Origin: Escherichia phage saus132
Reading direction: 5' to 3' (one strand)
Length of the DNA stretch: 64,000 nucleotides
Sequence record: NC_047884.1
Shown here in pieces: positions 1 through 64,000 of this stretch. A program made the position numbers and the translations under genes. The notes below the pieces were generated by a model. It saw only the letters and a list, made by a program, of their open reading frames with translations. It made no database searches and had not been told where the DNA came from. Position 1 is the stretch's first letter. Each line of letters opens with the position of its first letter.

Positions 1-8
1 TTTAATTG

Positions 9-743
9 TTAGGCAACTTTTAATTTATCAATGAATTGTTGCGGAGTGGTACTATATTCCGCGCGTTCTTCCTCGGTCATACCTTCCCAACACATTTTTA
101 AACGTTCGGCTAGGAATTGATAATCGTTATCATCATCAAGCGATTCATCAATAAAGGTTTCACCGATCAATGTTACGCCGATTGATAGGATATCATTAAC
201 GGCTTGAGCGTCCAGCGTTTTAAATCCAGCACTTGCCGCCGCCGATAATACACCTTTATGATCATCAATCATTGTAAAATCAGCGTTAGGATATAGCTGT
301 TTAAACAGTTCAAAGTAATAAGATTTATATACAGCGTCTTTGCTGTGATATATTTCGCTAACCTTATTTGCATCAAAGTATTTATGTAATGTATCGCGGG
401 AAAATACGCGAATATTACTATTTCCGCGCCCTCGCAAGCCTTGTTTACGCAAATAAAAGTAATCGCTTTTAGACATTAAGCGAGCGGTACAAATAATATT
501 TAAAGTATTTGCATCATTCATGCACTGGCGCATATATTCAACCAACGGCAATAAAGAATCCTGCATAATTAAATCATGTTTACAGGCTTCGCGGAAATAC
601 TTATTTAAATCTAAATTCCCGTTATCATCAAAGCAAGGCGCTACACGGTGGAAAGAATTAATGATAGTTCCGTCTAAGTCCCAAATCATAACGCGGGAAA
701 TATGCGGGAAAGTGCGGGTAATATTCATATTGACTTGATTCAT
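9..743 (-). CDS. dmp: 5'-deoxyribonucleotidase, HAD-family phosphatase (T5 Dmp-like)
   Basis: 244-aa ORF; HAD motif I DLDGT near N-terminus; first gene of the pre-early block. Confidence 0.75.
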   Translation of the reverse strand: MNQVNMNITRTFPHISRVMIWDLDGTIINSFHRVAPCFDDNGNLDLNKYFREACKHDLIMQDSLLPLVEYMRQCMNDANTLNIICTARLMSKSDYFYLRKQGLRGRGNSNIRVFSRDTLHKYFDANKVSEIYHSKDAVYKSYYFELFKQLYPNADFTMIDDHKGVLSAAASAGFKTLDAQAVNDILSIGVTLIGETFIDESLDDDNDYQFLAERLKMCWEGMTEEERAEYSTTPQQFIDKLKVA

Positions 744-830
744 TTGTTACATTCTCCATTTAAGGGATTTAGGTTAATTCAATCTTGCCAGCTAATTATA
801 TTAGATTAGCTGGCAATGTTCAATTAACTA

Positions 831-1223
831 TTAATTAGTGAGGCCATACGCTAGCGCGTCACCGATAAAGGAAAGATCTTCACCATGTACGCTAGAACGG
901 ATACCCGCGCAAGTGTAAACCATCGCGCTAGCTTCTGGATTGCAGACCGGACACGGCTTAACAACTGCAAACGCTAGACCGGATTTAAGCGCATCAATAA
1001 TAATTGTTTGCACTGTCAAAGTATCAGCGTAAACTCCTTTTGCTTTTGTATGGCTTGCCACTTTGCCGGTATCATAAGCAAAGGTAGTAACCTGCAAAGC
1101 GTCGTTATAATTCAGCAAATCGAAATTAACTTGCCCCGCCTCGACGTGATAACGTTCGCCATTAGAATAAACTAGAACGATGGAAGAAGTAGCACGATCA
1201 AAAGGAATGTTTTGGTTTTTCAT
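831..1223 (-). CDS. hypothetical pre-early protein
   Basis: 130-aa ORF co-directional with dmp and A1; no recognisable motif. Confidence 0.5.
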   Translation of the reverse strand: MKNQNIPFDRATSSIVLVYSNGERYHVEAGQVNFDLLNYNDALQVTTFAYDTGKVASHTKAKGVYADTLTVQTIIIDALKSGLAFAVVKPCPVCNPEASAMVYTCAGIRSSVHGEDLSFIGDALAYGLTN

Positions 1224-1255
1224 GTTTATGACTCCAGATTATTTAATTACGGGAT

Positions 1256-1534
1256 TTATTGAAAAAATACATTTAAAGATAAATCAGTTTTACGAAAATA
1301 TGTTTCGTCGCCGTCTTTCCTTTCTTGATTAAGGTAATCGCCTGTCATTACCTGAATAGAATCTTTTCCGAAAAAGATCATATTTTCGCCAATATTACTA
1401 TCCCATACGGCATACATTCCCGCGTACATTCCACGGGTAACTAAATAAACGCAACTATCAAAAGACATTTCAGACCATGCAATATCTTCTAAACAATTGC
1501 TATCAGGGATAGATATATTAATTTTACTAGCCAT
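1256..1534 (-). CDS. hypothetical pre-early protein
   Basis: 92-aa ORF, tight spacing in same operon. Confidence 0.45.
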   Translation of the reverse strand: MASKINISIPDSNCLEDIAWSEMSFDSCVYLVTRGMYAGMYAVWDSNIGENMIFFGKDSIQVMTGDYLNQERKDGDETYFRKTDLSLNVFFQ

Positions 1535-1586
1535 TTAATAAACCTTTTATTAATGGCGGTATATTTCAACCGCCGATTAAATTTAA

Positions 1587-3251
1587 TTATGCAAAGAATT
1601 TTCCATTCTTAAAGTCAATCAAAGTACGCTGCCCGTTTGCGTATGTAATTAAATGGGTTTGCGTCCAGCTACTAGCGCCAACGTTGTAACCCATATCGAG
1701 ACTACCAGCAACGCCAGCGGTATAAACGCCGCCATAAATACTAGCCGTGTGAGTGTGGCCAGTATTGAGGCGTCCCAACTTTTTGAACTGTTTTGGATTG
1801 CCCCGACTGCCATTAATGCCGTTGTGACCATGAACACCGCATTCAATTCCTGCAATCTTGAAAGATTGGTCAGTGGTTAGGAAAATGGCGTTAAATTCGC
1901 AACCTGCAACGTTTCTAAGCGCGTAATCCAATACGTTAAAGGTATCATCTTGTTTTGCAATAGCTGCATAAATCGCGGCGTTTAGGCTGTGATACAGTTC
2001 GGCGTTTGCGGGGTCGTCTTTAATGTTAGCGTTGCGATCATCAAGCCAACGGGATAACGCCAAATCATGATTGGATTCCACGATGATTGTTTGAGAAAAA
2101 TCGCGCTCCATTGACTCCAACACGCGACCGGTATCAATGAGATCGTCAATAACTTTGTCACGTCCGGCGGCGTACTGTTTAGCTAGGAATACACCAGAGG
2201 CACGATTATGATGATTGCGGGATGTAAAATCGTGTACGTCATGGATAAACTGATATTTCGGTTTAAGAATATCAAGCAAGCTATTTTCGCCCACCCATGA
2301 TGCAACGGCGCAATCATCATCTAATTTTTCGGCGTGAATATCGCCATATTGCAAGCCTAAAACATGATCAGATGTTTTGAAACATCCGGTGGGCACAGCG
2401 CAAACGTTCAAATCGTAGAACATCCCGCTTTCGTCCATAGTTTCAAGCTGGCGAACAAAAAATTCTCCGTCGTCGTCAAATTCTACCAGTAAAGCACCGA
2501 AATTATGCAGCGCCTCGGCCTTTTGTCCTGCCTTTTGCTGAATATAGTTTTTAAGTGTAGCCGTTCCGGTGGAGTACATACGGCGCACTACTTCACCTTT
2601 TAACGCTGGCACACTTTCAGCGGTAATTTTTGCGTGACCAATTGCCAGACCTTCGATGTTTAAAGCCGTTGCAGTTTCTGCGAATCCAGAAAGCGGATAA
2701 TCTGCCGTTGGTAATACATTAATTTCAGCCATGAAAGCAAAACGGCGATTATTCAAAAACACGTTTTTCTCACAAATATATTTATCAAATGCGGGATCAT
2801 ATTTGATTTTTTCGCCGCCTTCCCCGTTCTGAAATCCGTTTTTGTTGTAAATGAATTTGCTAACAAGTAATTCAGCGCCGTAATAACTAGCGTACTGCTC
2901 AAGCGCTTTCAAAAAGTTTTTATGCGGGAAAGTATTGTTTTGAATCGACGTTAGAATAAAACGGCGACCGGATTTAACTTCCCACTGTTCAACGGTGCTA
3001 GAAACAATCCCCGCCGCTTCTGGGCGATCATCGTTTTTAATGGCTTTTACTGCCTTCGCTGCCTTCGGTTTCGCTGGCTTATTTGCTTCCAACCAGTCAC
3101 AAATTGCCGTTGAATGTTTCGGCGTATCATAAACAGCTTTTGAAATATCGTCGCAAACTTCCAATTTAGTAGCGCGTAAACGCTTACCGTAGAAGTTAAA
3201 ATCTGCGGCCATTTTCAAAATTTGAGCTTGTTTTTCTGCGGAAATATTCAT
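1587..3251 (-). CDS. A1: A1-like pre-early protein with metallophosphatase-type motifs (putative nuclease/phosphoesterase)
   Basis: 554-aa ORF; GDIHAE, VHGHNG and GHTHTAS motifs resemble calcineurin-like phosphoesterase signatures; size and position fit T5 A1. Confidence 0.7.
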   Translation of the reverse strand: MNISAEKQAQILKMAADFNFYGKRLRATKLEVCDDISKAVYDTPKHSTAICDWLEANKPAKPKAAKAVKAIKNDDRPEAAGIVSSTVEQWEVKSGRRFILTSIQNNTFPHKNFLKALEQYASYYGAELLVSKFIYNKNGFQNGEGGEKIKYDPAFDKYICEKNVFLNNRRFAFMAEINVLPTADYPLSGFAETATALNIEGLAIGHAKITAESVPALKGEVVRRMYSTGTATLKNYIQQKAGQKAEALHNFGALLVEFDDDGEFFVRQLETMDESGMFYDLNVCAVPTGCFKTSDHVLGLQYGDIHAEKLDDDCAVASWVGENSLLDILKPKYQFIHDVHDFTSRNHHNRASGVFLAKQYAAGRDKVIDDLIDTGRVLESMERDFSQTIIVESNHDLALSRWLDDRNANIKDDPANAELYHSLNAAIYAAIAKQDDTFNVLDYALRNVAGCEFNAIFLTTDQSFKIAGIECGVHGHNGINGSRGNPKQFKKLGRLNTGHTHTASIYGGVYTAGVAGSLDMGYNVGASSWTQTHLITYANGQRTLIDFKNGKFFA

Positions 3252-3359
3252 AACTAAATCAACTCCTATAAAGGGATAAATATTAATACTGGCAATATTG
3301 CCAAATATAACGCCTTACCTGAAGTGAGGACAATTTAAAAGGCGTTATAATTTGCAATA

Positions 3360-3605
3360 TTATTCTAGAATTGGCATAAGACTAGAACTAAAACCGCAAC
3401 TAATAGCCAGCGTTAAAAATATAATCGCCAGATATTTTTGTTTATTAGCTTGACGTTTAAACATATCAGCGGCATAAGCTGAATTAATGCCGATAATAGA
3501 AATTATATATTTGCCGTAATTAAATATAAATATAGCGGCAACTATAAATAAACCTAAAATAAACGCTTCACTAGGGAAGAAGATCATTTTAATAACTCCG
3601 GTCAA
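3360..3605 (-). CDS. small membrane protein
   Basis: 81 aa with two hydrophobic segments. Confidence 0.45.
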   Translation of the reverse strand: MTGVIKMIFFPSEAFILGLFIVAAIFIFNYGKYIISIIGINSAYAADMFKRQANKQKYLAIIFLTLAISCGFSSSLMPILE

Positions 3606-3645
3606 AGGGAAATTATAGCGGGGAATAATCCCCGCTAATTAAAAT

Positions 3646-4062
3646 TTATTCACCTGCGGCCTGTTTTACTTCCTCCGCTACGCCTAACAATTGCGCTACG
3701 GCTTCCAGCGTTTCCAGTTTTGCACTTTCCAGACTTGCCAGATCATCAGCGTCTTTGATAACGCCAGCATCAATGGCATGTTTAGCCATAACGCGCACAT
3801 AGTGAGCTTTACGGACACTAGACCCGCCGCCAACTTTACGCGGTTTATCACTTTTCTGGTACGCTTTTGCGCTTGTCAGTTTAGAACGTACAGAAACAGG
3901 GCTTGCAGCGCCAACGGCGGCGGCAATTTCTTTCAGGCCGTCACTGTTAGCAAATTCAATTCCGCTTTTAGCGACCATTTCAGAATACATAGAAACAGCC
4001 TTTTCGGTGTTTTCTTCGTTCCAAGAGAATTTTGCGGTTTTTTCGGTTTTAACGTTAGACAT
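3646..4062 (-). CDS. A2: A2-like pre-early protein (putative DNA-binding)
   Basis: 138-aa ORF immediately upstream of A1 in transcription order, as in T5; Ala-rich. Confidence 0.5.
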   Translation of the reverse strand: MSNVKTEKTAKFSWNEENTEKAVSMYSEMVAKSGIEFANSDGLKEIAAAVGAASPVSVRSKLTSAKAYQKSDKPRKVGGGSSVRKAHYVRVMAKHAIDAGVIKDADDLASLESAKLETLEAVAQLLGVAEEVKQAAGE

Positions 4063-4348
4063 AATTTAATACTCCATTCAATTATTAATTAAGGGATTAT
4101 GATTAACTAAATGTTAATCGCTATATATTCTATTAGCTAGAATATATAACGGAAACATTTTATTTTTATTTCCAGTTTCAAGCGGTTTATTAATTCCCGA
4201 ATATATTTATATTCTCACCTTATCCGGCTTGCCAGAGAATTAATAAGGCAACATTGTATTTATACGCTGTTTATTATTCCGTTCACGCTAGGAATATTTC
4301 GAGTTATCTTTATTGCCTAACTAAGCATGATATGTAAGGCGCATTAAT

Positions 4349-4600
4349 TTATGCGATAGCTTGCCATTTATCATCTTTCTGAATGATTTTTACAACGTCG
4401 CCAGATTTAACACGGACGTTATAAATAGGCTTGCCGTGGTTACTGCGTTCCGTTTCCGCATAGACCGCTTCAATCTTATCAAAGGGATCAAGCGCCGCAC
4501 CTTTAATACGTTCGGCTTTTCCGGTTAATTCATCCGTTTTAGTTACAAAAGGAATGAATACAGATTGACCTACTTTCGGCGCGGTAATAACGTTTTGCAT
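4349..4600 (-). CDS. hypothetical protein
   Basis: 83-aa ORF in pre-early block. Confidence 0.45.
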   Translation of the reverse strand: MQNVITAPKVGQSVFIPFVTKTDELTGKAERIKGAALDPFDKIEAVYAETERSNHGKPIYNVRVKSGDVVKIIQKDDKWQAIA

Positions 4601-4764
4601 TTTTAATACTCCGGTTTATTGGGGATTATTCCACAATAGCGCCTCGATACTTTGAAACGCTATTAGATTATAATCCGCTAGGAGTTAGCCTAAACATTAC
4701 CGTTATCCAAATTGTTAAAGAGCAGTTACTACGGGGAACATCTTAAAACCTATCGGCTAGCGTG

Positions 4765-4974
4765 TCAAGCGTTTTTTAAACTTTTTTCGATTTGATGTGA
4801 GTTATATAAATCAATCATTATATTACGCCACACCATTTCCAGACCTTGCTGCTTACCTTTCTTGTATTGCTTGAATCTGTATTTTACAGATCTTTGCGCT
4901 ACTGTCAACAAATTTTTTGTTCTGCTATCAAGTGACTTGATAGGCTTGCCAGTGATCAAAAGCGTTTGTTTCAT
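4765..4974 (-). CDS. hypothetical basic protein
   Basis: 69-aa ORF. Confidence 0.4.
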   Translation of the reverse strand: MKQTLLITGKPIKSLDSRTKNLLTVAQRSVKYRFKQYKKGKQQGLEMVWRNIMIDLYNSHQIEKSLKNA

Positions 4975-5129
4975 TTGAGATCCTCCAAAGCATATAAACC
5001 ATCCCCATCATTGCAGATTATTACCGCTTCCGAATGATTAGCATAGTATTCATTTGCAGTCTTTACCCATTGTTCGATTTTTTCGATAGTGTCGTGGGTA
5101 GCTGGATGATCGTTAAATATTATTGTCAT
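4971..5129 (-). CDS. hypothetical small protein (52 aa)
   Basis: ATG ORF whose TGA overlaps the ATG of the downstream gene (ATGA); below the track size cutoff. Confidence 0.3.
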   Translation of the reverse strand: MTIIFNDHPATHDTIEKIEQWVKTANEYYANHSEAVIICNDGDGLYALEDLK

Positions 5130-5504
5130 ATCGTCGATTCCTTATAATGTATAAGTTTACCGCCGATAGGCTTTAAGATGTTCCCTAGTTTTTAAAGAGC
5201 ATGGCGGTAAACTTCCCCGCCGTGTAGTTCGTCATTGCCGCCCTACGTGATAAATATTAGGGGAATACCGAAAAGGGCGCAACCATATTTTTGTAAAGAA
5301 ACGTAAAGACAAACGCCACCGCACCACGTCCAGCGGCGCACTAAATTTAATGAAACGGGCGCGCGAATAACACCAAAACAACCATTTTAGCAAGTAATTT
5401 TTTCATTTATATCTGCTCTAGGGTACTTGACAAAATCTAAAATCCTCGTGGTGAGGTTTTCTCGGTGTGCCCCTTATGGTTGCCTATCTTTTCCTTTGAG
5501 GCGC

Positions 5505-5531
5505 TTAGAATGCGTTACAGAGCGTTTTAGA
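5505..5531. repeat. 27-bp perfect direct repeat, copy 1 (TTAGAATGCGTTACAGAGCGTTTTAGA)
   Basis: identical 27-mer recurs at 8081-8107 in the same orientation. Confidence 0.8.
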
Positions 5532-5854
5532 CCCTGTTAATAACTTATACAAAAAGCAAAAATGAAATTTAATGAGTTATCCACTTGATTTTTCAAAAAA
5601 GTATTTTCTGCTATTATTTTTCATTGACAAATAAGTTTAGACGTGCATTGATTGGTTAGCAGACTAACAATCGCTAGGATGATAATCACGCTGGTGGATT
5701 GTAACAGCTGAAACAGTTAGCAGACTATTAATACTCTAAAAACCTATTAGCCAACTAACTATTTCATATTATATAATATACTTATAAATTAAAGAGAAAT
5801 AATAACTATAAGAAACTATCGGCTAAGTGAGAACCACTATCATTTAGGTTATTC

Positions 5855-5960
5855 ACAAAGTTATCCACAGCACAAAATAACTTGACGCAATAGGCGACGT
5901 TTTGGCGACTTATCCACAGACTTATATACAGGTTATCCTACTGTATAAATATACAGGGTA
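5855..5960. promoter_or_regulatory. left arm of ~105-bp inverted repeat carrying two DnaA boxes and a LexA-type box
   Basis: TTATCCACA at 5861-5869 and 5910-5918; TACTGTATAAATATACAGGG at 5939-5958 (CTGT-N8-ACAG); reverse complement of 8135-8250 is about 75-90 percent identical. Confidence 0.6.
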
Positions 5961-6095
5961 GAATGGTAGCAGTAACAACCGCAATCAAATTTAAGCGGCC
6001 TAGAACACGCTATACGGCGTTTTCTCACTGCTACCCTTATTATAATAAAGCCTTGTGTACGCTTACAGAGAACTAGAAATAGAAAACGCGCGGCA

Positions 6096-6209
6096 ATGGA
6101 AGCGGCAATGTTGGAAATGGTACAAAGTTTCAATATTGCTGAAATGATCGATGAAATGGTAAAAGGTATTGACATTTCAACCTTTACCCAAAATGCTGAA
6201 AGCGAGTAA
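6096..6209 (+). CDS. hypothetical small protein (37 aa)
   Basis: ATG ORF followed by hairpin plus T-run; below the track size cutoff. Confidence 0.3.
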   Translation: MEAAMLEMVQSFNIAEMIDEMVKGIDISTFTQNAESE

Positions 6210-6237
6210 TAATTAGTCTAATGTAAAGTTTTGTAAA

Positions 6238-6263
6238 GGTCGCCCTAATCGGCGGCCTTTTTT
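6238..6263 (+). terminator. putative intrinsic terminator
   Basis: GGTCGCC-CTAATC-GGCGGCC hairpin followed by TTTTTT. Confidence 0.5.
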
Positions 6264-6271
6264 GTTATAAT
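6263..6271 (+). promoter_or_regulatory. extended -10 promoter element (TGTTATAAT)
   Basis: TGnTATAAT about 58 nt upstream of the 6329 ATG; -35 weak. Confidence 0.35.
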
Positions 6272-6328
6272 GCCTTTACACCGAAACGGTGGATTGAAAA
6301 TTTTCCCCTGATTTCTAGGAGGCGTTAA

Positions 6329-6556
6329 ATGGTACATTCATCATCTTCTGCAATTTTTAACGGTATGGAATGGGTATCCGTTCCCGCTATTGTCAGCGTT
6401 ATGGTTTCTGAGTTCGGCATAGGTAAAACTTATGTTACCATTCAGGGGCTTTACGACAATGACAAGATTGACCAGCAAACCGCCGGATTTTTGCTGGATG
6501 AATTGAAAGCTAACCATTGCACTAAAAAGCAAGCGGCAAAAATTGTTTTAATGTAA
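6329..6556 (+). CDS. hypothetical protein
   Basis: 75-aa ORF; AGGAGG RBS upstream of ATG; first gene of an opposite-strand cassette. Confidence 0.55.
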   Translation: MVHSSSSAIFNGMEWVSVPAIVSVMVSEFGIGKTYVTIQGLYDNDKIDQQTAGFLLDELKANHCTKKQAAKIVLM

Positions 6557-6602
6557 TTATTAAAGGGGATATATTATCCCCTAATTTCTAGGAGCTAATA
6601 AA

Positions 6603-6752
6603 ATGGTTATTTTTCGATCTATTCTGGCTAGTATCTTGGGCGCTATTTTATCGTTGTTTGCAATAGCTTTCGGTGTTCATGCCGTTATTATCGGAGCAGG
6701 TATCGCGGGGTTTTCTTACTTGTTAGGCTGTATGACTGGTAAAGGGGAATAA
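6603..6752 (+). CDS. small membrane protein (49 aa)
   Basis: AGGAG RBS; hydrophobic; stop 2 nt before next ATG. Confidence 0.4.
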   Translation: MVIFRSILASILGAILSLFAIAFGVHAVIIGAGIAGFSYLLGCMTGKGE

Positions 6753-6754
6753 AA

Positions 6755-6967
6755 ATGTTAAAGAATGTTTCCCTTGCCCGTTCCAAAGGTTTTAAGCTGG
6801 TGGATGTTAACACGTTCGAGCGTCCAGATTGTAAAATTGAATATGTAGCACGCAACAAAAACGCTTTCCGTGTCACTGAAAAGAAATTTGACAAGCGCGG
6901 CAATTTGGTAGCCGAAACGGTTAAACACTTTGCCACTTTTTACGCTGCATTTCGTGGGGTATTATGA
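6755..6967 (+). CDS. hypothetical protein
   Basis: 70-aa ORF in plus-strand cassette. Confidence 0.5.
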   Translation: MLKNVSLARSKGFKLVDVNTFERPDCKIEYVARNKNAFRVTEKKFDKRGNLVAETVKHFATFYAAFRGVL

Positions 6968-7104
6968 AAACTTTATTTTCTATTTTGCTCGGTGCTGCTG
7001 GTGGCTTTATTGCTACCTGCTTTAAAAGTGATCCTGCACTGTTAGGCGTTTATTCGATTTGTTTTGGCTATTTGCTAGGGAGGCTGGCAGATGGTTATTT
7101 ATGA
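6964..7104 (+). CDS. small membrane protein (46 aa)
   Basis: ATGA overlap with upstream stop; hydrophobic. Confidence 0.35.
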   Translation: MKTLFSILLGAAGGFIATCFKSDPALLGVYSICFGYLLGRLADGYL

Positions 7105-7435
7105 GGGCAATCGCTTTGTTACTAATTGCCGTCCGGCATTATTAGCAAACTATTTAAACCAGCTTTCACCAGTTTATAAAGGCGTAATTAATATCTATGA
7201 GGGCAAAGCACATTATAAGATTAATGCCATTGTTGCCCGTGAACTAGCGTTTCAATTTTTAACTTTTGGATCTTGTGACGTTCAGGTTATGGGGGAAGCG
7301 TTAATAGCAGAAAATGAAAATGAATTTATCGACATTTTCCGCAAAGTATGTACAGAGCGCCTGATTATGAAAGGCGCGTATATTCAATCAACCGCTGAAA
7401 GTATAGAAACAGCGTTTCGAAAGGTGGCGCAATGA
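7091..7435 (+). CDS. hypothetical protein
   Basis: 114-aa ORF. Confidence 0.5.
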   Translation: MVIYEGNRFVTNCRPALLANYLNQLSPVYKGVINIYEGKAHYKINAIVARELAFQFLTFGSCDVQVMGEALIAENENEFIDIFRKVCTERLIMKGAYIQSTAESIETAFRKVAQ

Positions 7436-7629
7436 CTAAAGATGAAGCACTAGAAAAAATGAAACAAGGTTTCAAAGTTCGTCAAGAATACTTCACTAGT
7501 GAGGAATTTTTGTACATGAAAAATGGCGTGATCATGTCAGAAGATGGATATACTTTTAATGACTGGTTTTTCAAGATTACCCCTGCTACACGTTGGAAGC
7601 TAGACGGTTGGAGCGTCTACCGTGAATAG
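7432..7629 (+). CDS. hypothetical protein
   Basis: 65-aa ORF, ATGA overlap with upstream gene. Confidence 0.5.
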   Translation: MTKDEALEKMKQGFKVRQEYFTSEEFLYMKNGVIMSEDGYTFNDWFFKITPATRWKLDGWSVYRE

Positions 7630-7752
7630 CTGGTGGCGAAAAACACAAAGCCATAAATCTAATAATACCGCTGGGAAACATTCCCAGCGTTTACGATTTA
7701 GTAGCGGGCTTGTAATGGTAATAATAATCATTCTCATTCTAGGAGCGATGGC

Positions 7753-7992
7753 ATGGCTGTAAGAATTTTACGATATGTGGAACGTAAAGAAACCGATATT
7801 ATGCAACATCATTTAACTGATGCGCAATACGCGCAATTTTTAGAAATGCAGAAAAGCGGAGCTGATACGGCAACGCTAGGAGCGTGGATCAACTCAGTTT
7901 CAACGTGTACGCATTTTGATTCATACGGGTATACGCCAGCCGAAACCGTCCAGATCTTTGATGACTACGAGAAAGAATACATAGCAGACTAA
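7753..7992 (+). CDS. hypothetical protein
   Basis: 79-aa ORF; GGAG RBS. Confidence 0.5.
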   Translation: MAVRILRYVERKETDIMQHHLTDAQYAQFLEMQKSGADTATLGAWINSVSTCTHFDSYGYTPAETVQIFDDYEKEYIAD

Positions 7993-8080
7993 TAATAACG
8001 GGGCGCAACTATCGGCCCCGCTTTTTCTGGCCTTCCTCAAATTTCCCCTTATTAAAATACCTCCTCCAAAAATAAACGCG

Positions 8081-8107
8081 TTAGAATGCGTTACAGAGCG
8101 TTTTAGA
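8081..8107. repeat. 27-bp perfect direct repeat, copy 2
   Basis: identical to 5505-5531. Confidence 0.8.
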
Positions 8108-8134
8108 GCTATATTAGAGTTATTCACTACGCAG

Positions 8135-8250
8135 GAATACTGTATAAATATACAGTAGAATAACCTGTTGATAAGTCTGTGGATAACGCCTCAAAATCGC
8201 TAGGATTTTGTCAAGTCAAATCGTGCTGTTAATAAACCGGTGGATAACTT
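8135..8250. promoter_or_regulatory. right arm of inverted repeat with LexA-type box and DnaA boxes (inverted)
   Basis: TACTGTATAAATATACAGTA at 8137-8156; TGTGGATAA at 8178-8186; GTGGATAA at 8240-8247. Confidence 0.6.
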
Positions 8251-8279
8251 AAATAACAGTGTTTCTCACTTCGCTTTGT

Positions 8280-8424
8280 AAATGCGAGTCACTCTCATTA
8301 TCATTCGCGTTTCCCTTCCTAAATGCAAATCATTCTCATTCGTATTCCGGTAGTCAAATGATAACTATTCTCATTCGCATTCAACTTCTCAAATGCGAAT
8401 CAATCTCATTATCATTTGCATTTC
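8280..8424. repeat. four tandem ~35-bp imperfectly palindromic direct repeats (AAATGCGA..TCTCATT..TCATTCGC-like)
   Basis: units beginning near 8280, 8321, 8356 and 8391. Confidence 0.7.
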
Positions 8425-8459
8425 GGCAGGCAGGGCATTTTCTATTTGCCCTGCGCTTT

Positions 8460-9061
8460 TGTGCAAATCCGACATTTGCCCCCACGGATTACGTGCCAGC
8501 GTGCATGTGCGAATCCGACAATTTTTGGTAGTGTGCAAATCCGATGGCAAATATTTTTTATATGTGCGAATCCGACAATGAATTTTCCTAAAAACTCCAG
8601 CAATCCGCAACTGCGATGCAATCCAGCTGGGTTTACTAGAGTATGTGCAAATTCGACAAGTGTTAAGGTGTGCGAATCCGACAAGATTTTTGTGACTTCG
8701 ATGAGAGGGTGTGTGATTGTGTGGGTTTGGGGAGAAGTGCGAATCCGATGAGATTTTGGGAGGAACTACGGAAGGAGCAGCGGTGATGGTGCTTTAGCAC
8801 CGGTTTGCTGCATTTTTGGGGATAATGCGGGATGTTTTGGATAGAATTGAGATTATGGGAGATAAAGCGAAATTTTATTAGCAAAATGGGGCAAAATAGC
8901 TTGACAGGTGAAAATTCCTGTGGCTCTAAAAACTCAGGCAAATATGGGCCTTCGGCCCGAAATAATGCTGCTATTTTCAGTGTTCCTAAAAACTTTGGAG
9001 ACTCCTATCAATGTGCAAATCCGACCATAAATTTCTAGAAACATAATGTGCAAATCCGACA
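8460..9061. repeat. array of nine same-orientation 15-bp repeats, consensus TGTGCRAATCCGAY
   Basis: copies at about 8460, 8506, 8532, 8563, 8644, 8669, 8737, 9012 and 9047; irregular spacing; no credible ORF. Confidence 0.75.
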
Positions 9062-9547
9062 GTAATTTCCAGACTGACAAGAGTCAATTATTTTTCCTAG
9101 AAATAACCGCCTCCCTATAACCGCCCTGTATAGGAAACCGCCCTAGGATATGTAACGTTGGAGAGAAACTGCCTTAGAATGCGTGAGTTTTCCTAGAAAC
9201 TTAGGAGTCTACTAGAAAGTGGTGTGCCATCCTAGCAGATGAGCGGCAACCGGTGTATCATCTTGAACACAAATATTGCCTTTAAATATTATAAGGTAAA
9301 TAAAAGTTAATATACCCCCATTTCATGAGAGTTAGTCCCTCTAGGCGCGTGCGATTTGATACATCCTCCTGAGTCTCGGGGAGGAAGAACAATTGACGAG
9401 AACCTGCAAGCAGAACCGTCATCAAGTATTTTCCTACGAGGAATGATGTAAATCTACGGCCTAGAGGTAAAAACAAGTTGATGTTTTTAATCTATGAGAT
9501 TATTATAACATGCAGCTCAAATAATGTCAAGAAGATTTTGCTAACGT

Positions 9548-10273
9548 TTATAGATCGTGATTGACTTTGAGTATGACTCCCCTCGATGCCATGAAAAGGA
9601 ATGTTGCTAGGTAAGATGACTCGGAATTTAGCGCAGAATAATCTACACTTCCTCTAGGTCTAGTTTCTTGTTTAGTGTCAAGAATTGTTTCGATATCAAA
9701 CTTAACAGATCTTGCAACTTTTCTAGCTTGTTCAGGATCACGTAAGATTTCAAAGTGAGCAGCATCTAGAATATGGTTAGATGATGTTGATTCGTCAACT
9801 ATACTTAGATGAACCTGCGCAAGTGTAGATACGATTCCTAGCTTTAATTCAGATAGAGAAGAATATGGTGGTTCTACTTTCTTTGTAAGTCTAGGGAGAT
9901 GATCGTATTTACATTGCTTTTGAGGAATCATCAGAATATTAGGATAACATTCTAAACATGACTTTGCATTTCCTTCTTTAAAATGCGGGAGTTCTTTATC
10001 TGCAAAGACGTGGAATGAATCTGCTGAAAATCCTTTAATAGTAGGATCAACAGCTTGAATCAGACGACGTAAACTAATATATGAAGGAGCTAATGTGACT
10101 TCTTCTGCATCTTTATTATATTTAGGTTGCCCACTAGCATTAATATATGCTGGATAAAACTCTGCACAAAATGCTACTGCATGAGCTTCTAACTCATTAA
10201 GTTCGGAAACATTCTTTCCATTACAAGCTCTAGCTAACTTAATAATCTCTGCTAAATTCTTTTTTATACTCAT
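9548..10273 (-). CDS. hypothetical protein
   Basis: 241-aa ORF, first gene after the repeat region. Confidence 0.55.
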   Translation of the reverse strand: MSIKKNLAEIIKLARACNGKNVSELNELEAHAVAFCAEFYPAYINASGQPKYNKDAEEVTLAPSYISLRRLIQAVDPTIKGFSADSFHVFADKELPHFKEGNAKSCLECYPNILMIPQKQCKYDHLPRLTKKVEPPYSSLSELKLGIVSTLAQVHLSIVDESTSSNHILDAAHFEILRDPEQARKVARSVKFDIETILDTKQETRPRGSVDYSALNSESSYLATFLFMASRGVILKVNHDL

Positions 10274-10578
10274 ATATAATCATCCGGTTTTGGTTTAGTT
10301 TTTGTTACTGATTTCACTGAAGGATCTAACTTAATCCACGTAAACCCTAGCTGCTCAGATAAGTGAGATATATTTCTAGGTGTTATTTTTATATTTGGAG
10401 GTAACTTAAATACTAGGTCTTTAAGTAACTTCATATCATCTGAACCAATGAAGAGAATATACTGCATATCTTCTTTTTGTTCATATTCGTTTTCAGATAA
10501 TGTACTAACTCCGACTGTATGTTTATTGAGTGTGGCCACCTTACAGCGGCCTACAGTAAACTGAGTAATTATATCCAT
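10270..10578 (-). CDS. hypothetical protein
   Basis: 102-aa ORF, overlapping stop/start with neighbours. Confidence 0.5.
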   Translation of the reverse strand: MDIITQFTVGRCKVATLNKHTVGVSTLSENEYEQKEDMQYILFIGSDDMKLLKDLVFKLPPNIKITPRNISHLSEQLGFTWIKLDPSVKSVTKTKPKPDDYI

Positions 10579-11189
10579 TAACGACCTCTAGCCTTATCTG
10601 CATCAATAGCTTCGAATACTTTCGTTAACATTTCTTCAAGCTCACCATCTTTGCTAGGATTGCTCAAATGGATAGTATAAGAGTTCCTAGAAACTACGGA
10701 GTCTTCCTGTGCTCCGCGATCTTTTGCAAAGCTCATCATTGTAACGCCAGCTTTATTCCACTCGTCTACACTAGATGCTTCCCCAAACTTATATGATTGC
10801 GTATTACTTATCACACCACCACAAGGAACATTGTGCATATCCGACATTAATCTTTTATCAGAATTATTCAACATTGCGATTGGCCCCGACTGCCACGGAT
10901 CTCGAATAGTCACTGGAGTACTCGGGCGGTTCACCTCAGTCTTCACGAGTTTGTATCCTGCATCGATTAGTGAATTAATCAGATTATCCGCCGGGATGCG
11001 AGCTGTGCCAAAGATCTTACGAGCATTCATGAGCTTAGCCTGAAACTCTTTGCAAGCCTGAAGATCAATGTGCAAAAACGACAGTTGCATAGATTTAAAC
11101 TGTACTGTAGCAGTCAGATCTTTAAAGCTGTAATCCCATGTGTCGAGTTCGTGGTCTGCAACTACTTTAATGGTTTGTTGTGTAAACAT
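10578..11189 (-). CDS. hypothetical protein
   Basis: 203-aa ORF. Confidence 0.55.
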   Translation of the reverse strand: MFTQQTIKVVADHELDTWDYSFKDLTATVQFKSMQLSFLHIDLQACKEFQAKLMNARKIFGTARIPADNLINSLIDAGYKLVKTEVNRPSTPVTIRDPWQSGPIAMLNNSDKRLMSDMHNVPCGGVISNTQSYKFGEASSVDEWNKAGVTMMSFAKDRGAQEDSVVSRNSYTIHLSNPSKDGELEEMLTKVFEAIDADKARGR

Positions 11190-11374
11190 TATCTATTCTC
11201 CAGTTTATCTAACAGCTTACGAGCTGCGATATTATGTTGTTTAATTTCTCTGTTAAGAATCTCGTTCTCACAGTTTAACTCTAGATTCTTAACATTGAGG
11301 CGACTACATACAATTATCAAGCCTAGAATAGTTAAGAGTGAGCCGCCTAGTAGTACAAGAAGTAATGTTTCCAT
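11189..11374 (-). CDS. small membrane protein
   Basis: 61 aa, hydrophobic N-terminus. Confidence 0.4.
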   Translation of the reverse strand: METLLLVLLGGSLLTILGLIIVCSRLNVKNLELNCENEILNREIKQHNIAARKLLDKLENR

Positions 11375-11607
11375 TATTTGATTCCCATGTAACGTTTAAG
11401 ATATACTATGAAGTCTTCTGCTGTATGTTCTAGGCTACCTTGGGCCACGAATAGCTTGAGAGATTCACGTTGTAATTTAAGAGTAGCCACCTCTCCACGT
11501 AACTTTGTTAGATCCTCTGCTAATTCTCTGGCTCTACGCATAATAACGAAAGATACGCGTATTACTATGAATAACATAACTACTAAGACGCTTGCTACAA
11601 TTTCCAT
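11374..11607 (-). CDS. small membrane protein
   Basis: 77 aa, hydrophobic N-terminus then charged helix. Confidence 0.4.
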   Translation of the reverse strand: MEIVASVLVVMLFIVIRVSFVIMRRARELAEDLTKLRGEVATLKLQRESLKLFVAQGSLEHTAEDFIVYLKRYMGIK

Positions 11608-11894
11608 TAGTTACTCCAAATTAACATCCAACTCTTATCAAAATTAGATGCTCTATTAATTAATTCGCCCATAGAAACATTATTGTCGTCTATGGCTTCT
11701 TGTACAAACTCTTTACCAAAATCATCTAATAAGTATTCTGTATCATTTATAATGATCTTATAGAGAGTTGGGACTAAAGGATGCTGATGATTAAGTGGAT
11801 TCTCGTTAACAGTTATCTCATGCCTCCCCCACGTCGTCTTGAATAGTTTGTGGGAGAGTAGAGCTAAGGGGTTTGACCAGACTACGTACTCCAT
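11607..11894 (-). CDS. hypothetical protein
   Basis: 95-aa ORF; N-terminus overlaps upstream ORF by 77 nt in another frame, start uncertain. Confidence 0.35.
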   Translation of the reverse strand: MEYVVWSNPLALLSHKLFKTTWGRHEITVNENPLNHQHPLVPTLYKIIINDTEYLLDDFGKEFVQEAIDDNNVSMGELINRASNFDKSWMLIWSN

Positions 11895-12360
11895 CTTTCT
11901 TTAACTCCTGTTTTAACTTTTGATCTTTATTATACCAAATTATGTGCTCACCGTCAACTACAAATTTGTGGAAAGATGCTGGTACGGTGTACACTCCATA
12001 TTCTGTTAAGCGTGTCACAACTTTATGGGCGCATAATCGGCAACCGTGTCCTTCTAAGTGAGACCGTGCAGTTTGCAAGAAGTAACCACCGTGATCTGGA
12101 CAATAGATTTCAACTTGCTGTTGCATCGTTCTATACTTAACTCTTTCATACCCAAAGAACTTACCATGTGCTTCTACAGCTCTTCTAATAAAGATAAGAT
12201 TAAGTGCATCTTGCTGAAAGTCTGGATGAAGTTGTTTGAGTTTAGTTCTATTAATAGATCCATCTGACTTAGTGAATCTATTTATGGGGAATTGTAGTGC
12301 TTCCTCATACAGTAATTCATTTATTTTATCACGCATAGTATACACGAAAGGCCAGAACAA
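11818..12360 (-). CDS. hypothetical protein with Cys/His zinc-ribbon-like motif
   Basis: 180 aa; CPDHGGYF...HLEGHGCRLC resembles the Zn-ribbon repeats in the 59519 ORF. Confidence 0.5.
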   Translation of the reverse strand: MFWPFVYTMRDKINELLYEEALQFPINRFTKSDGSINRTKLKQLHPDFQQDALNLIFIRRAVEAHGKFFGYERVKYRTMQQQVEIYCPDHGGYFLQTARSHLEGHGCRLCAHKVVTRLTEYGVYTVPASFHKFVVDGEHIIWYNKDQKLKQELKKDGVRSLVKPLSSTLPQTIQDDVGEA

Positions 12361-12381
12361 TTAAGTCCTGGCCTCTAGAAA

Positions 12382-12804
12382 TTAGGTAGCGTCAATGCTC
12401 ACTAAATCCGTTATAAATTCACCTGATTCCATAGGGATAGAGATCGCAGGGTCACATTCACAGGAGGTTATCCATTCGTCCCATTTACTATCAAGTAAAG
12501 AGATAAAGCTATTAGGACTTCCTCTTTCTTTATACCTAGCTAAATATTCTTCTTTTAGCTCTCGTTCTGGATAAAGCAGAATAAAATCTATTCCAGCAGC
12601 ATGAAGAGCATCTCGTACTTCTTTATGGCTAGAAACTAAGATCAGTTTACCCTCTTCTATAGCTTGTGAAATGTGCTCAATATAGTTCGCTGGAAAGTTA
12701 TCCTTCGGGAATTTAGAAGAATCCGAATCTAGTACACGTGGAAAACACTTAGTAAAGTAAGTCTTACCACACCCTGGAAAAGCAGATATAACATTAAATT
12801 GCAT
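12382..12804 (-). CDS. small P-loop NTPase (putative nucleotide kinase)
   Basis: Walker A GCGKT at residues 11-15; 140 aa. Confidence 0.5.
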   Translation of the reverse strand: MQFNVISAFPGCGKTYFTKCFPRVLDSDSSKFPKDNFPANYIEHISQAIEEGKLILVSSHKEVRDALHAAGIDFILLYPERELKEEYLARYKERGSPNSFISLLDSKWDEWITSCECDPAISIPMESGEFITDLVSIDAT

Positions 12805-12814
12805 AATTATTTCC

Positions 12815-13198
12815 TTAGTGAAGTTGCTTGCCGTTTAAGGTCATATCAGCTGTTTCCAGAAGAGATTCGGTAATCTCACGAGAAACTAGATATTCATCTA
12901 TTGAGTGGCGGCGTTTATAGGCATAAGCATTAACAATCAGATCTAGAGCACCAAGAACATCATGAACAGTTACTTCTCCATTATTATCTAGCTCTTCTTG
13001 TGTAATCTCAATTAACTGGCCAACTGCCATTAAAAGCCCAAGAATATCTGCTGTTTCGCCTGCCACCAGCGGATTAGCACATCCTACTGTAAGATCGAAA
13101 GCATGATTGACAATTGACTGCCCATCAACGCTTCCTTCCTCAATCTGCTTCTCCAACTGCTTCATCTGCTCTAGCACTGGATTTTTCTTTTGTGTCAT
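12815..13198 (-). CDS. hypothetical protein
   Basis: start trimmed to in-frame ATG (MTQKKNPV) with AGGAAA RBS; track start at 13264. Confidence 0.45.
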   Translation of the reverse strand: MTQKKNPVLEQMKQLEKQIEEGSVDGQSIVNHAFDLTVGCANPLVAGETADILGLLMAVGQLIEITQEELDNNGEVTVHDVLGALDLIVNAYAYKRRHSIDEYLVSREITESLLETADMTLNGKQLH

Positions 13199-13607
13199 GG
13201 TAAAGATTTCCTGTATCAGTTGGAAGGAATGCCGATTGTGCCTTCGGCGGATGTTGTTTAGCAATCCAGTTGAGGATCAGTACACGGCTAGGAACGATAT
13301 CGGTATTATACCAGAAATCATGAACCCAATGTCGTGCATTTTCAAACTTACCGAACTTATACGCTTTCTTGAACAGCTCAAAACCAAAACAGTCAGGTGC
13401 AAAATCTACATCACGATAAGGAATTACCTTAGATCCGGTGAGATCTTGAATCGCTGCGTTAATCTCTGTATGCGAGAACTTCGTTTCATGGAAAGTATTA
13501 AAGAAGCGGTAATTAAAACGTCCGTTCGTTTCGACAAACAACTGGATGAATAAATCATTAAATTGGCCATCAAACCAGTAATTCTGTAATCTTTGCAGTG
13601 CTGTCAT
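13140..13607 (-). CDS. hypothetical protein
   Basis: 155-aa ORF; 59-nt overlap with downstream gene. Confidence 0.45.
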   Translation of the reverse strand: MTALQRLQNYWFDGQFNDLFIQLFVETNGRFNYRFFNTFHETKFSHTEINAAIQDLTGSKVIPYRDVDFAPDCFGFELFKKAYKFGKFENARHWVHDFWYNTDIVPSRVLILNWIAKQHPPKAQSAFLPTDTGNLYHDTKEKSSARADEAVGEAD

Positions 13608-13804
13608 TTACGAACCCCATTTATTGCTGCGATAACGCCTTCATACATGAAAGGAAGAACTTGTGAAATGTGGAAATCTTGGACTGTCCAACCAGCTTCT
13701 TGATACATAATGTTAATGATTGCACAACTTAACATAAAAGCTGGTAGAATTATAAAGTAATCCCACGTTGCTTTCTGCAAGTTAGGGTTATAAAAATTAA
13801 TCAT
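13604..13804 (-). CDS. small membrane protein
   Basis: 66 aa, hydrophobic. Confidence 0.4.
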   Translation of the reverse strand: MINFYNPNLQKATWDYFIILPAFMLSCAIINIMYQEAGWTVQDFHISQVLPFMYEGVIAAINGVRK

Positions 13805-13904
13805 CTGTTTTTAAGTCTCCGTATTACTTTGGCCTGCTCAACGATTATGAAAACGGCAACCACTAAACCGAAGATTAGGATTGCCGTAACAGTTGTTAAA
13901 TCAA

Positions 13905-14237
13905 TCAAGGCAGACGCCAAATATAATGGGCTGTCCAAAGTGTTTCTGGTTCATCGTCATGATGCATCACTAGGGACTCTGGAGAATAACTATTAGCCAG
14001 TTCTTTACGAACCATCTCACGTTCTTCACCAGTTTCAATATTTTTAACAATCACTTTCATATTAAGAGGAGTTAGCTCAGAAAGTGGTCGCCATAAGTCT
14101 TCCAGATCTGTTTTAGTTTTATTCTGGATGGATTGCAAGACTTCTAGTGTCTGAGGATCTACATTAATAAACCCACGTTCAGTAACAAAACCTAGAAACT
14201 CGTCCAGCAGGGTTAATTCACTAAAATTAAGCTTCAT
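13905..14237 (-). CDS. hypothetical protein
   Basis: 110-aa ORF. Confidence 0.5.
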   Translation of the reverse strand: MKLNFSELTLLDEFLGFVTERGFINVDPQTLEVLQSIQNKTKTDLEDLWRPLSELTPLNMKVIVKNIETGEEREMVRKELANSYSPESLVMHHDDEPETLWTAHYIWRLP

Positions 14238-14472
14238 CTTTCAGAATATCCTCGATCATGTCAGAAGATTGCTGTAGTTCGTCTACAATGCGTTTAACGT
14301 CAGTTTTTGTCACTTTACCGGCCAACATCGTGAACAGCATTGCAACGATGATGATAGGAACTGGCAGAACAAACAGTGCTACTTTACCAACGTTCTTCGG
14401 GGTCCAGGTATGATACTTAGTAACCAGAACACCAACAATAACCAGATAAAAAGCTAAGATAATTAACATCAT
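14227..14472 (-). CDS. small membrane protein
   Basis: 81 aa, two TM-like segments. Confidence 0.45.
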   Translation of the reverse strand: MMLIILAFYLVIVGVLVTKYHTWTPKNVGKVALFVLPVPIIIVAMLFTMLAGKVTKTDVKRIVDELQQSSDMIEDILKDEA

Positions 14473-14750
14473 TTCTTAATCTCCGTGATTACCTGAGCGC
14501 GCAGGACTTTAATAGGAAGTTTAGTGTTACCAACAAGAGTTTCAATATTCATTAGCTTTTCTTTAAGGAGATCTGAACGTCTTTGGGCTAATTCGATATC
14601 TTCTTCCTGTTCGACAAGGCGTTTAACTAGCCCATCATTGGTGAGGCGCATCCTCTCCATATTTTTATTAGTATTAAGAATGCCAATGATTCCACCAATT
14701 GCTGCTAAAGTCGTGAGAACTAGCAATCCAATTAAAATTTCTGTAATCAT
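14469..14750 (-). CDS. small membrane protein
   Basis: 93 aa, N-terminal TM then coiled coil. Confidence 0.45.
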   Translation of the reverse strand: MITEILIGLLVLTTLAAIGGIIGILNTNKNMERMRLTNDGLVKRLVEQEEDIELAQRRSDLLKEKLMNIETLVGNTKLPIKVLRAQVITEIKK

Positions 14751-15163
14751 TAATCCGTTACTCCATTACTACATTTAATGTAGGGGCTTATAGTTTCATA
14801 AAACTTAATTTTTACTAAGGAGGAATCATTCATTTTACAGAATCTTTTACCCTCTTCAATTTGAAGCTTGACTTCAATTGAGTCTTCCATTTTGTAGGCA
14901 TCTACTACTTCAACCCCAGAATATTTCGATAACGCTTCATCTAATTCTGTTTGTTTAAGTGCAACGTTTGCTTCTGCGAGCACTCTATTACGTTCCGCTA
15001 TTGCTTGTACTTCAGGACTAGTATAAACGTATACTTCTTTAGTTACTGGTTTTGGTAAATCTGCATCTCTTTGACTAAGCATATAGCCCGTCGTGCCCAT
15101 CGAAATACAGAGTGAAACTAAGGCACCAAGCCCTAGTGAATAGAAGAATTGGCTGTAAGTCAT
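14750..15163 (-). CDS. hypothetical membrane-anchored protein
   Basis: 137 aa, N-terminal hydrophobic segment. Confidence 0.5.
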   Translation of the reverse strand: MTYSQFFYSLGLGALVSLCISMGTTGYMLSQRDADLPKPVTKEVYVYTSPEVQAIAERNRVLAEANVALKQTELDEALSKYSGVEVVDAYKMEDSIEVKLQIEEGKRFCKMNDSSLVKIKFYETISPYIKCSNGVTD

Positions 15164-15414
15164 TATTTCTTACCTTTTAGTTGCTTAACTTCACGCTCAA
15201 AAGATGCTGCACGACGTTCGGCAGTTGCTTGATGCTCTTTCGCAAAACGTGCTTCCTGTTTTGCGAGGTTGAATGCCATAGCATTCTTGTTCAGAGAATC
15301 GTACATCTTTTTCATTGCCGGAATAGACATCTTCATGAGCTGACCTTCAAACCCTTGCATGTCCAGCAGGATAGCCAATACGTTTGCCATTTCAGTTTTA
15401 GTCATGTTTTCCAT
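15163..15414 (-). CDS. hypothetical protein
   Basis: start set at ATG after GAGAGGAAG RBS in the conserved promoter leader; track start 15432 is inside the leader. Confidence 0.5.
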   Translation of the reverse strand: MENMTKTEMANVLAILLDMQGFEGQLMKMSIPAMKKMYDSLNKNAMAFNLAKQEARFAKEHQATAERRAASFEREVKQLKGKK

Positions 15415-15446
15415 TTGAACTTCCTCTCTCATTAATTTATAAATAT

Positions 15447-15475
15447 ATTATATAAGATTTCTGGACATTTAGCAA
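15447..15475 (-). promoter_or_regulatory. T5-type early promoter (-35 TTGCTA, 17-bp spacer, -10 TATAAT)
   Basis: minus-strand TATAAT at 15447-15452 and TTGCTA at 15470-15475, followed by the conserved AT-rich leader with GAGAGG RBS. Confidence 0.6.
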
Positions 15476-15480
15476 TTAAA

Positions 15481-16011
15481 TTATTTATTTAATTCTTCTA
15501 ATGCTGGAAGCAACCCGCGAAAGACTTCCTTAACTGCTAGCTCTCCGTGAAGCTCTTCTCTTAATGTATTAGCTGCTTCAACAGCTAAATTTAGATCTTG
15601 GTATCTAAAGTAGCCACCATGTACTGGAGTACTTTCAGAATTTCTGGCTTGGACTCTCCATTGCTGGCGATCTTTCTTCCAGCTAACCCCTAGATATCCA
15701 GAATTAGATTGTGCGACTTTATTACGATTATTTTCCTGAGATGTGGCATCCTTTAGATTACACCATCTGTTATCTTTTCTTATATTATTTAAGTGATGAA
15801 CTAAATCTGGAATATAACCTTCCATATACAGGAAGGCTAATCTATGGGCTGCATATCTTTTTCTGTTTATCCCGATAAATATATAGCCATCTTTATCGGG
15901 ACTGCCAGCGATAGTTCCAGCTTTGGCTCTACCCTTACTGACTTTCCTTATAAAGTCTCCTGTATCGGGATTATATTCAAATAGTTCTTTCAGTAGTTCT
16001 TGTGTTATCAT
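15481..16011 (-). CDS. HNH homing endonuclease
   Basis: 176 aa; N-terminal EYNPDTG motif and AHRLAFLYMEGY..HHLNN.R.DNR HNH-like core; one of four paralogs. Confidence 0.65.
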   Translation of the reverse strand: MITQELLKELFEYNPDTGDFIRKVSKGRAKAGTIAGSPDKDGYIFIGINRKRYAAHRLAFLYMEGYIPDLVHHLNNIRKDNRWCNLKDATSQENNRNKVAQSNSGYLGVSWKKDRQQWRVQARNSESTPVHGGYFRYQDLNLAVEAANTLREELHGELAVKEVFRGLLPALEELNK

Positions 16012-16443
16012 TTACCAATCGTTAACGAAACCTGAGAACTCCGAAGCAAATACTAACTCAAATTTCTCAGCAATTTCAGGATAATCCTTACAGATCAGTT
16101 CGATGCACTTCTCAGGTTCCATACCGTCTTCTTCAGGATCACCGTAATACTTATCCCAAAGATCATCAGGAATAACTTGCTCAGCTAGATCTTGGAAGTT
16201 CACTAACTGATAGCGTGGAGTATCCTCATTAATAAAGATCTCATGCAATTCCTCAGATACTTCTCCCTTATAATCGGAAATTAGCAGAGCATTGCAAGCA
16301 AAACATTCCCACATCATCAAACGCTCAGAAATAGGGTTCGATTTGTCTTGAACATAGGACTGAAAGACTGCCTTAAAAGTAGCTTTAACTTGCTCAAACT
16401 TATCAGCTGTTGCGATTAAGAGTGCTTTATCAATCTTTTGCAT
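16012..16443 (-). CDS. hypothetical acidic protein
   Basis: 143-aa ORF with promoter and RBS upstream. Confidence 0.5.
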   Translation of the reverse strand: MQKIDKALLIATADKFEQVKATFKAVFQSYVQDKSNPISERLMMWECFACNALLISDYKGEVSEELHEIFINEDTPRYQLVNFQDLAEQVIPDDLWDKYYGDPEEDGMEPEKCIELICKDYPEIAEKFELVFASEFSGFVNDW

Positions 16444-16473
16444 TTTGATTCCTTCTCATCAATTTATAAAGTA

Positions 16474-16502
16474 ATTATACAGAAAACTAAGCATTTTAGC
16501 AA
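16474..16502 (-). promoter_or_regulatory. T5-type early promoter
   Basis: TATAAT 16474-16479 and TTGCTA 16497-16502 on minus strand, 17-bp spacer. Confidence 0.55.
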
Positions 16503-16510
16503 ATGAAGTT

Positions 16511-16537
16511 TTAAAATAAAAGGCCTAAGCCTAGGCC
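16511..16537 (-). terminator. putative intrinsic terminator
   Basis: GGCCT..AGGCC hairpin with adjacent A/T run, downstream of the 16605 gene. Confidence 0.4.
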
Positions 16538-16604
16538 CGTAAAGAAAGAGATAAGAACTACTATCCCTATTGCTACAAATATCTCACGAGCCATGCCATC
16601 AAAA

Positions 16605-17072
16605 TCAAACATAATTCCACGTTCTTCCTGTCTTTATATTACTGATAGTAGACTGATCTACTTTATAGATTTTGGCAATTTCGGTATTAGATCTGCCTTG
16701 TATAAGCAGACTTCTAATTTCCCATACTTGTTCTACTGTAAGCGCATCTGTAGTTAACCCATTAATTCTAGCATGCCTATTATTTTCCAGTATAGTAGAC
16801 CATTCTACATTAGATTTATGGTTATTCTGCTTATCCCCATCCTTGTGATTAACAGGTAGGTTTTCCCAGTTATCTGGTAAATCTAGATGGTATTGCGCGA
16901 CTAATCTATGGGCTTTTAACTTTTTAGGTTTACCCTTATTATATAGTGTATAAATAACATATCCATCTCTATCTATATGGGGAGTTAAAAGTCTACCCCG
17001 TGATATATTCTTAACTTCCCCATCTTCTGATACAGCATAGTTAGGATATTCTGTAATTTGTATCCATATCAT
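16605..17072 (-). CDS. HNH endonuclease (distinct subfamily)
   Basis: 155 aa; HKDGDKQNNHKSNVEW HNH motif and C-terminal helix-turn-helix-like tail. Confidence 0.6.
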   Translation of the reverse strand: MIWIQITEYPNYAVSEDGEVKNISRGRLLTPHIDRDGYVIYTLYNKGKPKKLKAHRLVAQYHLDLPDNWENLPVNHKDGDKQNNHKSNVEWSTILENNRHARINGLTTDALTVEQVWEIRSLLIQGRSNTEIAKIYKVDQSTISNIKTGRTWNYV

Positions 17073-17587
17073 TCCAACATCCAGCTAGTTTTATCATGAG
17101 AAGTATACTTACCACTCATAATATCTTCTAATCGTACAGGCGACTTTGCATACTCAACACAAACGTTAATGTAACGTGGATCTCCCATTAATTCAAAGTG
17201 AGTATGCCCATGCAAATTCTTTTTACCCCTTAACTCTCCTGGGTGCACTGGGGCATGAGAAAGCCAGAAGTTCTTATATTTAACTAAAGACTGCACATTA
17301 TCTACTACACCTACTAAGTCTGTAAAAGATAAGCCTTCTCGTTCCAAATCGTGGTTTCCCAGAACTAGAGTAGTCCTAACATTGCTAAATAGTTTTTCAA
17401 ACTTCTCCAGACCCTTTCTAGATACAAATGCGTCCCCTAAAATGAAAAATACAGTACGTTTATCCTTCATAGACGTAATAGTATCCATGATAAATTCGTC
17501 GTGCTCTTCCATACTAGAGAACATAGTTCGAAACTTAGGGATATTAACATGCCCTAAGTGTAGGTCGCTCCAAAAATAAACTTTCAT
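17069..17587 (-). CDS. metallophosphoesterase
   Basis: 172 aa; WSDLHLGH, GDAF, GNHD and GHTH motifs. Confidence 0.65.
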   Translation of the reverse strand: MKVYFWSDLHLGHVNIPKFRTMFSSMEEHDEFIMDTITSMKDKRTVFFILGDAFVSRKGLEKFEKLFSNVRTTLVLGNHDLEREGLSFTDLVGVVDNVQSLVKYKNFWLSHAPVHPGELRGKKNLHGHTHFELMGDPRYINVCVEYAKSPVRLEDIMSGKYTSHDKTSWMLE

Positions 17588-17955
17588 TACAGAACTTCCT
17601 CCGCATATTTATTCCAACCTTGACAATAGCTGCTAATACCACGAAGTTTGAATATTTCATCATGAATCTCGTGATGTTCTTTTGCTTCTTGATATCCTTT
17701 GTCAAGTTCTTCCTGTCGTGCTTGCTCAAAATCAACACGATTCTCTAGCATTTTCCAGACTTCTTCATACTCTGGCCAGTCATGCTCTACCACAACGGTT
17801 TTGAGATCCTTTTTTCCACGTTGTGCTCGACTATACCAGAGCTTAGTTAGTATATGTTCCAAAGTGGTAAAGTTACTCTGAGTGATATGCCCTAATTCTA
17901 GGGCTTTCTCAATATCAGACAACTTTATTACTACATAACGTTCTTCACGTTCCAT
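17587..17955 (-). CDS. hypothetical protein
   Basis: 122-aa ORF. Confidence 0.5.
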   Translation of the reverse strand: MEREERYVVIKLSDIEKALELGHITQSNFTTLEHILTKLWYSRAQRGKKDLKTVVVEHDWPEYEEVWKMLENRVDFEQARQEELDKGYQEAKEHHEIHDEIFKLRGISSYCQGWNKYAEEVL

Positions 17956-18818
17956 TATAGAATCCTCTGCTCACCACAGCTATCATTTTTATCTGTGGTA
18001 AATGTCATGATTTTACCGGCTTCATCATTAACTTGCGCAACCGTCAACTGCCCGTTGAAAACACCGCCAGTATCAAGATAAACACGGTTCTTATATAGAA
18101 TCGGGTAAGGAACACCAGTGTGGCCGTGGAATACGAAATCCACACTTTCAACTTCTGGTACTTCCACCGTCAATTCATCTTTAAAGCCTGTATAACGCTG
18201 GAAATAAGGATGTTCTGCACCTTGCTTAGATAGATGAAAACCAATTTCCTGAATTACATCACGATCCCACAAATATGGTTCAATATAATAACTAGGATGG
18301 TCATTAGGATCATTTTCACTTGCAGCGATATGATCAATAATATCATCCCAGTTAGGTGTATGTACATCGAATCCAGCATCTTTATACTGGAACGGTATTC
18401 CACCATGAACAACACCATATTTCTTGCCACGATGGAGTACGGTCATGAATACCGGCATTTTAGCAGCCATATCTTCTGCGATACCTTTAATTGTATCGGT
18501 ATCCAGATCATTCATTGCCCACATTCCACCATTATACATCCAGTTGGCATAGTCACCAGCAATCATAAACTGATCATGGTTGCCACGAACGCTACGGAAG
18601 CGTGGGTTATATAAGAATTTGGCTAGAACCTGTAAGTTCTGCGGGCCACGGTCAATTAGGTCGCCAACACAGACAACATAGTCACGCTTTTCTTTATATC
18701 CTGCTAGTTTAAGAGCATCTTCCAGCATATCATTACAGCCGTGAATATCTCCTACGAAGAACAGGTTAACATCGTCTGGTACTACTAACATTTCGTGCAG
18801 GTTAAATTCTTTTTTCAT
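17955..18818 (-). CDS. serine/threonine protein phosphatase (lambda-PPase-like)
   Basis: 287 aa; GDIHGC, GDLIDRG, GNHD and GHTG motifs. Confidence 0.7.
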   Translation of the reverse strand: MKKEFNLHEMLVVPDDVNLFFVGDIHGCNDMLEDALKLAGYKEKRDYVVCVGDLIDRGPQNLQVLAKFLYNPRFRSVRGNHDQFMIAGDYANWMYNGGMWAMNDLDTDTIKGIAEDMAAKMPVFMTVLHRGKKYGVVHGGIPFQYKDAGFDVHTPNWDDIIDHIAASENDPNDHPSYYIEPYLWDRDVIQEIGFHLSKQGAEHPYFQRYTGFKDELTVEVPEVESVDFVFHGHTGVPYPILYKNRVYLDTGGVFNGQLTVAQVNDEAGKIMTFTTDKNDSCGEQRIL

Positions 18819-18849
18819 TATCTGGTTCCTTTCTCAAGTTTATAGGTAT

Positions 18850-18878
18850 ATTATATCAAAAATTTTAGCAGAAAGCAA
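18850..18878 (-). promoter_or_regulatory. T5-type early promoter
   Basis: TATAAT 18850-18855, TTGCTT 18873-18878, 17-bp spacer. Confidence 0.55.
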
Positions 18879-18885
18879 CTGAATT

Positions 18886-19407
18886 TTAGGGCTGTTCTTC
18901 ATATTTCTCATACAAAGCAAATTCGCCAAATAATTCAAATCTCAATTCATTGGCTGCCTCCACAGCATCTTTCTTATGAATAAAAGTGCCACCATAAATA
19001 GACTTGCCATCTTTTTGTACTGTTACTTGCCATTTCCCCGTACTTTTATCCCAAGAAACATTTTTATAACCAGAAGTATTATCAGACCGTTTAGTAATAT
19101 TGGCTATATTTTGGGATTGTGTACAAGATCTGAGATTGTCATAAATATTGTTATCTCTAACCCTATCTTTGTGGTCTACCCGTTTTGGTAGGTATCCTTC
19201 CATGTATAAGATAGCCAATCTATGAGCTTGTTGGGCTTTACCATTTACTCGTATATAGATATATCCATTCTGCTTACTACCTGCTTTATTACCCGCATTT
19301 TTCTTATTCCACGCTAGGGATGCATCTGCCCTCTCTTTCCATGTGAACTCTCCAGTGAGAGGATTGTAATCAAGTATTGATTTAATATATTCTTGTGTTA
19401 ATTCCAT
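18886..19407 (-). CDS. HNH homing endonuclease
   Basis: 173 aa; paralog of the 15481 and 19750 ORFs. Confidence 0.65.
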   Translation of the reverse strand: MELTQEYIKSILDYNPLTGEFTWKERADASLAWNKKNAGNKAGSKQNGYIYIRVNGKAQQAHRLAILYMEGYLPKRVDHKDRVRDNNIYDNLRSCTQSQNIANITKRSDNTSGYKNVSWDKSTGKWQVTVQKDGKSIYGGTFIHKKDAVEAANELRFELFGEFALYEKYEEQP

Positions 19408-19466
19408 AATTATTACTTGCCTTTATATAATAAAACCCAGATCAGCTAAGATCTGGGTTGGATTTA

Positions 19467-19757
19467 TTAATCTTCTGGATTATCTTCCAGGAAGTTTTTG
19501 ATTGCATCGTGCATAGTTTCTTTACGAAGCTGACGACCAATCAGAATGTGGTTGGCTTCCACACGACCATTAGGGAGACGATCTGCTAGAACTACTACAG
19601 GAACCTGACGAACGCCAAATTTCTGCATAAGTTCTGTGTTATCAGTCTCTTTATGAACTTCTAGACTGTAGTCCTGTACTACTTTATCGAATACAGGCTC
19701 GAACATTTTGCACGGATTGCAGGTAGATCCCTTTAATAGATATACTAATTTACTCAT
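19467..19757 (-). CDS. thioredoxin-like protein
   Basis: CxxC motif STCNPCK; start set to the in-frame ATG that avoids overlap with the upstream HNH gene. Confidence 0.45.
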   Translation of the reverse strand: MSKLVYLLKGSTCNPCKMFEPVFDKVVQDYSLEVHKETDNTELMQKFGVRQVPVVVLADRLPNGRVEANHILIGRQLRKETMHDAIKNFLEDNPED

Positions 19758-20277
19758 GTTTATCTCCTTTAAATGGTTCATATAGGGCAAATTCCCCAAA
19801 TAATTCAAATCTTAACTCATTGGCAGTTTCTACAGCATCTTTGAGGTTTGTGAAGTATCCTCCCGAGTAGGATTTACCATCTTTCATAACCTGTACTTGC
19901 CATTTACATGTTTTCTTTGTCCAATATACGTTCTTATATCCAGAACTATTGTTCGAATACTTTAACGCATTAGCACCATTTTGAGAGACTGTAGCTTCTC
20001 GTAGGTTAAGCCATTTATTATCAGACCTAACTCTGTTTTCGTGGTCTACTCTTGCAGGCATATAGCCTTCCATGTAAAGAAAGGCTAATCTATGTGCCCC
20101 ATGCACTTCAGAATCAACAGTAATATTGATATAACCGTTATTTTGAGGATTGCCAGCAATTTTTCCTGCAAATTGCTTGTTAAAACCACTTCTATCTACC
20201 TTTCGGCTCTTCCATATAAATATCCCTGTATCTGGATTGTACTCTAGAAGTTCCTTCAATCTTTCTTGGGTAATCAC
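19750..20277 (-). CDS. HNH homing endonuclease
   Basis: 175 aa; same N-terminal and HNH motifs. Confidence 0.65.
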   Translation of the reverse strand: MITQERLKELLEYNPDTGIFIWKSRKVDRSGFNKQFAGKIAGNPQNNGYINITVDSEVHGAHRLAFLYMEGYMPARVDHENRVRSDNKWLNLREATVSQNGANALKYSNNSSGYKNVYWTKKTCKWQVQVMKDGKSYSGGYFTNLKDAVETANELRFELFGEFALYEPFKGDKHE

Positions 20278-20681
20278 AATTTATTAACTGCCTCTAAAAA
20301 CGCACGCATCACTTTAACAGTTGCAGTGCTAAGATCTGCGGTAGCACCTAAGCACTCAGATACAGCAGCCTGATAAGGGGCTTTTAGCCTGCCTTCCGGT
20401 ACTTGTACTTTCTTATAGGTTTTCTTTTTGACTTTATCCAGCATCGTTTCAAGAACATTGAGAGGCAACTTCTGACCTTCAATATTCACGCCAAGCTCTT
20501 CCATTAGCATGGTATTTAAGTCAATACGAGTAAGTTTCTTGCCCTTGCTAGACATACGAATTCCCGCCTTTTTCTCAAGTTTTGCACGCTCTGGTGAATC
20601 GAGGTCACGTAATGCGATGTTCAATTCATACGGAGCCATATTGTAATGGTTAGCCATCTGAGTATAGTAACGATCTGACAT
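20274..20681 (-). CDS. hypothetical protein
   Basis: 135-aa ORF; GAGGAG RBS. Confidence 0.5.
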   Translation of the reverse strand: MSDRYYTQMANHYNMAPYELNIALRDLDSPERAKLEKKAGIRMSSKGKKLTRIDLNTMLMEELGVNIEGQKLPLNVLETMLDKVKKKTYKKVQVPEGRLKAPYQAAVSECLGATADLSTATVKVMRAFLEAVNKL

Positions 20682-20714
20682 TTGTGAAACTCCTCTGATT
20701 CAATTTATACAAAT

Positions 20715-20743
20715 ATTATATAAAAATTTCAGCGGAAAGTCAA
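20715..20743 (-). promoter_or_regulatory. T5-type early promoter
   Basis: TATAAT 20715-20720, TTGACT 20738-20743. Confidence 0.5.
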
Positions 20744-20751
20744 TTACTTTT

Positions 20752-21174
20752 TTATATTAGTGTGCTTGATGTGGGGAATCTCTTCCTAACTAAGTACATA
20801 GTTATTGGATATATTGAATACATAAGTATAGGGGAGAAAAGGGTGGAATAAGCCGTGACTCCCCCAGCTAACATTAGTGGTATCAATGCTAGAGTAAGGG
20901 CCATAAGAATCATACCGAATGTGACAGCCAGGGCTACTGTGATGCAGTTTTCTAACTCCATCCAAAGCCAACAATATTTCGTATTTCTCTGGCAGTTGCA
21001 TTTGCAAACGCCGAATGTGCCCATAATTATATACTCTAGCCCATGAACGACTTTCTTTAATGTATCATTTTGGGTAACTAGTGCGACAACAGTGAGAATT
21101 ATCATTAAGATGAAAACTACTAGACTTATTTTCCATACTCCTAGTAATATCATGGTGAATAGTTCTGCAAACAT
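20752..21174 (-). CDS. membrane protein
   Basis: 140 aa, several TM-like segments. Confidence 0.45.
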   Translation of the reverse strand: MFAELFTMILLGVWKISLVVFILMIILTVVALVTQNDTLKKVVHGLEYIIMGTFGVCKCNCQRNTKYCWLWMELENCITVALAVTFGMILMALTLALIPLMLAGGVTAYSTLFSPILMYSIYPITMYLVRKRFPTSSTLI

Positions 21175-21249
21175 GGCTTTCTCCTATCATTAAGTTTTTA
21201 AAGCCCCCTTTGCTTTAAAAGGCGGGAATTACCCCGCCTTGATTTATTA

Positions 21250-21663
21250 TCAGACTAATTCTACGTGACCACCGTCGTAAGTACCACGATCGATCTCATC
21301 ATGATAATCACCAGAACTATTCCAGTCGGCACCAAAACGAAGTTTGATACCAAGTTCCTTACCGGCTTGTTCAAAAGCCTTCTTAACAGCCCAAAATGCT
21401 TCCAGATCTTTCCAATCAATCTTACCATTAATATATGGTGCAAAATCTATAGCGTCTCCAGTTACATGCTTACTTTTGCTAGGGTCTTTCAAGAATGAAG
21501 TACCATTAGCAATATTTTGGGCACTTTGTGCTACTGTACGAATACCTTGTACGATTGTGAAATCGTATGGGGATAGTTCTAAAGCCCTACGAGCTACCTT
21601 TTGTAGCTCGGGCTTAACAGTTGCTAATTGTTTTTCGCTATTTTTACCAAATTTAAAACTCAT
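21250..21663 (-). CDS. lys: endolysin (L-alanyl-D-glutamate peptidase type)
   Basis: 137 aa; matches recalled T5 endolysin; SKHVTGDAIDF and GGHVEL metal-site-like motifs. Confidence 0.65.
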   Translation of the reverse strand: MSFKFGKNSEKQLATVKPELQKVARRALELSPYDFTIVQGIRTVAQSAQNIANGTSFLKDPSKSKHVTGDAIDFAPYINGKIDWKDLEAFWAVKKAFEQAGKELGIKLRFGADWNSSGDYHDEIDRGTYDGGHVELV

Positions 21664-22316
21664 ATAGATCTACCTAATGATCTCCGTTGTGGGGAACAGA
21701 GCTTTGCTAAGTACTCGTTAAATTGTTCCGAATCAGCTGTATCTACGGGTTTATCCTTCCATGCAATACCTATGTATCCAGCATAGATATTATTTAGGTT
21801 GAAATATGGACAAGTGTAGACGTAATTAAAAGTAATGTTCTTAAACGCTGGTATATTTGACCCCGTATATTTATTTACTTTTACACTTAAATCCGCAGCG
21901 TAGTTAAAGCCTTCCAGGTGACGTCTATAAAGTTCAGACGTCTTATTTACTGCTTTATCGGCCAAGTCAGCCCTATCCAATTGCGCATTGCTTTCCCATG
22001 CAATAATGTTTGAATAATCATTTATAGCATCTGGTTTATACTTTACTACAAAAACGGCATCCGCACCAGTCTGGGAGAAAAGAACCATACTCTTTTCTCG
22101 TGCTACATTAGGAAAGTTATCTATCCTTTGGGTTTGAACATCCTGTAAAACCGAAGACGTGGAGAAAGTCTTTAAAAATGACATCACCTCGCTAGTGTTA
22201 CTTACAAACAAGAAAATAATGACAGCAACTAAGATAGTTAGCAGACGTTTTAGTAGTGAAGCTGGATCTTTCGCTTCTTGTAGCAGTATCGTTAATAGTT
22301 GTATAAACTTTTCCAC
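21660..22316 (-). CDS. holin-like membrane protein
   Basis: 218 aa with N-terminal TM segment, immediately upstream of endolysin with overlapping stop/start. Confidence 0.4.
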   Translation of the reverse strand: MEKFIQLLTILLQEAKDPASLLKRLLTILVAVIIFLFVSNTSEVMSFLKTFSTSSVLQDVQTQRIDNFPNVAREKSMVLFSQTGADAVFVVKYKPDAINDYSNIIAWESNAQLDRADLADKAVNKTSELYRRHLEGFNYAADLSVKVNKYTGSNIPAFKNITFNYVYTCPYFNLNNIYAGYIGIAWKDKPVDTADSEQFNEYLAKLCSPQRRSLGRSI

Positions 22317-22430
22317 TTGTAACCTCCTCTAACCACTACCATTATACTAATTCTAGAGTAAAATTACAATGTGTTTTTTAAGATCACTTCTGGAGCACAA
22401 TTTTTTGTCGTTGTCAAGAAGAATTTTAGG

Positions 22431-22461
22431 CAAAAGAAAAGCCAGAGTCGTTAAACTCTGG
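22431..22461 (-). terminator. putative intrinsic terminator
   Basis: 8-bp stem GCCAGAGT..ACTCTGGC with A/T run, downstream of the ClpP-like gene. Confidence 0.5.
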
Positions 22462-22472
22462 CTTAAAACTAC

Positions 22473-23072
22473 TTACACTTCTCCATGTTCTTCTGGATGC
22501 GGGGCTTGAGCTTTACTACACTGCTCTTTACGATAATTCGCCAAAATTTCAATACGCTTATTGATTTCTTTGCTGTTGAGATAGATATTCTTATTCTCTT
22601 TTACCATGTCCTCGATTTCATCGACAGAGAAGAACGGAAAGTAAATATCTAGCATCATATCTTCTACAAACTGGTTGTAGGATTCATAGGCTTTCTTGAT
22701 TTCTTGACCTTTCTCGCAGAATCCGCCAGAGAACGTATGTCCCATAAGCGTAGCATGTGGATGTACAACCCAACCGTGGCAAGATAGGAAGATTGTGCAG
22801 TAAGCAGAAGCACTAGGACCGAGCAGGTGTCCAATAACCGTTCCACGACAGTTAGCGATTAGGTTAGATAGCTGTGCAGCAGTATCAACATAACCACCAG
22901 GCCCATTAATCATCAGATTAATTTCATCATCTTCACCAGCCTGCATCAGTATCATTGATAGATCACGATACTCATCCGGTGAGCCTAACTCTTCGTCAAA
23001 GAAAAAGGTATACTCATTAGATTGGCGAACAGTGTGAAATAGGTTAGTCTTTTCTTCTTTCTTATTAGTCAT
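22473..23072 (-). CDS. ClpP-family serine peptidase
   Basis: 199 aa; INGPGGYV and GPSASAY align with ClpP INxPGG and active-site Ser region. Confidence 0.55.
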   Translation of the reverse strand: MTNKKEEKTNLFHTVRQSNEYTFFFDEELGSPDEYRDLSMILMQAGEDDEINLMINGPGGYVDTAAQLSNLIANCRGTVIGHLLGPSASAYCTIFLSCHGWVVHPHATLMGHTFSGGFCEKGQEIKKAYESYNQFVEDMMLDIYFPFFSVDEIEDMVKENKNIYLNSKEINKRIEILANYRKEQCSKAQAPHPEEHGEV

Positions 23073-23084
23073 AGTGATCCTTAA

Positions 23085-23837
23085 TTATCCAACTAGTGGT
23101 TCTAGCTCTAAGTCACAGAAGTGGTACACATCGGTACGAAGTGCATCAAGTCCGTTGAAGGTATTCTCAAATTTATGAGAAATGTATTTTTCAGGAATAC
23201 CGCTTTCAGACGGATGATCTGTCTCGATGCGATACTTATTAGTAATACCAGATTCAACCTTAATAAGTATGGAATCCATATCTAGAGTATTGGATTCCAT
23301 GATTAGCTCTCCCTCATTTGGAAAACGCACATCGGTAACGATTGCGACGTCTGGGTCGTCTTTATCGATGGATTGCTCCAGAATTATGAGCCAAATGCGT
23401 TCATGCACCAGCTGCCTTCCTAACTCAGTACCTACAAGCTGTAGCATTTTTCTTGGGGAGATAAATACGCTATACAGCGCATCATCAGCTTGCCCAATTA
23501 ACTGCTGAGGATCAAGGTATTTTCCTTCAAAAATAGGCCAAACGTACGAGAAGTCCTCAAACTTATCGATACCATACTTAAACCATACGTCTCTAGCTCG
23601 CTCCAGCTGAGATTGTGTGACCGTAAACCATTGGTCAATCTCCTTTCCCCTGCGCTCTCCCAGAAACTCTGGAGTTACCCCGAGGATTACGGATGCAAGT
23701 TCGTAAACGGGTTTAGCAAAACTGTAACGACGGGATAAACACGTTGGGAACGTGTCATTACACCAGTCAATCATTAATTCTGCAACGGTATCTTTTCCCG
23801 CACCAGCCTCACCATGTAAACCGACTAATACTGACAT
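23085..23837 (-). CDS. dnk: deoxynucleoside monophosphate kinase
   Basis: 250 aa; Walker A GEAGAGKDT near N-terminus. Confidence 0.55.
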   Translation of the reverse strand: MSVLVGLHGEAGAGKDTVAELMIDWCNDTFPTCLSRRYSFAKPVYELASVILGVTPEFLGERRGKEIDQWFTVTQSQLERARDVWFKYGIDKFEDFSYVWPIFEGKYLDPQQLIGQADDALYSVFISPRKMLQLVGTELGRQLVHERIWLIILEQSIDKDDPDVAIVTDVRFPNEGELIMESNTLDMDSILIKVESGITNKYRIETDHPSESGIPEKYISHKFENTFNGLDALRTDVYHFCDLELEPLVG

Positions 23838-24190
23838 TAATCTTTCCTATTTGTAATGGGTGGATAGTAAACTAAGCAACGTTTTTCTTGTAAATCTTGA
23901 CGATAGAAGCAAACCATACCAGTCAGTCGTGAAATGTAAGAGTAAACTGCTTCCTCGCATTTTGCTTTTGCATTCCAATCTTTGTAAGGTACAACAACTA
24001 CTACGCCATCTTCACCATTTGTAGCTAATTTATTTTCGAATTTGAAATCAAAACTACACGGCTGAAGTCCTTTAGGCCAATCTACATGAGCTTGCTTTAA
24101 CTCATGGGATGGCTCCGGTTTTATTTCTTCTGCACAGCCTGTGATTGTGATTGCGGCTGCAAGCAGTACTCCAAGTTTCCAGTTAAACAC
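23837..24190 (-). CDS. lipoprotein (o-spanin-like)
   Basis: signal peptide with lipobox ITGC; 117 aa; 5' end overlaps the 3' end of upstream ORF in another frame. Confidence 0.4.
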   Translation of the reverse strand: MFNWKLGVLLAAAITITGCAEEIKPEPSHELKQAHVDWPKGLQPCSFDFKFENKLATNGEDGVVVVVPYKDWNAKAKCEEAVYSYISRLTGMVCFYRQDLQEKRCLVYYPPITNRKD

Positions 24191-24564
24191 GCTAATCTTT
24201 CCTCGAACTCTTTATTCTGCTTTTTAGCAATTAATGTTACCAATCCAGGCTTTGCAGCGATAATATCTTGACGACTAAGAGCTTTATCTAACTGCTTAAT
24301 CTTTTTGTCTAGATCTGCTTGCGAAATATTATTCATTGTGAAATACTGATTCATTCGAGTCTCACGAAGTTCACTCTCAGCTTTCACCTTATTAAGGGAG
24401 GTTTCTAGAGAAGAGATTTTTTTAGTAGCTACCGCAAGATCTCCCGCTAAAGTCTCCACTTTATCTACTAAGTGATAAGCACCGAATCCGATACCTATCG
24501 CAAGACCAGCTCCCAGGATATACCACTTACCTTGCCATAGAGAACTAATAAAGTTTTTTATCAT
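24121..24564 (-). CDS. membrane-anchored coiled-coil protein (i-spanin-like)
   Basis: 147 aa; N-terminal TM then helical region; overlaps the lipoprotein ORF. Confidence 0.4.
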   Translation of the reverse strand: MIKNFISSLWQGKWYILGAGLAIGIGFGAYHLVDKVETLAGDLAVATKKISSLETSLNKVKAESELRETRMNQYFTMNNISQADLDKKIKQLDKALSRQDIIAAKPGLVTLIAKKQNKEFEERLACLTGNLEYCLQPQSQSQAVQKK

Positions 24565-25241
24565 CTTTTCATATTCCTGAATGACGTAACCGTATCAAAT
24601 CCATGTGCTGCTAGGCGGTCTTTATCAGAAATGGTAATAATATCTGGTTCTCCTGTTCCAAGCACGCCCCAGATATATTGTTCAATTCTCTGGTGTAATC
24701 GATATAGGTTGCTTTCAATTTCCTGCCACGGAATACCTGATAGGTGTAGACGCGGATTAGTTATAACCTTGAAGTATTTATTGTTATCTTTATCATTTGG
24801 AACTAATGAATCTAGAACTGCTAACGGTACTCTTAGCTCAGATAAGGCTTCTTTAGCTTTCGGGGTAACTTCATCTTGCCATGATAAGATAGACTCTTTT
24901 GGCTTCCCTCTATTTATATCTAGTAGAGAAAATCCCGTTGACCATCCATTCTCTTTCAAAACTTCTAATGCTTTGTCTAGGTTGAAAGTTTTTACTTGGG
25001 TATCCAATACATCAATATGGTACATCCAGTAAATCTCTCCTGCTAGGAAAAACGGTAGAATTTTAAAGTAGCCTTTCTTTTCACCAACACGAGCAATCAT
25101 ACGTTCTTGCATAATCATGTAGTTGCCATCATCTGGAGCCTTTATTATTAGCTCTTCAGTTTTACGCTCCCAAGCACGATCGGGGTCAAACAAGCTGTTC
25201 TGCAAATCATATACATCTGCCCATTTACTAATAATTCTCAT
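24561..25241 (-). CDS. hypothetical protein
   Basis: 226-aa ORF with promoter leader and RBS. Confidence 0.5.
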   Translation of the reverse strand: MRIISKWADVYDLQNSLFDPDRAWERKTEELIIKAPDDGNYMIMQERMIARVGEKKGYFKILPFFLAGEIYWMYHIDVLDTQVKTFNLDKALEVLKENGWSTGFSLLDINRGKPKESILSWQDEVTPKAKEALSELRVPLAVLDSLVPNDKDNNKYFKVITNPRLHLSGIPWQEIESNLYRLHQRIEQYIWGVLGTGEPDIITISDKDRLAAHGFDTVTSFRNMKR

Positions 25242-25393
25242 ATTTAATCCTCTTGCCTCAATCTATAAACATATTATATAATACTTGTGGCATCTGAGCA
25301 ACTGAAATTTTATTACAAAAAATAGCCCAGTCGCAAAATTGCAGGCTGGGCTTTGTCATTATTATTCTTGCTAGGAGGTGATTATCATCACTC

Positions 25394-25735
25394 TTATTTA
25401 CTTAATTCTCTAGCACGACGTAGCGATCCAGCGGTTCTCCATAGTTTAATGTCGTCAATAACTTCTTTATAGGGCGCAATAGTAAGACCTAGCGGTCCTG
25501 CTACCAACAGTCCAAAGAAACCAATTACACGCATGTAGAGCAAGCATTCTTTGGGAGTCATTGACTGGACAGCCTGCCTTTCCTCATCACTGTCGAACTC
25601 GTATTCTTGATCGTCTAAACGTAGGTACTTAATAAACCATTCAGCAGAATATTCATCCAGATGACGAATAACTGCAATAGCATAGCCTAAACCAATAATA
25701 AACCATGCTGCTACAATGAATAAAATAAAGCTCAT
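25394..25735 (-). CDS. membrane protein
   Basis: 113 aa, two to three TM segments. Confidence 0.45.
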   Translation of the reverse strand: MSFILFIVAAWFIIGLGYAIAVIRHLDEYSAEWFIKYLRLDDQEYEFDSDEERQAVQSMTPKECLLYMRVIGFFGLLVAGPLGLTIAPYKEVIDDIKLWRTAGSLRRARELSK

Positions 25736-25851
25736 GATATCTCCAGTTAAAGTTTAGGTCCGCGACCAACTCACCACTTACCGCACTAAGGGGCACGACT
25801 CCCTTATCCGTAACAGTTGCAGGTGACGCAACTCGGTCCTACGCGAGTTCT

Positions 25852-26136
25852 TTACTTGCTCTGCATTTCAGCACGGAATTTTTTCATCTTACGAGTTTTA
25901 CGGAAGAAGAAATAAGTAGCTACTGGCCCGAACAAGGTGTCCATAATAAGCATACCTGACATAATGAATTTGAACATCTTTTCATCGTCAAATCCTGCTA
26001 ATTCTGGTGGACGATATTTGTTTATAACATAAAGAATAACATCTTTATTTTTAGAGATATACAGATCATCAATCAGACTGTAAATCGCGACAACTGCACC
26101 AATAACAAACCACAAAGCAAATGGAGAGATAATCAT
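25852..26136 (-). CDS. small membrane protein
   Basis: 94 aa. Confidence 0.45.
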   Translation of the reverse strand: MIISPFALWFVIGAVVAIYSLIDDLYISKNKDVILYVINKYRPPELAGFDDEKMFKFIMSGMLIMDTLFGPVATYFFFRKTRKMKKFRAEMQSK

Positions 26137-26429
26137 TTAAGATCCTTTTCGTCAATTAGAATAGTAACAAACAATGGTATACAACCTGGGCACAAATCTT
26201 TACCAAACTTTTCCATTACATCCCAAAGTGGTAAGGTAATCATACCATTTTTAACTCTAGGATCTATATACTCAGCTATTCGTTTATCCGCGAATGTTAT
26301 TGCACTAGAAGTTTCTTCGTACTGTTCTGCATAGTTAGTCCAGAACTTAATATGTTCCTGTTTGAGGAAGCCTAGTACAGCATCAGTTGCTGGAATCTGT
26401 ACTAGACTGTTGAGATTTAGCTCTTTCAC
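26133..26429 (-). CDS. hypothetical protein
   Basis: 98-aa ORF. Confidence 0.45.
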   Translation of the reverse strand: MKELNLNSLVQIPATDAVLGFLKQEHIKFWTNYAEQYEETSSAITFADKRIAEYIDPRVKNGMITLPLWDVMEKFGKDLCPGCIPLFVTILIDEKDLK

Positions 26430-26802
26430 GTTCTGCTCTCCGACGTTTGCGTTCTTTCATCATGTAAGCTGCTACAACTTCATGATAGTAGTCATTAATG
26501 TTATCTTCTGGCAAGAAATGTTTAATTGTTTCTAGCTGACAGATAACACGGTAAAGATGTTTATTTGGTAGACATAGTTTCATGCCCATAACAAATCCAG
26601 AGAAGCCTGGAACACTGAACATGGGTTGGGCTTCTACGGTACCCTCGGGATTGATACTAAGTTCAATCGAGATACCCATTTTCATGCTATAAAGCTGACA
26701 ACCTTCACCATTACCGAATTTTGACCAAACAGTGAAATCCTCATCGATTTGATCTTGGATTTCTTCGACTGCATGTTTAATTCTAGGGTCTAAATTACTC
26801 AT
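26383..26802 (-). CDS. hypothetical protein
   Basis: start trimmed to in-frame ATG with AAGGTG RBS; track start 26880. Confidence 0.45.
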   Translation of the reverse strand: MSNLDPRIKHAVEEIQDQIDEDFTVWSKFGNGEGCQLYSMKMGISIELSINPEGTVEAQPMFSVPGFSGFVMGMKLCLPNKHLYRVICQLETIKHFLPEDNINDYYHEVVAAYMMKERKRRRAERERAKSQQSSTDSSN

Positions 26803-27094
26803 CTTCACCTTCAAAGCCGCAGTCATAACGGCAAGTAAAAGAATCAGAACTATTAGTACGTTGAGTAGTGATTTCACCACGTTTACTAACAGTAATAGCC
26901 GGAGTAGAGAAGTTTTTATTAGTATATATTTCTACTTTGCCATTACGTTCTTTTACATCACGTACTTTACCATATTCGGTGGTAATGCCATTCTGCTGAA
27001 CTTTAACATTACCATTTTTCATAGAAACTTTGGTAGATGCCAGAGAACCGAAACTAACTGCTGAGATTACTAGAGCAATAATAAACTTATTCAT
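26795..27094 (-). CDS. secreted/periplasmic protein
   Basis: signal-peptide-like N-terminus MNKFIIALVISAVSFGSLAS; start trimmed. Confidence 0.45.
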   Translation of the reverse strand: MNKFIIALVISAVSFGSLASTKVSMKNGNVKVQQNGITTEYGKVRDVKERNGKVEIYTNKNFSTPAITVSKRGEITTQRTNSSDSFTCRYDCGFEGEDE

Positions 27095-27368
27095 CTTCAT
27101 CGTCCTCTTTACAGTCACGGCATACATCATAATCATTGAAAGAATGTTCGTGAGCTTCACACCACCAAGAACAAGAATCGCACAAGAAAATTTCTGTTTT
27201 CTCTATTGCCTGTCCAAGCAGTTCGTCTGCTTCATCTTCGGTGATTTTCAAACTACAAACATCAGCAACACGTTTAACAATCATTTTACCTGCTTCATGA
27301 TAAGACATACAAGTCCCAACAACATCATGCTCAAGTACGTGAACAGCACAGTCTAGGCGAGTTTTCAT
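27087..27368 (-). CDS. small Cys-rich protein
   Basis: 93 aa; CDSCSWWC and CRDC motifs; promoter leader upstream. Confidence 0.45.
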   Translation of the reverse strand: MKTRLDCAVHVLEHDVVGTCMSYHEAGKMIVKRVADVCSLKITEDEADELLGQAIEKTEIFLCDSCSWWCEAHEHSFNDYDVCRDCKEDDEDE

Positions 27369-27398
27369 TTCAAAGCCCTCTCATCAATTTATATAAAT

Positions 27399-27427
27399 AT
27401 TATATCAAAAGGAGAGGGTTTTAGCAA
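27399..27427 (-). promoter_or_regulatory. T5-type early promoter
   Basis: TATAAT 27399-27404, TTGCTA 27422-27427, 17-bp spacer. Confidence 0.55.
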
Positions 27428-27444
27428 ATGAATTATTTACGAAA

Positions 27445-27798
27445 TTAGTCGTAGCACCACCATAACCCACGCTTACGTAGGTCATGATCGCAGTTGTAGT
27501 CGTAATTTTCCGGATCTTGCATAACACGATGCAGTTCCATACGGTTTCCTTGACGAACCATTTTGTTAGAGTGCCACTTGACGGCTTGGCTGATAGAATC
27601 CCAGTTGTAACCATCCTTCTTCTCATATTTAATGATATCGTCTTGTAATTCCTTTTCAACTTCTTCTCTAGTATACGGGACTGCTGGCTCCTTCAAAGCA
27701 AAGAAACGACGATTGTACCCAAGAGTAAAGTTGAATTTAGAACGATGTGCATCACGCCAGTGACGATTTCCCGATTGTTTACGATATGTACGGCTCAT
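27445..27798 (-). CDS. hypothetical protein
   Basis: 117-aa ORF. Confidence 0.5.
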   Translation of the reverse strand: MSRTYRKQSGNRHWRDAHRSKFNFTLGYNRRFFALKEPAVPYTREEVEKELQDDIIKYEKKDGYNWDSISQAVKWHSNKMVRQGNRMELHRVMQDPENYDYNCDHDLRKRGLWWCYD

Positions 27799-27857
27799 AA
27801 TACCTCCATTAAGTCTGTTAAAGTAACTTAATGTGGTCTAACTTCAAAATATAACAT

Positions 27858-28043
27858 TTAGTAGTCTCCGTTATCGTTGTATACTACCCCACTGCTAGGG
27901 AGTTCTTCTGCTGTCACATTCTCGAATTCTATAGAACTTCTATGATTTCTAGCCAGTTCGATTGCTTCTTCCGCAGTTTCCGCAACAACAATAGCTGTAC
28001 CACCTAACCACAGGCCGCTATAGTTCACTTTAAAAATTTTCAT
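27858..28043 (-). CDS. hypothetical small protein
   Basis: 61-aa ORF. Confidence 0.4.
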   Translation of the reverse strand: MKIFKVNYSGLWLGGTAIVVAETAEEAIELARNHRSSIEFENVTAEELPSSGVVYNDNGDY

Positions 28044-28107
28044 TTCGAAAATCCTATATACAAGAAAACCCCAGACTACGTATTCAATAGCTGGGGTTTA
28101 TTATTAA

Positions 28108-28407
28108 TTAGATAATTTCGACAATATCCTGAGTTACAAAACCGTCGAATTCATCAGAGATACCACCTGTAAAGGTGATGCCCATAATCATTGCATCCAT
28201 CTTTTTAATCTCCGAGATTTTCATGCCTGCTTTACTATTCTTATAGTATTTGCGAGGATTCCCACACATCCAACAAGAACAGATGCAAGGAGTGGTAGTG
28301 ATAATGCCTAACCTCTTAGGGCTTTCTTCATGTGGGAAGACTGTCCAATACTTCTTGCGATTGTTTTTCACACGTTGCCGGTGATGGCGTCTTAATGCTC
28401 GATCCAC
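28108..28407 (-). CDS. small radical-SAM-like protein (NrdG-like glycyl-radical activase candidate)
   Basis: CICSCWMC gives C-x3-C-x2-C; GITFTGG resembles the NrdG ISLSGG region; only 99 aa, so tentative. Confidence 0.4.
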   Translation of the reverse strand: MDRALRRHHRQRVKNNRKKYWTVFPHEESPKRLGIITTTPCICSCWMCGNPRKYYKNSKAGMKISEIKKMDAMIMGITFTGGISDEFDGFVTQDIVEII

Positions 28408-28488
28408 ACATTTCTCCTAAAACTTGGGAGATAAATGGAGTTTGCTCGACTACCTTGCGTAGTTGGGAGAAATCGTATCCAAACCCCA

Positions 28489-28857
28489 TTATATCGCCTG
28501 AGTAAATGTACGACTAATAACGTCGTTCTGTTGTTCACGCGTCAATGCGTTAAATCGAACAGCATAGCCAGAGACACGGATGGTCAACTGAGGATATTTT
28601 TCAGGATGTTTCTGTGCATCCAAAAGCTGATCACGGCTTAACACATTGACATTTAGGTGCTGACCACCCTCGACTTGAGGAACCACTTCTACATCTACAA
28701 TGCGGAAGGCCTCAGGGTCAAAATGAGGTGTGATACCCTCTAGATCTTCAACTAGAACCTTTTGTTTAAGTTCACCATCTTTAGAATATAGCTGAATGAT
28801 CTGGTTATCATGAACAAGGTTAATTACGCCAGACTTAAGACTTTGATATGCTTTCAT
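28489..28857 (-). CDS. grcA: autonomous glycyl radical cofactor GrcA/YfiD homolog
   Basis: 122 aa; C-terminal [32 protein letters not shown] matches recalled E. coli GrcA including the RVSGY glycyl-radical motif. Confidence 0.75.
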
Positions 28858-29040
28858 TAGATCTCCCTGATGTTAGAATTTGGCTCAGCTTTTTGTTAAC
28901 CCAGAAGCAAGATAAAAACTGGGAGGCAGGCTGTTTATTAAGTGAATACCCGATAATCGCTCGTAGTCCGGCTTGTGGATTGATAGTCCCATTCAGTTTA
29001 ATAAACACAGAGATCTGGCACAAAGGCCTGATCTTATCTT

Positions 29041-29116
29041 TGGTAGTTAGTAGTGGAGTTGAACCACTGTAGTCGCTCCGTATGAAGGAGGTGCATAACC
29101 ACTCTGCCAACTAACT
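29041..29116 (-). tRNA. tRNA-Met-type (anticodon CAU; could be Met, fMet or Ile2)
   Basis: 76 nt with encoded CCA; acceptor AGTTAGT/ACTAACT; T-arm AGTGG-TTCAACT-CCACT; anticodon loop TTCATAC. Confidence 0.6.
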
Positions 29117-29122
29117 ATAATT

Positions 29123-29198
29123 TGGTACTCCGACTTGGGATCGAACCAAGATTTGACGATTATCGGTCGCCTGTTCTAACCTGTTGAACTATCAGAGC
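29123..29198 (-). tRNA. tRNA-Ile (anticodon GAU), non-canonical C33
   Basis: encoded CCA; T-arm CTTGG-TTCGATC-CCAAG; anticodon loop CCGATAA; acceptor with G-U pairs. Confidence 0.5.
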
Positions 29199-29199
29199 A

Positions 29200-29493
29200 T
29201 TACATCATTTCATCCAAGTAAGAAGTATACTGGTATTTAGCTTCCCCAGTTTTATCTACTTCGACTTCTGTTCTAGGTACTTTTCGTACCAGACCGTGAA
29301 TCATCTTGTACTGAATAGACTTAGATGGTTCGTGATCTTTTGGAAAGACTTGTTTAACCGTTACTACTTTGAAGCCTTCACGAGGTGTTAATACAACAAC
29401 TTGATCACCTTCTTTAATTTTCCAGGACTCAGGAAATTCATAAGTGTAGCGTTGACCACCAGTTTGGAACACGACAGAAAGATAACGTTTCAT
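29200..29493 (-). CDS. hypothetical protein
   Basis: 97-aa ORF; promoter leader with GAGAGGG RBS. Confidence 0.5.
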   Translation of the reverse strand: MKRYLSVVFQTGGQRYTYEFPESWKIKEGDQVVVLTPREGFKVVTVKQVFPKDHEPSKSIQYKMIHGLVRKVPRTEVEVDKTGEAKYQYTSYLDEMM

Positions 29494-29567
29494 TTGGTTT
29501 CCCTCTCATTAATTTATATAAATATTATAACAAGAAATAAGAGAGAAGGCAAATGAATTTTTAAATT

Positions 29568-29642
29568 TGGTGCTCCCACCAGGAGTCGAACCCAGTTCAG
29601 ATGCTTACAAGGCAACTGCATCGCCAGCAATGCTTTAGGAGC
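29568..29642 (-). tRNA. tRNA-Thr (anticodon UGU)
   Basis: encoded CCA; acceptor GCTCCTA/TGGGAGC; anticodon loop CTTGTAA; T-loop TTCGACT. Confidence 0.6.
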
Positions 29643-29652
29643 AATAAACCCG

Positions 29653-29817
29653 TCATTTCAACGGGATTTCTTTTTCAAATACAGGAGACTTATCAGACAT
29701 TACTGTCATCGCCAACTGCTGAAGAAACTCGAAGGATAGTGCTAGGCGTTCGTCACCAAGCTCAATCTCTACACGTTTCTTTTGTTTGTCAACCTTTAGT
29801 TTCAGGTTATCAGCCAT
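29653..29817 (-). CDS. hypothetical small protein (54 aa)
   Basis: ATG ORF between tRNA genes; below track size cutoff. Confidence 0.3.
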   Translation of the reverse strand: MADNLKLKVDKQKKRVEIELGDERLALSFEFLQQLAMTVMSDKSPVFEKEIPLK

Positions 29818-30031
29818 CTTCGGATTCTAGTTGCTCGGCTACTGCTAGCCAGTCTGGTAAAAGAAACTTAGTACGAAACTCTTCATAAGGTTCTTCTGGA
29901 TAAAAGCTAAAATTTGCTTTCTCATCATTCAAGATAACAGAGCCGTCAGTTTGTTCGTATGCTAGGTATGTTTCTCCAATAACAATAACTCGTTTATTGT
30001 TACTTTTATCACGAAACTCAAAAACGTGCAT
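29810..30031 (-). CDS. hypothetical protein
   Basis: 73-aa ORF. Confidence 0.45.
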   Translation of the reverse strand: MHVFEFRDKSNNKRVIVIGETYLAYEQTDGSVILNDEKANFSFYPEEPYEEFRTKFLLPDWLAVAEQLESEDG

Positions 30032-30048
30032 AAATGTTTCCTTAAAGT

Positions 30049-30124
30049 TGGAGCGGCTAGAGGGAATCGAACCCTACTCAGCGGGGCTTGGAAGGCCTGC
30101 GGCACAACCCGTGTGCTTAACCGC
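30049..30124 (-). tRNA. tRNA-like gene, isotype uncertain (possibly Gly UCC); weak anticodon stem
   Basis: 76 nt; good acceptor and T-arm (TTCGATT) with CCA; only a 3-bp anticodon stem around loop CTTCCAA. Confidence 0.35.
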
Positions 30125-30132
30125 TTATTGTT

Positions 30133-30210
30133 TGGCAGGGGATATTGGATTTGAACCAATGATCTCGACTTCAAAGGCCGAAGCTTTAGGCCAAGCTAAG
30201 CTAATCCCCA
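30133..30210 (-). tRNA. tRNA-Gln (anticodon UUG)
   Basis: T-arm ATTGG-TTCAAAT-CCAAT; anticodon arm TCGGC-CTTTGAA-GTCGA; CCA encoded. Confidence 0.55.
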
Positions 30211-30216
30211 ATTGTT

Positions 30217-30292
30217 TGGCTGGAATGTCTAGGATCGAACTAGAAACCTACGGTGTCAGAAACCGTCGCTCTGCCAGTTGAGCTACACTCCA
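30217..30292 (-). tRNA. tRNA-Gln (anticodon CUG)
   Basis: T-arm TCTAG-TTCGATC-CTAGA; anticodon arm ACGGT-TTCTGAC-ACCGT; D-stem GCTC/GAGC. Confidence 0.6.
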
Positions 30293-30300
30293 ATAATTTT

Positions 30301-30501
30301 TTATTCTACAGGAACCGTGGCGATTGGATCAGGCTCTTCTAGACGTTTACCATTATGATCAACACGGATAATGCCACAACCTTCACAGATTACAACAGCA
30401 CCATAGCCTTCTTTAACTTCGGCTTCTGTAATCAGACCAGAAAGATCACCAGTATCTCTTCCCCACATATCAATAGAGCATTCTTTGCAGAAATCAGCCA
30501 T
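30301..30501 (-). CDS. small Cys-containing protein
   Basis: 66-aa ORF; CKEC...CEGC. Confidence 0.45.
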   Translation of the reverse strand: MADFCKECSIDMWGRDTGDLSGLITEAEVKEGYGAVVICEGCGIIRVDHNGKRLEEPDPIATVPVE

Positions 30502-30525
30502 ATTTTATTTCCTGTTTAAGTTAAT

Positions 30526-30600
30526 TGGTGCATCCTCAGGGAATCGAACCCCGATCGTAAAGTTCGTAGCTTTACATTCTTTCCGTTGAAATAAGGACGC
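30526..30600 (-). tRNA. tRNA-Arg (anticodon ACG)
   Basis: T-loop TTCGATT; anticodon arm TAAAG-CTACGAA-CTTTA; CCA encoded. Confidence 0.55.
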
Positions 30601-30606
30601 AATATT

Positions 30607-30683
30607 TGGGGTGGCTAGTGGAATTCGAATCCACATAGGCCTGATTCACAATCAGGATCATTAACCAATTATGATATAGCCAC
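30607..30683 (-). tRNA. tRNA-His (anticodon GUG)
   Basis: perfect acceptor GTGGCTA/TAGCCAC; T-arm GTGGA-TTCGAAT-TCCAC; anticodon loop TTGTGAA; discriminator C. Confidence 0.65.
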
Positions 30684-31063
30684 AATTGAATACTATTAGG
30701 GGATGATCAGTCCTCCATTTGGCCGTCTAAGGTACCAAAGTTAGTCATTCTGCGCACAGGTTTTTCTCCTGATTCTTTCTTGCGAATGCTCTCTAGTAAT
30801 ACTCAATTGTGGCGGCTCTCCGAAACTCTTCTACTCTAGCCTTAGCAGCTTACTCCCGAACGCATGTCGGGAAAGTCTTACTAAGAACATCAAATAGCAC
30901 CGTTACACTTTGAGCCATTGAATATCAAGAAGCAGAAGGACTTGAACCTTCATGAGATAGACCATTTATCTCAGCCTCGTTTTCGGGTATCTTATGAGGA
31001 GTGGATGTTCCCCTTACGCCCTTTAGGAAGCCCCGTCTACCGATTCCGGCATACTTCAAGATT

Positions 31064-31153
31064 TGGCAGAAGATAATGGAGTCGAACCATCACCGTATCA
31101 CTACAGCGGGCCGGTTTTCAAGACCGGTTACGTACCACTACGTCCTATCTTCT
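31064..31153 (-). tRNA. tRNA-Ser (anticodon UGA), long variable arm
   Basis: 90 nt; anticodon arm CCGGT-CTTGAAA-ACCGG; about 19-nt variable arm; perfect acceptor. Confidence 0.65.
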
Positions 31154-31380
31154 AGTATTTGTTCTACTTCTTTTCGAAGATCTTCTGGATTATCATGATA
31201 GGTTGTTTGCCATACATAAATAACTCCAGCATCACATGCTTTATCAAATATTTCTCGCTCAGGAAGTTTCATGCCCATTGCGTACTTGATATGAAACTCT
31301 AAAGCTTGCTTACTAGGGAATGTATGACGCAAGAAAAACTTATCATTAGCTAAATCCAACATCATAATCTTGACTTTCAT
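31138..31380 (-). CDS. hypothetical protein
   Basis: 80-aa ORF; 3' end overlaps tRNA-Ser 5' end. Confidence 0.45.
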   Translation of the reverse strand: MKVKIMMLDLANDKFFLRHTFPSKQALEFHIKYAMGMKLPEREIFDKACDAGVIYVWQTTYHDNPEDLRKEVEQILEDRT

Positions 31381-31401
31381 TTATATTCCCTATTAGTTGT
31401 T

Positions 31402-31477
31402 TGGTGGAAGAAGAGAGATTCGAACTCTCAAGCCTGCTTTAACAAGTCAGCCACTTTCCAAGCGGTTTTCGTCACCT
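31402..31477 (-). tRNA. tRNA-like remnant (canonical 3' half, 5' half does not pair)
   Basis: CCA, acceptor 3' strand and T-arm GAGAG-TTCGAAT-CTCTC present; Asn-like loop TTGTTAA with weak stem; no complementary 5' acceptor strand. Confidence 0.3.
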
Positions 31478-31653
31478 AATCGATTTGCTCTTCCGTAGAT
31501 CTCAGGATTAAATCATAAACTTCATTAGCGGATACTGGAAGTATGAGATTATACATCTTTTGGTCATACCTCTGACCATACTCTATAAACACATACTCTT
31601 TAGTCAATGTATTAACAGCTAACCAGATATCAGTTATAGGAGTTTTCATCATG
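31476..31653 (-). CDS. hypothetical small protein (59 aa)
   Basis: ATG ORF overlapping the 5' side of the tRNA-like element. Confidence 0.3.
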
Positions 31654-31668
31654 AGTTAATCCAATGTT

Positions 31669-31749
31669 TGGTAGGGATGGAGGGACTCGAACCCACACCC
31701 GAAGACTAGAACCTAAATCTAGCGCGTCTGCCAATTTCGCCACATCCCC
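31669..31749 (-). tRNA. tRNA-Leu (anticodon UAG)
   Basis: anticodon arm CTAGA-TTTAGGT-TCTAG; 9-nt variable region; CCA encoded. Confidence 0.5.
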
Positions 31750-31756
31750 ATTTTAT

Positions 31757-31975
31757 TTAGTTAGAAATAAATAGTAACCCTGCAACAATGGAACCTATGC
31801 CACTGAATACCATTATCAGCATAGCTTCTAAGCTGATAAAGCGGACGTTATATGGAGCGCCCCAAGAATAATCAGTAAAGAAAGTTTTCTTTTCTTTAGC
31901 TAAATCTTTAATAGTTCTAAAATAGATAGCTAGTGCTAAAGCTGCAAGAACTACAGAGGCTGCTAAGAATACCAT
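31757..31975 (-). CDS. small membrane protein
   Basis: 72 aa, two TM segments. Confidence 0.45.
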   Translation of the reverse strand: MVFLAASVVLAALALAIYFRTIKDLAKEKKTFFTDYSWGAPYNVRFISLEAMLIMVFSGIGSIVAGLLFISN

Positions 31976-31994
31976 ATTATTTCCTTAATTTGTT

Positions 31995-32070
31995 TGGTGG
32001 AGTCACTCAGAATTGAACTGAGTTCCACTGCTTGCAAGGCAGTAAGTTTAACCAAATAACCTATGACCCC
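31995..32070 (-). tRNA. tRNA-Ala (anticodon UGC)
   Basis: G3-U70 wobble in acceptor (GGGGTCA/TGACTCC); anticodon arm ACTGC-CTTGCAA-GCAGT; CCA encoded. Confidence 0.65.
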
Positions 32071-32075
32071 GAATT

Positions 32076-32154
32076 TGGTGGAGAATAACGGAATCGAACC
32101 GTTCTGATGTCCTCGGTGCAAGCGAGGTGTCCACTCCATGCAGACCCATTCCCC
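32076..32154 (-). tRNA. tRNA-Ala (anticodon UGC), second divergent copy
   Basis: G3-U70 in acceptor (GGGGAAT/ATTCTCC); anticodon arm CCTCG-CTTGCAC-CGAGG; 7-nt variable loop. Confidence 0.55.
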
Positions 32155-32509
32155 AAAATCTTTAAGTTTACTAAGGCTATTAGCTCGGTGTGCGTATTAC
32201 CCTCAGACATTATCCAGTAGAGGATAACCGCTCTTCACAAACCCGATACACTATTCAGTTGCCGCTGAATCTAGTGGACTAATCTAGAACTTCTCCCGAG
32301 TCGTAGGGATCGTGCTTTTTGGCAGCCAGTCCTAGGTCGAGCTAATACCTTAGTGAACTAAATTGATGGATATCAGACTAATTTTGCTACGGCGTTTATC
32401 CTGAGGATCTCTTTTTCGGTAGCTCTGCTAGTGTAGACGTCATACACCTGATATCTAGGCAGCTATTTTCACATCAATTTATATAAATATTATAACAAGA
32501 AATTAAGCA

Positions 32510-32863
32510 TTAAGCAAGTACATTTTTAGCGATTTCTTGTAGTTCCTTAACGTCGCTAACGAAAAGGTAATCAGAGCTTCCAGAGTGCATACTCTGCATA
32601 ACCACACCACCATCCGGTGCATCTTCTTTCAAAGTAATACCTAACCAGAACTTGGCAAAACTAGGTGTTACCTCACCTTGACTTGCCTTGAACACATCGC
32701 CTTCTGTGATCTCTTGACCAGTGGAGAGTCCCATGTATGGTACGTTCAGATCAATATCTTTGTAGAACTCAGCTAGATCTTGCTCGAAATCCCAACCTTT
32801 AGAGATAGCGAACTCCATTGTTACATGACCGAAATAGCCTTGAACCTTGCTTGATAATTGCAT
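32510..32863 (-). CDS. hypothetical protein
   Basis: start moved to ATG after AAGGA RBS (track start is TTG). Confidence 0.5.
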   Translation of the reverse strand: MQLSSKVQGYFGHVTMEFAISKGWDFEQDLAEFYKDIDLNVPYMGLSTGQEITEGDVFKASQGEVTPSFAKFWLGITLKEDAPDGGVVMQSMHSGSSDYLFVSDVKELQEIAKNVLA

Positions 32864-32888
32864 TTGCAATTCCTTATTTTGAGTTAAT

Positions 32889-32962
32889 TGGTACTCGGTG
32901 ATAGAATCGAACTATCGCAACCGCCGTGTAAAGACGGGGTTCTCCCATTAAACTAACCGAGC
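32889..32962 (-). tRNA. tRNA-Val (anticodon UAC)
   Basis: T-arm GATAG-TTCGATT-CTATC; anticodon loop TTTACAC. Confidence 0.55.
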
Positions 32963-33095
32963 AAAAGACGTCCTATAATATAGGCTTCAACTACAAATTC
33001 ACAGAAACCTGCTAAAAACATACCTATTGTAAAATCGGCAGAGAATACATAGGAATCTTTTATTTTCTGCTTCATTAAGTAAAACCAGATAGTCA

Positions 33096-33413
33096 TTAAA
33101 ATCTCTCCATTCTAAAGCCAATGAAGTAAGGTGCATTACATGGAACATGCTTAAGATCTTTAAGAGTAATTTTACGTCCTAAGCGTCGTTCCATACAAGT
33201 GAAACATAGAACAATATCTTTGGGCTGCTCTTTTCTTATCTGATCCCAGACCCAATCTTCAACCATACACATTTCATGGTATTGTTCACAGTCTCGACAA
33301 TAGTGACACTGATGTTCTGGTACTTTTTGATTTTTAATACACAGTTCAGTAAAGCGTTTTCCGGCTCTGCCAGACATTTCTGATATTGTTTCTAGAACTT
33401 TGTTAATATTCAT
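33096..33413 (-). CDS. Cys-rich zinc-finger-like protein
   Basis: 105 aa; HQCHYCRDCEQYHEMC and CFTC motifs. Confidence 0.5.
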   Translation of the reverse strand: MNINKVLETISEMSGRAGKRFTELCIKNQKVPEHQCHYCRDCEQYHEMCMVEDWVWDQIRKEQPKDIVLCFTCMERRLGRKITLKDLKHVPCNAPYFIGFRMERF

Positions 33414-33430
33414 AACAAATTCCTTTAAAT

Positions 33431-33509
33431 TGGTAGACCGCCTGGGACTCGAACCCAGAACCTTCCGGTTAAAAGCCGGGTGCTGCTAAACCAATTGAGC
33501 TAGCGATCT
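33431..33509 (-). tRNA. tRNA-Lys (anticodon UUU)
   Basis: T-arm CTGGG-TTCGAGT-CCCAG; anticodon loop CTTTTAA. Confidence 0.55.
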
Positions 33510-33511
33510 AT

Positions 33512-33676
33512 TTAGTACATATATACTTCTTTAATAGAGTAGACTTTTAAGTAAGGATGATTAATACCAAATTCCGCCATCACTTCGTTTTCATCTTTAC
33601 CGTAATGGGCTAGTGGATACTTCTTACGATCTTTGCTAGAACGTAGATCACTTACTTTTAAGCGAAATAATTTCAT
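33512..33676 (-). CDS. hypothetical small protein (54 aa)
   Basis: ATG ORF between two tRNA genes. Confidence 0.3.
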   Translation of the reverse strand: MKLFRLKVSDLRSSKDRKKYPLAHYGKDENEVMAEFGINHPYLKVYSIKEVYMY

Positions 33677-33697
33677 TTCGAAATCCTTCTATTAAAT

Positions 33698-33775
33698 TGG
33701 AAGCGGGTGTAGGAATCGAACCTACCTCTTTCTAGCTTATGAGACTAGCGATCTCTACCAGAGATCTAACCCGCA
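33698..33775 (-). tRNA. tRNA-Met-type (anticodon CAU), mismatched 1-72 pair
   Basis: anticodon arm CTAGT-CTCATAA-GCTAG; T-loop TTCGATT; U1/U72 mismatch. Confidence 0.55.
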
Positions 33776-33781
33776 ATTGTT

Positions 33782-33859
33782 TGGTCTCCGTGGGAGGATT
33801 TGAACCCCCGACCCTACCGCCCCAAACGGAACGCTCTGGCCAAACTGAGCTACACGGAG
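33782..33859 (-). tRNA. tRNA-Pro (anticodon UGG)
   Basis: perfect acceptor CTCCGTG/CACGGAG; anticodon loop TTTGGGG; D-stem GCTC/GAGC. Confidence 0.6.
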
Positions 33860-34336
33860 AATATTATCTTTTTAACCATAGTAAGGTTATACCTAACATG
33901 GTAAATCCAGTACCCAGCCCAATACTTTTTTCTATGAAATTGAAGGTATCAGTATTGACTGCGGTAATTAGTATAGGTATAGACCATAGTACCATGAATA
34001 CTTGAGCTATCTTATATTTCACTTTGCTTTCCTTCTTAACATTTTATAAGATATATTATACAGAGAATTAAGCAAAGTAGCAAATGAATTTTTAATAAAT
34101 TTACTTATTGCGTAGGCCACCTGGAGGGTTCAAGCCCCACGGCTGACAAAGAAGTTTGCGAGACTTCTCTTAAACGCCAGAATAGACCCGCCGATCTATC
34201 GGAACCTACTCAATAAGTAAACTTTCATTTACTTACACCTACCTGGTCGGGAGGATTTTCAGCGACTAGAACCGGCCGGAAACTCATCGCCTTGTTTATC
34301 TAGGAGTCCGTTCTCTAGGAAGCAGAAACCTAAATT

Positions 34337-34410
34337 TGGTGCGGTCGGAGGGAATCGAACCCTCAACTTCTGGTTGGCAACCAAAAATTATACCTTTTAA
34401 CTACGAACGC
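34337..34410 (-). tRNA. tRNA-Gly (anticodon GCC)
   Basis: T-arm GAGGG-TTCGATT-CCCTC; anticodon arm TTTGG-TTGCCAA-CCAGA. Confidence 0.6.
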
Positions 34411-34608
34411 ATAATAAGTCAATCTAGGCAGGACTTGAACCTGCTATCACTTGTGCGGATTTACGAGAACCATTCTTTCACTCGAATCGAACGAGCTTCT
34501 ACCCTCGGCAAGCTGGTGTCCCCTCTCCACCACGCTAGAATGTTTGATAAAGAGTCCGGTGTAGCAATCCGTAAGGGTGCACCTACTGTAGCCTTTACTC
34601 TTTAAATT

Positions 34609-34684
34609 TGGTACACCCACTAGGACTTGAACCTAGAACCCTCCGCTTAAGAGGCGGTAGCTCTAACCATTGAGCTATGGATGT
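34609..34684 (-). tRNA. tRNA-Lys (anticodon CUU)
   Basis: T-arm CTAGG-TTCAAGT-CCTAG; anticodon loop CTCTTAA; D-stem GCTC/GAGC. Confidence 0.55.
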
Positions 34685-34690
34685 ATTATT

Positions 34691-34767
34691 TGGCGCGACC
34701 GATGGGATTCGAACCCACATTCTCTCCCGTGACAGGGGAGTACCATTACCAAGCCAGCCCCGATCGC
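34691..34767 (-). tRNA. tRNA-Asp (anticodon GUC)
   Basis: anticodon arm CTCCC-CTGTCAC-GGGAG; discriminator G; CCA encoded. Confidence 0.6.
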
Positions 34768-34776
34768 ATAATTTGT

Positions 34777-34962
34777 TTACTCAGCTTTGAGTTTTTCGAT
34801 AGCTTCCTCAACCTCTTTTAGAGCTTCACGACGTGCATTCTGTTGCTGCATATCTTGAATTAATGTCAGTTTTTGGTTTTCAATTTCTTGATCCCAAACC
34901 TTAATATTATTAATCAGACTATCACGATCAGCTTCTAGTCGAGCAATTGCACGAGTTGTCAT
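34777..34962 (-). CDS. hypothetical coiled-coil protein
   Basis: 61-aa ORF. Confidence 0.4.
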   Translation of the reverse strand: MTTRAIARLEADRDSLINNIKVWDQEIENQKLTLIQDMQQQNARREALKEVEEAIEKLKAE

Positions 34963-35065
34963 ATCTATTTCCTCAGTTGTTAATGAAAAATGGTATCTGT
35001 GACTGAATTCGATATCAGCAATGATAGCTGGTTGGCTACCGGTTTACTTAACTCTACACAGAATT

Positions 35066-35143
35066 TGGCGGTTCCTGCTGGATTCGAACCAGCAACCCTC
35101 AACTTAACAAGATGCCGCTCTAACCAATTAGAGCTAAGGAACC
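35066..35143 (-). tRNA. tRNA-Asn (anticodon GUU), weak anticodon stem
   Basis: perfect acceptor GGTTCCT/AGGAACC; T-arm GCTGG-TTCGAAT-CCAGC; loop TTGTTAA; two stem mismatches. Confidence 0.5.
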
Positions 35144-35638
35144 ATATAAGTCAGAACTAGAGTTAATACGTTCTAGATATTTACTAAGATCCCTAGAATT
35201 TATACTAAACCACTCATGTTCTTTTAAGTCTTTGAAATATTGGTGAATTTGTTTTTCACCTTTTCGTTTGTCAAACCAAAACGACCAATGCTCTAGTTTA
35301 TAGTCCCTATAAGGACTATAAGTTTGATACTGAGCTAATCTCTCTTTTGGATTTTGACTCATACCTATTTTATACTGGTTTTTCCATGCAGGATTACTGA
35401 TACAGTATACAAAACCTTCAGAAATAGGAAGCTTATTTTCCTGTTTAAACTTTATAAAGGAAAGTGCGGCAAGTTTCCTCGAATACAGAGTATTTGTATT
35501 CTTTTTGGTATTACCACTGGTTCCTGAAAGATTTATATACTCTTCCATAAATCTTTGGATTAGTTCTGTGGTTATGTAGAAAGGCTCATTAGTAACAATG
35601 CCTTTCTCTACCAAGCTGTCAAAAACTTTTGTATGCAC
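35120..35638 (-). CDS. T5orf172/GIY-YIG-like domain protein
   Basis: 172 aa; GFVYCISNP...YKIGMSQNPKERLAQY resembles the T5orf172 core. Confidence 0.5.
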   Translation of the reverse strand: MHTKVFDSLVEKGIVTNEPFYITTELIQRFMEEYINLSGTSGNTKKNTNTLYSRKLAALSFIKFKQENKLPISEGFVYCISNPAWKNQYKIGMSQNPKERLAQYQTYSPYRDYKLEHWSFWFDKRKGEKQIHQYFKDLKEHEWFSINSRDLSKYLERINSSSDLYGSLALIG

Positions 35639-35659
35639 TACTTCTTTCCTTTAGTAATT

Positions 35660-35734
35660 TGGAGCATCCTGTTGGAATTGAACCAACCTAGACGATTTTG
35701 CAGACCGTCACCTAAGCCACTCGGACAAGGATGC
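35660..35734 (-). tRNA. tRNA-Cys (anticodon GCA)
   Basis: perfect acceptor GCATCCT/AGGATGC; anticodon loop CTGCAAA; T-loop TTCAATT. Confidence 0.65.
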
Positions 35735-35737
35735 AAA

Positions 35738-36010
35738 TTAATCTACTTCACACATATCATCATAGCCACAAGTTGGGCATTCCCAATGACATTCGTCATG
35801 CTCACCGCATTGAGCACATTCATAAATCTTTGGCTTTTCAACTTCTTCTAGATTAATAAATTCTAGATCATCGAAGTTACCAATGGATCTGGCATAGTAA
35901 CCATCGCCTGCGTCATAACCTGATTTACCACACTCACACATCTTAAACTCACGCAGATGTGTGAAGATATGTTCAGAGCCACAACACTTAAATTTAACTA
36001 ACTTTTTCAT
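35738..36010 (-). CDS. zinc-ribbon protein
   Basis: 90 aa; several CxxC pairs. Confidence 0.5.
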   Translation of the reverse strand: MKKLVKFKCCGSEHIFTHLREFKMCECGKSGYDAGDGYYARSIGNFDDLEFINLEEVEKPKIYECAQCGEHDECHWECPTCGYDDMCEVD

Positions 36011-36059
36011 TTGCTTCTCCAGTTCAATTTATGTAATAATTATACAGAACTTTAAGCGG

Positions 36060-36347
36060 TTAAGCAACTACATTTTTCAGAAATATGATGCCTTTCTTTT
36101 TCTTCTTATACTTCCACGTTAACGGGTTCTGTCGATTATGAACGCTTGAGATCTTTGTCTCGTCAAAGTTCTTCAATACCATGTAATCACAGGCCAACTG
36201 TTCTAGTGGAATGTGATCTCCGTCAAAAGCGTAAACGTAAGGCTGTTGACTGGCACGATAATGATAGACTTTGTTAATTCTGCGTTTCAGTGACTTATCC
36301 GCACAGTAAATAAAGAAGTTTTCAGGATGCATCAGCATCTCCTTCAA
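36060..36347 (-). CDS. hypothetical protein
   Basis: 95-aa ORF; track start is TTG, a likelier ATG lies 9 nt in. Confidence 0.45.
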   Translation of the reverse strand: MKEMLMHPENFFIYCADKSLKRRINKVYHYRASQQPYVYAFDGDHIPLEQLACDYMVLKNFDETKISSVHNRQNPLTWKYKKKKKGIIFLKNVVA

Positions 36348-36349
36348 AT

Positions 36350-36424
36350 TGGTGCACCCTGTTCGAATTGAACGAACCTCTCAAGCTCTTCAGGCAAGCG
36401 CTAATCCATCTCAGCTAAAGGTGC
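36350..36424 (-). tRNA. tRNA-Phe (anticodon GAA), anticodon stem with two U-U mismatches
   Basis: T-arm GTTCG-TTCAATT-CGAAC; loop CTGAAGA; CCA encoded. Confidence 0.45.
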
Positions 36425-36430
36425 AAATAT

Positions 36431-36507
36431 TGGCAAACCTACTAGGACTCGAACCTAGACCGTACGGTTTTGGAGACCGACATGCTGTCCAGTAACACTC
36501 TAGGAAT
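36431..36507 (-). tRNA. tRNA-Trp (anticodon CCA)
   Basis: T-arm CTAGG-TTCGAGT-CCTAG; anticodon arm TCGGT-CTCCAAA-ACCGT; two U-U mismatches in acceptor. Confidence 0.5.
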
Positions 36508-36515
36508 GCAGAAAT

Positions 36516-36592
36516 TGGCGTCCTGTGCGGGGATCGAACCCGCAAATCCTACCTTGAAAGGGTAGTGACTTTACCAGTTTGTCTAACAGGAC
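36516..36592 (-). tRNA. tRNA-Glu (anticodon UUC)
   Basis: perfect acceptor; T-arm GCGGG-TTCGATC-CCCGC; anticodon arm CTACC-CTTTCAA-GGTAG. Confidence 0.65.
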
Positions 36593-36599
36593 TTAAATT

Positions 36600-36690
36600 T
36601 GGTGTTGGATGATGGAGTCGAACCACCCGAGACCCTTCCGAGTCGGCAGATTTACAGTCTACTTCGCTACCTCTACGATACTAATCCAAC
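36600..36690 (-). tRNA. tRNA-Tyr (anticodon GUA), long variable arm
   Basis: 91 nt; perfect acceptor GTTGGAT/ATCCAAC; anticodon loop CTGTAAA; about 18-nt variable arm. Confidence 0.6.
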
Positions 36691-36879
36691 ATATTTGAAT
36701 GAAAAGTAAGTCGGTTAAACTCAAGGTGGAATATTTCAGGATTTCCTGACTTTACCCCTAAAAGCAACTCGCTTAATTACTTCTCATTCAGATATGTTTC
36801 CAAATTAGATAAATATTATATCAAGTTTTAAGGCACTGAGCAAGTCAAATTTTAAAGAACTTGCTCAGTGCTGTATCAG

Positions 36880-37173
36880 TTAATCAAATGAAGGAGTGAC
36901 TTTCAAAGTGAATGGAAGTTCGAATACCTCTTCACCTTCATCAGTAACAGTGACTACTCGACCCTCTAGCTTATTCATGCTGATTTCAACATCAGCCGTA
37001 GCATCAGGAGCCATACCAGCCTCAATACATTGAGCTTTGATCTCTGGAAGAAGTTCTACATTGTAGAAATAAAGCCACTCGATCTCACCTTCCCAACCAC
37101 CCCAGGATTTACATACTGAGCTTTCAATACCAGTTGCTGCAAAACGTTTTAACATTCTGATTCCTCTCATCAA
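36880..37173 (-). CDS. hypothetical protein
   Basis: 97-aa ORF. Confidence 0.45.
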   Translation of the reverse strand: MMRGIRMLKRFAATGIESSVCKSWGGWEGEIEWLYFYNVELLPEIKAQCIEAGMAPDATADVEISMNKLEGRVVTVTDEGEEVFELPFTLKVTPSFD

Positions 37174-37244
37174 CTTATATAACTATTATAGCAGAAATCT
37201 TAAGCAAAAAGCAAGTACATTTTTAAAATTTCTGCTTGGAGGAG

Positions 37245-37517
37245 TTAAACTCCTGATTCTTCAGCCAGATCAAGCCCAACCAATGTGATTGCCATAATAG
37301 CCGCGCCATGTTCTTTCTCTCCTAGCTCTTTGGCTTGAGTGAGAATATTGAGGAATTGCTTTTGAAAATCTGCAACTTCTTCTGTCATGCCTGCTTCAGC
37401 AATAATTCCTTTCAGCATAAAGCGTTGTGCCGTAATTTCAGGATTAGCCATTTGTTTTCTCCAGTTATTTAGAATGTAAGCCAAACTTAGGATCATAGCG
37501 ATCGTAAGTAGTACCAT
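37245..37517 (-). CDS. hypothetical protein
   Basis: 90-aa ORF. Confidence 0.45.
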   Translation of the reverse strand: MVLLTIAMILSLAYILNNWRKQMANPEITAQRFMLKGIIAEAGMTEEVADFQKQFLNILTQAKELGEKEHGAAIMAITLVGLDLAEESGV

Positions 37518-37602
37518 TAGTTGAAGCCTTGATGCTATGAAAACGACAATACATAAATTTACGCAGTGCTTTCTTAATAGCTTTCATTTTATTTCCTTAA
37601 TT

Positions 37603-37679
37603 TGGTAGGGGTGGTGGGATTCGAACCCACAAAACCTGAATTTTAAGTCCAGTACCTATGCCAATTCGATTACACCCCC
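37603..37679 (-). tRNA. tRNA-Leu (anticodon UAA), short variable loop
   Basis: T-arm GTGGG-TTCGAAT-CCCAC; anticodon loop CTTAAAA; 77 nt. Confidence 0.45.
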
Positions 37680-37687
37680 ATGTAATC

Positions 37688-38041
37688 TTAGCGAATCTCT
37701 AAACCCTGGAAATATCGAGGGAATGGAGAGCCAACTTCAAAATTGATGCCCCAGTTAAGTTCAACGAGTTCAGATTTATTAAGATCTAGGCCATTACCTT
37801 CAAAGATATAGCCGTAAACCGCAGGGAACATAGCTGCTAGATCTTCCATATCGGAATGAGCATTGTGTTCTTCACGTAACTGCTCAAACTCTTCAAAGAA
37901 CTTTTCTAGGAAGAACTCAGGTACGATGAACGTTACCACATCAGTAGAATCATCAGTACGATACACCGTAGCTTGGAACAAGCCAACACCTAAAAGGTTT
38001 ATTGCCGGAGTAGTAAAAATATCCATCTTAACCTCGCTCAA
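37688..38041 (-). CDS. hypothetical protein
   Basis: 117-aa ORF. Confidence 0.5.
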   Translation of the reverse strand: MSEVKMDIFTTPAINLLGVGLFQATVYRTDDSTDVVTFIVPEFFLEKFFEEFEQLREEHNAHSDMEDLAAMFPAVYGYIFEGNGLDLNKSELVELNWGINFEVGSPFPRYFQGLEIR

Positions 38042-38213
38042 TGTCTAGAGAAATACCACATTCAGGATTAATACCAGAACCATTACAATATGTACAAACG
38101 TATGTATTATACCGTGTATCACCGGGTTCAGCATCGTTCCACTCACCTACTCCGAAGCATTTTGGGCAGGCACACTCTTCTAGCTCTTGCTTGAGTTCTT
38201 GAAATTTGGACAT
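38028..38213 (-). CDS. small zinc-finger protein
   Basis: 61 aa; CPKCFGVGEW and CTYCNGSG motifs. Confidence 0.4.
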   Translation of the reverse strand: MSKFQELKQELEECACPKCFGVGEWNDAEPGDTRYNTYVCTYCNGSGINPECGISLDIERG

Positions 38214-38221
38214 ATAGTCTC

Positions 38222-38410
38222 CTAGTTAATTACTTTTGAGGCTTCTAAAGCATTGACGTAGTAAACGTCTTCTACTTTATACATATAGTCTACTACTTTG
38301 TCCATAGCATGTAGTTCAGATGTAGCCTTTACTAGTCTGTACCCTTGTTTAAACTCGTCCGAATGTTCTCTATCTTGTGCAAATTTAACAGAAACTATGA
38401 ATAATTCCAT
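38222..38410 (-). CDS. hypothetical small protein
   Basis: 62-aa ORF. Confidence 0.4.
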   Translation of the reverse strand: MELFIVSVKFAQDREHSDEFKQGYRLVKATSELHAMDKVVDYMYKVEDVYYVNALEASKVIN

Positions 38411-38429
38411 TAGTTGTCCTTATTTAATT

Positions 38430-38507
38430 TGGTGGCTCCCGGAGGATTCGAACCTACCTACCTTTCGCTTATGAGGCGACGGCTCATACCAAATGAGCTT
38501 GAGAACC
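38430..38507 (-). tRNA. tRNA-Met-type (anticodon CAU), third CAU copy
   Basis: T-loop TTCGAAT; anticodon arm GTCGC-CTCATAA-GCGAA; CCA encoded. Confidence 0.5.
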
Positions 38508-38512
38508 AAATT

Positions 38513-38606
38513 TGGAGGAAGATGCCAGATTCGAACTGGCACACCGTGTCTCCACAGCTACTGGCTGTTTAGCAAACAGCTCCCTTACCTTTAGGGTTAA
38601 TCTTCC
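38513..38606 (-). tRNA. tRNA-Ser (anticodon GCU), long variable arm
   Basis: 94 nt; perfect acceptor GGAAGAT/ATCTTCC; anticodon arm GCTGT-TTGCTAA-ACAGC. Confidence 0.6.
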
Positions 38607-38626
38607 AAATTTATGAATATATTATA

Positions 38627-39028
38627 TTAGAAATTTAGCTTCATGGCAAGAAAATTTTTCAAGTTTTCTGTATTCATTTCATCTAAATCCATGAGGGAAG
38701 TAAACCCATTTAGTTTTTTAGCAAAATTCTCACCAGCAGAATCATTATCGCCTACGGCTACTACTTTAAAAGGTTGTAATTTTAGCTGCTTTAGCAATGC
38801 TTTGCTAGGGGAAGATCCTAGCATTGCTAGTGCGGGATATCCCGCGTTGTGTAGTGCCACAGCTTTAAATACAGATTCTGCAACTAATACTAGGTCTTCA
38901 TTACCTGTAAGAGTTTCTAAACCCCATAGACATTGAGTAGAAGAATGCGTAAAATATTTAGCTTCAGAAGGACATTTTCCATGACCTTTAGCTGCACTAG
39001 GGTTATATGTTTGATATCCACGTAACAT
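38627..39028 (-). CDS. Toprim-like small protein (possibly N-terminally disrupted)
   Basis: 133 aa; VVAVGDNDSAG acidic motif; short out-of-frame ATG ORF directly upstream. Confidence 0.35.
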   Translation of the reverse strand: MLRGYQTYNPSAAKGHGKCPSEAKYFTHSSTQCLWGLETLTGNEDLVLVAESVFKAVALHNAGYPALAMLGSSPSKALLKQLKLQPFKVVAVGDNDSAGENFAKKLNGFTSLMDLDEMNTENLKNFLAMKLNF

Positions 39029-39213
39029 GCCAGAGAAATCATACAGTGGAACTGTTAACCATCCATGTGGAGAGAGCCAACAGTGATACTTATCACTATC
39101 AAAGCCCCTAGATTAAAGATGTTGTTTTAACTCGTCAACAGTCATATATGACTCCTATCTATAATTTATAGAATATATTATATAGAAAATTTCGGCATTA
39201 AGCAAGTGAAATT

Positions 39214-39510
39214 TTACTGAACACTGCACTGATACACTTGTTTGATACGTGTCACTGACTTCTTAGTTGGATTGATAGAAGAACCTTGCCACCAACGTGA
39301 TTCTGAGCTGAGAACAGCACCAGGAACAGCTTGTTCTTTTGGCAGAACAATATCAAAACATTGCTCACCCATATTATCTTTAATGTGTGACCAAATATCC
39401 AAAGTAAATCGTTCTAGCTTATTACAAACTTGAACTTGACAAAGTTCCTGTTGTGGAGCAGCAAATACAGAAGTAGATACTAGAGTCAATGCAAGTACAA
39501 TGCGTTTCAT
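39214..39510 (-). CDS. secreted protein with signal peptide
   Basis: start set at ATG after GAGAGG RBS; MKRIVLALTLVSTSVFAAPQ signal sequence. Confidence 0.5.
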   Translation of the reverse strand: MKRIVLALTLVSTSVFAAPQQELCQVQVCNKLERFTLDIWSHIKDNMGEQCFDIVLPKEQAVPGAVLSSESRWWQGSSINPTKKSVTRIKQVYQCSVQ

Positions 39511-39540
39511 ATTTGATTCCTCTCTCAAATTTATAAATAT

Positions 39541-39569
39541 ATTATACAGAAATTTTCTATATTAAGCAA
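39541..39569 (-). promoter_or_regulatory. T5-type early promoter
   Basis: TATAAT 39541-39546, TTGCTT 39564-39569, 17-bp spacer, conserved leader. Confidence 0.6.
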
Positions 39570-39616
39570 GTGAAAATTTCTGTATAATAGCCCTCTAAGC
39601 GAGGGCTATAACTACT

Positions 39617-40309
39617 TTATTTGTTAACGCGTACAAAGTATCCTTTATAGGCTCCCATAATAGAGTTACCTAAGAATACTAGCCACATTGCTAGGATTGC
39701 ATAAGATGCACCTGTAGATTGAGCAGTTACAAGCCAAATGTATACAGTACCAATGTTAATAGCAATCCAGATCAGCCATTGTTCAGCATATTGTTTGACC
39801 ATAAGCCACATAGCAATCACACTACCAACCGCAGTAAATGCGTCAAGCATTGGGAATGGATCAGCGGTAGTAGCAAGGAAGCTGCCGTAACCTAAAGTAG
39901 CTACTGCTAGAATCCCTAGAGTCAGCAGAGCTTGGGCTTTAGTCAGAACCTTAGTTGGAACATCTGGCAGATTACTTGGCTTATTTTTATGCCATAAGTA
40001 CATTCCATAAAACTGCATAGGAACGTAGTATAGCAGGTTTAGTGCAGCGTTACCATAAAGATCTGCGTTTAAAGCTGTAATACCATATGTAAGAACACCC
40101 ACTAAGCCCCAAATATAGTTGGAAACACGTCCTTTTGCAACCAGAATAACACAAACCACATTGGTTATTGCAGTAGCCCAATCTAGAGCTGTACCATTAT
40201 AGTTTGCTAAACTAATGAAGACAACCGCTATGAACAGCCACAGATATTCCAGAGGTTTCCAGTTTTTAAAGTCATTTACGAGATAGTTAGTCATATTAAA
40301 ACTCTCCAA
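39617..40309 (-). CDS. pnuC: nicotinamide riboside transporter PnuC-like
   Basis: 230 aa polytopic membrane protein; SNYIWGLVGVLTYG and WHKN region resemble PnuC. Confidence 0.6.
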   Translation of the reverse strand: MESFNMTNYLVNDFKNWKPLEYLWLFIAVVFISLANYNGTALDWATAITNVVCVILVAKGRVSNYIWGLVGVLTYGITALNADLYGNAALNLLYYVPMQFYGMYLWHKNKPSNLPDVPTKVLTKAQALLTLGILAVATLGYGSFLATTADPFPMLDAFTAVGSVIAMWLMVKQYAEQWLIWIAINIGTVYIWLVTAQSTGASYAILAMWLVFLGNSIMGAYKGYFVRVNK

Positions 40310-41351
40310 CGTTAAAGTGATGAATCAGCCAGTCTACTGCGTTTACTGCTTCGTCCATACGAACTTTGTAGTCCGGGGAGTCGATGTAAACAGTACGCCC
40401 TTCAGGGAACTGATTTGGAAATTCTTTCTTCATCTGCTCGAACAGTTCAGAAGTAATTGAACGATCGGAGTTAATACGTAAACCATCATCTACCCACTTG
40501 ACAGTAGGCGCTAGAACAATTACTAAATCGTAATGTTCTTCTTTTGCAATTGCTGTAACCACAGGGTTCTTACTATGTTCATAAAGTCTGTGGTAGAACT
40601 CAGTAATAAAAGCATTTGTATCCACAAACATGATCTTATTTGCAGTACGTTCTGCTTCAAACTCTAGCTCTTTGTGTCTGAACGCAATTTTACTATAGTC
40701 TTCGCTGGTAAGCAGATTTTCGTTACCAACTAGATCAACTTCACAATACGTTCGGCCATATTCTTCTACCCACGAAGTGTTGTATAGCTTCGCAAGGTAT
40801 TTTGTTAAAGTAGTCTTTCCTGAGCTTTCAGTCCCAATGATTACAACCTTACGCACGTAATCTTTACGAACTACGCTAGGAAGAAACTCCCAATACTTCA
40901 TAAGATCATTACGAATCATTGTAGCTGAGATTGGAACACGAGTCCGATCAGAATCTACAATATAATGACCAAACTTCGGCAGATATTTCTTATATTCTGC
41001 ATCATAGTCTAGTTCGCTAGAGAAAATGGTGATCTCAGGCAAATGTCCGTAATTTTCATTAAGGATTCTAGCATATTCCGGCCAACCATTCGGATATTCA
41101 GGAATATCATCTTCAATAGTGTACTCTACCGAAATGTGCTCAATATCCGCGTAAGTTTGTTCTAACCAACGAAGTCGATTCTTTAACTGTAATACTTCCT
41201 GATCACGTGTGTTCTGCTTATCCAACCAACGATTATCATGACTAACTACAACAATAACTCGTTCACACATAGTTGCTGCTGTGTTTATTAGGTTAATATG
41301 ACCACGCGTTAATGGTGCGAACTTACCAATTACTAGACCAGTCTTAATCAT
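40296..41351 (-). CDS. nadR: NadR-like bifunctional NMN adenylyltransferase / ribosylnicotinamide kinase
   Basis: nucleotidyltransferase motif GKFAPLTRGH; Walker A GTESSGKTTL in C-terminal half; start set at ATG after GAGAGG RBS. Confidence 0.65.
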   Translation of the reverse strand: MIKTGLVIGKFAPLTRGHINLINTAATMCERVIVVVSHDNRWLDKQNTRDQEVLQLKNRLRWLEQTYADIEHISVEYTIEDDIPEYPNGWPEYARILNENYGHLPEITIFSSELDYDAEYKKYLPKFGHYIVDSDRTRVPISATMIRNDLMKYWEFLPSVVRKDYVRKVVIIGTESSGKTTLTKYLAKLYNTSWVEEYGRTYCEVDLVGNENLLTSEDYSKIAFRHKELEFEAERTANKIMFVDTNAFITEFYHRLYEHSKNPVVTAIAKEEHYDLVIVLAPTVKWVDDGLRINSDRSITSELFEQMKKEFPNQFPEGRTVYIDSPDYKVRMDEAVNAVDWLIHHFNVGEF

Positions 41352-41381
41352 ATTTGATTCCTCTCTCAAATTTATAAATAT

Positions 41382-41410
41382 ATTATACAGAGAATTTAGC
41401 ATTCAAGCAA
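41382..41410 (-). promoter_or_regulatory. T5-type early promoter
   Basis: TATAAT 41382-41387, TTGCTT 41405-41410, 17-bp spacer. Confidence 0.6.
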
Positions 41411-41623
41411 TCGAATTTTTTAACTTTTTAGTGGAAAAAATCTCAAGGCATTTAGTGGTAGCACGTTGTTGCTACAATAATAGTATATGATTCTAAAGAA
41501 TTAAAGAATTAAATACTAAAGACCTTAGTTGAATAACTTATGGGCTTTTCTTTTGCCTTAAATACAGAAAAGCCCGCGCTCTCGGAGGAAACGCGGGCTT
41601 ATTTCGAAGATTACGTGTAACTA

Positions 41624-42568
41624 TTACTTATTACGCATATCCATAATCATCTGGCCATCATAACCAGTACCTACAACAGTCTGAGGAACGCCACCCTGAT
41701 ATTTTTCAGCGCGTTTCATATCAACTTCCAGCTGTTTCCAGCGAATCATCTCTGGAGTGATGGTACGCTGCAGAGCGGTGTTAGCTTCAGCTTCTTTCTT
41801 AGCCGCATACAGTTTAGCATCTGCGTCACGTTCGTTAGCTACTGCCATATTTTCACGAGCAGAACGATCAGCCTCAGCTTGCTTAACTTTCTGCTGTGCT
41901 TCTTGTTCAACACGAGCTAGTTCAGCTTTTGCAGCGTTAACTTGTTCTTCACGAACTTTGGTGTTTTGTACCTGTTCCATGATTACCGGTGGCAGAGTAA
42001 TATCCTGAAGGAATACTTGCTTAACGGTGTAGCCATAAGGACGCGCATACTCTTCTACTTCTTGCTGAATAGCGGTTTGCAGTTGAGCCTGAATCTTAGC
42101 GTCGAACAGATCTTGTGCTTTTGGTACAGACTTACCAAACTCACGAATCGTAGACAGCATCTTCTCTTCAACGTACTTGTTCAGAGCTTGATCCTGAGTA
42201 CCTGCGTTAACACGGTTCATAGGAGCTTTAGCACCATCAAACTGCAACATAACGGTAATGTCAACTGTAGACTTAAACTTATCCTGGCTAGGAACCTGAA
42301 GTTTATCCAGTTTCATAGAAATATCTTTCGTACTAAAAGTATCAAAAGAGGCGAATGGGTTGACAATATGGAACCCCGGCAATACAGGATTAGGACTAAC
42401 TTTACCCAGGAAAGTCTGAGTTTTAACCGTACCGTCCTGAACAACTGTATAGGAATTGAGAGCCAGAATAAGAGCGCCAAGACCAACTACAGCACCAACA
42501 CCCCAACGTTTAATAGTACGAATTACTTTTTGATCGGAAGTCAGTTCTTTAGTGTTTTTAGTAAACAT
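41624..42568 (-). CDS. SPFH/band-7 (prohibitin/HflC-like) membrane protein
   Basis: 314 aa; N-terminal TM; FLQDITLPPVIMEQV motif and long coiled coil. Confidence 0.55.
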   Translation of the reverse strand: MFTKNTKELTSDQKVIRTIKRWGVGAVVGLGALILALNSYTVVQDGTVKTQTFLGKVSPNPVLPGFHIVNPFASFDTFSTKDISMKLDKLQVPSQDKFKSTVDITVMLQFDGAKAPMNRVNAGTQDQALNKYVEEKMLSTIREFGKSVPKAQDLFDAKIQAQLQTAIQQEVEEYARPYGYTVKQVFLQDITLPPVIMEQVQNTKVREEQVNAAKAELARVEQEAQQKVKQAEADRSARENMAVANERDADAKLYAAKKEAEANTALQRTITPEMIRWKQLEVDMKRAEKYQGGVPQTVVGTGYDGQMIMDMRNK

Positions 42569-42579
42569 ATATTTCCTTA

Positions 42580-42780
42580 TTATTTAGAAGAGTTAGCTAC
42601 TACAGTTACTTTAGTTGCAGAAATAAACAGGCTAGCATCCACAGCAAATTCAGGAGCTTTGATATCTCCGTTATGAAATATGACTATACCGGAGACTACT
42701 TCAAATGCTAGCGCTGTAACATCGGTGGTATTTACTTGTGAATGTTCACCTACTACTTTTACTATATATCGTGTTTTCAC
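42580..42780 (-). CDS. hypothetical small protein
   Basis: 66 aa, GTG start with AGGAAA RBS, downstream of SPFH gene. Confidence 0.4.
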   Translation of the reverse strand: MKTRYIVKVVGEHSQVNTTDVTALAFEVVSGIVIFHNGDIKAPEFAVDASLFISATKVTVVANSSK

Positions 42781-42806
42781 TTTATTTTCCTAGCAGTTAA
42801 TAAAAT

Positions 42807-42881
42807 TGGCCGAGGTGACAGGATTCGAACCTGCATAAAGGAATTTAGAAGACTCCTGCCTATCCCTTAGACTACACCCCG
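42807..42881 (-). tRNA. tRNA-Arg (anticodon UCU)
   Basis: T-arm GCAGG-TTCGAAT-CCTGT; anticodon arm GGAGT-CTTCTAA-ATTCC; CCA encoded. Confidence 0.6.
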
Positions 42882-43777
42882 TTTAGGTATTTTTAAGAAC
42901 TCTTATAAAAGCTCTTAAAGATACCCGACGGTAGGTAGGGTCAGCCCCCTCAGATTAAGCTCTGCAGCCCTTCCGTCAGACAATATCTTCCAGTTTAAGT
43001 CAGGGTGACTTTGTGGTTATGTTCTCCGTATGTGAAGAACTCGGTTAGGCTTAGGTCATGACTCCCAGCCTACTGCTGCCGCTCAACAGGAATTATCGCG
43101 AATTACCTGTACTATTGGGCACCATTAGTGACATCTCTCATGTCAGCGTTTCCCACTCTCATATTCACGCGGTCTGTTAGAATCGCACCTCCGATTTTCG
43201 ATGCGAAGCTGGATGCCTAGTCTCAGGTTAAACGGGGCACACACTAGGCAGTGATCCCGAGTTCCGAGTTTGGTTGAGGCCGTCAGGTTTCCTCGTGGTT
43301 TAGCTGTTTCGATTCTAACCTAATACTGATCAGGTGGCGTACCTCCTGAACTGTCATAGTATGTACTCCAGCAGCGAATGCTTATCCGGTATAAGCCCGA
43401 GTTATCTGATTCTTTCCGACCGCAGGATTCGAACCTGCATCTTCCACCAGTTACGGTTTGATATTACCGTTTATACTAGGACGGCAGTGTTATCACATAA
43501 GTCAGTTCGACACCCCACTAACATAAACTAGAGAAGAGTTTACGAGATTTCGGGACAGCTCCCGAGTTTTCCGCAGATTTTCAGTTCCCTATCAATAGCA
43601 ATAAGCGTTAGCTCGTAGCCTCTCTCAGAGTACTTACTAGTCTCCAACTCACCGACTCTATTCAGTGGAATAGCTATCCTAGTAGGAATCACTAAACTCA
43701 CTCAGCGTAATCGGCTCGCTGTTCTCTAATTTATGAATCTATTATACAGAATTTTGAGGCGTTTAGCAAATCAATTT

Positions 43778-44221
43778 TTAATTAAATTCGCCAGCAACCT
43801 GAGCAGCAATGCCACCGTCGTAACGACCAGGAAACTCTTCCTTAATCGCTTTCATCAGCATACCTTTTGTAATCCCAGGGTTCAACTTAACTAATTCTGC
43901 AAAGTATTTGCGAATCTCAGAATCAGATAACTGAGGCGGCAGATACTGTTGTAGCCATTTGTTCAGTATATACTCATACTGAGCAGACTGCAAGCTATAA
44001 TTATCAAGGTCTTGACCGTGAAGTTTAGCTTTCGTCTGATTAATGCTTTTCAGTTGAGCTTTTAGATAAGATACAAACTGTTCAGAAGTAATGAAGTCTT
44101 TATCAACACGCTGAAGATCTCCGATTATGGTCTGGTAGCTTTTAGCTACTTCTTTATCAGAACCATCAACCTTAGATTCCTGCAAAGCCCTACGCAAAAC
44201 ATCTAGAATATTCTCTTCCAT
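43778..44221 (-). CDS. GatB/YqeY-domain-like protein
   Basis: 147 aa; C-terminal MKAIKEEFPGRYDGGIAAQV resembles YqeY tail. Confidence 0.4.
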   Translation of the reverse strand: MEENILDVLRRALQESKVDGSDKEVAKSYQTIIGDLQRVDKDFITSEQFVSYLKAQLKSINQTKAKLHGQDLDNYSLQSAQYEYILNKWLQQYLPPQLSDSEIRKYFAELVKLNPGITKGMLMKAIKEEFPGRYDGGIAAQVAGEFN

Positions 44222-44391
44222 TATTTAATTCCCAGTGCTTGGTTAAAAGATTGTTCTGTCATAACTGCCGAGACTTTAGCGAAATCAAACTTCTTAGGGT
44301 TTGTAGTAATTTCAGCAACGTTAGTAGTTTTAACTGTTTTCGTAGTACGGATACCACGAGTATTAACACCAATAATTACAACTGATTTCAT
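44221..44391 (-). CDS. hypothetical small protein (56 aa)
   Basis: ATG ORF; TAATG overlap with downstream gene. Confidence 0.3.
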   Translation of the reverse strand: MKSVVIIGVNTRGIRTTKTVKTTNVAEITTNPKKFDFAKVSAVMTEQSFNQALGIK

Positions 44392-44459
44392 ATTTCGCTT
44401 CCTCTCATTAATTTATGAAAGTATTATACAGAAATTTAAGGCTTTAAGCAATCGAATTT

Positions 44460-44909
44460 TTAAGTTTTCTTAACCACAGGCTTGTAGAATGTATGGCCTT
44501 GAATCTTCGTTGTTTTCTTAAACTTCTTTGTCCAGTACGGTTTATCTTTACCACTATGGAAGTATAACGCTCCATGTGTTGGATCTTGTGGTAAATCAAC
44601 GTAGTATATCACTCTAGCTAAATTCTTAGCAACTTGCCAAGCCTCATCGGTTTTATCAACTTTTGGTCTCCTGGCCACCCAAGAGAACTGGTTAGACTGA
44701 TATACTACTTTACAGTAAGAATCAGGAAAAGTACCAGAGTTAACACGGTTTTTAGTAACCTGTGCAACTGCGATCATTCCTTTAGTGCCCTCACCTCGTG
44801 CTTCGAAGTAGATATTTTTTGCAATGCAATCAATCTGCTTTGAGTCGTAGGTCGCATGACTATTGAAGCTATAGGTTAGGGCAGCTATTAAAAGCAAAGC
44901 TGCCTTCAT
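44460..44909 (-). CDS. cell-wall hydrolase (SleB/Hydrolase_2-like) with signal peptide
   Basis: NIYFEARGE...GMIAVAQVTKNRV motif; start set to ATG after GGAG RBS. Confidence 0.5.
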   Translation of the reverse strand: MKAALLLIAALTYSFNSHATYDSKQIDCIAKNIYFEARGEGTKGMIAVAQVTKNRVNSGTFPDSYCKVVYQSNQFSWVARRPKVDKTDEAWQVAKNLARVIYYVDLPQDPTHGALYFHSGKDKPYWTKKFKKTTKIQGHTFYKPVVKKT

Positions 44910-44914
44910 TTTAT

Positions 44915-45232
44915 TTACTCCGGCCAATCGTACTCAATACGATTAGGGCTTTCTTGATACCCTTCGTCTAAGAGATCATTACGCATGGTCTCTTTAGCTA
45001 CTGGGTTCGAGGTTACTAGTACCACTTTCTTGGGTCTCTGACCAAATTCTAGGAGTAAACGAAGAATTTGATAACCTTCCATACCATCTACAGCCAGATC
45101 GTTATCCATATAAACGAAATGACCTGTGGTATCGGTTTTATTCAGAAACTCAACAGCGGCTTCGGGGGTTCGAATGATAATGTCCATTCCATGAAGGTTA
45201 CGCACATCATCAATCAGAATATGAAAAATCAT
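44915..45232 (-). CDS. hypothetical protein
   Basis: 105-aa ORF. Confidence 0.45.
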   Translation of the reverse strand: MIFHILIDDVRNLHGMDIIIRTPEAAVEFLNKTDTTGHFVYMDNDLAVDGMEGYQILRLLLEFGQRPKKVVLVTSNPVAKETMRNDLLDEGYQESPNRIEYDWPE

Positions 45233-45675
45233 AATAGCCTCGTCTCATCAATTTAAAAATATATTATACAGAAAACTAAACTAATTAGCAAATACATTTT
45301 TAAATTGAGAGACTAGTAAACCGATAAACAGCCTAGAGGCGCCACAGGCCATATCTTATGAGCCATGTACCTTTGATCTAGGGTTTGAATCATCAACGAA
45401 TACTTTGCATCTTTTAGCTTTAGAAGGTTAGAAGTTTGAGTGCTTTTAACTTTTCAGCTTTCATACTTGAGCGTTGATCTTTGAAGTTGTGTTGGTACTA
45501 CCAACGACCTTTTGTTTTTACGTGTCAGATTAAATGTCTGATGTAATAAACATAATCTCCAATAGATTATACTTTATAGTATGGTCAGCGGTCTTATTTA
45601 ACCTCGTATTTCAACCGCTGCTGCGAGGTAAGATGCTTGGGCTTTCGTCTACCGATTTACTAGTCTTTTAAATTA

Positions 45676-46314
45676 TTACTCTACTTCGATAAAAGTAGAG
45701 GCGTTGGACTCAGACAGAACAAAGTCAACGTTAGTTGCAAAGTCCTGGTATTCTTCGTCGTGTTGCTTGATCAGCTTTTCCAGCTCCAGCGGATCGATCA
45801 GGAACGGAGTGTTCTTGAGTTCCAGCAGGTTAAGCTGCATCTTAACTTCATCCTCGGAAGTCTTCTTGTCGCGGGTAGCCATGGTATCCTGCAAACGCTC
45901 ATACTTGGCATCAAACTGAGCCTTCTGAGTGTTAAACTTAACAGTAGCAGCATGGAACTGCTTACGCATGTTAGCCAGCAACTGAGCCTTGAGTTCCATA
46001 GAACGCTTAGCTTCGATTGCTTCCGCAACAGTCATAGAGCGAGAGCCGATCTCTACAACAGTTTCAGCATTGCTCTTGATCAGCGCAGCTTTCAGACGAT
46101 CACGCTGGGACATCATATCCAGCAGAGACTGGAAATCAGTCTTAATACGAGTAGACAGAGCATCTACTTCGATTGCAGCGCCAACTACAACTTGGTTCTT
46201 GTCCTTACCTTCACCAACAGCAATCAAAAGCTGTTGTTCAGTAGCTTTACGGATTTTAGCTTCCAGAGACTTGATAGTTGCCAGAGCACGAGTTTTAGAG
46301 ATACGAGTAGTCAT
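45676..46314 (-). CDS. coiled-coil protein, GC-rich gene
   Basis: 212 aa; AAGGAAG RBS; codon usage markedly more GC-rich than neighbours. Confidence 0.5.
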   Translation of the reverse strand: MTTRISKTRALATIKSLEAKIRKATEQQLLIAVGEGKDKNQVVVGAAIEVDALSTRIKTDFQSLLDMMSQRDRLKAALIKSNAETVVEIGSRSMTVAEAIEAKRSMELKAQLLANMRKQFHAATVKFNTQKAQFDAKYERLQDTMATRDKKTSEDEVKMQLNLLELKNTPFLIDPLELEKLIKQHDEEYQDFATNVDFVLSESNASTFIEVE

Positions 46315-46367
46315 TATTTGCTTCCTTATATGAAGTTTGAGATTTGAATTTGTTTTAAAATGGTCTA

Positions 46368-46550
46368 TTACAGACCGATTGCCAGCAGAGTGCGCAGAAC
46401 AGTATCAGAACTGTTATCAATATTCGGATTAGCGCGATTCAGCACGTTAAAGATTTTCTGGATGCCGGACTGACGCTCAGCCATACGACGCAGACCCAGG
46501 TTACGTTTTGCTACTTTACCATTTTTACGGACGTTTTTAGATACTGGCAT
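46368..46550 (-). CDS. hypothetical small basic protein
   Basis: 60-aa ORF. Confidence 0.35.
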   Translation of the reverse strand: MPVSKNVRKNGKVAKRNLGLRRMAERQSGIQKIFNVLNRANPNIDNSSDTVLRTLLAIGL

Positions 46551-46620
46551 AATTATTTTCCTTTTGTTGTTCTCTCAAATTTATGAATATATTATACAGA
46601 ATTTTGGAGCTGAAAGCAAA

Positions 46621-47322
46621 TCAAATTTTGATTTTTTCGATCATGATGGCTACACAATAACTTTCAACTAAAGCATCGAATGCTGGATCATGCTTCACGG
46701 GATAGATTCCATAACGAATGGTGTCCATCTTTTCCATTTTAGCTTTTGCCCAGCTAGCACCTTCGGCTTCTAGATCTTTATAACTATAACCAGCTTGCAT
46801 CCACTGATTACGGAAAGATCGAACGTTACCTAAGTTCCAGAATTTCCACGGAACTATTTCTTCATGGGTTCCGGCATGGAACGTATTTGCAGAGTAGATA
46901 GTCATATCAAACTCTGGGCCATTGCCGTAATACAGAGCATTATCTCCTAGAGACAATTCCATAATGTTCTGAGCCATAGAGAAGGCAGCGTAATTAGAAC
47001 CTACATCATTAGTGCAGTGATGCTTACCATCACGGAAGGCAATCAGTTTCGGATTGCGATTAGTCAATGCTTCTACTATATGGCAAGCTGAAGTACTCAG
47101 TCTAGCTTGTTCCATCCAGAATGCAATAGTAGAGGCAGTTACCTTAGCACCCGCATTAAGCTGATCCTGAACGTCTAGAGTAACGAAAACCAGATCAGGA
47201 TCTTTATCAATTCCGTGCATCGCTACAAAAGCGAAAGAAGGCATTGCGATATGAGTAGTACCGCAATTTCCTGGAGTACCTAGAGATTCAATGTCCAGCA
47301 TACCAAAGGGCTTGAATTTCAT
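46621..47322 (-). CDS. exonuclease (DexA-like)
   Basis: 233 aa; LDIESLG and KFWNLGNVR motifs resemble T4 DexA. Confidence 0.4.
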   Translation of the reverse strand: MKFKPFGMLDIESLGTPGNCGTTHIAMPSFAFVAMHGIDKDPDLVFVTLDVQDQLNAGAKVTASTIAFWMEQARLSTSACHIVEALTNRNPKLIAFRDGKHHCTNDVGSNYAAFSMAQNIMELSLGDNALYYGNGPEFDMTIYSANTFHAGTHEEIVPWKFWNLGNVRSFRNQWMQAGYSYKDLEAEGASWAKAKMEKMDTIRYGIYPVKHDPAFDALVESYCVAIMIEKIKI

Positions 47323-47352
47323 AATTATGTCCTTTATTGTTGTAGAAAACTA

Positions 47353-47565
47353 TTAAAGAGCTGTCTCTTTAATAGACTCCCACTGTTTGGGGTCTTTCAG
47401 AGGAATTTCCTCTTCTTCAAACAGGTCTGTTCCATTTTCGTTAACATCCCAGTTTTCTTCCATGATTTCTTCTAGAAGCTCATGTTTAGAAAGACGAGTG
47501 TAGTCTCTAGCAGACTTATGAGTGCTAGCACGGTTAAAATCATTCTTTGCAACGAAGTTACGCAT
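47353..47565 (-). CDS. hypothetical acidic protein
   Basis: 70-aa ORF. Confidence 0.4.
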   Translation of the reverse strand: MRNFVAKNDFNRASTHKSARDYTRLSKHELLEEIMEENWDVNENGTDLFEEEEIPLKDPKQWESIKETAL

Positions 47566-47570
47566 AGTTT

Positions 47571-47596
47571 CTCCAAATAAGAGGGGCTTTCGCCCC
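47571..47596 (-). terminator. putative intrinsic terminator (GGGGCTTTCGCCCC hairpin)
   Basis: hairpin recurs near 47861 and 53728. Confidence 0.45.
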
Positions 47597-47606
47597 CTGA
47601 TTTAAA

Positions 47607-47822
47607 TTACTTGCCCAGTAGTTTAAGGATATTTTCCTTAATAGTTTGAGCAGATTTTTCACTCTTATTGGTTTCAGCCAGTTTCAGAGCGAGTTCTTCC
47701 TGCTGTTTCTGAATATCAGCAGCAGTTTTCTGGTCAGCTTCAATACGAGCTTGAAGTTCATCAGTAATAGTGGTAAAGGAAGCAACGATTTCAGTAACGG
47801 AACGTGGTTTCTTAGAGAACAT
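47607..47822 (-). CDS. hypothetical coiled-coil protein
   Basis: 71-aa ORF. Confidence 0.4.
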   Translation of the reverse strand: MFSKKPRSVTEIVASFTTITDELQARIEADQKTAADIQKQQEELALKLAETNKSEKSAQTIKENILKLLGK

Positions 47823-47860
47823 AAAAATATCCTTAATTAGTCAGAGAAAGAGTTAATATA

Positions 47861-47876
47861 TGGGGCTTTCGCCCCA
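47861..47876 (-). terminator. putative intrinsic terminator (GGGGCTTTCGCCCC hairpin)
   Basis: same hairpin core. Confidence 0.45.
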
Positions 47877-47883
47877 TCAATCA

Positions 47884-48399
47884 TTACTTCGCTTTACGCT
47901 TACGAGCAGGTTTAGCGGATTTACGATCAGAAGCACCAGTAAACTTAATACCGATACCATAGCACAGAGCGCGAACGTTGTCACGGCTGTACTCTACACC
48001 GAAGATATTCGGTTTAACGGAGCCAAACTGTCCACGCGATTCACGCATTACGTCAGCCATTGGCTTACGCTTCTGATTGACTGCTTTTTCGTAGTCTTTC
48101 AGAGCCATACCGTTGCGGGCGAACATTTCAGCACCGCCGTTAAAGCTCAGAGTTACCGGTACAGACTTATGACCTTCACCCTTGATGAACACAACCTGCT
48201 TAGCAGTTGCGCGAGTAGAGTTCTTGGCCTTCGGCTTCTGGCGAACCGGAGCCGGAGACTTCAGGGCAGTCTGAGCCTGAGCATCAGTAGGATGCTTACG
48301 CAGATGACGTTCCAGACGAGCCTTACGATTGGCTTCGGTCTGAGCGAAAGTTTTAACTGCCGGAGCTGCCTGAGTTTTTGCGTTTTTCTGCTTAGCCAT
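47884..48399 (-). CDS. basic Lys/Ala-rich protein (putative nucleic-acid binding), GC-rich gene
   Basis: 171 aa with K/R/A-rich termini; elevated GC. Confidence 0.5.
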   Translation of the reverse strand: MAKQKNAKTQAAPAVKTFAQTEANRKARLERHLRKHPTDAQAQTALKSPAPVRQKPKAKNSTRATAKQVVFIKGEGHKSVPVTLSFNGGAEMFARNGMALKDYEKAVNQKRKPMADVMRESRGQFGSVKPNIFGVEYSRDNVRALCYGIGIKFTGASDRKSAKPARKRKAK

Positions 48400-48482
48400 T
48401 ATTTGTTTTCCTTTTTGTTGATCAATTTATGAGATATATTATACGAAATTTTGAAGCGTTTAGCAAATGAATTTTTTAAAAA

Positions 48483-48761
48483 TTATCTGCCAATCATCTT
48501 AGCTTGTTCCTCACTGGAAACGTACTGATAACCACCCTTGTTATACGCAGGAGCAGTACACAGTTTCTTGCGCTCAATTTCTTCTTGAGCTTTGCGTTCC
48601 CTTTCGGCTAATTCTTCGTCTAGGTAAACTAGACGTTGCTCCGGAGGTGGTGGAAGCCTAGTTTCTGGCTCACCAATATTTGCCTTTCTGATCTGACGCG
48701 GAGGTTGTGCGCGTTTTCTCAAAGGTTTAAATCCTAATGAATTTGAGTTGTAAATTCGCAT
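48483..48761 (-). CDS. hypothetical protein
   Basis: 92-aa ORF. Confidence 0.4.
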   Translation of the reverse strand: MRIYNSNSLGFKPLRKRAQPPRQIRKANIGEPETRLPPPPEQRLVYLDEELAERERKAQEEIERKKLCTAPAYNKGGYQYVSSEEQAKMIGR

Positions 48762-48837
48762 AAAGCCCTCCTCACTTTCAATACGAATATTATACTAAAT
48801 TCGAGGGCTTTAAGCAAGTGAATTTTTAATTTATTTA

Positions 48838-49326
48838 TTACATCTCAGCAAGTTCTTGCTCAGTAATTACAGTATTGCATAGAGCATCAACTTCTTCGTT
48901 ACCACGAATACCTGAGTGACCTTTAACCTTAACAAAGGTTGGGTTAGTATCATGGAAATTAATATACTGTTGAGTTAGTTTAAACGCTTCTTGCCAGAGT
49001 TCTAGATTAAGAGGAGTTTCACCATCTCCTTTCTTCCATCCTTTCTTCTGCCAAGACCACATCCAGCTTTCCATACCATTTTTGCAGTAAGCAGAATCAG
49101 TGTATATAATTACTGGACGATTATCTTTCTTAGTAGACCAACGAAGAACTTCAACAATTGCAGTGAGTTCCATTTCATTGTTAGTAGTTTTAGGACTGAA
49201 GCCAGATTTAGAGCCAATACGATCATCATTATCATTATAGACAACGAATCCCCACGCACCTAAACCAGGATTGCCTTTACATGCACCATCTGTATATATG
49301 TGGAAAACCGACATTATTTGCTCCAA
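48838..49326 (-). CDS. rnh: ribonuclease H
   Basis: HIYTDGACKGNPG and YTDSAY motifs of RNase HI; real start may be the second ATG. Confidence 0.7.
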   Translation of the reverse strand: MEQIMSVFHIYTDGACKGNPGLGAWGFVVYNDNDDRIGSKSGFSPKTTNNEMELTAIVEVLRWSTKKDNRPVIIYTDSAYCKNGMESWMWSWQKKGWKKGDGETPLNLELWQEAFKLTQQYINFHDTNPTFVKVKGHSGIRGNEEVDALCNTVITEQELAEM

Positions 49327-49583
49327 TCAATTTCAAGCCAAAAACCTTCACGCTGTTCATACTTAGCTTCCACAACATAACCTAGTTTGCTAAGTTTTTG
49401 CATAACGCTATTTCTAGCGTTTTCTGAGTATTCAGTCAATCCCTGGATGTGACAGTTAAATTCTTTATCTTTGATAGCTTTGTCAATCTCTACGGCAATA
49501 AGTGATTCTAAATCAAGTACTTCCTTTTTAATACTAGCAATAGTATTTTGTTTTGCTTCTAAAGCAGATAAAAGAATAGACAT
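49314..49583 (-). CDS. hypothetical protein
   Basis: 89-aa ORF. Confidence 0.4.
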   Translation of the reverse strand: MSILLSALEAKQNTIASIKKEVLDLESLIAVEIDKAIKDKEFNCHIQGLTEYSENARNSVMQKLSKLGYVVEAKYEQREGFWLEIDWSK

Positions 49584-49585
49584 AT

Positions 49586-50164
49586 TTATTCTCCAATTAC
49601 TAAAACATCATGTTGAGAAGATACACCACACATATAATCTGCACAATGCGTAAAAGCCAGATCAATGATTTCAAATATATCATCTACATCTAAATCTGTG
49701 GCTCGACAATCCGCAATAGCTAAACCTGTACGAATACTGGAAAGTACATCTTCTCCTCCACAGCCTACACCGGCATATTCAACTTCTAGGATAGAAGCAT
49801 TAGATTGGAAAATAAAGATTCTTCCTTTGTAGAGCATAATAAATTGTCCCAGATTAGGTTCAGCATATTTTTCATTTTTCTTTTCGCCAAAATCTTTCTG
49901 GTTAAACATATCACGTAATTTAGGTACTATTTCCGTATATAAATATTTATCATCGGAAATATCTGCTAAACGTGGTGGTATAGTAAAGCTATGCTCTAGT
50001 AATTGTCCCATGTAGAAGGAACTAGTGTATCCGAAGTACAAATCATCGGAGATTTTGAATACTTTCGGATTTTTAACCAGCAGTTTCGTATAGCCATTAG
50101 AACCCATACGATCACCAGCTAAGTATACTTTATCTTTATATTTAAATGCTACTATGGCTGTCAT
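49586..50164 (-). CDS. HslV/proteasome-like Ntn-hydrolase
   Basis: N-terminal MTAIVAFKYKDKVYLAGD resembles HslV MTTIVSVRRNGHVVIAGD; GVGCGGED. Confidence 0.4.
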   Translation of the reverse strand: MTAIVAFKYKDKVYLAGDRMGSNGYTKLLVKNPKVFKISDDLYFGYTSSFYMGQLLEHSFTIPPRLADISDDKYLYTEIVPKLRDMFNQKDFGEKKNEKYAEPNLGQFIMLYKGRIFIFQSNASILEVEYAGVGCGGEDVLSSIRTGLAIADCRATDLDVDDIFEIIDLAFTHCADYMCGVSSQHDVLVIGE

Positions 50165-50262
50165 TATTAAATCCTTCTGTCAAATTAGAAGTATATTATA
50201 TTTGAATTTCACTAAGTAAGCAAATGAAATTTAAATATAATAGCCCCGAAGGGCTATTTGAA

Positions 50263-50616
50263 TTAGATTATAATCAAGATTATTAGGGCGTATGTCAGAT
50301 AATGCAGTAACTGATCAAATCCTAAAGCTATCCAAAACTTAGCATCGCTTATAGCATATTTACAGCGTTGTGCTTTCCAATAATCTATAATAAAGTGTAG
50401 AATTAATTCCATAATAGCTAAAGCTATAGACATTCCTGGTGATGTGAATAGGATTAGAATTGCAAATGTTAACCCAGCATGTACTAGCGAATGGGTTAAT
50501 AATGGAAGTTTCCACCCTATTTTATGCGTCTTTCTTAGCATATATGGTGTTTGGAGTGGATAATCGGCCATAAAATGTTTTAGAAAGAATATGACAAATA
50601 ATAGTATAATTAACAT
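50263..50616 (-). CDS. membrane protein
   Basis: 117 aa, three to four TM segments. Confidence 0.4.
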   Translation of the reverse strand: MLIILLFVIFFLKHFMADYPLQTPYMLRKTHKIGWKLPLLTHSLVHAGLTFAILILFTSPGMSIALAIMELILHFIIDYWKAQRCKYAISDAKFWIALGFDQLLHYLTYALIILIII

Positions 50617-50619
50617 ATG

Positions 50620-51474
50620 TTACACCGTAAATGGATATGCAATAGCAGGATGGTGTTCATAGCCATGAACAGTAAAATCATCCTTACTTACCCACGTTAA
50701 TACATCATCCAAAGTTCTAATATTTGGATTGATTTCTAAAGTAGGAGGTGCAAAAGGTTCACGATCGAATTGCTTGTGCTCCATCAGAACATTATACTGA
50801 TCTTCATAGATATGAAGATTGATAATCTTTTGACGAGCAATACCTGGCTTAAGACCTGTAATCTGTGCCATAATAGCTAGAAGTGCATAGCATTGTACCA
50901 TATTAAATACTTGGCCCAGCAAGAAATCATTAGACCTCTGGAAAGAGTTTAGGTATAGTGTATCACCTAAAATAGAGAATTGATGGGTATGCATACACGG
51001 ACGTAGGCATCCTTTACGAAATTCCCCAGGGTTCCAAAAAGTTAAAATTTCTCCACGATCGTCAATCCCTCTTTTCAAATTATGATAGACTTTGGCTAAC
51101 TGATCAAATACCATACCATCAGAATTAGTCCAATGACGTCCTTGAACACCATAGACTCGTCCCATATCATCCTCGCCTTTACGGAATGGATTACCTAGCC
51201 AGGCAATATTTTCATTTGCATTAGCATTCCATGTATTAACACCAATAGCGCGGAATTGTGCTGCTGAGTCGTACCCACGGAGATATCCGATCATTTCCAT
51301 TATTGCTTGTTTAGCAAATGCTTTACGAGTAGTTACTAGCGGCAGTTCTCCTGCTCCTACGTTAAAGGTAAAGTCTGCATCAATAATGGTTAGGCAACGA
51401 ACCCCTGTTCTAGGATTCGTTACCCATACACCCTCTTCAATAATACGTTTTCCAGTTTCAATATATTGGCGCAT
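50620..51474 (-). CDS. thyA: thymidylate synthase
   Basis: 284 aa; [10 protein letters not shown] and [22 protein letters not shown] align with ThyA catalytic Cys and folate-binding regions. Confidence 0.75.
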
Positions 51475-52001
51475 TAATAAGTCACCAGTTCTTGTACAAA
51501 AGATAAACTTTTGTCTGCATTATGCCCTACTGCATAGTCCATCCTAGTTGCTGTTGAATTAGTCATAGTAATATGATGGTGAAGATGTACATCAGCAGAT
51601 AATGGTGTAACTGAATTAATAGTAGATACATACGCCATATCTAGATGATTATTGACGTACATTTCAAGAAGCAGAGTTGCTCCTCCTAATACTACAGTTA
51701 CTTCTTCCTTGAGGAAATCAGGCAGACTGTACCCAATATTACTTATGCGTGTGGCTGATCCTACAGAGTTCGGTAGTGGTCTATTTGCATAAATAAATAG
51801 GTCAGAATCCCCTAGTATTCTTTTTTGCAGAGTCTCAGGGAATGCTAACCAAGTTCCTGCTCCTACAATAATATTGTCAGGTGCTAGAGAATCCAAAGTA
51901 GCATAGAAGATATCTAGTTCTTCTTTGAAAGAACCCCAAGGGAGTTTACCATTGAGGCCGAACTCCCCATTCGGCCCAGTTGCATAGATTGCTGCTATCA
52001 T
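51474..52001 (-). CDS. frd: dihydrofolate reductase
   Basis: 175 aa; N-terminal [22 protein letters not shown]; ATGA-coupled to thyA. Confidence 0.7.
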
Positions 52002-53146
52002 TAGAACATACCCTCAAATTCGTTGCCAAGATCTTTCAGAGTATCCATAGATGTTTCTGTGACTTGACCTACACGATATGCTGCGCCAATCTGAATCTCT
52101 TGCGGAGCAGGTTGTAAAGATGTAGTATCCAACCAGTTCATGATCCACGGAATAGGGTTCTTAGTAATTACAGGTAAGTGGCTTGGCCATTCTACACCAA
52201 TGTGCATAAATGCGTTACGTCCTACAAAGTAAAGGTATTCTTCAAGCAGTTCTGCGTTCAAACCAATCAGACTACGGCCTTTAAAGATAAAGTGACCCCA
52301 TTCAATCTCAGTTTTCAGAGTTTTTAGGAGTTGTGTTGGTGCTTTAGCTAATGCTTCATCTACCAGATCTTTATCAAATTGCTGAAACATAATCTGGATG
52401 ATAGCTTTAGACATTTGAGTATGTAGAGCTTCATCTTTAGCGATTAATTGCAGGTTCTTAGCAATACCTTGCAGAATATCGTTCTCTGCTAGAGCAAAGG
52501 TACATGCAAAGGATGCGTAGAACTGCATTGCTTCCAGACCGTAGATTGCAAAGTAAGCATCTAACAGCTTAGCCTGAGTTTCACGTTTAACTTCAGGGAA
52601 CTCAGTTTCTGGATAAGTATTATCACCACGATGATCACGTACTGCAAGGAAATACTGACCTAACAGATACAATTCATCAAACAGTTCAACAGAATCTGCG
52701 ATACGTGCAAATGCTTCTTGGTTTTTAGTTACAGAATCAATAAATTCTGCTGGATCAGTCAGAACGTTACGAATAATATTACTATACGCACGGCTGTGCA
52801 GATCTTCGAAGTAGCTCCACTGCTTGAGCATACCCTCCAATTCAGGACGGCTTACAAGCGGCATAATAGCTGCTTCAGGAGCACGGCTAATGAAAGAATC
52901 TGTTTGGGTCTGCCATGCTAAGTTCAGGAGAGTAATTTCCTGAATATCACGCGGAAGGTTTGGCCATTGTTTCTTATCGGCTTCCAGACTGATTTCAGTT
53001 TCAGTCCAAAATTGAGAACGTTGCAGAAGTGCTAGACGCTCAAGTTCAGGATGTGCTACACGAACGTAATCTGCGATACCAAGAGAATCGCCCAGGAAAA
53101 GGTCAGCGTTAGTATGATCCCAATTCAGGTTTAGTAAAGTAGTCAT
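52001..53146 (-). CDS. nrdB: ribonucleotide reductase small subunit
   Basis: 381 aa; di-iron helix motifs; overlapping stop/start with frd. Confidence 0.8.
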   Translation of the reverse strand: MTTLLNLNWDHTNADLFLGDSLGIADYVRVAHPELERLALLQRSQFWTETEISLEADKKQWPNLPRDIQEITLLNLAWQTQTDSFISRAPEAAIMPLVSRPELEGMLKQWSYFEDLHSRAYSNIIRNVLTDPAEFIDSVTKNQEAFARIADSVELFDELYLLGQYFLAVRDHRGDNTYPETEFPEVKRETQAKLLDAYFAIYGLEAMQFYASFACTFALAENDILQGIAKNLQLIAKDEALHTQMSKAIIQIMFQQFDKDLVDEALAKAPTQLLKTLKTEIEWGHFIFKGRSLIGLNAELLEEYLYFVGRNAFMHIGVEWPSHLPVITKNPIPWIMNWLDTTSLQPAPQEIQIGAAYRVGQVTETSMDTLKDLGNEFEGMF

Positions 53147-53212
53147 TGATTTTCCTCTTTCTCACTATTTCAGGAATATTATAGCAAATCTGGTAGCGAT
53201 TAGCAAGTAAAA

Positions 53213-53695
53213 TTATAAACTATCAAGCTCCAATAGTTTAGCATCGCGCCATTCTATAGCATCCTCTAATTCTTTAAATGTTTTAGTATGTTTTACACCT
53301 TTCCTAGCTATTTGGACTTGATAAGATCCACTTGCTTTTTGGTGTATATTTTTAATACCTAACTTATTGTCCTTATGTGCTCCAACGTTCTTTCCATTAC
53401 TAAATCTGTTAGAGGCTAGTAAATTAATTGCTCTATTATCATGACGTATTCTATTATCATGATCTACTTCTTTTGGGATGTACCCATGCGTAATATAGAA
53501 TGCTAGGATATGTGCGTAGTATTTTGTACCTCTTACCTGCATTACTATGTATCCTGAGCATTTTTCCAAAGAGCCTGCCTCTTTGCCTGCAAACTTAGTA
53601 TTAAATGATTTATCTTCTCTAGGTTTGTGGGTAAAGATTCCGGTTTCTGGATTATAGTCAAATAACTCAGCTATTTCTTTGTATTTTTCTTCCAT
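53213..53695 (-). CDS. HNH homing endonuclease between nrdA and nrdB
   Basis: 160 aa; EYNPETG and AHILAFYITHGY..DHDNRIRHDNR motifs. Confidence 0.6.
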   Translation of the reverse strand: MEEKYKEIAELFDYNPETGIFTHKPREDKSFNTKFAGKEAGSLEKCSGYIVMQVRGTKYYAHILAFYITHGYIPKEVDHDNRIRHDNRAINLLASNRFSNGKNVGAHKDNKLGIKNIHQKASGSYQVQIARKGVKHTKTFKELEDAIEWRDAKLLELDSL

Positions 53696-53727
53696 AATCT
53701 AAAATTACAGCCATTATAGGCCTAATA

Positions 53728-53745
53728 AAGGGGCTTTCGCCCCTT
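53728..53745 (-). terminator. putative intrinsic terminator (GGGGCTTTCGCCCC hairpin)
   Basis: third copy of the hairpin, downstream of nrdA. Confidence 0.45.
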
Positions 53746-53750
53746 ATTTA

Positions 53751-56084
53751 TTATAATTGACAACCACCAGATGCGCATCCAGCAGCAGCTTCCTCTCCTG
53801 CACCTCCACCATTTTCAGTGTTGAAGTTTGCATAATAAAAGGTTTTCCAACCGTACTTAACAGCAGTCATAAAGTCACGAACTACTACTGGGCCGGGAAT
53901 GATTTCATTCTCGAACTTGGTGTAGTCATAGTACATATTCGTACTGATAGACTGGCTGAAGAATTTCTGCATGGTTGCTACCCATTTGATCCACTCGATA
54001 CGATCTACATCATAAGCCAGTTTATAGCTCATTAATGTATCCCAATCAGTTGCACCTGGAGCAATTGCAATTACTTTATTCACTGCACTACCCTTGATAG
54101 ATACGATCTTACGGGGCGGTTCGATAGAGTTAGTAACACCTAGCAGTACAGAGGAACTTTCACCTGGCATCTGAGCAGTCAGAACAGAGTTGCGCATACC
54201 ATATTTCAGAATATCTGCACGCAGAGATTCCCAATCCATTTCTAGACCTACAGTTACCAGTTCATCAACAGTTTTCTTGTACGTGTCGATTACCAGAGTT
54301 CCTTGCGAAGGCTTAGTACGATTAAACCAGTCACATGCACCTTGTTCTTTAGCCAGACGTACAGAGGCTTTATGTAGGAAGTAGGACAGCTTTTCAGCTT
54401 CACGGTGAATCCAGTTACGTGCTTCAACACCTTCGTAAGCCAAACCTTCTGCTGCCATTGCACCTGCTGCGTTCATCAGACCAATACCAACGTTACGACG
54501 TTTCTTAGCCGTGTATTCCATAGTTGGGAATGGATAATCCTGAATCTCGATGATTGTATCAACGAATTTCAGAAGGATGTAGCAAGTTTTCTCCCATTCA
54601 GCCAGAGATTCCATGCGGCCTAGTACAACACCACCTAAGTTACACAGAGATACTTCACCAATATCTTCTGGACGCATATCGTCTAACTGATCTTGGGTTT
54701 TATACAGTTCCGTAACGTGATGGAATGGACGGGTTGGCTGAGTAATTTCAACACAAAGGTTGGTCATACGAATCGGGTCAAGGAAGTTACCATGACGGTT
54801 AGATTCACCAATGTGATGAGCATACATACGCCCTGTTTCCATACGGATACGTAACCAAGTATCTAGGATTTCTTTTGCAGAGATTCTAGGAGCTGCTGGA
54901 ATTGTTTTTCCTTCGTGGTCGATCTTTGTAAGAGATGCCACACGTTTCTCCGCTGCCACGTAGATTTCTTCAAACTTAGCCTCATCTTCACCATAAAACG
55001 CTTCATGAACTTCTGGTGCGTAGAAGTAGGACATTAGCGTAATATCTTCGTTTTTCAGGTAACGTTTTAACAGAAGGTTGTTAAAGCTCAGAGAATAATC
55101 CATCTTATCGATTTTATTCTCGTCTGTAGCACGTTGCTGCTTAACCTGCATCAACTGAATGATTTCAGGATCGAAGTATGGATAAGACACAGTAGCAGAA
55201 CCGCCACGGGTTTGCTGAGTGTTAGCTTTTACTGAACGGTCAATGTGTCGATAATATGGCAGTTTTCCGGAATGCGGGAATGCCCCATTTCGCACCGGAT
55301 CAGCAATTGATCGGCTTTCAAGATGATACCCGATTCCCGCTCTGGCTGCGACCATTTTGAAGACGATATGCTCGGCTGTGTCGATTGAATCCAGCGTGTC
55401 AGTGGAATCCACGAGGCAACAACTAGCAAATCCACGGTCACTAGAGCGCAGGCCAACCAGTGGCGGCGTAGGAACGTTGATTTTGTGGAGCGACATTGCA
55501 TTGTAGAGGTCGATTGCATCTAGAATTGTCCAGTTAGGTTGAGATAACATCGCCATTGCCATACCCATGTAGGCAAACTGCGGGGTTTCATAAATTTCAC
55601 CAGTTGCAATATTACGACGAGAATACTTGTCGAAGAACTGTTTCAGTCCACCACTGGTGAATAAACGATCGCGATCATGATCAATAACTTGGTTCAGAGC
55701 GTCAAACTGATCATCGCTAATCCATGCACTCATGTCTTCCCAAGCGCCAACACGAACCATATGATCGTGGAAGAAACGCAGAGAAGGTGGTTCGAAGGAA
55801 TCATATAGGCGTTTACGCATCTGCGCAAGACGTAATTCCTTTGCTGGCACATCGTATGCTGGGTTATCTTTGATAAGACCTTCAGCGGCTTTAATTAACG
55901 CATCCATTAGGGTATCGGAATCTACAACACCTTTAGGTAGAGTTTTTTGAGCAGACATAGTGATGGCTGACCAGCTCACATCAACTGTTTTGCAGCCATA
56001 TACTGCCCAACCATTGAGTTTTTCAGGAGCAAAGTCTTCTACAGTACCGTCACGTTTAATTACTTTTGTAATTCTAAAGTCCAT
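53751..56084 (-). CDS. nrdA: ribonucleotide reductase large subunit
   Basis: ATP-cone VIKRDG near N-terminus and class I RNR catalytic core; start set at ATG after AAGGAA RBS (track start 56144). Confidence 0.8.
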   Translation of the reverse strand: MDFRITKVIKRDGTVEDFAPEKLNGWAVYGCKTVDVSWSAITMSAQKTLPKGVVDSDTLMDALIKAAEGLIKDNPAYDVPAKELRLAQMRKRLYDSFEPPSLRFFHDHMVRVGAWEDMSAWISDDQFDALNQVIDHDRDRLFTSGGLKQFFDKYSRRNIATGEIYETPQFAYMGMAMAMLSQPNWTILDAIDLYNAMSLHKINVPTPPLVGLRSSDRGFASCCLVDSTDTLDSIDTAEHIVFKMVAARAGIGYHLESRSIADPVRNGAFPHSGKLPYYRHIDRSVKANTQQTRGGSATVSYPYFDPEIIQLMQVKQQRATDENKIDKMDYSLSFNNLLLKRYLKNEDITLMSYFYAPEVHEAFYGEDEAKFEEIYVAAEKRVASLTKIDHEGKTIPAAPRISAKEILDTWLRIRMETGRMYAHHIGESNRHGNFLDPIRMTNLCVEITQPTRPFHHVTELYKTQDQLDDMRPEDIGEVSLCNLGGVVLGRMESLAEWEKTCYILLKFVDTIIEIQDYPFPTMEYTAKKRRNVGIGLMNAAGAMAAEGLAYEGVEARNWIHREAEKLSYFLHKASVRLAKEQGACDWFNRTKPSQGTLVIDTYKKTVDELVTVGLEMDWESLRADILKYGMRNSVLTAQMPGESSSVLLGVTNSIEPPRKIVSIKGSAVNKVIAIAPGATDWDTLMSYKLAYDVDRIEWIKWVATMQKFFSQSISTNMYYDYTKFENEIIPGPVVVRDFMTAVKYGWKTFYYANFNTENGGGAGEEAAAGCASGGCQL

Positions 56085-56207
56085 TGCGGTTTCCTTTTTA
56101 TAGTTCTCAGGATTTAGATAGTATTCTACTTTGTTTTGAGTCATTATGCAAGTACAATTTTTCAGATAAAAAGAGCCCGGATATTTTCATACCCAGGCTC
56201 GTCTGTC

Positions 56208-56450
56208 TTACCATTTAAGTTTATCGGCTTGATCAAGTAACTGCTGTTGTATTTCTCGGTTAAAGAGAATATCTACAGAAGTACTTAGTTCATTATAGTT
56301 GAAAGGCCGATTTGGATTAGAGGCTACAATTTTCCACGCTAGGGTAGTCTTAGGACTTTCTTCTCCTTCCTTACGTGTAATCATATTAGCAGCACTCAAT
56401 GAAGTACGGTGGATCTTAGTTTTGCGGTGCAGATGTACGACGTTTCCCAT
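56208..56450 (-). CDS. hypothetical protein
   Basis: 80-aa ORF between phoH and nrdA. Confidence 0.4.
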   Translation of the reverse strand: MGNVVHLHRKTKIHRTSLSAANMITRKEGEESPKTTLAWKIVASNPNRPFNYNELSTSVDILFNREIQQQLLDQADKLKW

Positions 56451-56451
56451 A

Positions 56452-57204
56452 TTACACCTTCCCCATATCCTTAAAGATATCGTAGAATGCTTTAGACTCT
56501 GGTGAGCGAACGTTGTCGATCAGTTCGATCATAGAGAAAGGAGAGTTTTCGTACTTCTCATAGACTTCCATAAGAAGTGCTAGACCTGAATCACCCTTGA
56601 TGTCTTTCTGAGCTATATCTCCACAGATAATTAGACGACAATCTTGTCCGACACGAGTCAAGAGACAGATCATTGCTTCAACGGAGATATTCTGAGCTTC
56701 ATCGACAATTACATAGGAGTTGTTGAAAGTTCGGCCACGGGCATGTTCGATAGCCAGGAATTTGATTTTCTGACGTTCGACATATCCTTTGTAGGCGTGA
56801 TCACCGATTGCCCATTTCATGCCATCGGCTATTGGTTCCAACCAAGGCTCTAGCTTTTCTGCTAGATCACCTGGGAGCATACCAAGAGATTTACCTAGAG
56901 GTTCGTTCGGACGCACGAGGATCACTTGCTCAATATCTGAGTGAATGTCTACGAGTTCCTGAGCTGCAAGAACGGACGGAATAAAGGTTTTACCAGTACC
57001 TGGTTCACCGATACCCACAGTCACTGTGTTGTTCTTGATCATATTGATATATGATTTTTGCTCACGGTTTTTACCAACTAGGGATTTAGCAACTGGATTG
57101 GCGTAATCACCAGAGAAATCTGCTTGAATTACGTTACTCTCATACTTGTTGCCACGCTTTCTTGAACCATTGCGGTTCTCTCTTTTTTGACGTGCTTTTC
57201 CCAT
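56452..57204 (-). CDS. phoH: PhoH-like ATPase
   Basis: Walker A GEPGTGKTF; start set at ATG after AGGAG RBS (track start is GTG at 57213). Confidence 0.75.
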   Translation of the reverse strand: MGKARQKRENRNGSRKRGNKYESNVIQADFSGDYANPVAKSLVGKNREQKSYINMIKNNTVTVGIGEPGTGKTFIPSVLAAQELVDIHSDIEQVILVRPNEPLGKSLGMLPGDLAEKLEPWLEPIADGMKWAIGDHAYKGYVERQKIKFLAIEHARGRTFNNSYVIVDEAQNISVEAMICLLTRVGQDCRLIICGDIAQKDIKGDSGLALLMEVYEKYENSPFSMIELIDNVRSPESKAFYDIFKDMGKV

Positions 57205-57277
57205 AAATAACACTCCTATAGTGTACTTCGCTAACAGAGGATCAACAAAAAGATCTTGTTTATCAACTTACAAATAT

Positions 57278-57306
57278 ATTATACCAATATATGCGGGAGA
57301 AAGCAA
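57278..57306 (-). promoter_or_regulatory. T5-type early promoter for phoH
   Basis: TATAAT 57278-57283, TTGCTT 57301-57306, 17-bp spacer. Confidence 0.5.
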
Positions 57307-57498
57307 CTACAATTTTAAATAAGCCTATGATATTGCATTTAAATAAAAAATTTGCTTGCTTTTATTGGGAGATGTATGGTACTAGATAATCATTTTATAT
57401 CGCGTACACGGGCGCGTGATTATACTATTTTTAATAGAGGTTGGCAAATAAAATTTTTTGACTCAGATCATGTTACAGAACTTTATAGTAAAATATTG

Positions 57499-57527
57499 TT
57501 GACATCCGCCTTCGAATGAGTTATAAT
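57499..57527 (+). promoter_or_regulatory. consensus sigma70 promoter for nrdD (TTGACA-17-TATAAT)
   Basis: TTGACA 57499-57504, 17-bp spacer, TATAAT 57522-57527; GAAGGAGGG RBS before ATG 57557. Confidence 0.65.
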
Positions 57528-57556
57528 AGTAGTCTTAGTTAGAGAAGGAGGGTATA

Positions 57557-59431
57557 ATGAATCGCAATGAAGAACTAAAATATAAAGGAATGCAGTCCTT
57601 AATTCGAAACTGCAAAGAAATTATCGAAGGTTCAGCAGATGAAGAGCTGCTGTTTAATAATGCCAATAAGCCCTCAGAACGTTTCCCTACACAAAGGGAT
57701 ATGCTTGCAGGGGAATTGAGTAAATATCTGATTCTGGAAGAAATGCCAATCCAGATTCGAAATGCTCACATGATTGGTGATATTCACTTCCATGATGCTG
57801 ATTACGCTGCGTTAGGTATGACTAACTGTTGCCTGGTTGCTTTGGAAGATATGTTGAAGAATGGTATGAAGGTTGGTAATGCTGAAATCAGTACGCCAAA
57901 CTCCATTACTACTGCGGCTGCTATTACAGCTCAGATTATCACTCAGGTTAGCTCACACCAATATGGTGGTACTTCTGTAGACCGATTAGATGAAGTATTG
58001 GCTCCTTATGTTCGTAAGTCTTACGATAAGAATCATGCGTTTGCAAAACGTTGGACTAAGGATGAAGCCAAAGCATCTGTAATGGCTACGGAAATGACTG
58101 AGAAAGAAGTTTACGATGCCTGTCAAGGTCTAGAGTATGAAATCAATACGATGTTCAACTCTAATGGTCAGAGTCCATTTATTACCTTTGGTTTTGGTCT
58201 AGGAACTTCCTGGGAAGCACGTCTTGTACAGAAAGCAATCTTAGAAGTGCGTATGGATGGTTTGGGTATCAATAAACGTACAGCTATCTTCCCTAAACTG
58301 GTATTTGTTTTGCGTGATGGCGTAAATATGAAACCTGGTGATGTTAACTATGATATCAAGAAGTTAGCTATGAAATGTACTGCTGAACGTATGTATCCTG
58401 ACTACATCAGTTATGATAAGGTTGTAGAAGTTACGGGAGACTACAAAGTCTCTATGGGCTGTCGTTCATTCCTGGCTGCTGCGGAAGATGGTGAAACTTC
58501 TGGTCGTAACAACTTAGGCGTTGTTTCCGTAAACCTTCCTCGAATCGCTATCGAAGCGGAAGGAAATATTGATCTATTCTTCGATCTGCTTGAGCTGCGT
58601 GTGGATACCGCGTTAAAAGCATTGGAGTGGAGGGTTGATCGCTTAAAATACATCCAAGCTAAAGCTGCGCCCATCCTCTATATGTCAGGAGCCTTTGGAT
58701 TACGTCTGGGGCCAGATGAATATGTGTTTGATCATTTCTACAAGCGTGCTTCTGTATCTCTAGGATATATTGGTTGCCACGAAATGTTGCAGCTCATGTT
58801 TGGTAAAGATGTAGATACAATGTCTGAGTCTTGTATCAAGTTCGTTCAACGTGTGCTACAATACATGCGTGATCGTGCTGATCAGAAGAAGGAAGAGACT
58901 CAATTAGGGTATAGTCTGTATGCTACACCATCTGAATCTCTATGTGATCGCTTCTGTCGTCTAGATCGTGAGTATTTCCCAGAGCATGAAGATATTCTGG
59001 CTAAAGGATATTACACTAACTCTCATCACCTTGATGTGGAGCGTAAGGTTGCTCCGAACGTGAAGTTCGATTATGAGTCTAACTTTACCCCAATTGCTTC
59101 TGGTGGGTGCATTTCCTATGTGGAATTGCCTGATATGAAACGATTCCCAGATGCGCTGGAGTGGGTTATTAACTATGCTGCAAGTAAAGTTCATTACTTC
59201 GGTATTAATACTCCAGTAGACTCTTGTGGGGAATGTGGATTCTTGGGTGAAACTATAGCTTCTGAGGATGGTTTCAAATGCCCAATTTGTGGCAACCATG
59301 ATCCTGAGACTCTTGAGGTAACTCGTCGAGTTTGCGGATATCTTGGAAATCCAGGTGCTCGTCCATTTAACCCAGGTAAACAACATGAGGTTATGGGTCG
59401 AGTGAAACATCAGGACATTCGCGCTAAATAA
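57557..59431 (+). CDS. nrdD: anaerobic ribonucleoside-triphosphate reductase (class III RNR)
   Basis: 624 aa; C-terminal CPICG zinc site and TRRVCGYLG glycyl-radical motif. Confidence 0.8.
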   Translation: MNRNEELKYKGMQSLIRNCKEIIEGSADEELLFNNANKPSERFPTQRDMLAGELSKYLILEEMPIQIRNAHMIGDIHFHDADYAALGMTNCCLVALEDMLKNGMKVGNAEISTPNSITTAAAITAQIITQVSSHQYGGTSVDRLDEVLAPYVRKSYDKNHAFAKRWTKDEAKASVMATEMTEKEVYDACQGLEYEINTMFNSNGQSPFITFGFGLGTSWEARLVQKAILEVRMDGLGINKRTAIFPKLVFVLRDGVNMKPGDVNYDIKKLAMKCTAERMYPDYISYDKVVEVTGDYKVSMGCRSFLAAAEDGETSGRNNLGVVSVNLPRIAIEAEGNIDLFFDLLELRVDTALKALEWRVDRLKYIQAKAAPILYMSGAFGLRLGPDEYVFDHFYKRASVSLGYIGCHEMLQLMFGKDVDTMSESCIKFVQRVLQYMRDRADQKKEETQLGYSLYATPSESLCDRFCRLDREYFPEHEDILAKGYYTNSHHLDVERKVAPNVKFDYESNFTPIASGGCISYVELPDMKRFPDALEWVINYAASKVHYFGINTPVDSCGECGFLGETIASEDGFKCPICGNHDPETLEVTRRVCGYLGNPGARPFNPGKQHEVMGRVKHQDIRAK

Positions 59432-59518
59432 TGAATCAGCCAGGTTGCTAGTCGACCTGGCTTTTATTTTATTTGCTTTCGAGCTAAAACTTAGGTATAA
59501 TTGTACAAGGAGGGCTAA

Positions 59519-60205
59519 ATGGTACGAAGGAAGTTAGATAAAGACACTATCAATAAAGATTTAGAGCCTAGAAGAATTAAGCTAATAAGTGAGTATTCTG
59601 GAATCCTTAATAAAGGCACATTCATATGTAGTGTAGGTCATACATGGGAAGCTACTGTTAATAATGTAAGGAATAGCAAATCTGGCTGTCCAATATGCGC
59701 AGGTACTTTTAAACTTACTAAAGATTCGGTAAATGAAGGGTTACGTAGTAGGGGTATTACTCTTATTGGAGAGTATAAAAATAATGCTACTAAAACTCTT
59801 TTTGAATGTGAGCATGGGCATAGGTGGGAAGCCACAGTAGGCAATGTAAAGAATAAAAATTCTGGGTGTCCTGTGTGCGATACTGATTGGAATACCCCTG
59901 GTTTTATATACATTATGTGTAGTAGTATGGGAACTAAAATAGGAATTAGTATCTCTCCTGAAAGACGGTGGAAAGAGATAGTTAAAAGCTCCAATATACT
60001 AGATTTATATATTTTTGGTGTCTATTCAATAGATTCTGGTACCAAATCTAAAAGTAGGTCTATCGAGAAACAGACTCATGAATATTTTTCAGAATATAGA
60101 TTAAAGTATACAGGATTTGCTGGATGTACTGAATTCTTTGATATATCTCCCATAGCCGTAGAAAAGCACTTAATTAATAATGGGTGTATAAAGGTAGAAA
60201 AATAA
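59519..60205 (+). CDS. T5orf172-domain protein with two zinc-ribbon repeats
   Basis: two repeats GH(T/R)WEATV.NV.N..SGCP.C, then GFIYIMCSSMGTKIGISISPERRWKEI core. Confidence 0.55.
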   Translation: MVRRKLDKDTINKDLEPRRIKLISEYSGILNKGTFICSVGHTWEATVNNVRNSKSGCPICAGTFKLTKDSVNEGLRSRGITLIGEYKNNATKTLFECEHGHRWEATVGNVKNKNSGCPVCDTDWNTPGFIYIMCSSMGTKIGISISPERRWKEIVKSSNILDLYIFGVYSIDSGTKSKSRSIEKQTHEYFSEYRLKYTGFAGCTEFFDISPIAVEKHLINNGCIKVEK

Positions 60206-60270
60206 ATAAAGTACTTGCTTATATTACTTTTATTTGATATTATATTATTATAAATTAGAGAGGAGGGTGT

Positions 60271-60630
60271 ATGAAATTAAAACCATTTATTGTTGTATCT
60301 AAACTAGGGCATTATCACGTAGGAGTAGATACAATTCAGGAAGCTATTTTTGCTGCTACAGGTGATTACTCATTACTAGAAGGTATTGGGTATCCTACAT
60401 TACTAGGAGACTTCGTAGAGCAAGAACTAGATATTACTGTCTATAATCCTATATATGAAGAACCTGAAGACTTAAAAGAGACTCTAGAATTTGTATACTG
60501 GAACCACTTACAAGTATTTAATGTTACCTCTAATGGCACAGAGGATTTCTCTTCTGCTATTAAGTATTATATTAAACAAGTTTACTATGATTATTTCTAT
60601 GAGGATATTGGAGCGGAGCTAAAAGTATGA
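60271..60630 (+). CDS. hypothetical acidic protein
   Basis: 119-aa ORF; GAGGAGGG RBS. Confidence 0.5.
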   Translation: MKLKPFIVVSKLGHYHVGVDTIQEAIFAATGDYSLLEGIGYPTLLGDFVEQELDITVYNPIYEEPEDLKETLEFVYWNHLQVFNVTSNGTEDFSSAIKYYIKQVYYDYFYEDIGAELKV

Positions 60631-60830
60631 AAAACGTAAAACATCTTAAGTATCGCTTAATTTACAACGGACGTATGGAAATAGAAGATCTAGCTCAGCT
60701 AGCGATCAATTCAGATGAAGTTACAGTTCGTGCTTTGTCCATCGAGAAGCTGCGTGCTTCTTACGAAAATCGTATTATGGAATTAGAGGAGAAACTTTAT
60801 GGCATTCTCGAGTCAGAAGCTACCAGGTGA
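60627..60830 (+). CDS. hypothetical protein
   Basis: 67-aa ORF, ATGA overlap. Confidence 0.4.
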   Translation: MKNVKHLKYRLIYNGRMEIEDLAQLAINSDEVTVRALSIEKLRASYENRIMELEEKLYGILESEATR

Positions 60831-61044
60831 AAATGTTAGTCTTATTGATCTGAATAAGCTCAATCAAGAGTTTCAGGGAGTTTTAATGAAGCACTGGGAA
60901 ACTGGTTATAAGGATGGTGTTGAATCCTGTGCTACTATGCTAGAAGTTCTTGCTGATAACCTAGTGGAGAAAGGCAATAAAGAATTAGCTGAGCTGTTAG
61001 ACAGTATTGGGCAAAACTTTAGAGAACAGGTGAAAAATGCGTAG
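60799..61044 (+). CDS. hypothetical protein
   Basis: 81-aa ORF; start uncertain. Confidence 0.4.
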   Translation: MAFSSQKLPGENVSLIDLNKLNQEFQGVLMKHWETGYKDGVESCATMLEVLADNLVEKGNKELAELLDSIGQNFREQVKNA

Positions 61045-61888
61045 ACTAATCGTTGTTAGTGGTGCAGGTTTGAGTGTAGATAGTGGTGTTCGTGCTTTCC
61101 GTACTGATACTGCTAGTGGGAAATCCTTGTGGGATGAGTACGATCTAGAGGAAGTATGTAGCTTGCCTAACTTTGAAGCTGGCTTCCGTCGCTTCTGTGG
61201 TGAAGATGATCCTAACTACTTCAGTGCTCGTTTCCCTGGCATTGATGAAGATGGTAACGATCTGTATCTCAAGACTCATGAGTTCTACAACATGCGTCGT
61301 CAGGAATTACAGACTGTTGAGCCTAACATTGCCCATCTGCGAATTGCAGAATGGTTCCAGCGTTATGGTGCGGATAGCGTGAAGAACTTCACTACTAACG
61401 TTGATGACCTTCTGGAGCGCGCTGGTATCCCTCGTGATGAAATCATCCATGCTCACGGATACTTGAAAGAGGTGATCTATCGTCGGGGTCGCAATCAAAT
61501 CATCGAAGATGTTGGATACACTGCAATTGTTCCTGAAGATTACGAATGGGTAAAACCAAACGTGGTGTTCTTTGGTGAAACAGCTCCGTGGTACATGGGT
61601 CAGATCAACCTGTTTGATACGCTTACTAGCAATGATATGGTTATTGTGGTGGGTTGTAGCAACCAAGTTATCAACTTCAACTGGGAATTATTCCCTGCTG
61701 TATGTCGTGGAACTAAGATGATGGTTGTTAACCCTCAAGTTCGTTATGATGAACAGCTTGAGTATGAGAAACGTGGTGTTACTGTATGGCGGGCTGGAGC
61801 TGCCGAAGTTTTTGGTAACAAGAATTTCATTGGTCAAGTAGAAGCCTTTATGGAAGGAACTATTTATGCACCGCAAGAGCATGTGTGA
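61037..61888 (+). CDS. Sir2-family NAD-dependent protein (deacylase/ADP-ribosyltransferase-like)
   Basis: GAGLSVDSGVRAFR NAD-binding motif, TTNVDDL, HAHG catalytic His, FFGE and VVGCS motifs; no CxxC zinc module. Confidence 0.65.
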   Translation: MRRLIVVSGAGLSVDSGVRAFRTDTASGKSLWDEYDLEEVCSLPNFEAGFRRFCGEDDPNYFSARFPGIDEDGNDLYLKTHEFYNMRRQELQTVEPNIAHLRIAEWFQRYGADSVKNFTTNVDDLLERAGIPRDEIIHAHGYLKEVIYRRGRNQIIEDVGYTAIVPEDYEWVKPNVVFFGETAPWYMGQINLFDTLTSNDMVIVVGCSNQVINFNWELFPAVCRGTKMMVVNPQVRYDEQLEYEKRGVTVWRAGAAEVFGNKNFIGQVEAFMEGTIYAPQEHV

Positions 61889-62048
61889 TCTTTTAGTATG
61901 GCCGGACGGTAGTTGGTGCTACCGTTTCGAATTTGCTACCGATGACTTCTCATGGAAGAGTGATGATTTCTGCGTTATCTATGAGGATACAGCAGAATGG
62001 AAAGAGTTCCTTATTAAGGAGGGAGAATATGGTGAAGAAGATTTTTAA
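61866..62048 (+). CDS. hypothetical small protein
   Basis: 60-aa ORF. Confidence 0.35.
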   Translation: MHRKSMCDLLVWPDGSWCYRFEFATDDFSWKSDDFCVIYEDTAEWKEFLIKEGEYGEEDF

Positions 62049-62214
62049 GGGTATCTGGAAGGGTCTAGTATGGTTTGTCAACCTAATTGGTATGATTACC
62101 ATTTATTCTCTGTTCCTATCTGTTATGTGGGGTAAAGGTGAGCTGAAGGTTCCGGTTCCTTTTACTGATGAAGTTAAAGTCTGGACGTGGGATGCTACTG
62201 GTGGAAATAAGTAA
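62029..62214 (+). CDS. small membrane protein
   Basis: start at ATG after AGGAGGGAG RBS; hydrophobic core. Confidence 0.4.
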   Translation: MVKKIFKGIWKGLVWFVNLIGMITIYSLFLSVMWGKGELKVPVPFTDEVKVWTWDATGGNK

Positions 62215-62707
62215 TACTCCTGTGATTTTCCTGGATATTGATGGGGTACTCAATTCGAGCATCTCTCACCATCATGCTCTAGACAGTGAAAAGCTGTTCT
62301 TTGGCAGTGATTGGGTTTATAAGCCATTACTCCAGGTTTTTCAGAACTTTCTTAAACCCTCCCCAATAATGATTGTTGGGGTCTCTTCATGGTTTTCTGT
62401 ACGAAATGAAATGGAGAACGTTCAGATTATGACCGGACTCGGTTTGATCGATCGTTTCCTTGGTACAACAGATTTTACTGGAGGTGGTTTATATCGGGGT
62501 AATTCTGTTTTACGTTTCGTCGAAAAACATAAGCTCAAGCATTGGTGTGTCTTAGACGATGCTGGTGCTATGATGTATCAATTTCCTACTGTTATTGTAA
62601 ATGGCAGGACTGGAGTAAACCTTCAAGATTTAAATGCTATAAGCTATATGCTGGAATTTAGTCCAGATCTTGAAATGTGTAAGGCTCTTCAGAAACTTAA
62701 GGTATAA
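62192..62707 (+). CDS. HAD-like hydrolase (putative phosphatase)
   Basis: FLDIDGVLN HAD motif I near N-terminus; start set to in-frame ATG. Confidence 0.5.
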   Translation: MLLVEISNTPVIFLDIDGVLNSSISHHHALDSEKLFFGSDWVYKPLLQVFQNFLKPSPIMIVGVSSWFSVRNEMENVQIMTGLGLIDRFLGTTDFTGGGLYRGNSVLRFVEKHKLKHWCVLDDAGAMMYQFPTVIVNGRTGVNLQDLNAISYMLEFSPDLEMCKALQKLKV

Positions 62708-62709
62708 GC

Positions 62710-63138
62710 ATGTTCAATAATATTTTCATGAAAGAGGTAAATCCTATGCTCCTCAACTTCTGGCGTTCTCTCCCTAATGGTATGTATAATGAAACCATCA
62801 ATCTGCTTAAGATTTGGTGTGAGAATAATGATATCTTCTTATCCTTTAAAGGCCCACTAGAGGAAGCTCCATGTATTGGAGTTAGTGTGGATTTAGGTGA
62901 GGGAGTAGAAGAGATTGTAGACTGGAAAGAACTCGATGAAATGGGTCTGGTTTTTGCCTTAAATCATAAGCTGTTTATGCCTGCAAATCACCGTCTTATT
63001 GTAAATTATCGCACTGGTGAAGCTCCTGCTTTCCAGGTAAATGAACGTGAGGGCTGGTCATATTCGCCCGAGGAAGTAAATGAGGGGATTCAGAAACTTC
63101 GTCGTTTCGGGTATATGATCCCAGGTTTAACTGCTTAA
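62710..63138 (+). CDS. hypothetical protein, paralog A
   Basis: 142 aa; AAGGAGG-type RBS; similar in sequence to the next ORF. Confidence 0.5.
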   Translation: MFNNIFMKEVNPMLLNFWRSLPNGMYNETINLLKIWCENNDIFLSFKGPLEEAPCIGVSVDLGEGVEEIVDWKELDEMGLVFALNHKLFMPANHRLIVNYRTGEAPAFQVNEREGWSYSPEEVNEGIQKLRRFGYMIPGLTA

Positions 63139-63147
63139 GGAGGCAGA

Positions 63148-63543
63148 ATGGAACAAGTATTTTGGCGTCAGATAGATCCTAGTTTGGTAGAGCGTGCTGA
63201 GGGGCTCCTTGCACGTTGGTTGGGGGTTGACAAGGTTAGTGTAACATTTCCGTTTACTTCTGTAACAGACCCTAGTGTAGGTGTCTTTGTGGACGAAGAT
63301 GAAGATGATGGTTGGGAAGCTGACTGGAATGAATTGTCCAGTATGGGCTTGATTGTTGCCCTCAACTTCTCTATATTCCATCCACGTGGCTTAGCCATTA
63401 CACGTGACCCCGAAACTGGTGAATCCCCTTATCTTTTGCAAGTAGAAGATGATATTTGGGAGTACACCGAAGATATTCTCGAAGAAGCTAAAGGTCAATT
63501 AAATCGCATTGGGATCTATGTTCCAGGCCTAAATGATGATTGA
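63148..63543 (+). CDS. hypothetical protein, paralog B
   Basis: 131 aa; shares WxELxxMGL(V/I)xALN and C-terminal IxVPGLxxx pattern with 62710 ORF. Confidence 0.5.
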   Translation: MEQVFWRQIDPSLVERAEGLLARWLGVDKVSVTFPFTSVTDPSVGVFVDEDEDDGWEADWNELSSMGLIVALNFSIFHPRGLAITRDPETGESPYLLQVEDDIWEYTEDILEEAKGQLNRIGIYVPGLNDD

Positions 63544-63567
63544 TTTTCATTAGTCCAATCCTGATTA

Positions 63568-63596
63568 CCGAGTCATTTTGGCTCGGTTTTCTCTGT
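63568..63596 (+). terminator. putative intrinsic terminator
   Basis: ACCGAGTCATTTTGGCTCGGT hairpin followed by TTTTCTCTG. Confidence 0.5.
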
Positions 63597-63633
63597 GCTC
63601 AAAGACACTGATAGCACCTTCGGAAAAATTTTA

Positions 63634-63662
63634 CTTGCAGGATGCTCAAAATCTTGATATAA
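63634..63662 (+). promoter_or_regulatory. T5-type promoter on the plus strand (TTGCAG-17-TATAAT)
   Basis: same -10 plus leader motif (TATAATATTTATATTGAATTGAGAGAC) as the minus-strand promoters, oriented rightwards. Confidence 0.5.
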
Positions 63663-64000
63663 TATTTATATTGAATTGAGAGACATTAGTAAAAATTGAT
63701 TTTGCTAATTTTTCTTGTTTACAATCCGCAATACGGAACAGTTAGGCTGCCCCATTAAGGGTTGTTTTAACTATTACTAGTGTTTATACTGCATTAGTTA
63801 ATTATCAATTAAGTGATCTGCGTACCCTGAATTCGGAAAGGTAAATCCAAACCGTGCATATTTAGCTCGTTATATAGGCAGAGCTTTATATGGGGGTGCG
63901 AACGAAAAGAGCAGCGAATGGTGACACGTCCAGTAGCCACCTACCAATAGGATAGTGAGGGCAATCAGAATCGGCTTAGCGGCCAATGACCTAGGTTCTG

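What the first reader, a model, noticed from the sequence alone, without database searches (positions are those of the whole stretch)
29041..38606. tRNA genes with non-canonical anticodon stem-loops
About 28 tRNA genes cover all 20 amino acids, including three CAU species. Several have unusual anticodon arms: Ile(GAU) has C33; Phe, Asn and the Gly-like gene have U-U or other mismatches next to the loop; Leu(UAA) has a short variable loop. Published work on T5-like phages links such changes to escape from host anticodon nucleases, so this set may act as a counter-defence.
Basis: partly seen in the sequence, partly recalled or inferred. Interest (0 to 1): 0.6.

Follow-up and report, generated by a model that had tools for sequence, protein, structure and literature searches.

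The report
T5-like phage tRNA gene array
This is the already catalogued tRNA-rich region of a T5-like coliphage: about 30 tRNA genes, a third with genuinely odd anticodon arms, including a rare C in place of the near-universal U33 in tRNA-Ile, which most likely keep phage translation going when host defence nucleases cut host tRNAs.

Summary
The window is the first 64 kb of GenBank MF431736.1, T5-like phage chee130_1 (Epseptimavirus). The tRNA array is real. There are 29 tRNA genes on the minus strand in 29041-38606, plus Arg(UCU) at 42807 and a tRNA-like remnant at 43413. They cover all 20 amino acids and include three CAU species.

ARAGORN and the Rfam covariance model agree on the unusual features. 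Ile(GAU) has C32-C33. Phe has two U·U pairs and G37. Asn has G·A and U·U pairs. Leu(UAA) is 77 nt with a 5-nt variable loop. The mismatches lie inside the stems, not next to the loop, and Gly(GCC) is canonical.

Nine of 28 window tRNAs have true anticodon-stem mismatches, against 0 of 33 sampled E. coli tRNAs. The mismatches persist across T5-like genera while neighbouring pairs covary.

Counter-defence is already published for T5. Its tRNA-Lys, Thr and Asn neutralise PARIS, and the window's Asn is identical to T5's. Supply of A-ending codons also fits the data.

One detail I did not find in the literature searched: C33 in tRNA-Ile(GAU) is conserved, covaries with an intact cloverleaf, and recurs in unrelated phages. 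Published work shows that U33C blocks t6A37 formation by the E. coli enzymes.

The parts
29041..29116 (-). tRNA-Met(CAU), elongator type; C27·C43 mismatch
   Evidence: ARAGORN; Rfam 49.5 bits. 98% identical outside the anticodon arm to the T5 gene annotated tRNAM.
29123..29198 (-). tRNA-Ile(GAU) with anticodon loop C32-C33-GAU-A-A (C33 in place of U33)
   Evidence: ARAGORN; Infernal alignment (57 bits). C33 is conserved in 11 distinct phage sequences with compensatory stem changes. About 207 phage records hold this allele type.
29568..29642 (-). tRNA-Thr(UGU); U28·U42 mismatch; G39 where the host has U39
   Evidence: The anticodon arm is identical to that of T5 tRNA-Thr, which was tested against PARIS (PMC12409363).
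30049..30124 (-). Gly(UCC)-like tRNA of the T5 Gly1 type, with an irregular anticodon stem and D arm
   Evidence: Annotated in GenBank. ARAGORN finds it only at 90% threshold. It differs from T5 Gly1 by two U-to-C changes, each turning an A-U pair into A·C. The T5 copy is annotated as an effective suppressor.
30133..30210 (-). tRNA-Gln(UUG)
   Evidence: 100% identical to the T5 allele.
30217..30292 (-). tRNA-Gln(CUG)
   Evidence: The allele differs from those of T5, SPC35 and EPS7.
30526..30600 (-). tRNA-Arg(ACG); A-U-rich anticodon stem; loop the same as the host's
30607..30683 (-). tRNA-His(GUG)
   Evidence: Identical to T5, SPC35 and EPS7.
31064..31153 (-). tRNA-Ser(UGA), class II
   Evidence: Rfam 32.1 bits.
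31402..31494 (-). Ser(GGA)-like tRNA (T5 Ser2 type) with a weak D arm
   Evidence: Annotated in GenBank. ARAGORN finds it only at 90% threshold. Fold.
31669..31749 (-). tRNA-Leu(UAG), 81 nt, variable arm cut down to 8 nt
   Evidence: E. coli leuW is 85 nt.
31995..32070 (-). tRNA-Ala(UGC), with G3·U70
32076..32154 (-). Second tRNA-Ala(UGC), 79 nt, with G3·U70
   Evidence: Found by ARAGORN; below the Rfam tRNA gathering score. The same gene is conserved in SPC35, EPS7, Pectobacterium and Proteus phages.
32889..32962 (-). tRNA-Val(UAC)
33431..33509 (-). tRNA-Lys(UUU); C27·A43; positions 36-41 read UAACCG (host UAAUCA)
   Evidence: The allele differs from T5's. The anticodon stem is the fastest-changing part among relatives.
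33698..33775 (-). fMet-like tRNA(CAU): U1·U72 and A11-U24, but no G-C triplet in the anticodon stem; G39
   Evidence: The T5 homologue is annotated as the initiator. A near-identical sequence is listed as mutated at the VapC site.
33782..33859 (-). tRNA-Pro(UGG); U28·U42; G37 and G38
   Evidence: EPS7 keeps the U·U while the 29-41 pair covaries.
34337..34410 (-). tRNA-Gly(GCC), canonical anticodon arm
34609..34684 (-). tRNA-Lys(CUU); A27·A43. E. coli K-12 has no tRNA with this anticodon.
   Evidence: That E. coli K-12 lacks it is established knowledge; only part of the genome was sampled here.
34691..34767 (-). tRNA-Asp(GUC)
35066..35143 (-). tRNA-Asn(GUU); G27·A43 and U30·U40; G39
   Evidence: 100% identical to T5 tRNA-Asn, which helps suppress PARIS (PMC12409363).
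35660..35734 (-). tRNA-Cys(GCA)
36350..36424 (-). tRNA-Phe(GAA); U28·U42 and U29·U41; G37
   Evidence: Identical to T5's; EPS7 carries a canonical allele instead.
36431..36507 (-). tRNA-Trp(CCA); U27·U43
   Evidence: The 27-43 mismatch is retained in the Klebsiella, Pectobacterium and Proteus phages.
36516..36592 (-). tRNA-Glu(UUC)
36600..36690 (-). tRNA-Tyr(GUA), class II; anticodon arm close to the host's
   Evidence: Rfam 29.4 bits; comparison.
37603..37679 (-). tRNA-Leu(UAA), 77 nt, class-I shape (5-nt variable loop) with a Leu-type D arm, U48 and A73
   Evidence: The same 77-nt form occurs in EPS7 and in the Klebsiella, Pectobacterium and Proteus phages. E. coli leuZ is 87 nt.
38430..38507 (-). 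Ile2-type tRNA(CAU); G27·A43
   Evidence: The T5 homologue is annotated tRNAI2(CAU). All four inner stem pairs differ from T5's in a compensatory way.
38513..38606 (-). tRNA-Ser(GCU), class II
   Evidence: The best sigma-70-like site of the region (11 of 12 matches) lies just upstream at 38649-38621.
43413..43486 (-). tRNA-like remnant ('Ser(ACU)'), no CCA end, inside the homologue of T5 stable RNAX
   Evidence: Rfam 29.3 bits; ARAGORN only at 90% threshold; blastn to T5 RNAX.
30810..31060 (-). Homologues of T5 stable RNAs RNAI and RNA1 (tRNA-like); not annotated in the record
   Evidence: blastn, 91% and 81% identity; T5 annotation.
34109..34542 (-). Homologues of T5 RNAIV (34109-34209) and RNA2 (tRNA-like, 34418-34542). 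The span also contains tRNA-Gly(GCC), 34337-34410, listed separately.
   Evidence: blastn, 94% and 90% identity.
34991..35063 (-). Homologue of T5 RNA3 (putative tRNA-like RNA), directly 3' of tRNA-Asn
   Evidence: blastn, 97% identity.

Best explanation
This is the tRNA-rich region of a T5-like phage. About 30 minus-strand tRNA genes are interleaved with small ORFs and T5-type stable RNAs. Each gene encodes its own CCA end.

Together they give the phage its own adaptor for every amino acid. The most likely main role is insurance against host tRNA-targeting defences such as PARIS AriB, VapC, retron-Eco7 PtuAB, PrrC, HepS and Schlafen-type nucleases.

Two mechanisms are proposed:
- **Escape by sequence.** Substitutions and maintained mismatches in the anticodon stem-loop remove what a nuclease reads. 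Examples are the loss of U39 in Lys, Thr and Asn, G39 in the fMet-like tRNA, U·U pairs at 28-42 or 30-40, and C33 in Ile.
- **Supply.** The phage simply replenishes the tRNA pool during infection.

A second, compatible benefit is supply of tRNAs for A-ending codons, which this AT-rich phage uses more than its host.

Shown here: the sequences, their differences from host tRNAs, and their conservation and covariation across phages. Inferred: resistance to cleavage, expression, charging, and the role of C33.
For: - The window equals MF431736.1, an Epseptimavirus, and its tRNA order is syntenic with T5.
- tRNA-Asn is 100% identical to T5's, and the Thr anticodon arm is identical to T5's. T5 Lys, Thr and Asn together suppress PARIS, and AriB cuts after position 40 of tRNAs carrying U36-A-A-U39.
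- Window Lys, Thr and Asn read UAACCG, UAAGCA and UAAGUU. E. coli has UAAUCA, UAAUCA and UAAUCC.
- The fMet-like tRNA has G39 at the VapC 38|39 site, and a near-identical sequence is listed as 'mutated in the cleavage site'.
- 9 of 28 window tRNAs have true anticodon-stem mismatches, against 0 of 33 in E. coli.
- The mismatches persist while neighbouring pairs covary. Thr keeps U28·U42 in six phages, Pro keeps U28·U42, and the 27-43 mismatches of Lys and Trp are retained.
- Among orthologous T5-like tRNAs, the anticodon stem has 10.1% substitutions against 4.1% in the other stems.
- Within one genus, whole alleles are swapped at Ile, Lys(UUU), Asn, Phe, Gln, Cys and Gly.
- T5 phages with tRNA-region deletions are viable but become sensitive to PARIS or retron-Eco7.
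- C33 Ile is conserved with an intact cloverleaf: 99.6% of cells are paired and 16 of 21 pairs show changes on both sides.
Against: - There are no cleavage, expression or charging data for this phage.
- Its Lys(UUU) allele is not the T5 allele that was tested.
- The anticodon loops of Lys(UUU), Tyr, Asp and Arg(ACG) are the same as the host's at the PrrC, colicin E5 and colicin D cut sites.
- E. coli tRNA-Tyr under the phage promoter also rescues from retron-Eco7, so escape by sequence is not always needed.
- The authors of the bacterial Schlafen study report indications that RorSlfn5 may cut phage tRNA-Ala more efficiently than the host tRNA, so divergence can backfire.
- All ten U34 tRNAs in 4- and 6-codon boxes match A-ending codons enriched in the phage. 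Codon supply alone could therefore explain which anticodons are present.
- The faster-evolving anticodon stem could reflect weaker constraint rather than an arms race, and the pairwise comparisons are not phylogenetically independent.
Confidence: 0.65

Rival explanations
1. Codon supply only. The array exists to decode codons that an AT-rich phage uses much more than its host does, and the odd anticodon arms are incidental.
For: - Window G+C is 39.4%.
- All ten U34 tRNAs in 4- and 6-codon boxes read A-ending codons enriched in phage ORFs relative to E. coli. Log2 RSCU ratios: AGA +2.5, CUA +2.3, GGA +1.6, UUA +1.4, GUA +1.3, ACA +1.2, CCA +1.1, GCA +0.9, CAA +0.9, UCA +0.15.
- Lys(CUU) adds an anticodon that E. 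coli K-12 lacks (established knowledge).
Against: - Over all codons the test is not significant (p=0.17).
- The set also covers Trp, Met, Phe, Asp, His and Tyr, where there is no choice of tRNA or no codon bias.
- Codon supply does not explain conserved mismatches, C33, the loss of U39 in exactly the three AriB targets, or allele swapping.
- T5 phages lacking 16 of 23 tRNAs grow on laboratory hosts and fail only when PARIS is present.
Confidence: 0.2
2. Relaxed selection. Many of the odd genes are drifting or decaying copies, and the mismatches are damage, not design.
For: - The Gly(UCC)-like gene differs from the functional T5 gene by two helix-weakening U-to-C changes.
- The Gly-like and Ser(GGA) genes fail default ARAGORN and the Rfam cut-off.
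- A tRNA-like remnant lies at 43413.
- T5 annotates its Gln(CUG) gene as a pseudogene, and many T5 tRNAs did not become amber suppressors.
Against: - The same mismatches are kept across genera while adjacent pairs covary.
- C33 Ile keeps a perfect cloverleaf in 11 divergent sequences.
- All genes keep an encoded CCA end.
- T5 Asn and Thr, with these very arms, are biologically active against PARIS.
- Failure to become a suppressor is expected where the anticodon is an identity element (established knowledge).
Confidence: 0.07
3. Self-protection or decoy. The divergent arms protect phage tRNAs from the phage's own host-shutoff nucleases. Alternatively, some of these RNAs act as competitive inhibitors of nucleases and not as adaptors.
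For: - The AriB study raises the possibility that overexpressed viral tRNAs compete with host tRNAs for AriB.
- The array also holds tRNA-like stable RNAs of unknown function.
- C33 should block t6A37 formation, and t6A37 is a strong IleRS determinant. A poor adaptor would fit a decoy role.
Against: - No phage tRNA nuclease was identified in the window.
- The small Toprim protein next to the array is DnaG-like, with nothing linking it to RNA cleavage.
- The full identity sets seen for Leu (A73, A14, A15-U48, G18G19) and for both Ala genes (G3·U70) argue for real adaptors.
Confidence: 0.08

Closest known systems
Phage T5 tRNA gene region (NC_005859, T5t01-T5t25 plus stable RNAs)
   Same: - Same position, strand and gene order.
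- Many alleles are identical or nearly so: Asn, Phe, Gln(UUG) and His 100%; Met, fMet and Arg(UCU) 98%.
- Homologues of T5 RNAI, RNA1, RNA2H, RNAIV, RNA2, RNA3 and RNAX are present.
   Different: - The window has extra genes: Arg(ACG), Gly(GCC), Lys(CUU), Leu(UAA) and a second Ala.
- It has no homing-endonuclease genes in the array.
- It carries different alleles for Ile (C33 type), Lys(UUU), Cys, Tyr, Gln(CUG) and Leu(UAG).
T5 tRNA-Lys(UUU), Thr(UGU) and Asn(GUU) as suppressors of PARIS/AriB (PMC11464382, PMC12409363)
   Same: - Asn is identical and the Thr anticodon arm is identical to T5's.
- All three window tRNAs lack U39 of the AriB motif.
   Different: - The window's Lys(UUU) has C39-C40-G41 where T5 has A39-C40-C41. 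The U39-to-C change has not been tested.
- The authors also found that recognition involves positions outside the anticodon arm.
T5/SP15 tRNA-Tyr against retron-Eco7 PtuAB (PMC11555353)
   Same: A tRNA-Tyr gene sits in the same cluster, Phe-Trp-Glu-Tyr.
   Different: - The window's Tyr allele is the EPS7 type, with an anticodon arm almost the same as the host's.
- Published rescue depended on a strong promoter and also worked with the E. coli tRNA.
Anticodon-loop changes in phage tRNAs (van den Berg et al., eLife 2023)
   Same: - Same logic: phage tRNAs differ from host tRNAs at nuclease cut sites.
- The T5-type fMet-like tRNA is in their table.
   Different: - Their enterobacterial table has no tRNA-Ile entry and no position-33 case.
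- Most departures here are in the stem, not in the loop.
C33 in initiator tRNA-Met of multicellular eukaryotes (PMC8887486)
   Same: A natural tRNA that decodes an ANN codon and has C33 in place of U33.
   Different: - Here it is an elongator tRNA-Ile(GAU) of bacteriophages.
- In E. coli the t6A enzymes TsaBCDE did not modify a U33C tRNA.
Class-I-shaped tRNA-Leu of animal mitochondria
   Same: A tRNA-Leu without the long variable arm.
   Different: - Phage-encoded, and used with a bacterial LeuRS.
- It keeps the bacterial Leu-type D arm, U48 and A73.
- A review states that all organisms except animal mitochondria keep the long arm.

Membership tests
Bacterial-type tRNA (Rfam RF00005) | Cloverleaf that scores at or above the covariance model's gathering score | tested here: met
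   26 of the 29 genes in range pass, as does Arg(UCU). Ala-2, the Gly(UCC)-like gene and Ser(GGA) do not.
Bacterial-type tRNA (Rfam RF00005) | 7-nt anticodon loop with U33 | tested here: not met
   The status refers to Ile(GAU) only, which has C33. All other called genes in the window have U33.
Bacterial-type tRNA (Rfam RF00005) | Fully paired 5-bp anticodon stem (Watson-Crick or G·U) | tested here: not met
   9 of 28 genes have at least one true mismatch. The covariance model flags the same pairs in Asn and Phe.
T5-like (Demerecviridae) tRNA-rich region | Sequence identity and synteny with T5-like genomes | tested here: met
   100% identical to MF431736.1. 670 related phage records match the region. 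Gene order matches T5, SPC35 and EPS7.
T5-like (Demerecviridae) tRNA-rich region | T5-type stable or tRNA-like RNAs between the tRNA genes | tested here: met
   blastn homologues of seven of the eight T5 stable RNAs queried; RNAIII gave no match.
Nuclease-escape phage tRNAs (PARIS/AriB paradigm) | Same anticodon as a host tRNA that a defence nuclease cuts | tested here: met
   Lys(UUU), Thr(UGU) and Asn(GUU) are present. The targets are defined in PMC12409363.
Nuclease-escape phage tRNAs (PARIS/AriB paradigm) | Substitution at the recognition or cleavage site (U39; positions 40|41) | tested here: met
   The window has C39 (Lys) and G39 (Thr, Asn), where E. coli has U39 in all three.
Nuclease-escape phage tRNAs (PARIS/AriB paradigm) | Resistance to cleavage and rescue of infection | not testable with these tools
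   Known only for the T5 homologues. Asn is identical, and the Thr anticodon arm is identical.
Class II tRNA-Leu | Long variable arm | tested here: not met
   Leu(UAA) has a 5-nt variable loop and is 77 nt. Leu(UAG) has 8 nt and is 81 nt. The E. coli genes are 87 and 85 nt.
E. coli leucine identity set | A73, A14, A15-U48, G18G19 and A20a in a 3-bp D stem with an 11-nt D loop | tested here: met
   Read directly from the sequences. The determinants are as listed in PMC9976931. Charging itself was not tested.
Bacterial initiator tRNA | 1-72 mismatch and A11-U24 | tested here: met
   33698-33775 has U1·U72 and A11-U24 (sequence). That these features define initiators is established knowledge.
Bacterial initiator tRNA | Three consecutive G-C pairs at 29-41, 30-40 and 31-39 | tested here: not met
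   The stem reads C-G, U-A, A-U, G-C, U·G.

The most novel reading that the evidence does not exclude
U33-to-C33 in phage tRNA-Ile(GAU), and sporadically in other phage tRNAs such as Lys(UUU), Asn and Thr, is a recurrent adaptive change and not noise.

By removing the uridine of the U-turn, it would hide the tRNA from host enzymes that read that uridine. These include anticodon-loop nucleases that cut at or next to U33. It would also prevent t6A37 formation by TsaBCDE, producing a deliberately under-modified tRNA-Ile that still decodes.

Published findings that bear on this:
- CdiA-CT EC536 cuts tRNA-Ile(GAU) between C32 and U33.
- The Schlafen-type nuclease CbCash recognises the U-turn.
- HepS of the Salmonella prophage Gifsy-1 targets tRNA-Ile(GAU).

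A parallel unreported feature is the class-I-shaped tRNA-Leu kept across Demerecviridae.
Probability: 0.3. Interest if true: 0.65.

Novelty: already known. Interest (0 to 1): 0.3.

Why it matters
The array is a textbook feature of T5-like phages, and its counter-defence role has been published since 2023-2024. The finding as stated therefore adds little.

What could matter are two details that I did not find in the papers searched.

**C33 in tRNA-Ile(GAU).**
- A near-universal tRNA nucleotide, U33, is replaced by C in a conserved, covarying phage tRNA-Ile lineage.
- The lineage is found in Epseptimavirus, Sugarlandvirus, Myunavirus, a Brevundimonas jumbo phage and many uncultured viral contigs.
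- Published work shows that U33C stops t6A37 synthesis by the E. coli enzymes.
- This gives a concrete, testable link between phage tRNA sequence, host tRNA modification and nuclease escape.

**tRNA-Leu without the long variable arm.**
- It is kept across the family.
- It runs against the statement that only animal mitochondria have lost the arm.

Both are cheap to test. Both bear on the choice or engineering of therapeutic T5-like phages for hosts that carry tRNA-targeting defences.

Tried and rejected
1. **Bacterial control for C33.** I scanned 185,579 species genomes for GGCGACNGATAATCGTC. It shows only that this arm is not a common bacterial tRNA arm. It says nothing about C33 against U33 in bacteria.

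2. **C33 as a property of ANN-decoding (t6A) tRNAs in general.** This was not significant. The counts were 5 against 4 in the first sample (p=0.16) and 13 of 505 against 9 of 791 in an independent sample of 1,296 viral tRNAs (p=0.075). Only Ile(GAU) stands out, at 3 of 34 against 19 of 1,262 (p=0.018).

3. **Host-like anticodon arms.** With N at position 33, Lys gave 0 C of 50, Tyr 0 of 87 and Thr 3 of 57.

4. **Codon-usage test over all codons.** Not significant (p=0.17). Only the U34 subset is consistent.

5. **Promoter and terminator scan.** Counts were not above shuffled expectation. One strong site lies upstream of Ser(GCU).

6. **Small Toprim protein next to the array.** I considered it as a possible RNase M5-like or AriB-like enzyme. 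It matches DnaG-type Toprim models only and has no PDB sequence hit. I dropped it.

7. **Weak Rfam hits.** Hits to tRNA-Sec and Plastid-ycf2 are cross-matches of tRNAs, the latter on the antisense strand.

8. **Enrichment of the C33 allele in Salmonella phages.** The counts are 134 of 297 against 27 of 179 for Escherichia phages. This is confounded by phylogeny, and the denominators come from a different search.

9. **Paper not held.** The RemAIN paper (PMC11840918) could not be read.

Full report
**Identity of the sequence.** The stretch 29000-38700 is 100% identical, at the same coordinates, to GenBank MF431736.1, 'Bacteriophage T5-like chee130_1' (Demerecviridae, Epseptimavirus). Another 670 phage records match the region, mostly Salmonella, Escherichia and Klebsiella phages. 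The source paper reports growth on E. coli K-12, EPEC, EIEC and Shigella sonnei but not on the Salmonella strains tested, and it mentions only '20 tRNA genes' (PMC5816814). E. coli K-12 is therefore the right host reference.

**Checking the observation: gene count.**
- ARAGORN at default settings minus-strand tRNA genes in 29041-38606, plus Arg(UCU) at 42807.
- Rfam RF00005 passes its gathering score for 26 of these and for Arg(UCU), and gives a borderline hit at 43414-43485.
- Lowering ARAGORN to 90% of its threshold adds exactly three genes: Gly(UCC) 30049-30124, Ser(GGA) 31402-31491 and the element at 43413.
- The first two are annotated as tRNAs in the record.
- All 20 amino acids are covered, and three genes have a CAU anticodon. 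Their T5 homologues are annotated Met, fMet and Ile2.
- Every ARAGORN-called gene encodes its CCA end.

**Checking the observation: anticodon arms.**
- Ile(GAU) has the loop CCGAUAA. Both ARAGORN and the Infernal alignment place C at the consensus U33 position.
- The covariance model flags pairs 27-43 and 30-40 in Asn, and 28-42 and 29-41 in Phe, as non-standard.
The mismatches are inside the stems, and the loop-closing pair is Watson-Crick.
Gly(GCC) at 34337 is canonical.
- Leu(UAA) is 77 nt with a 5-nt variable loop, and Leu(UAG) is 81 nt. The E. coli genes are 87 and 85 nt.

**Is it more than chance?** I fetched E. coli K-12 genes for 25 of the 27 anticodons; Lys(CUU) and, as it turned out, Phe(GAA) have no host counterpart in the sample. 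I also fetched the tRNA regions of T5, SPC35, EPS7, Klebsiella phage VAC51, Pectobacterium phage DU_PP_V and Proteus phage PL1, and ran ARAGORN on all of them.
- 9 of 28 window tRNAs have at least one mismatch in the anticodon stem that is neither Watson-Crick nor G·U.
- The figure is 0 of 33 for distinct E. coli tRNAs (Fisher p=4e-4).
- Across the seven phages it is 58 of 174.

The mismatches are maintained, not random.
- Thr keeps U28·U42 in six phages, and the Proteus phage changes the adjacent 29-41 pair from U-A to C-G.
- Pro keeps U28·U42 while 29-41 changes from C-G to U-A between the window and EPS7.
- Lys(UUU), Lys(CUU) and Trp keep a 27-43 mismatch across genera.

**How the array evolves.**
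- Among orthologous pairs (at least 80% identical outside the anticodon arm), the anticodon stem carries 10.1% substitutions against 4.1% in the acceptor, D and T stems. The odds ratio is 2.6 and p=3e-7, but the pairs are not phylogenetically independent.
- The Ile2-type tRNA differs from T5's at all four inner stem pairs, in a compensatory way, while the rest of the molecule is nearly unchanged.
- Between the window and EPS7, which belong to the same genus, whole alleles are exchanged at Ile, Lys(UUU), Phe, Asn, both Gln, Cys and Gly(UCC).

**What is already known.**
- van den Berg et al. proposed that phage tRNAs escape anticodon nucleases (PMC10264068). Their supplement lists a T5-type fMet-like tRNA, near-identical to 33698-33775, as mutated at the VapC 38|39 site.
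- PARIS AriB cuts E. coli tRNA-Lys(UUU) between positions 40 and 41. T5 tRNA-Lys is resistant. T5 phages with deletions in the tRNA region are viable but PARIS-sensitive (PMC11464382).
- AriB also cuts Thr(UGU) and Asn(GUU), which share U36-A-A-U39. A U39A change abolishes cleavage. The three T5 tRNAs together suppress PARIS (PMC12409363).
- The window's Asn is identical to T5's, and its Thr anticodon arm is identical to T5's. Its Lys, Thr and Asn all lack U39.
- T5/SP15 tRNA-Tyr rescues infection from retron-Eco7. That rescue depended on a strong promoter, and E. coli tRNA-Tyr worked too (PMC11555353).
- The authors of a bacterial Schlafen study suggest the enzyme may cut phage tRNA-Ala more efficiently than host tRNA-Ala.

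**The codon-supply rival.**
- I compared 66 window ORFs with 25 E. coli ORFs. All ten U34 tRNAs in 4- and 6-codon boxes read A-ending codons enriched in the phage.
- Examples, as log2 RSCU ratios: AGA +2.5, CUA +2.3, GGA +1.6, UUA +1.4.
- The test over all codons is not significant (p=0.17).
- Codon supply probably contributes, but it does not explain the anticodon-arm anatomy.

**C33 in tRNA-Ile(GAU): distribution.**
- T5, SPC35 and EPS7 carry a different Ile allele, with U33, at the same locus.
- The C33 allele type is found in about 207 phage records.
- C33 is also present in Klebsiella phage VAC51 (Sugarlandvirus), E. coli phage 26175III, Pectobacterium phage My1 (Myunavirus) and the Brevundimonas jumbo phage Kikimora.
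- A close relative in Klebsiella phage FKP3 has U33.
- A scan of IMG/VR for GGCGACNGATAATCGTC found 29 tRNA-like hits on many different backbones, 17 with C and 12 with U.

**C33 in tRNA-Ile(GAU): selection.**
- Eleven distinct C33 sequences keep the cloverleaf. 99.6% of cells are paired, 16 of 21 pairs show changes on both sides, and 0 of 500 shuffles reach the observed values.
- In an independent sample of 1,296 unique viral tRNAs, C33 occurs in 3 of 34 Ile(GAU) genes against 19 of 1,262 others (p=0.018).
- C33 also appears in EPS7 Lys(UUU). One 168-kb viral contig has it in Lys, Asn, two Thr genes and Glu.
- An association with ANN-decoding tRNAs in general is not significant.

**C33: literature that bears on it.**
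- U33C abolishes t6A37 formation by E. coli TsaBCDE (PMC8887486).
- t6A37 is a strong determinant for bacterial IleRS (PMC9976931).
- CdiA-CT EC536 cuts tRNA-Ile(GAU) between C32 and U33.
- The Gifsy-1 HepS nuclease of Salmonella targets Ile(GAU) among others.
- A CRISPR-associated Schlafen recognises the U-turn.
- I found no paper describing C33 in phage tRNA-Ile.
- The functional reading is an inference.

**Class-I-shaped tRNA-Leu.**
- The 77-nt Leu(UAA) occurs in the window, EPS7, and the Klebsiella, Pectobacterium and Proteus phages. 77-nt Leu(UAG) genes occur in SPC35 and in the Pectobacterium and Proteus phages.
- All keep a 3-bp D stem, an 11-nt D loop with A14, A15, G18, G19 and A20a, plus U48 and A73. 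These are the E. coli LeuRS determinants, and that enzyme does not need the long arm (PMC9976931).
- The same review says that Leu and Ser tRNAs keep long arms everywhere except in animal mitochondria. A literature search found no description of the phage form.

**Surroundings.**
- The unannotated gaps in the array hold homologues of T5's stable and tRNA-like RNAs.
- The small ORFs belong to PHROG families of unknown function.
- A DnaG-type Toprim-only protein, a YqeY-like protein and a GrcA-like glycyl-radical protein flank the array.

**Verdict.**
- The kind of system is already known.
- C33 in tRNA-Ile and the short-armed tRNA-Leu are the only parts with some novelty, and both need experiments.

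Noticed in passing
window 30810-31060, 32235-32347, 34109-34209, 34418-34542, 34991-35063, 42882-43540 (minus strand): Homologues of T5's annotated stable RNAs (RNAI, RNA1, RNA2H, RNAIV, RNA2, RNA3, RNAX) fill the gaps between tRNA genes. They are 80-97% identical to T5. Some are tRNA-like, and their function is unknown. None is annotated in MF431736.1.
   Followed up: partly
window 38627-39028 (minus strand): A 133-aa protein made only of a DnaG-type Toprim domain lies directly upstream of the tRNA array. It is conserved beside the tRNA genes in T5 (T5.076), SPC35 and Proteus phage PL1. It has no sequence match in the PDB, and nothing links it to RNA cleavage.
   Followed up: partly
window 33698-33775 (minus strand): The tRNA whose T5 homologue is annotated as the initiator has the 1-72 mismatch and A11-U24. 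It lacks the three G-C pairs of the anticodon stem that bacterial initiators have. Whether it can initiate translation is unclear.
   Followed up: partly
window tRNA array compared with L007 (EPS7) and L002 (T5): tRNA alleles are mosaic. Relative to EPS7, a phage of the same genus, the window has whole-allele replacements at Ile, Lys(UUU), Phe, Asn, both Gln, Cys and Gly(UCC). Several of the window's alleles are the T5 (Tequintavirus) ones.
   Followed up: partly
L036 (IMGVR_UViG_3300037461_000469), about 4192-9309: An uncultured 168-kb viral contig with 35 tRNA genes has C33 in Lys(UUU), Asn(GUU), Thr(UGU), Thr(GGU), Glu(CUC) and Ile(GAU). It also carries a second Lys(UUU) whose anticodon arm equals the E. 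coli one.
   Followed up: partly
L237 (IMG/VR locus): This locus has a tRNA-Asn with the T5-type anticodon arm (gcatc/gttga, including the U30·U40 mismatch) but with C32-C33 in place of U32-U33.
   Followed up: no
window 43778-44221 and 28489-28857 (minus strand): Two proteins flank the array. One is a YqeY-like 147-aa protein labelled 'tRNA amidotransferase'; it scores below the Pfam cut-off but matches PHROG 1460. The other is a GrcA/YfiD-like glycyl-radical protein, mislabelled 'pyruvate formate-lyase' in the record.
   Followed up: no
window 39617-41351 (minus strand): PnuC-like transporter and NadR-like genes (NAD salvage) lie between the main array and tRNA-Arg(UCU), as in EPS7. I took this from the record's annotation only.
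   Followed up: no

What the first reader, a model, noticed from the sequence alone, without database searches (positions are those of the whole stretch)
30049..34500. Degenerate tRNA-like elements interspersed among bona fide tRNAs
30049-30124 has a weak anticodon stem. 31402-31477 has a canonical 3' half (T-arm, acceptor strand, CCA) but no pairing 5' strand and overlaps a small ORF. 34420-34500 holds two overlapping T-arm-like hairpins with no complete cloverleaf. These may be pseudogenes, processing signals or tRNA-like decoys.
Basis: seen in the sequence. Interest (0 to 1): 0.45.

Follow-up and report, generated by a model that had tools for sequence, protein, structure and literature searches.

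The report
Atypical T5-phage tRNAs and tRNA-like RNA2
Two of the three 'degenerate' elements are real but oddly shaped phage tRNA genes (Gly-UCC and Ser-GGA) that standard tRNA finders miss, and the third is this phage's copy of T5 'RNA2', an already annotated tRNA-shaped RNA of unknown function whose anticodon loop is replaced by a conserved structured insert.

Summary
The window is the left 64 kb of T5-like Salmonella/E. coli phage chee130_1 (MF431736, Epseptimavirus). All three elements lie on the minus strand inside its tRNA cluster, and each corresponds to a feature annotated in phage T5.

- **30049-30124:** tRNA-Gly(UCC), the T5 tRNAG1 type. The weak anticodon stem is real. This allele has an A·C mismatch at a pair that covaries (A-U/C-G) in every relative examined.
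- **31402-31494, not 31402-31477:** a class II tRNA-Ser(GGA). The "missing" 5' acceptor strand lies at 31488-31494, because the gene is 93 nt with a long variable arm.
- **34418-34541:** the orthologue of T5 misc_RNA "RNA2, tRNA-like stable RNA with unknown functions" (89% identity). Comparative analysis gives 97.8% of cells paired and 22 of 31 pairs with compensatory changes. The fold is a full cloverleaf whose anticodon loop carries a ~55-nt insert with a second T-loop hairpin. It cannot decode.

None of the three looks like a decaying pseudogene at family level. ARAGORN defaults and the Rfam tRNA model miss all three, and many of the genome records examined leave them unannotated. RNA2's function remains unknown. 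The entities are already known from T5, so novelty is low. The covariation-backed RNA2 fold and a separate 55-nt motif shared by three phage families are the useful extras.

The parts
30049..30124 (-). tRNA-Gly(UCC), T5 tRNAG1 type, 76 nt with encoded CCA. Anticodon TCC at 30092-30090. The anticodon arm is 6 bp with a bulged C (30083), and this allele has an A·C mismatch at 30098/30084. The T stem is effectively 4 bp.
   Evidence: Annotated tRNA-Gly in MF431736. 97.4% identical to T5 tRNAG1(UCC). ARAGORN finds it only at -ps90. Family covariation gives 95.3% paired and 11 of 22 pairs compensatory, and the window is the only sequence that breaks the 27:41 pair of the alignment.
31402..31494 (-). 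Class II tRNA-Ser(GGA), 93 nt with encoded CCA. Acceptor 31494-31488 / 31412-31406; anticodon GGA 31459-31457; variable arm 31446-31433; T arm 31429-31413; discriminator A at 31405.
   Evidence: Annotated tRNA-Ser in MF431736. ARAGORN finds it at -ps. Syntenic with T5 tRNAS2(GGA). Family alignment and covariation give 94.8% paired, 11 of 25 compensatory and an acceptor stem 100% paired.
34418..34541 (-). Orthologue of T5 'RNA2' (tRNA-like stable RNA): a cloverleaf with a structured insert in place of the anticodon loop.
   Evidence: 89% identical to T5 32959-33083. RNAalifold recovers the four cloverleaf helices. CM R1 scores it 145 bits. Covariation gives 97.8% paired and 22 of 31 compensatory.
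34535..34541 (-). RNA2 acceptor stem, 5' strand ATTCTAG. It pairs with 34421-34427 (CTAGATT); this allele has one U·U mismatch.
   Evidence: Three entirely different but complementary acceptor stems occur in relatives (T5-like, Pantoea phage AAS21, IMG/VR contig L036).
34514..34532 (-). RNA2 D arm: TGGTG / CACCA around a G-rich loop GAGAGGGGA.
   Evidence: 4 of 5 pairs have compensatory changes.
34449..34513 (-). RNA2 anticodon-type stem (GCTTG 34513-34509 with CAAGT 34453-34449) enclosing a 55-nt insert. The insert contains helix GGGT/ATCC (34504-34501 / 34460-34457) and an invariant CTCGTAA..TCCGCA stretch.
   Evidence: The long-range stem has 4 of 5 pairs compensatory, and the inner helix shows C-G<->U-A covariation at one pair.
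34480..34496 (-). Second, internal T-loop hairpin of RNA2: (G)CTCG TTCGATT CGAG(T).
   Evidence: It covaries as CTCG/CGAG <-> CTTG/CAAG <-> ACGG/CCGT.
34428..34444 (-). RNA2 true T arm GCAGG TTCAAGT CCTGC, adjacent to the 3' acceptor strand 34421-34427. Discriminator G at 34420, followed by AC rather than CCA.
30917..31060 (-). Homologue of T5 'RNA1' (annotated as a tRNA-like stable RNA), with an orphan T arm at 30935-30951.
   Evidence: (80.7% identity).
34991..35063 (-). Homologue of T5 'RNA3' (annotated as a putative tRNA-like RNA), 73 nt ending in ACCA, directly 3' of tRNA-Asn.
   Evidence: 97% identity.

Best explanation
The window is a T5-like phage, and the three loci are its copies of three features annotated in phage T5.

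- Element 1 is tRNA-Gly(UCC), a conserved non-canonical architecture: a 1-nt connector before the D stem, a 6-bp anticodon arm with a bulged pyrimidine, and a 4-bp T stem.
- Element 2 is a class II tRNA-Ser(GGA) with a 3-bp D stem and a long variable arm.
- Element 3 is RNA2.

Inferred mechanism. All three are made as parts of long early minus-strand transcripts of the tRNA cluster. Because each carries an acceptor stem stacked on a T arm, each is cut out by the host tRNA-processing enzymes: RNase P at the 5' end and 3' trimming at the other. Gly and Ser most likely act as decoding tRNAs.

RNA2 has every cloverleaf helix, but its 7-nt anticodon loop is replaced by a ~55-nt structured module containing a 4-bp helix, a second T-loop hairpin and an invariant CUCGUAA..UCCGCA stretch. 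It therefore cannot read a codon. Its most likely role is a stable tRNA mimic that engages some tRNA-binding host or phage factor.

Shown here: orthology to the T5 features, the secondary structures by covariation, strand and context, and phage specificity. Inferred only: processing, stability in this particular phage, whether the Gly and Ser alleles are charged, and the biological role of RNA2.
For: - **Identity of the window.** It is 100% identical to MF431736, a T5-like Epseptimavirus, which annotates 30049-30124 as tRNA-Gly and 31402-31494 as tRNA-Ser.
- **T5 annotation.** The T5 RefSeq record annotates tRNAG1(UCC) with a note that the anticodon swap gives an 'effective amber suppressor'. 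It annotates tRNAS2(GGA) with a note that the swap 'does not convert' it. It lists RNA2 as 'tRNA-like stable RNA with unknown functions'. blastn maps elements 1 and 3 onto the first and last of these; element 2 matches tRNAS2 by synteny, shared GGA anticodon and alignment.
- **Gly family.** 9 distinct sequences come from Demerecviridae, Vequintavirinae, a Pseudomonas phage and metagenomic viral contigs. 95.3% of cells pair, 11 of 22 pairs are compensatory, 0 of 500 shuffles reach this, and slid controls drop to 29-54%.
- **Ser family.** 8 distinct sequences give 94.8% paired and 11 of 25 compensatory pairs. The variable arm and acceptor stem are 100% paired.
- **RNA2.** RNAalifold on a plain MAFFT alignment recovers the acceptor, D, anticodon-type and T helices. 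On 18 distinct sequences, 97.8% of cells pair, 22 of 31 pairs are compensatory, 0 of 500 shuffles reach this, and slid controls give 28-45%.
- **RNA2 acceptor stems and 3' ends.** Three completely different complementary acceptor stems occur. The AAS21 version is followed by an encoded ACCA; the alignment of the L036 version stops at TCC, so a full CCA there was not confirmed.
- **Cloverleaf framework.** Genuine tRNAs match the RNA2 covariance model end to end at 24-32 bits once the insert is deleted.
- **Strand specificity.** Orphan T arms occur only on the tRNA strand, against 0.77 expected by chance.
- **Phage specificity.** No conserved-core match was found in 185,579 bacterial and archaeal genomes.
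Against: - No expression or processing data exist for this phage. 'Stable RNA' rests on the T5 depositors' annotation, and I could not read the primary papers.
- Single-sequence folding prefers a different structure for RNA2: MFE -32.4 kcal/mol against -25.3 for the model and -29.6 when the model pairs are enforced.
- The A5 alignment was fitted to the model, which favours it. One search is the independent check.
- T5-like RNA2 copies end in G-AC(A/U), not CCA. Their 3' maturation and any charging are therefore unclear.
- The Gly allele here breaks a conserved pair. The Ser allele has A73 and G7·U66, and T5 Ser2 failed the suppressor test, so full translational function of either is unproven.
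- T5 mutants lacking the region that holds Ser2 and RNA2 are viable on laboratory hosts (PMC11464382). Any function is therefore conditional.
Confidence: 0.85

Rival explanations
1. Elements 1 and 2 are tRNA pseudogenes in this phage: decaying copies that are still transcribed but no longer charged or used by the ribosome.
For: - The window's Gly allele is the only one of 9 family members with a non-pair (A·C) at a covarying anticodon-stem position.
- The window's Ser allele has discriminator A73 where six of the other seven alleles have G73 (one has U73), plus G7·U66.
- The T5 depositors note that Ser2 with a swapped anticodon is not a suppressor.
- Default ARAGORN and the Rfam tRNA model reject both elements.
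Against: - Both families retain their cloverleaves through many compensatory changes across distant phages.
- The exact window Gly allele is fixed at >=99% identity in about 40 phage genomes.
- The anticodon loops (CTTCCAA and TTGGAAA, the latter with one exception, CTCGGAA in phiR2-01) and the encoded CCA ends are conserved across the families examined.
- T5 Gly1, two substitutions away, is annotated as an effective suppressor.
- A single A·C next to a bulge still leaves 5 G-C pairs in the arm.
Confidence: 0.15
2. Element 3 (RNA2) is an intron-containing or insertion-disrupted tRNA gene. The ~50-nt insert is either spliced out to give a normal tRNA, or is junk left by a mobile element.
For: The insert sits exactly where tRNA introns sit, inside the anticodon loop. 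It is flanked by a normal 5-bp anticodon-type stem and a 4-5-nt variable loop. Homing endonuclease genes populate T5 tRNA clusters.
Against: - The insert is conserved and its two helices covary across subfamilies, so it is not junk.
- At ~55 nt it is far too short for a group I intron, and no Rfam intron or ribozyme family matches it.
- Removing it leaves a loop such as CCGAGCA, with C at position 33 and a variable 'anticodon' (GAG, TAG or TTG among relatives).
- T5 annotates the stable species as 125 nt, which is the unspliced length.
Confidence: 0.04
3. The tRNA-like elements are only processing punctuation: RNase P/RNase E landing pads that separate neighbouring RNAs, with no function for the excised RNA itself.
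For: They lie inside polycistronic tRNA/ORF units, and an acceptor stem plus T arm is the known RNase P recognition unit (established knowledge). The region is dispensable for growth on laboratory hosts.
Against: - RNA2 is flanked within 7-70 nt by bona fide tRNAs that already provide cleavage sites.
- Punctuation needs only the acceptor stem and T arm. The D arm, the long-range stem, the inner helix and the second T-loop hairpin all covary, and a 13-nt stretch of the insert is invariant except at one position.
- The same RNA occurs in three different neighbourhoods: T5, this window and AAS21.
Confidence: 0.1
4. Element 3 is protein-coding (the annotated plus-strand ORF 34453-34605) or a tmRNA-like tagging RNA.
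For: MF431736 annotates a hypothetical protein on the plus strand at 34453-34605. A short frame GUG AAA GAA UGG UUC UCG UAA can be read in the insert.
Against: - The ORF matches no PHROG family.
- The substitutions are compensatory for minus-strand RNA helices.
- Insert lengths differ by non-multiples of 3 between relatives.
- ARAGORN's tmRNA search finds nothing, and no Rfam tmRNA hit is found.
Confidence: 0.01

Closest known systems
Phage T5 tRNAG1(UCC) (NC_005859 29177-29252)
   Same: Syntenic position, 74 of 76 identical bases, the same acceptor stem, T arm, anticodon loop and encoded CCA, and the same irregular architecture.
   Different: Two substitutions. U->C turns the A-U pair of the anticodon stem into A·C. 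U->C in the D stem turns G·U into G-C.
Phage T5 tRNAS2(GGA) (NC_005859 30942-31035)
   Same: The same locus between tRNA-Leu(UAG) and tRNA-Ser(UGA), the same GGA anticodon, the same class II layout, and the same GGAA.AG/C.UUCC acceptor stem and 'CAAA' connector.
   Different: Sequence divergence is high enough that blastn finds no match. The variable arm and T stem are entirely different but compensated. The window allele has A73, where six of the other seven alleles, T5 included, have G73. The upstream gene is a 58-aa phrog_11405 protein rather than the HNH endonuclease hegC.
Phage T5 RNA2 (misc_RNA T5s06, 'tRNA-like stable RNA with unknown functions')
   Same: 89% identity over 125 nt, with the same helices and the same insert.
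   Different: Different neighbours. T5 has ORF T5.067 upstream; here the upstream neighbours are tRNA-Lys(CUU) plus a 55-nt motif, with tRNA-Gly(GCC) downstream. The window has a 5-bp D stem and a U·U mismatch in the acceptor stem.
Phage T4 species 1 and species 2 RNAs (rnaC, rnaD)
   Same: Small stable RNAs of unknown function encoded inside a phage tRNA cluster on the tRNA strand. rnaC carries a T arm near its 3' end.
   Different: No detectable homology: the RNA2 covariance model does not hit them. They have different lengths and folds.
tmRNA and bacterial Y-RNA-like YrlA (tRNA mimics; from general knowledge)
   Same: A tRNA-like acceptor/T-arm module joined to a non-tRNA domain, giving non-decoding tRNA mimicry.
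   Different: RNA2 keeps the D arm and an anticodon-type stem. It has no tag reading frame and no Ro-binding stem. No Rfam family matches it, and ARAGORN finds no tmRNA.

Membership tests
Canonical tRNA (Rfam RF00005 / ARAGORN default) | Scores above the curated threshold of a general tRNA model | tested here: not met
   None of the three reaches the RF00005 gathering score. ARAGORN default calls none of them. Elements 1 and 2 appear only at lowered thresholds. Element 3 scores 12.5 bits against RF00005.
Functional tRNA (elements 1 and 2) | Four-arm cloverleaf maintained by compensatory substitutions, a 7-nt anticodon loop with U33, and a 3' CCA | tested here: met
   (95% of cells paired, 11 compensatory pairs in each family). 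The loops are CTTCCAA and TTGGAAA, and CCA is encoded.
Functional tRNA (elements 1 and 2) | Aminoacylation and use in translation | not testable with these tools
   The only evidence is the T5 depositors' notes. The Gly1 anticodon swap gives an effective amber suppressor; the Ser2 swap does not.
Class II tRNA-Ser (element 2) | Long base-paired variable arm, 3-bp D stem, and G1-C72/G2-C71/A3-U70 with G73 (E. coli SerRS identity set, from general knowledge) | tested here: inconclusive
   The variable arm (5 bp here, 100% paired in the family), the 3-bp D stem and the G1-C72, G2-C71 and A3-U70 pairs are all present. The discriminator is A73 in this allele, against G73 in six of the other seven (one has U73).
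T5 RNA2 family | Sequence homology to T5 32959-33083 and the shared fold (cloverleaf plus anticodon-loop insert with a second T-loop hairpin) | tested here: met
   89% identity, 145 bits against model R1, and all six helices present.
T5 RNA2 family | Accumulates as a discrete stable RNA in infected cells | not testable with these tools
   Stated only in the T5 GenBank annotation. The primary papers are not in the library.
Decoding tRNA (element 3) | 7-nt anticodon loop presenting a triplet | tested here: not met
   The loop is replaced by a 55-nt structured insert. The residual loop residues vary and lack U33.
tmRNA | tRNA-like domain plus a tag reading frame with a conserved frame and stop codon | tested here: not met
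   No ARAGORN tmRNA call, no Rfam tmRNA hit, and the insert length varies out of frame among relatives.
Group I intron-containing tRNA | Intron of 200 nt or more with a P1-P9 core in the anticodon loop | tested here: not met
   The insert is 55 nt, and no Rfam intron family matches it even at E<=10.

The most novel reading that the evidence does not exclude
RNA2 and its sibling tRNA-like RNAs of T5-like phages are dedicated tRNA mimics that protect the phage. They are cut out by the tRNA-processing machinery and then titrate or misdirect a host factor that recognises the tRNA body. Candidates are tRNA-targeting immune nucleases or acceptor-end-modifying toxins. In this reading the conserved insert (second T loop plus invariant CUCGUAA..UCCGCA) is the functional bait. 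The widely conserved irregular Gly(UCC) architecture, with its bulged anticodon arm, could likewise be an adaptation that escapes anticodon-arm-directed nucleases.
Probability: 0.15. Interest if true: 0.7.

Novelty: already known. Interest (0 to 1): 0.3.

Why it matters
Phage tRNA clusters are now known to counter tRNA-cleaving bacterial immunity. T5 tRNA-Lys counters PARIS (PMC11464382) and T5 tRNA-Tyr counters retron Eco7 (PMC11555353, abstract seen).

The non-tRNA stable RNAs in the same T5 cluster have stayed functionally blank since they were annotated. This work shows that RNA2 is under strong structural selection across Demerecviridae. It also provides a concrete fold, a covariance model and exact boundaries, which make deletion, pull-down and probing experiments straightforward.

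There is a practical point as well. Two conserved tRNA families (T5-type Gly-UCC and Ser-GGA) were not called by ARAGORN defaults or the Rfam tRNA model here, and they are unannotated in many of the phage records examined. tRNA counts and codon-coverage analyses of T5-like and some other phages are therefore likely to be slightly too low.

Tried and rejected
- **Rfam.** The search at gathering threshold and at E<=10 on the cluster and on 34411-34608 alone found no family for RNA2. Elements 1 and 2 gave only sub-threshold tRNA-Sec hits.
- **Protein-anchored search.** An IMG/VR search using the neighbouring 172-aa ORF returned only 8 near-identical loci. I replaced it with DNA-pattern scans, and most hits of the first pattern were chance matches.
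- **Literature.** Searches for T5 tRNA-like or stable RNAs found no primary description. The T5 genome paper is not held. The eLife phage-tRNA paper does not discuss T5.
- **T4 rnaC/rnaD.** The RNA2 model does not detect them, so homology is rejected.
- **tmRNA-like tag frame in the insert.** Rejected, because insert lengths change frame between relatives.
- **Spliced-tRNA reading.** Rejected, because the residual loop is non-canonical and variable.
- **Remnant of T5 hegC.** The 58-aa ORF overlapping element 2 shows no similarity to hegC.
- **Bacterial origin.** Rejected for RNA2 and for the 55-nt motif at the stringency of exact core patterns.
- **CGAG/CUCG pairing inside the insert.** Rejected, because relatives carry an uncompensated G->U change.

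Full report
**What the window is.** The 6.2-kb stretch around the finding is 100% identical to MF431736.1, 'Bacteriophage T5-like chee130_1' (Demerecviridae, Epseptimavirus), at the same coordinates. It is nearly identical to Salmonella phage Seafire, and several hundred T5-like genomes match it. ARAGORN finds 28 tRNA genes between 29041 and 42881, all on the minus strand. The Rfam tRNA model finds 28, a slightly different set. The three elements of the finding lie within this cluster on the same strand.

**Observation check.** I counted T-arm hairpins (5-bp stem, loop TTCRANY) over the whole window.
- There are 30 on the minus strand and none on the plus strand, against 0.77 expected from shuffles.
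- Five lie outside ARAGORN tRNAs, at 30935-51, 31413-29, 34428-44, 34480-96 and 43422-38.
- A sixth with a 4-bp stem lies at 30060-76.

They belong to a slightly larger set of tRNA-like elements.

**Element 1 (30049-30124).**
- *Annotation and orthology.* The deposited record annotates it as tRNA-Gly. It differs at two positions from T5 tRNAG1(UCC). The T5 depositors note for that gene that swapping the anticodon 'converts this tRNA into effective amber suppressor'.
- *Detection.* ARAGORN reports it only at 90% of its normal threshold. Rfam's tRNA model misses it; the best match is tRNA-Sec at 28.5 bits, below threshold.
- *Alleles at this locus.* Three kinds of tRNA-Gly(UCC) occupy the position in different T5-like phages: a canonical one, the T5 type, and a phiLLS type. 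The phiLLS type shares the T5-type acceptor stem and T arm but has regular D and anticodon arms.
- *Distribution.* T5-type genes also occur in Aeromonas, Klebsiella and Pseudomonas phages, in a Vequintavirinae myovirus and in metagenomic viral contigs. They are almost always unannotated there.
- *Structure.* On nine distinct sequences the cloverleaf is strongly supported. 95.3% of cells pair, 11 of 22 pairs have compensatory changes, none of 500 shuffles reaches this, and slid controls give 29-54%.
- *Unusual features.* The family has one nucleotide between the acceptor and D stems. Its anticodon arm is 6 bp interrupted by a bulged pyrimidine, and position 49:65 never pairs.
- *The window allele.* The pair next to the bulge is A-U or C-G in every relative. 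In the window it is A·C (30098/30084). 'Weak anticodon stem' is therefore correct and specific to this allele. That exact allele is carried by about 40 phage genomes, which argues against a strongly deleterious effect.

**Element 2 (31402-31494).**
Its 5' strand GGAAGAG (31494-31488) pairs with TTCTTCC (31412-31406). The extra length is a base-paired variable arm, so this is a class II tRNA with anticodon GGA.
- *Orthology.* It occupies the same slot as T5 tRNAS2(GGA), between tRNA-Leu(UAG) and tRNA-Ser(UGA). It is too diverged for blastn to link the two.
- *Detection.* Homologues at 85-96% identity exist in many T5-like phages, including Pectobacterium phage My1 of another subfamily. Among the eight alleles tested, ARAGORN defaults recognise only the T5 and My1 versions.
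- *Structure.* The eight-sequence alignment gives 94.8% paired cells and 11 of 25 compensatory pairs, with the acceptor stem and variable arm 100% paired. The D stem also covaries (TCG/CGA versus TAG/CTA, read directly).
- *The window allele.* It has G7·U66 and discriminator A73. Six of the other seven alleles examined have G73 and one has U73.
- *Caveat on function.* The T5 note says Ser2 'does not convert' into a suppressor. SerRS does not read the anticodon (established knowledge), so this is a genuine caveat about the translational competence of the lineage.
- *ORF overlap.* The overlapping small ORF (31476-31652) is a full-length member of phrog_11405 and unrelated to T5 hegC. A 3'-end overlap of an upstream ORF with a tRNA 5' end is also seen in T5.

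**Element 3 (34420-34500).**
- *Identity.* blastn maps 34418-34548 onto T5 32960-33089 at 89% identity. That is T5 misc_RNA 'RNA2, tRNA-like stable RNA with unknown functions'.
- *Sequences compared.* I collected homologues from T5, Tequintavirus and Epseptimavirus phages, Yersinia phiR2-01, Pectobacterium My1, Pantoea AAS21 and IMG/VR contigs.
- *Independent fold.* RNAalifold on a plain MAFFT alignment predicted an acceptor stem, a D arm, a long-range stem in the anticodon-stem position and a T arm.
- *Model-based fold.* A covariance model built with two further helices retrieved 32 homologues at 93-156 bits. It also matched genuine tRNAs end to end at 24-32 bits with the insert deleted. The framework is therefore a true cloverleaf.
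- *Covariation.* On 18 distinct sequences 97.8% of cells pair and 22 of 31 pairs show compensatory changes. None of 500 shuffles reaches this, and slid controls fall to 28-45%.
- *Acceptor stems.* The acceptor stem exists in three wholly different complementary versions. AAS21 has AGACAAT/ATTGTCT followed by ACCA. L036 has TACGGGG/TCCCGTA followed by TCC, where its alignment ends. T5-like copies have G-AC instead of CCA.
- *Coordinates in the window.*
  - Acceptor stem: 34541-34535 with 34427-34421.
  - D arm: 34532-34514.
  - Anticodon-type stem: 34513-34509 with 34453-34449.
  - Inner helix: 34504-34501 with 34460-34457.
  - Internal T-loop hairpin: 34495-34481.
  - Variable loop: 34448-34445.
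  - T arm: 34444-34428.
- *What RNA2 is not.* The 7-nt anticodon loop is replaced by a 55-nt module, so RNA2 cannot decode. A spliced-tRNA reading fails because the residual loop lacks U33 and its 'anticodon' varies. A tmRNA-like reading fails because insert lengths change frame among relatives. The annotated plus-strand ORF over it has no family.
- *Databases.* No Rfam family matches. The conserved core is absent from 185,579 bacterial and archaeal genomes.

**Mechanism.**
- *Shown.* These are conserved, structured minus-strand RNAs embedded in the tRNA transcription units. Promoter-like sites equivalent to T5 P11 and P13a lie at 29552-29524 and 34083-34055.
- *Inferred from established tRNA biology.* The acceptor stem plus T arm makes each a substrate for RNase P and 3' trimming, which would release discrete stable species.
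- *Gly(UCC) and Ser(GGA).* They most likely decode GGA/GGG and UCC/UCU. The confidence is moderate for these particular alleles.
- *RNA2.* It is most likely a tRNA mimic whose conserved insert is the functional part.
- *Constraint on any role.* T5 mutants deleted for 30661-38625 or 29191-32442 are viable, and they differ from wild type only under PARIS defence because they lose tRNA-Lys (PMC11464382). Any role for RNA2 or Ser2 is therefore conditional.

**Comparison with what is known, and novelty.** All three elements correspond to features already annotated in phage T5, so I rate the finding 'already known'. The closest analogues outside T5 are the T4 species 1 and 2 RNAs in the T4 tRNA cluster. 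They are analogous in context but not homologous. This analysis adds the following:
- A covariation-backed secondary structure and a covariance model for RNA2.
- Evidence that T5-type Gly(UCC) and Ser(GGA) are conserved non-canonical tRNA families that ARAGORN defaults and the Rfam tRNA model do not call and that many records leave unannotated.
- The identification of the specific lesions in this phage's alleles.

**Verdict.** Interest is modest (0.3). The open question of what the stable tRNA-like RNAs of T5 do is old and now timely, but nothing here is unexpected for a T5-like genome.

Noticed in passing
window 34549-34603 (minus strand), between tRNA-Lys(CUU) and RNA2: A 55-nt structured motif (AAAGAGU..GGCUACAGUAG..GCUACACCGGAC..ACUCUUU) sits 4-5 nt after the CCA end of tRNA-Lys(CUU). 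The same motif occurs in same-strand tRNA clusters of three phage families: Demerecviridae, Ackermannviridae and Schitoviridae. It has a 7-bp closing stem showing four different Watson-Crick pairs at one position, a second covarying helix and a largely invariant core. 100% of cells pair in 10 sequences. It has no Rfam match and no copy in bacterial genomes. It may be an undescribed RNA motif.
   Followed up: partly
window 30810-31060, 32235-32347, 34109-34209, 34991-35063, 42882-43540 (minus strand): Homologues of the other T5 'stable RNAs of unknown function' are present. They are RNAI (ends in GCCGCCA), RNA1 (tRNA-like, orphan T arm at 30935-51), part of RNA2H, RNAIV, RNA3 (73 nt, ends in ACCA) and parts of RNAX.
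   Followed up: partly
window 43413-43486 (minus strand): A tRNA-like element lies inside the RNAX homologue. The Rfam tRNA model scores it 29.3 bits, right at threshold. ARAGORN finds it only at a lowered threshold and with an odd anticodon loop. It has a perfect T arm GCAGG TTCGAAT CCTGC.
   Followed up: no
window 32076-32154 (minus strand): The second of two tandem tRNA-Ala(UGC) genes is called by ARAGORN but missed by the Rfam tRNA model (tRNA-Sec 23.6 bits only). It is the homologue of T5 tRNA-Ala(UGC), which is annotated as an effective suppressor. It is another atypical but apparently functional phage tRNA.
   Followed up: no
window 34453-34605 (plus strand): The hypothetical protein annotated in MF431736 (P1301_0063) lies antisense to RNA2 and the 55-nt motif and matches no PHROG family. 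It is probably a spurious gene call.
   Followed up: partly
L097:3112-3234 (IMG/VR contig 3300000418_000016): An unrelated metagenomic viral contig holds a 123-nt element with the same layout as RNA2: an acceptor stem, a T arm, an anticodon-type stem and a ~60-nt insert. The match to the RNA2 model is weak (24.3 bits). This suggests the 'tRNA with a big anticodon-loop insert' design may be more widespread.
   Followed up: no
window 29505-29568, 32472-32539, 34023-34101 and others (minus strand): Repeated ~60-80-nt blocks match the annotated T5 early promoters (P11, P13a/b and others), with TTGC.. / TATAAT boxes. They divide the tRNA cluster into several transcription units.
   Followed up: no
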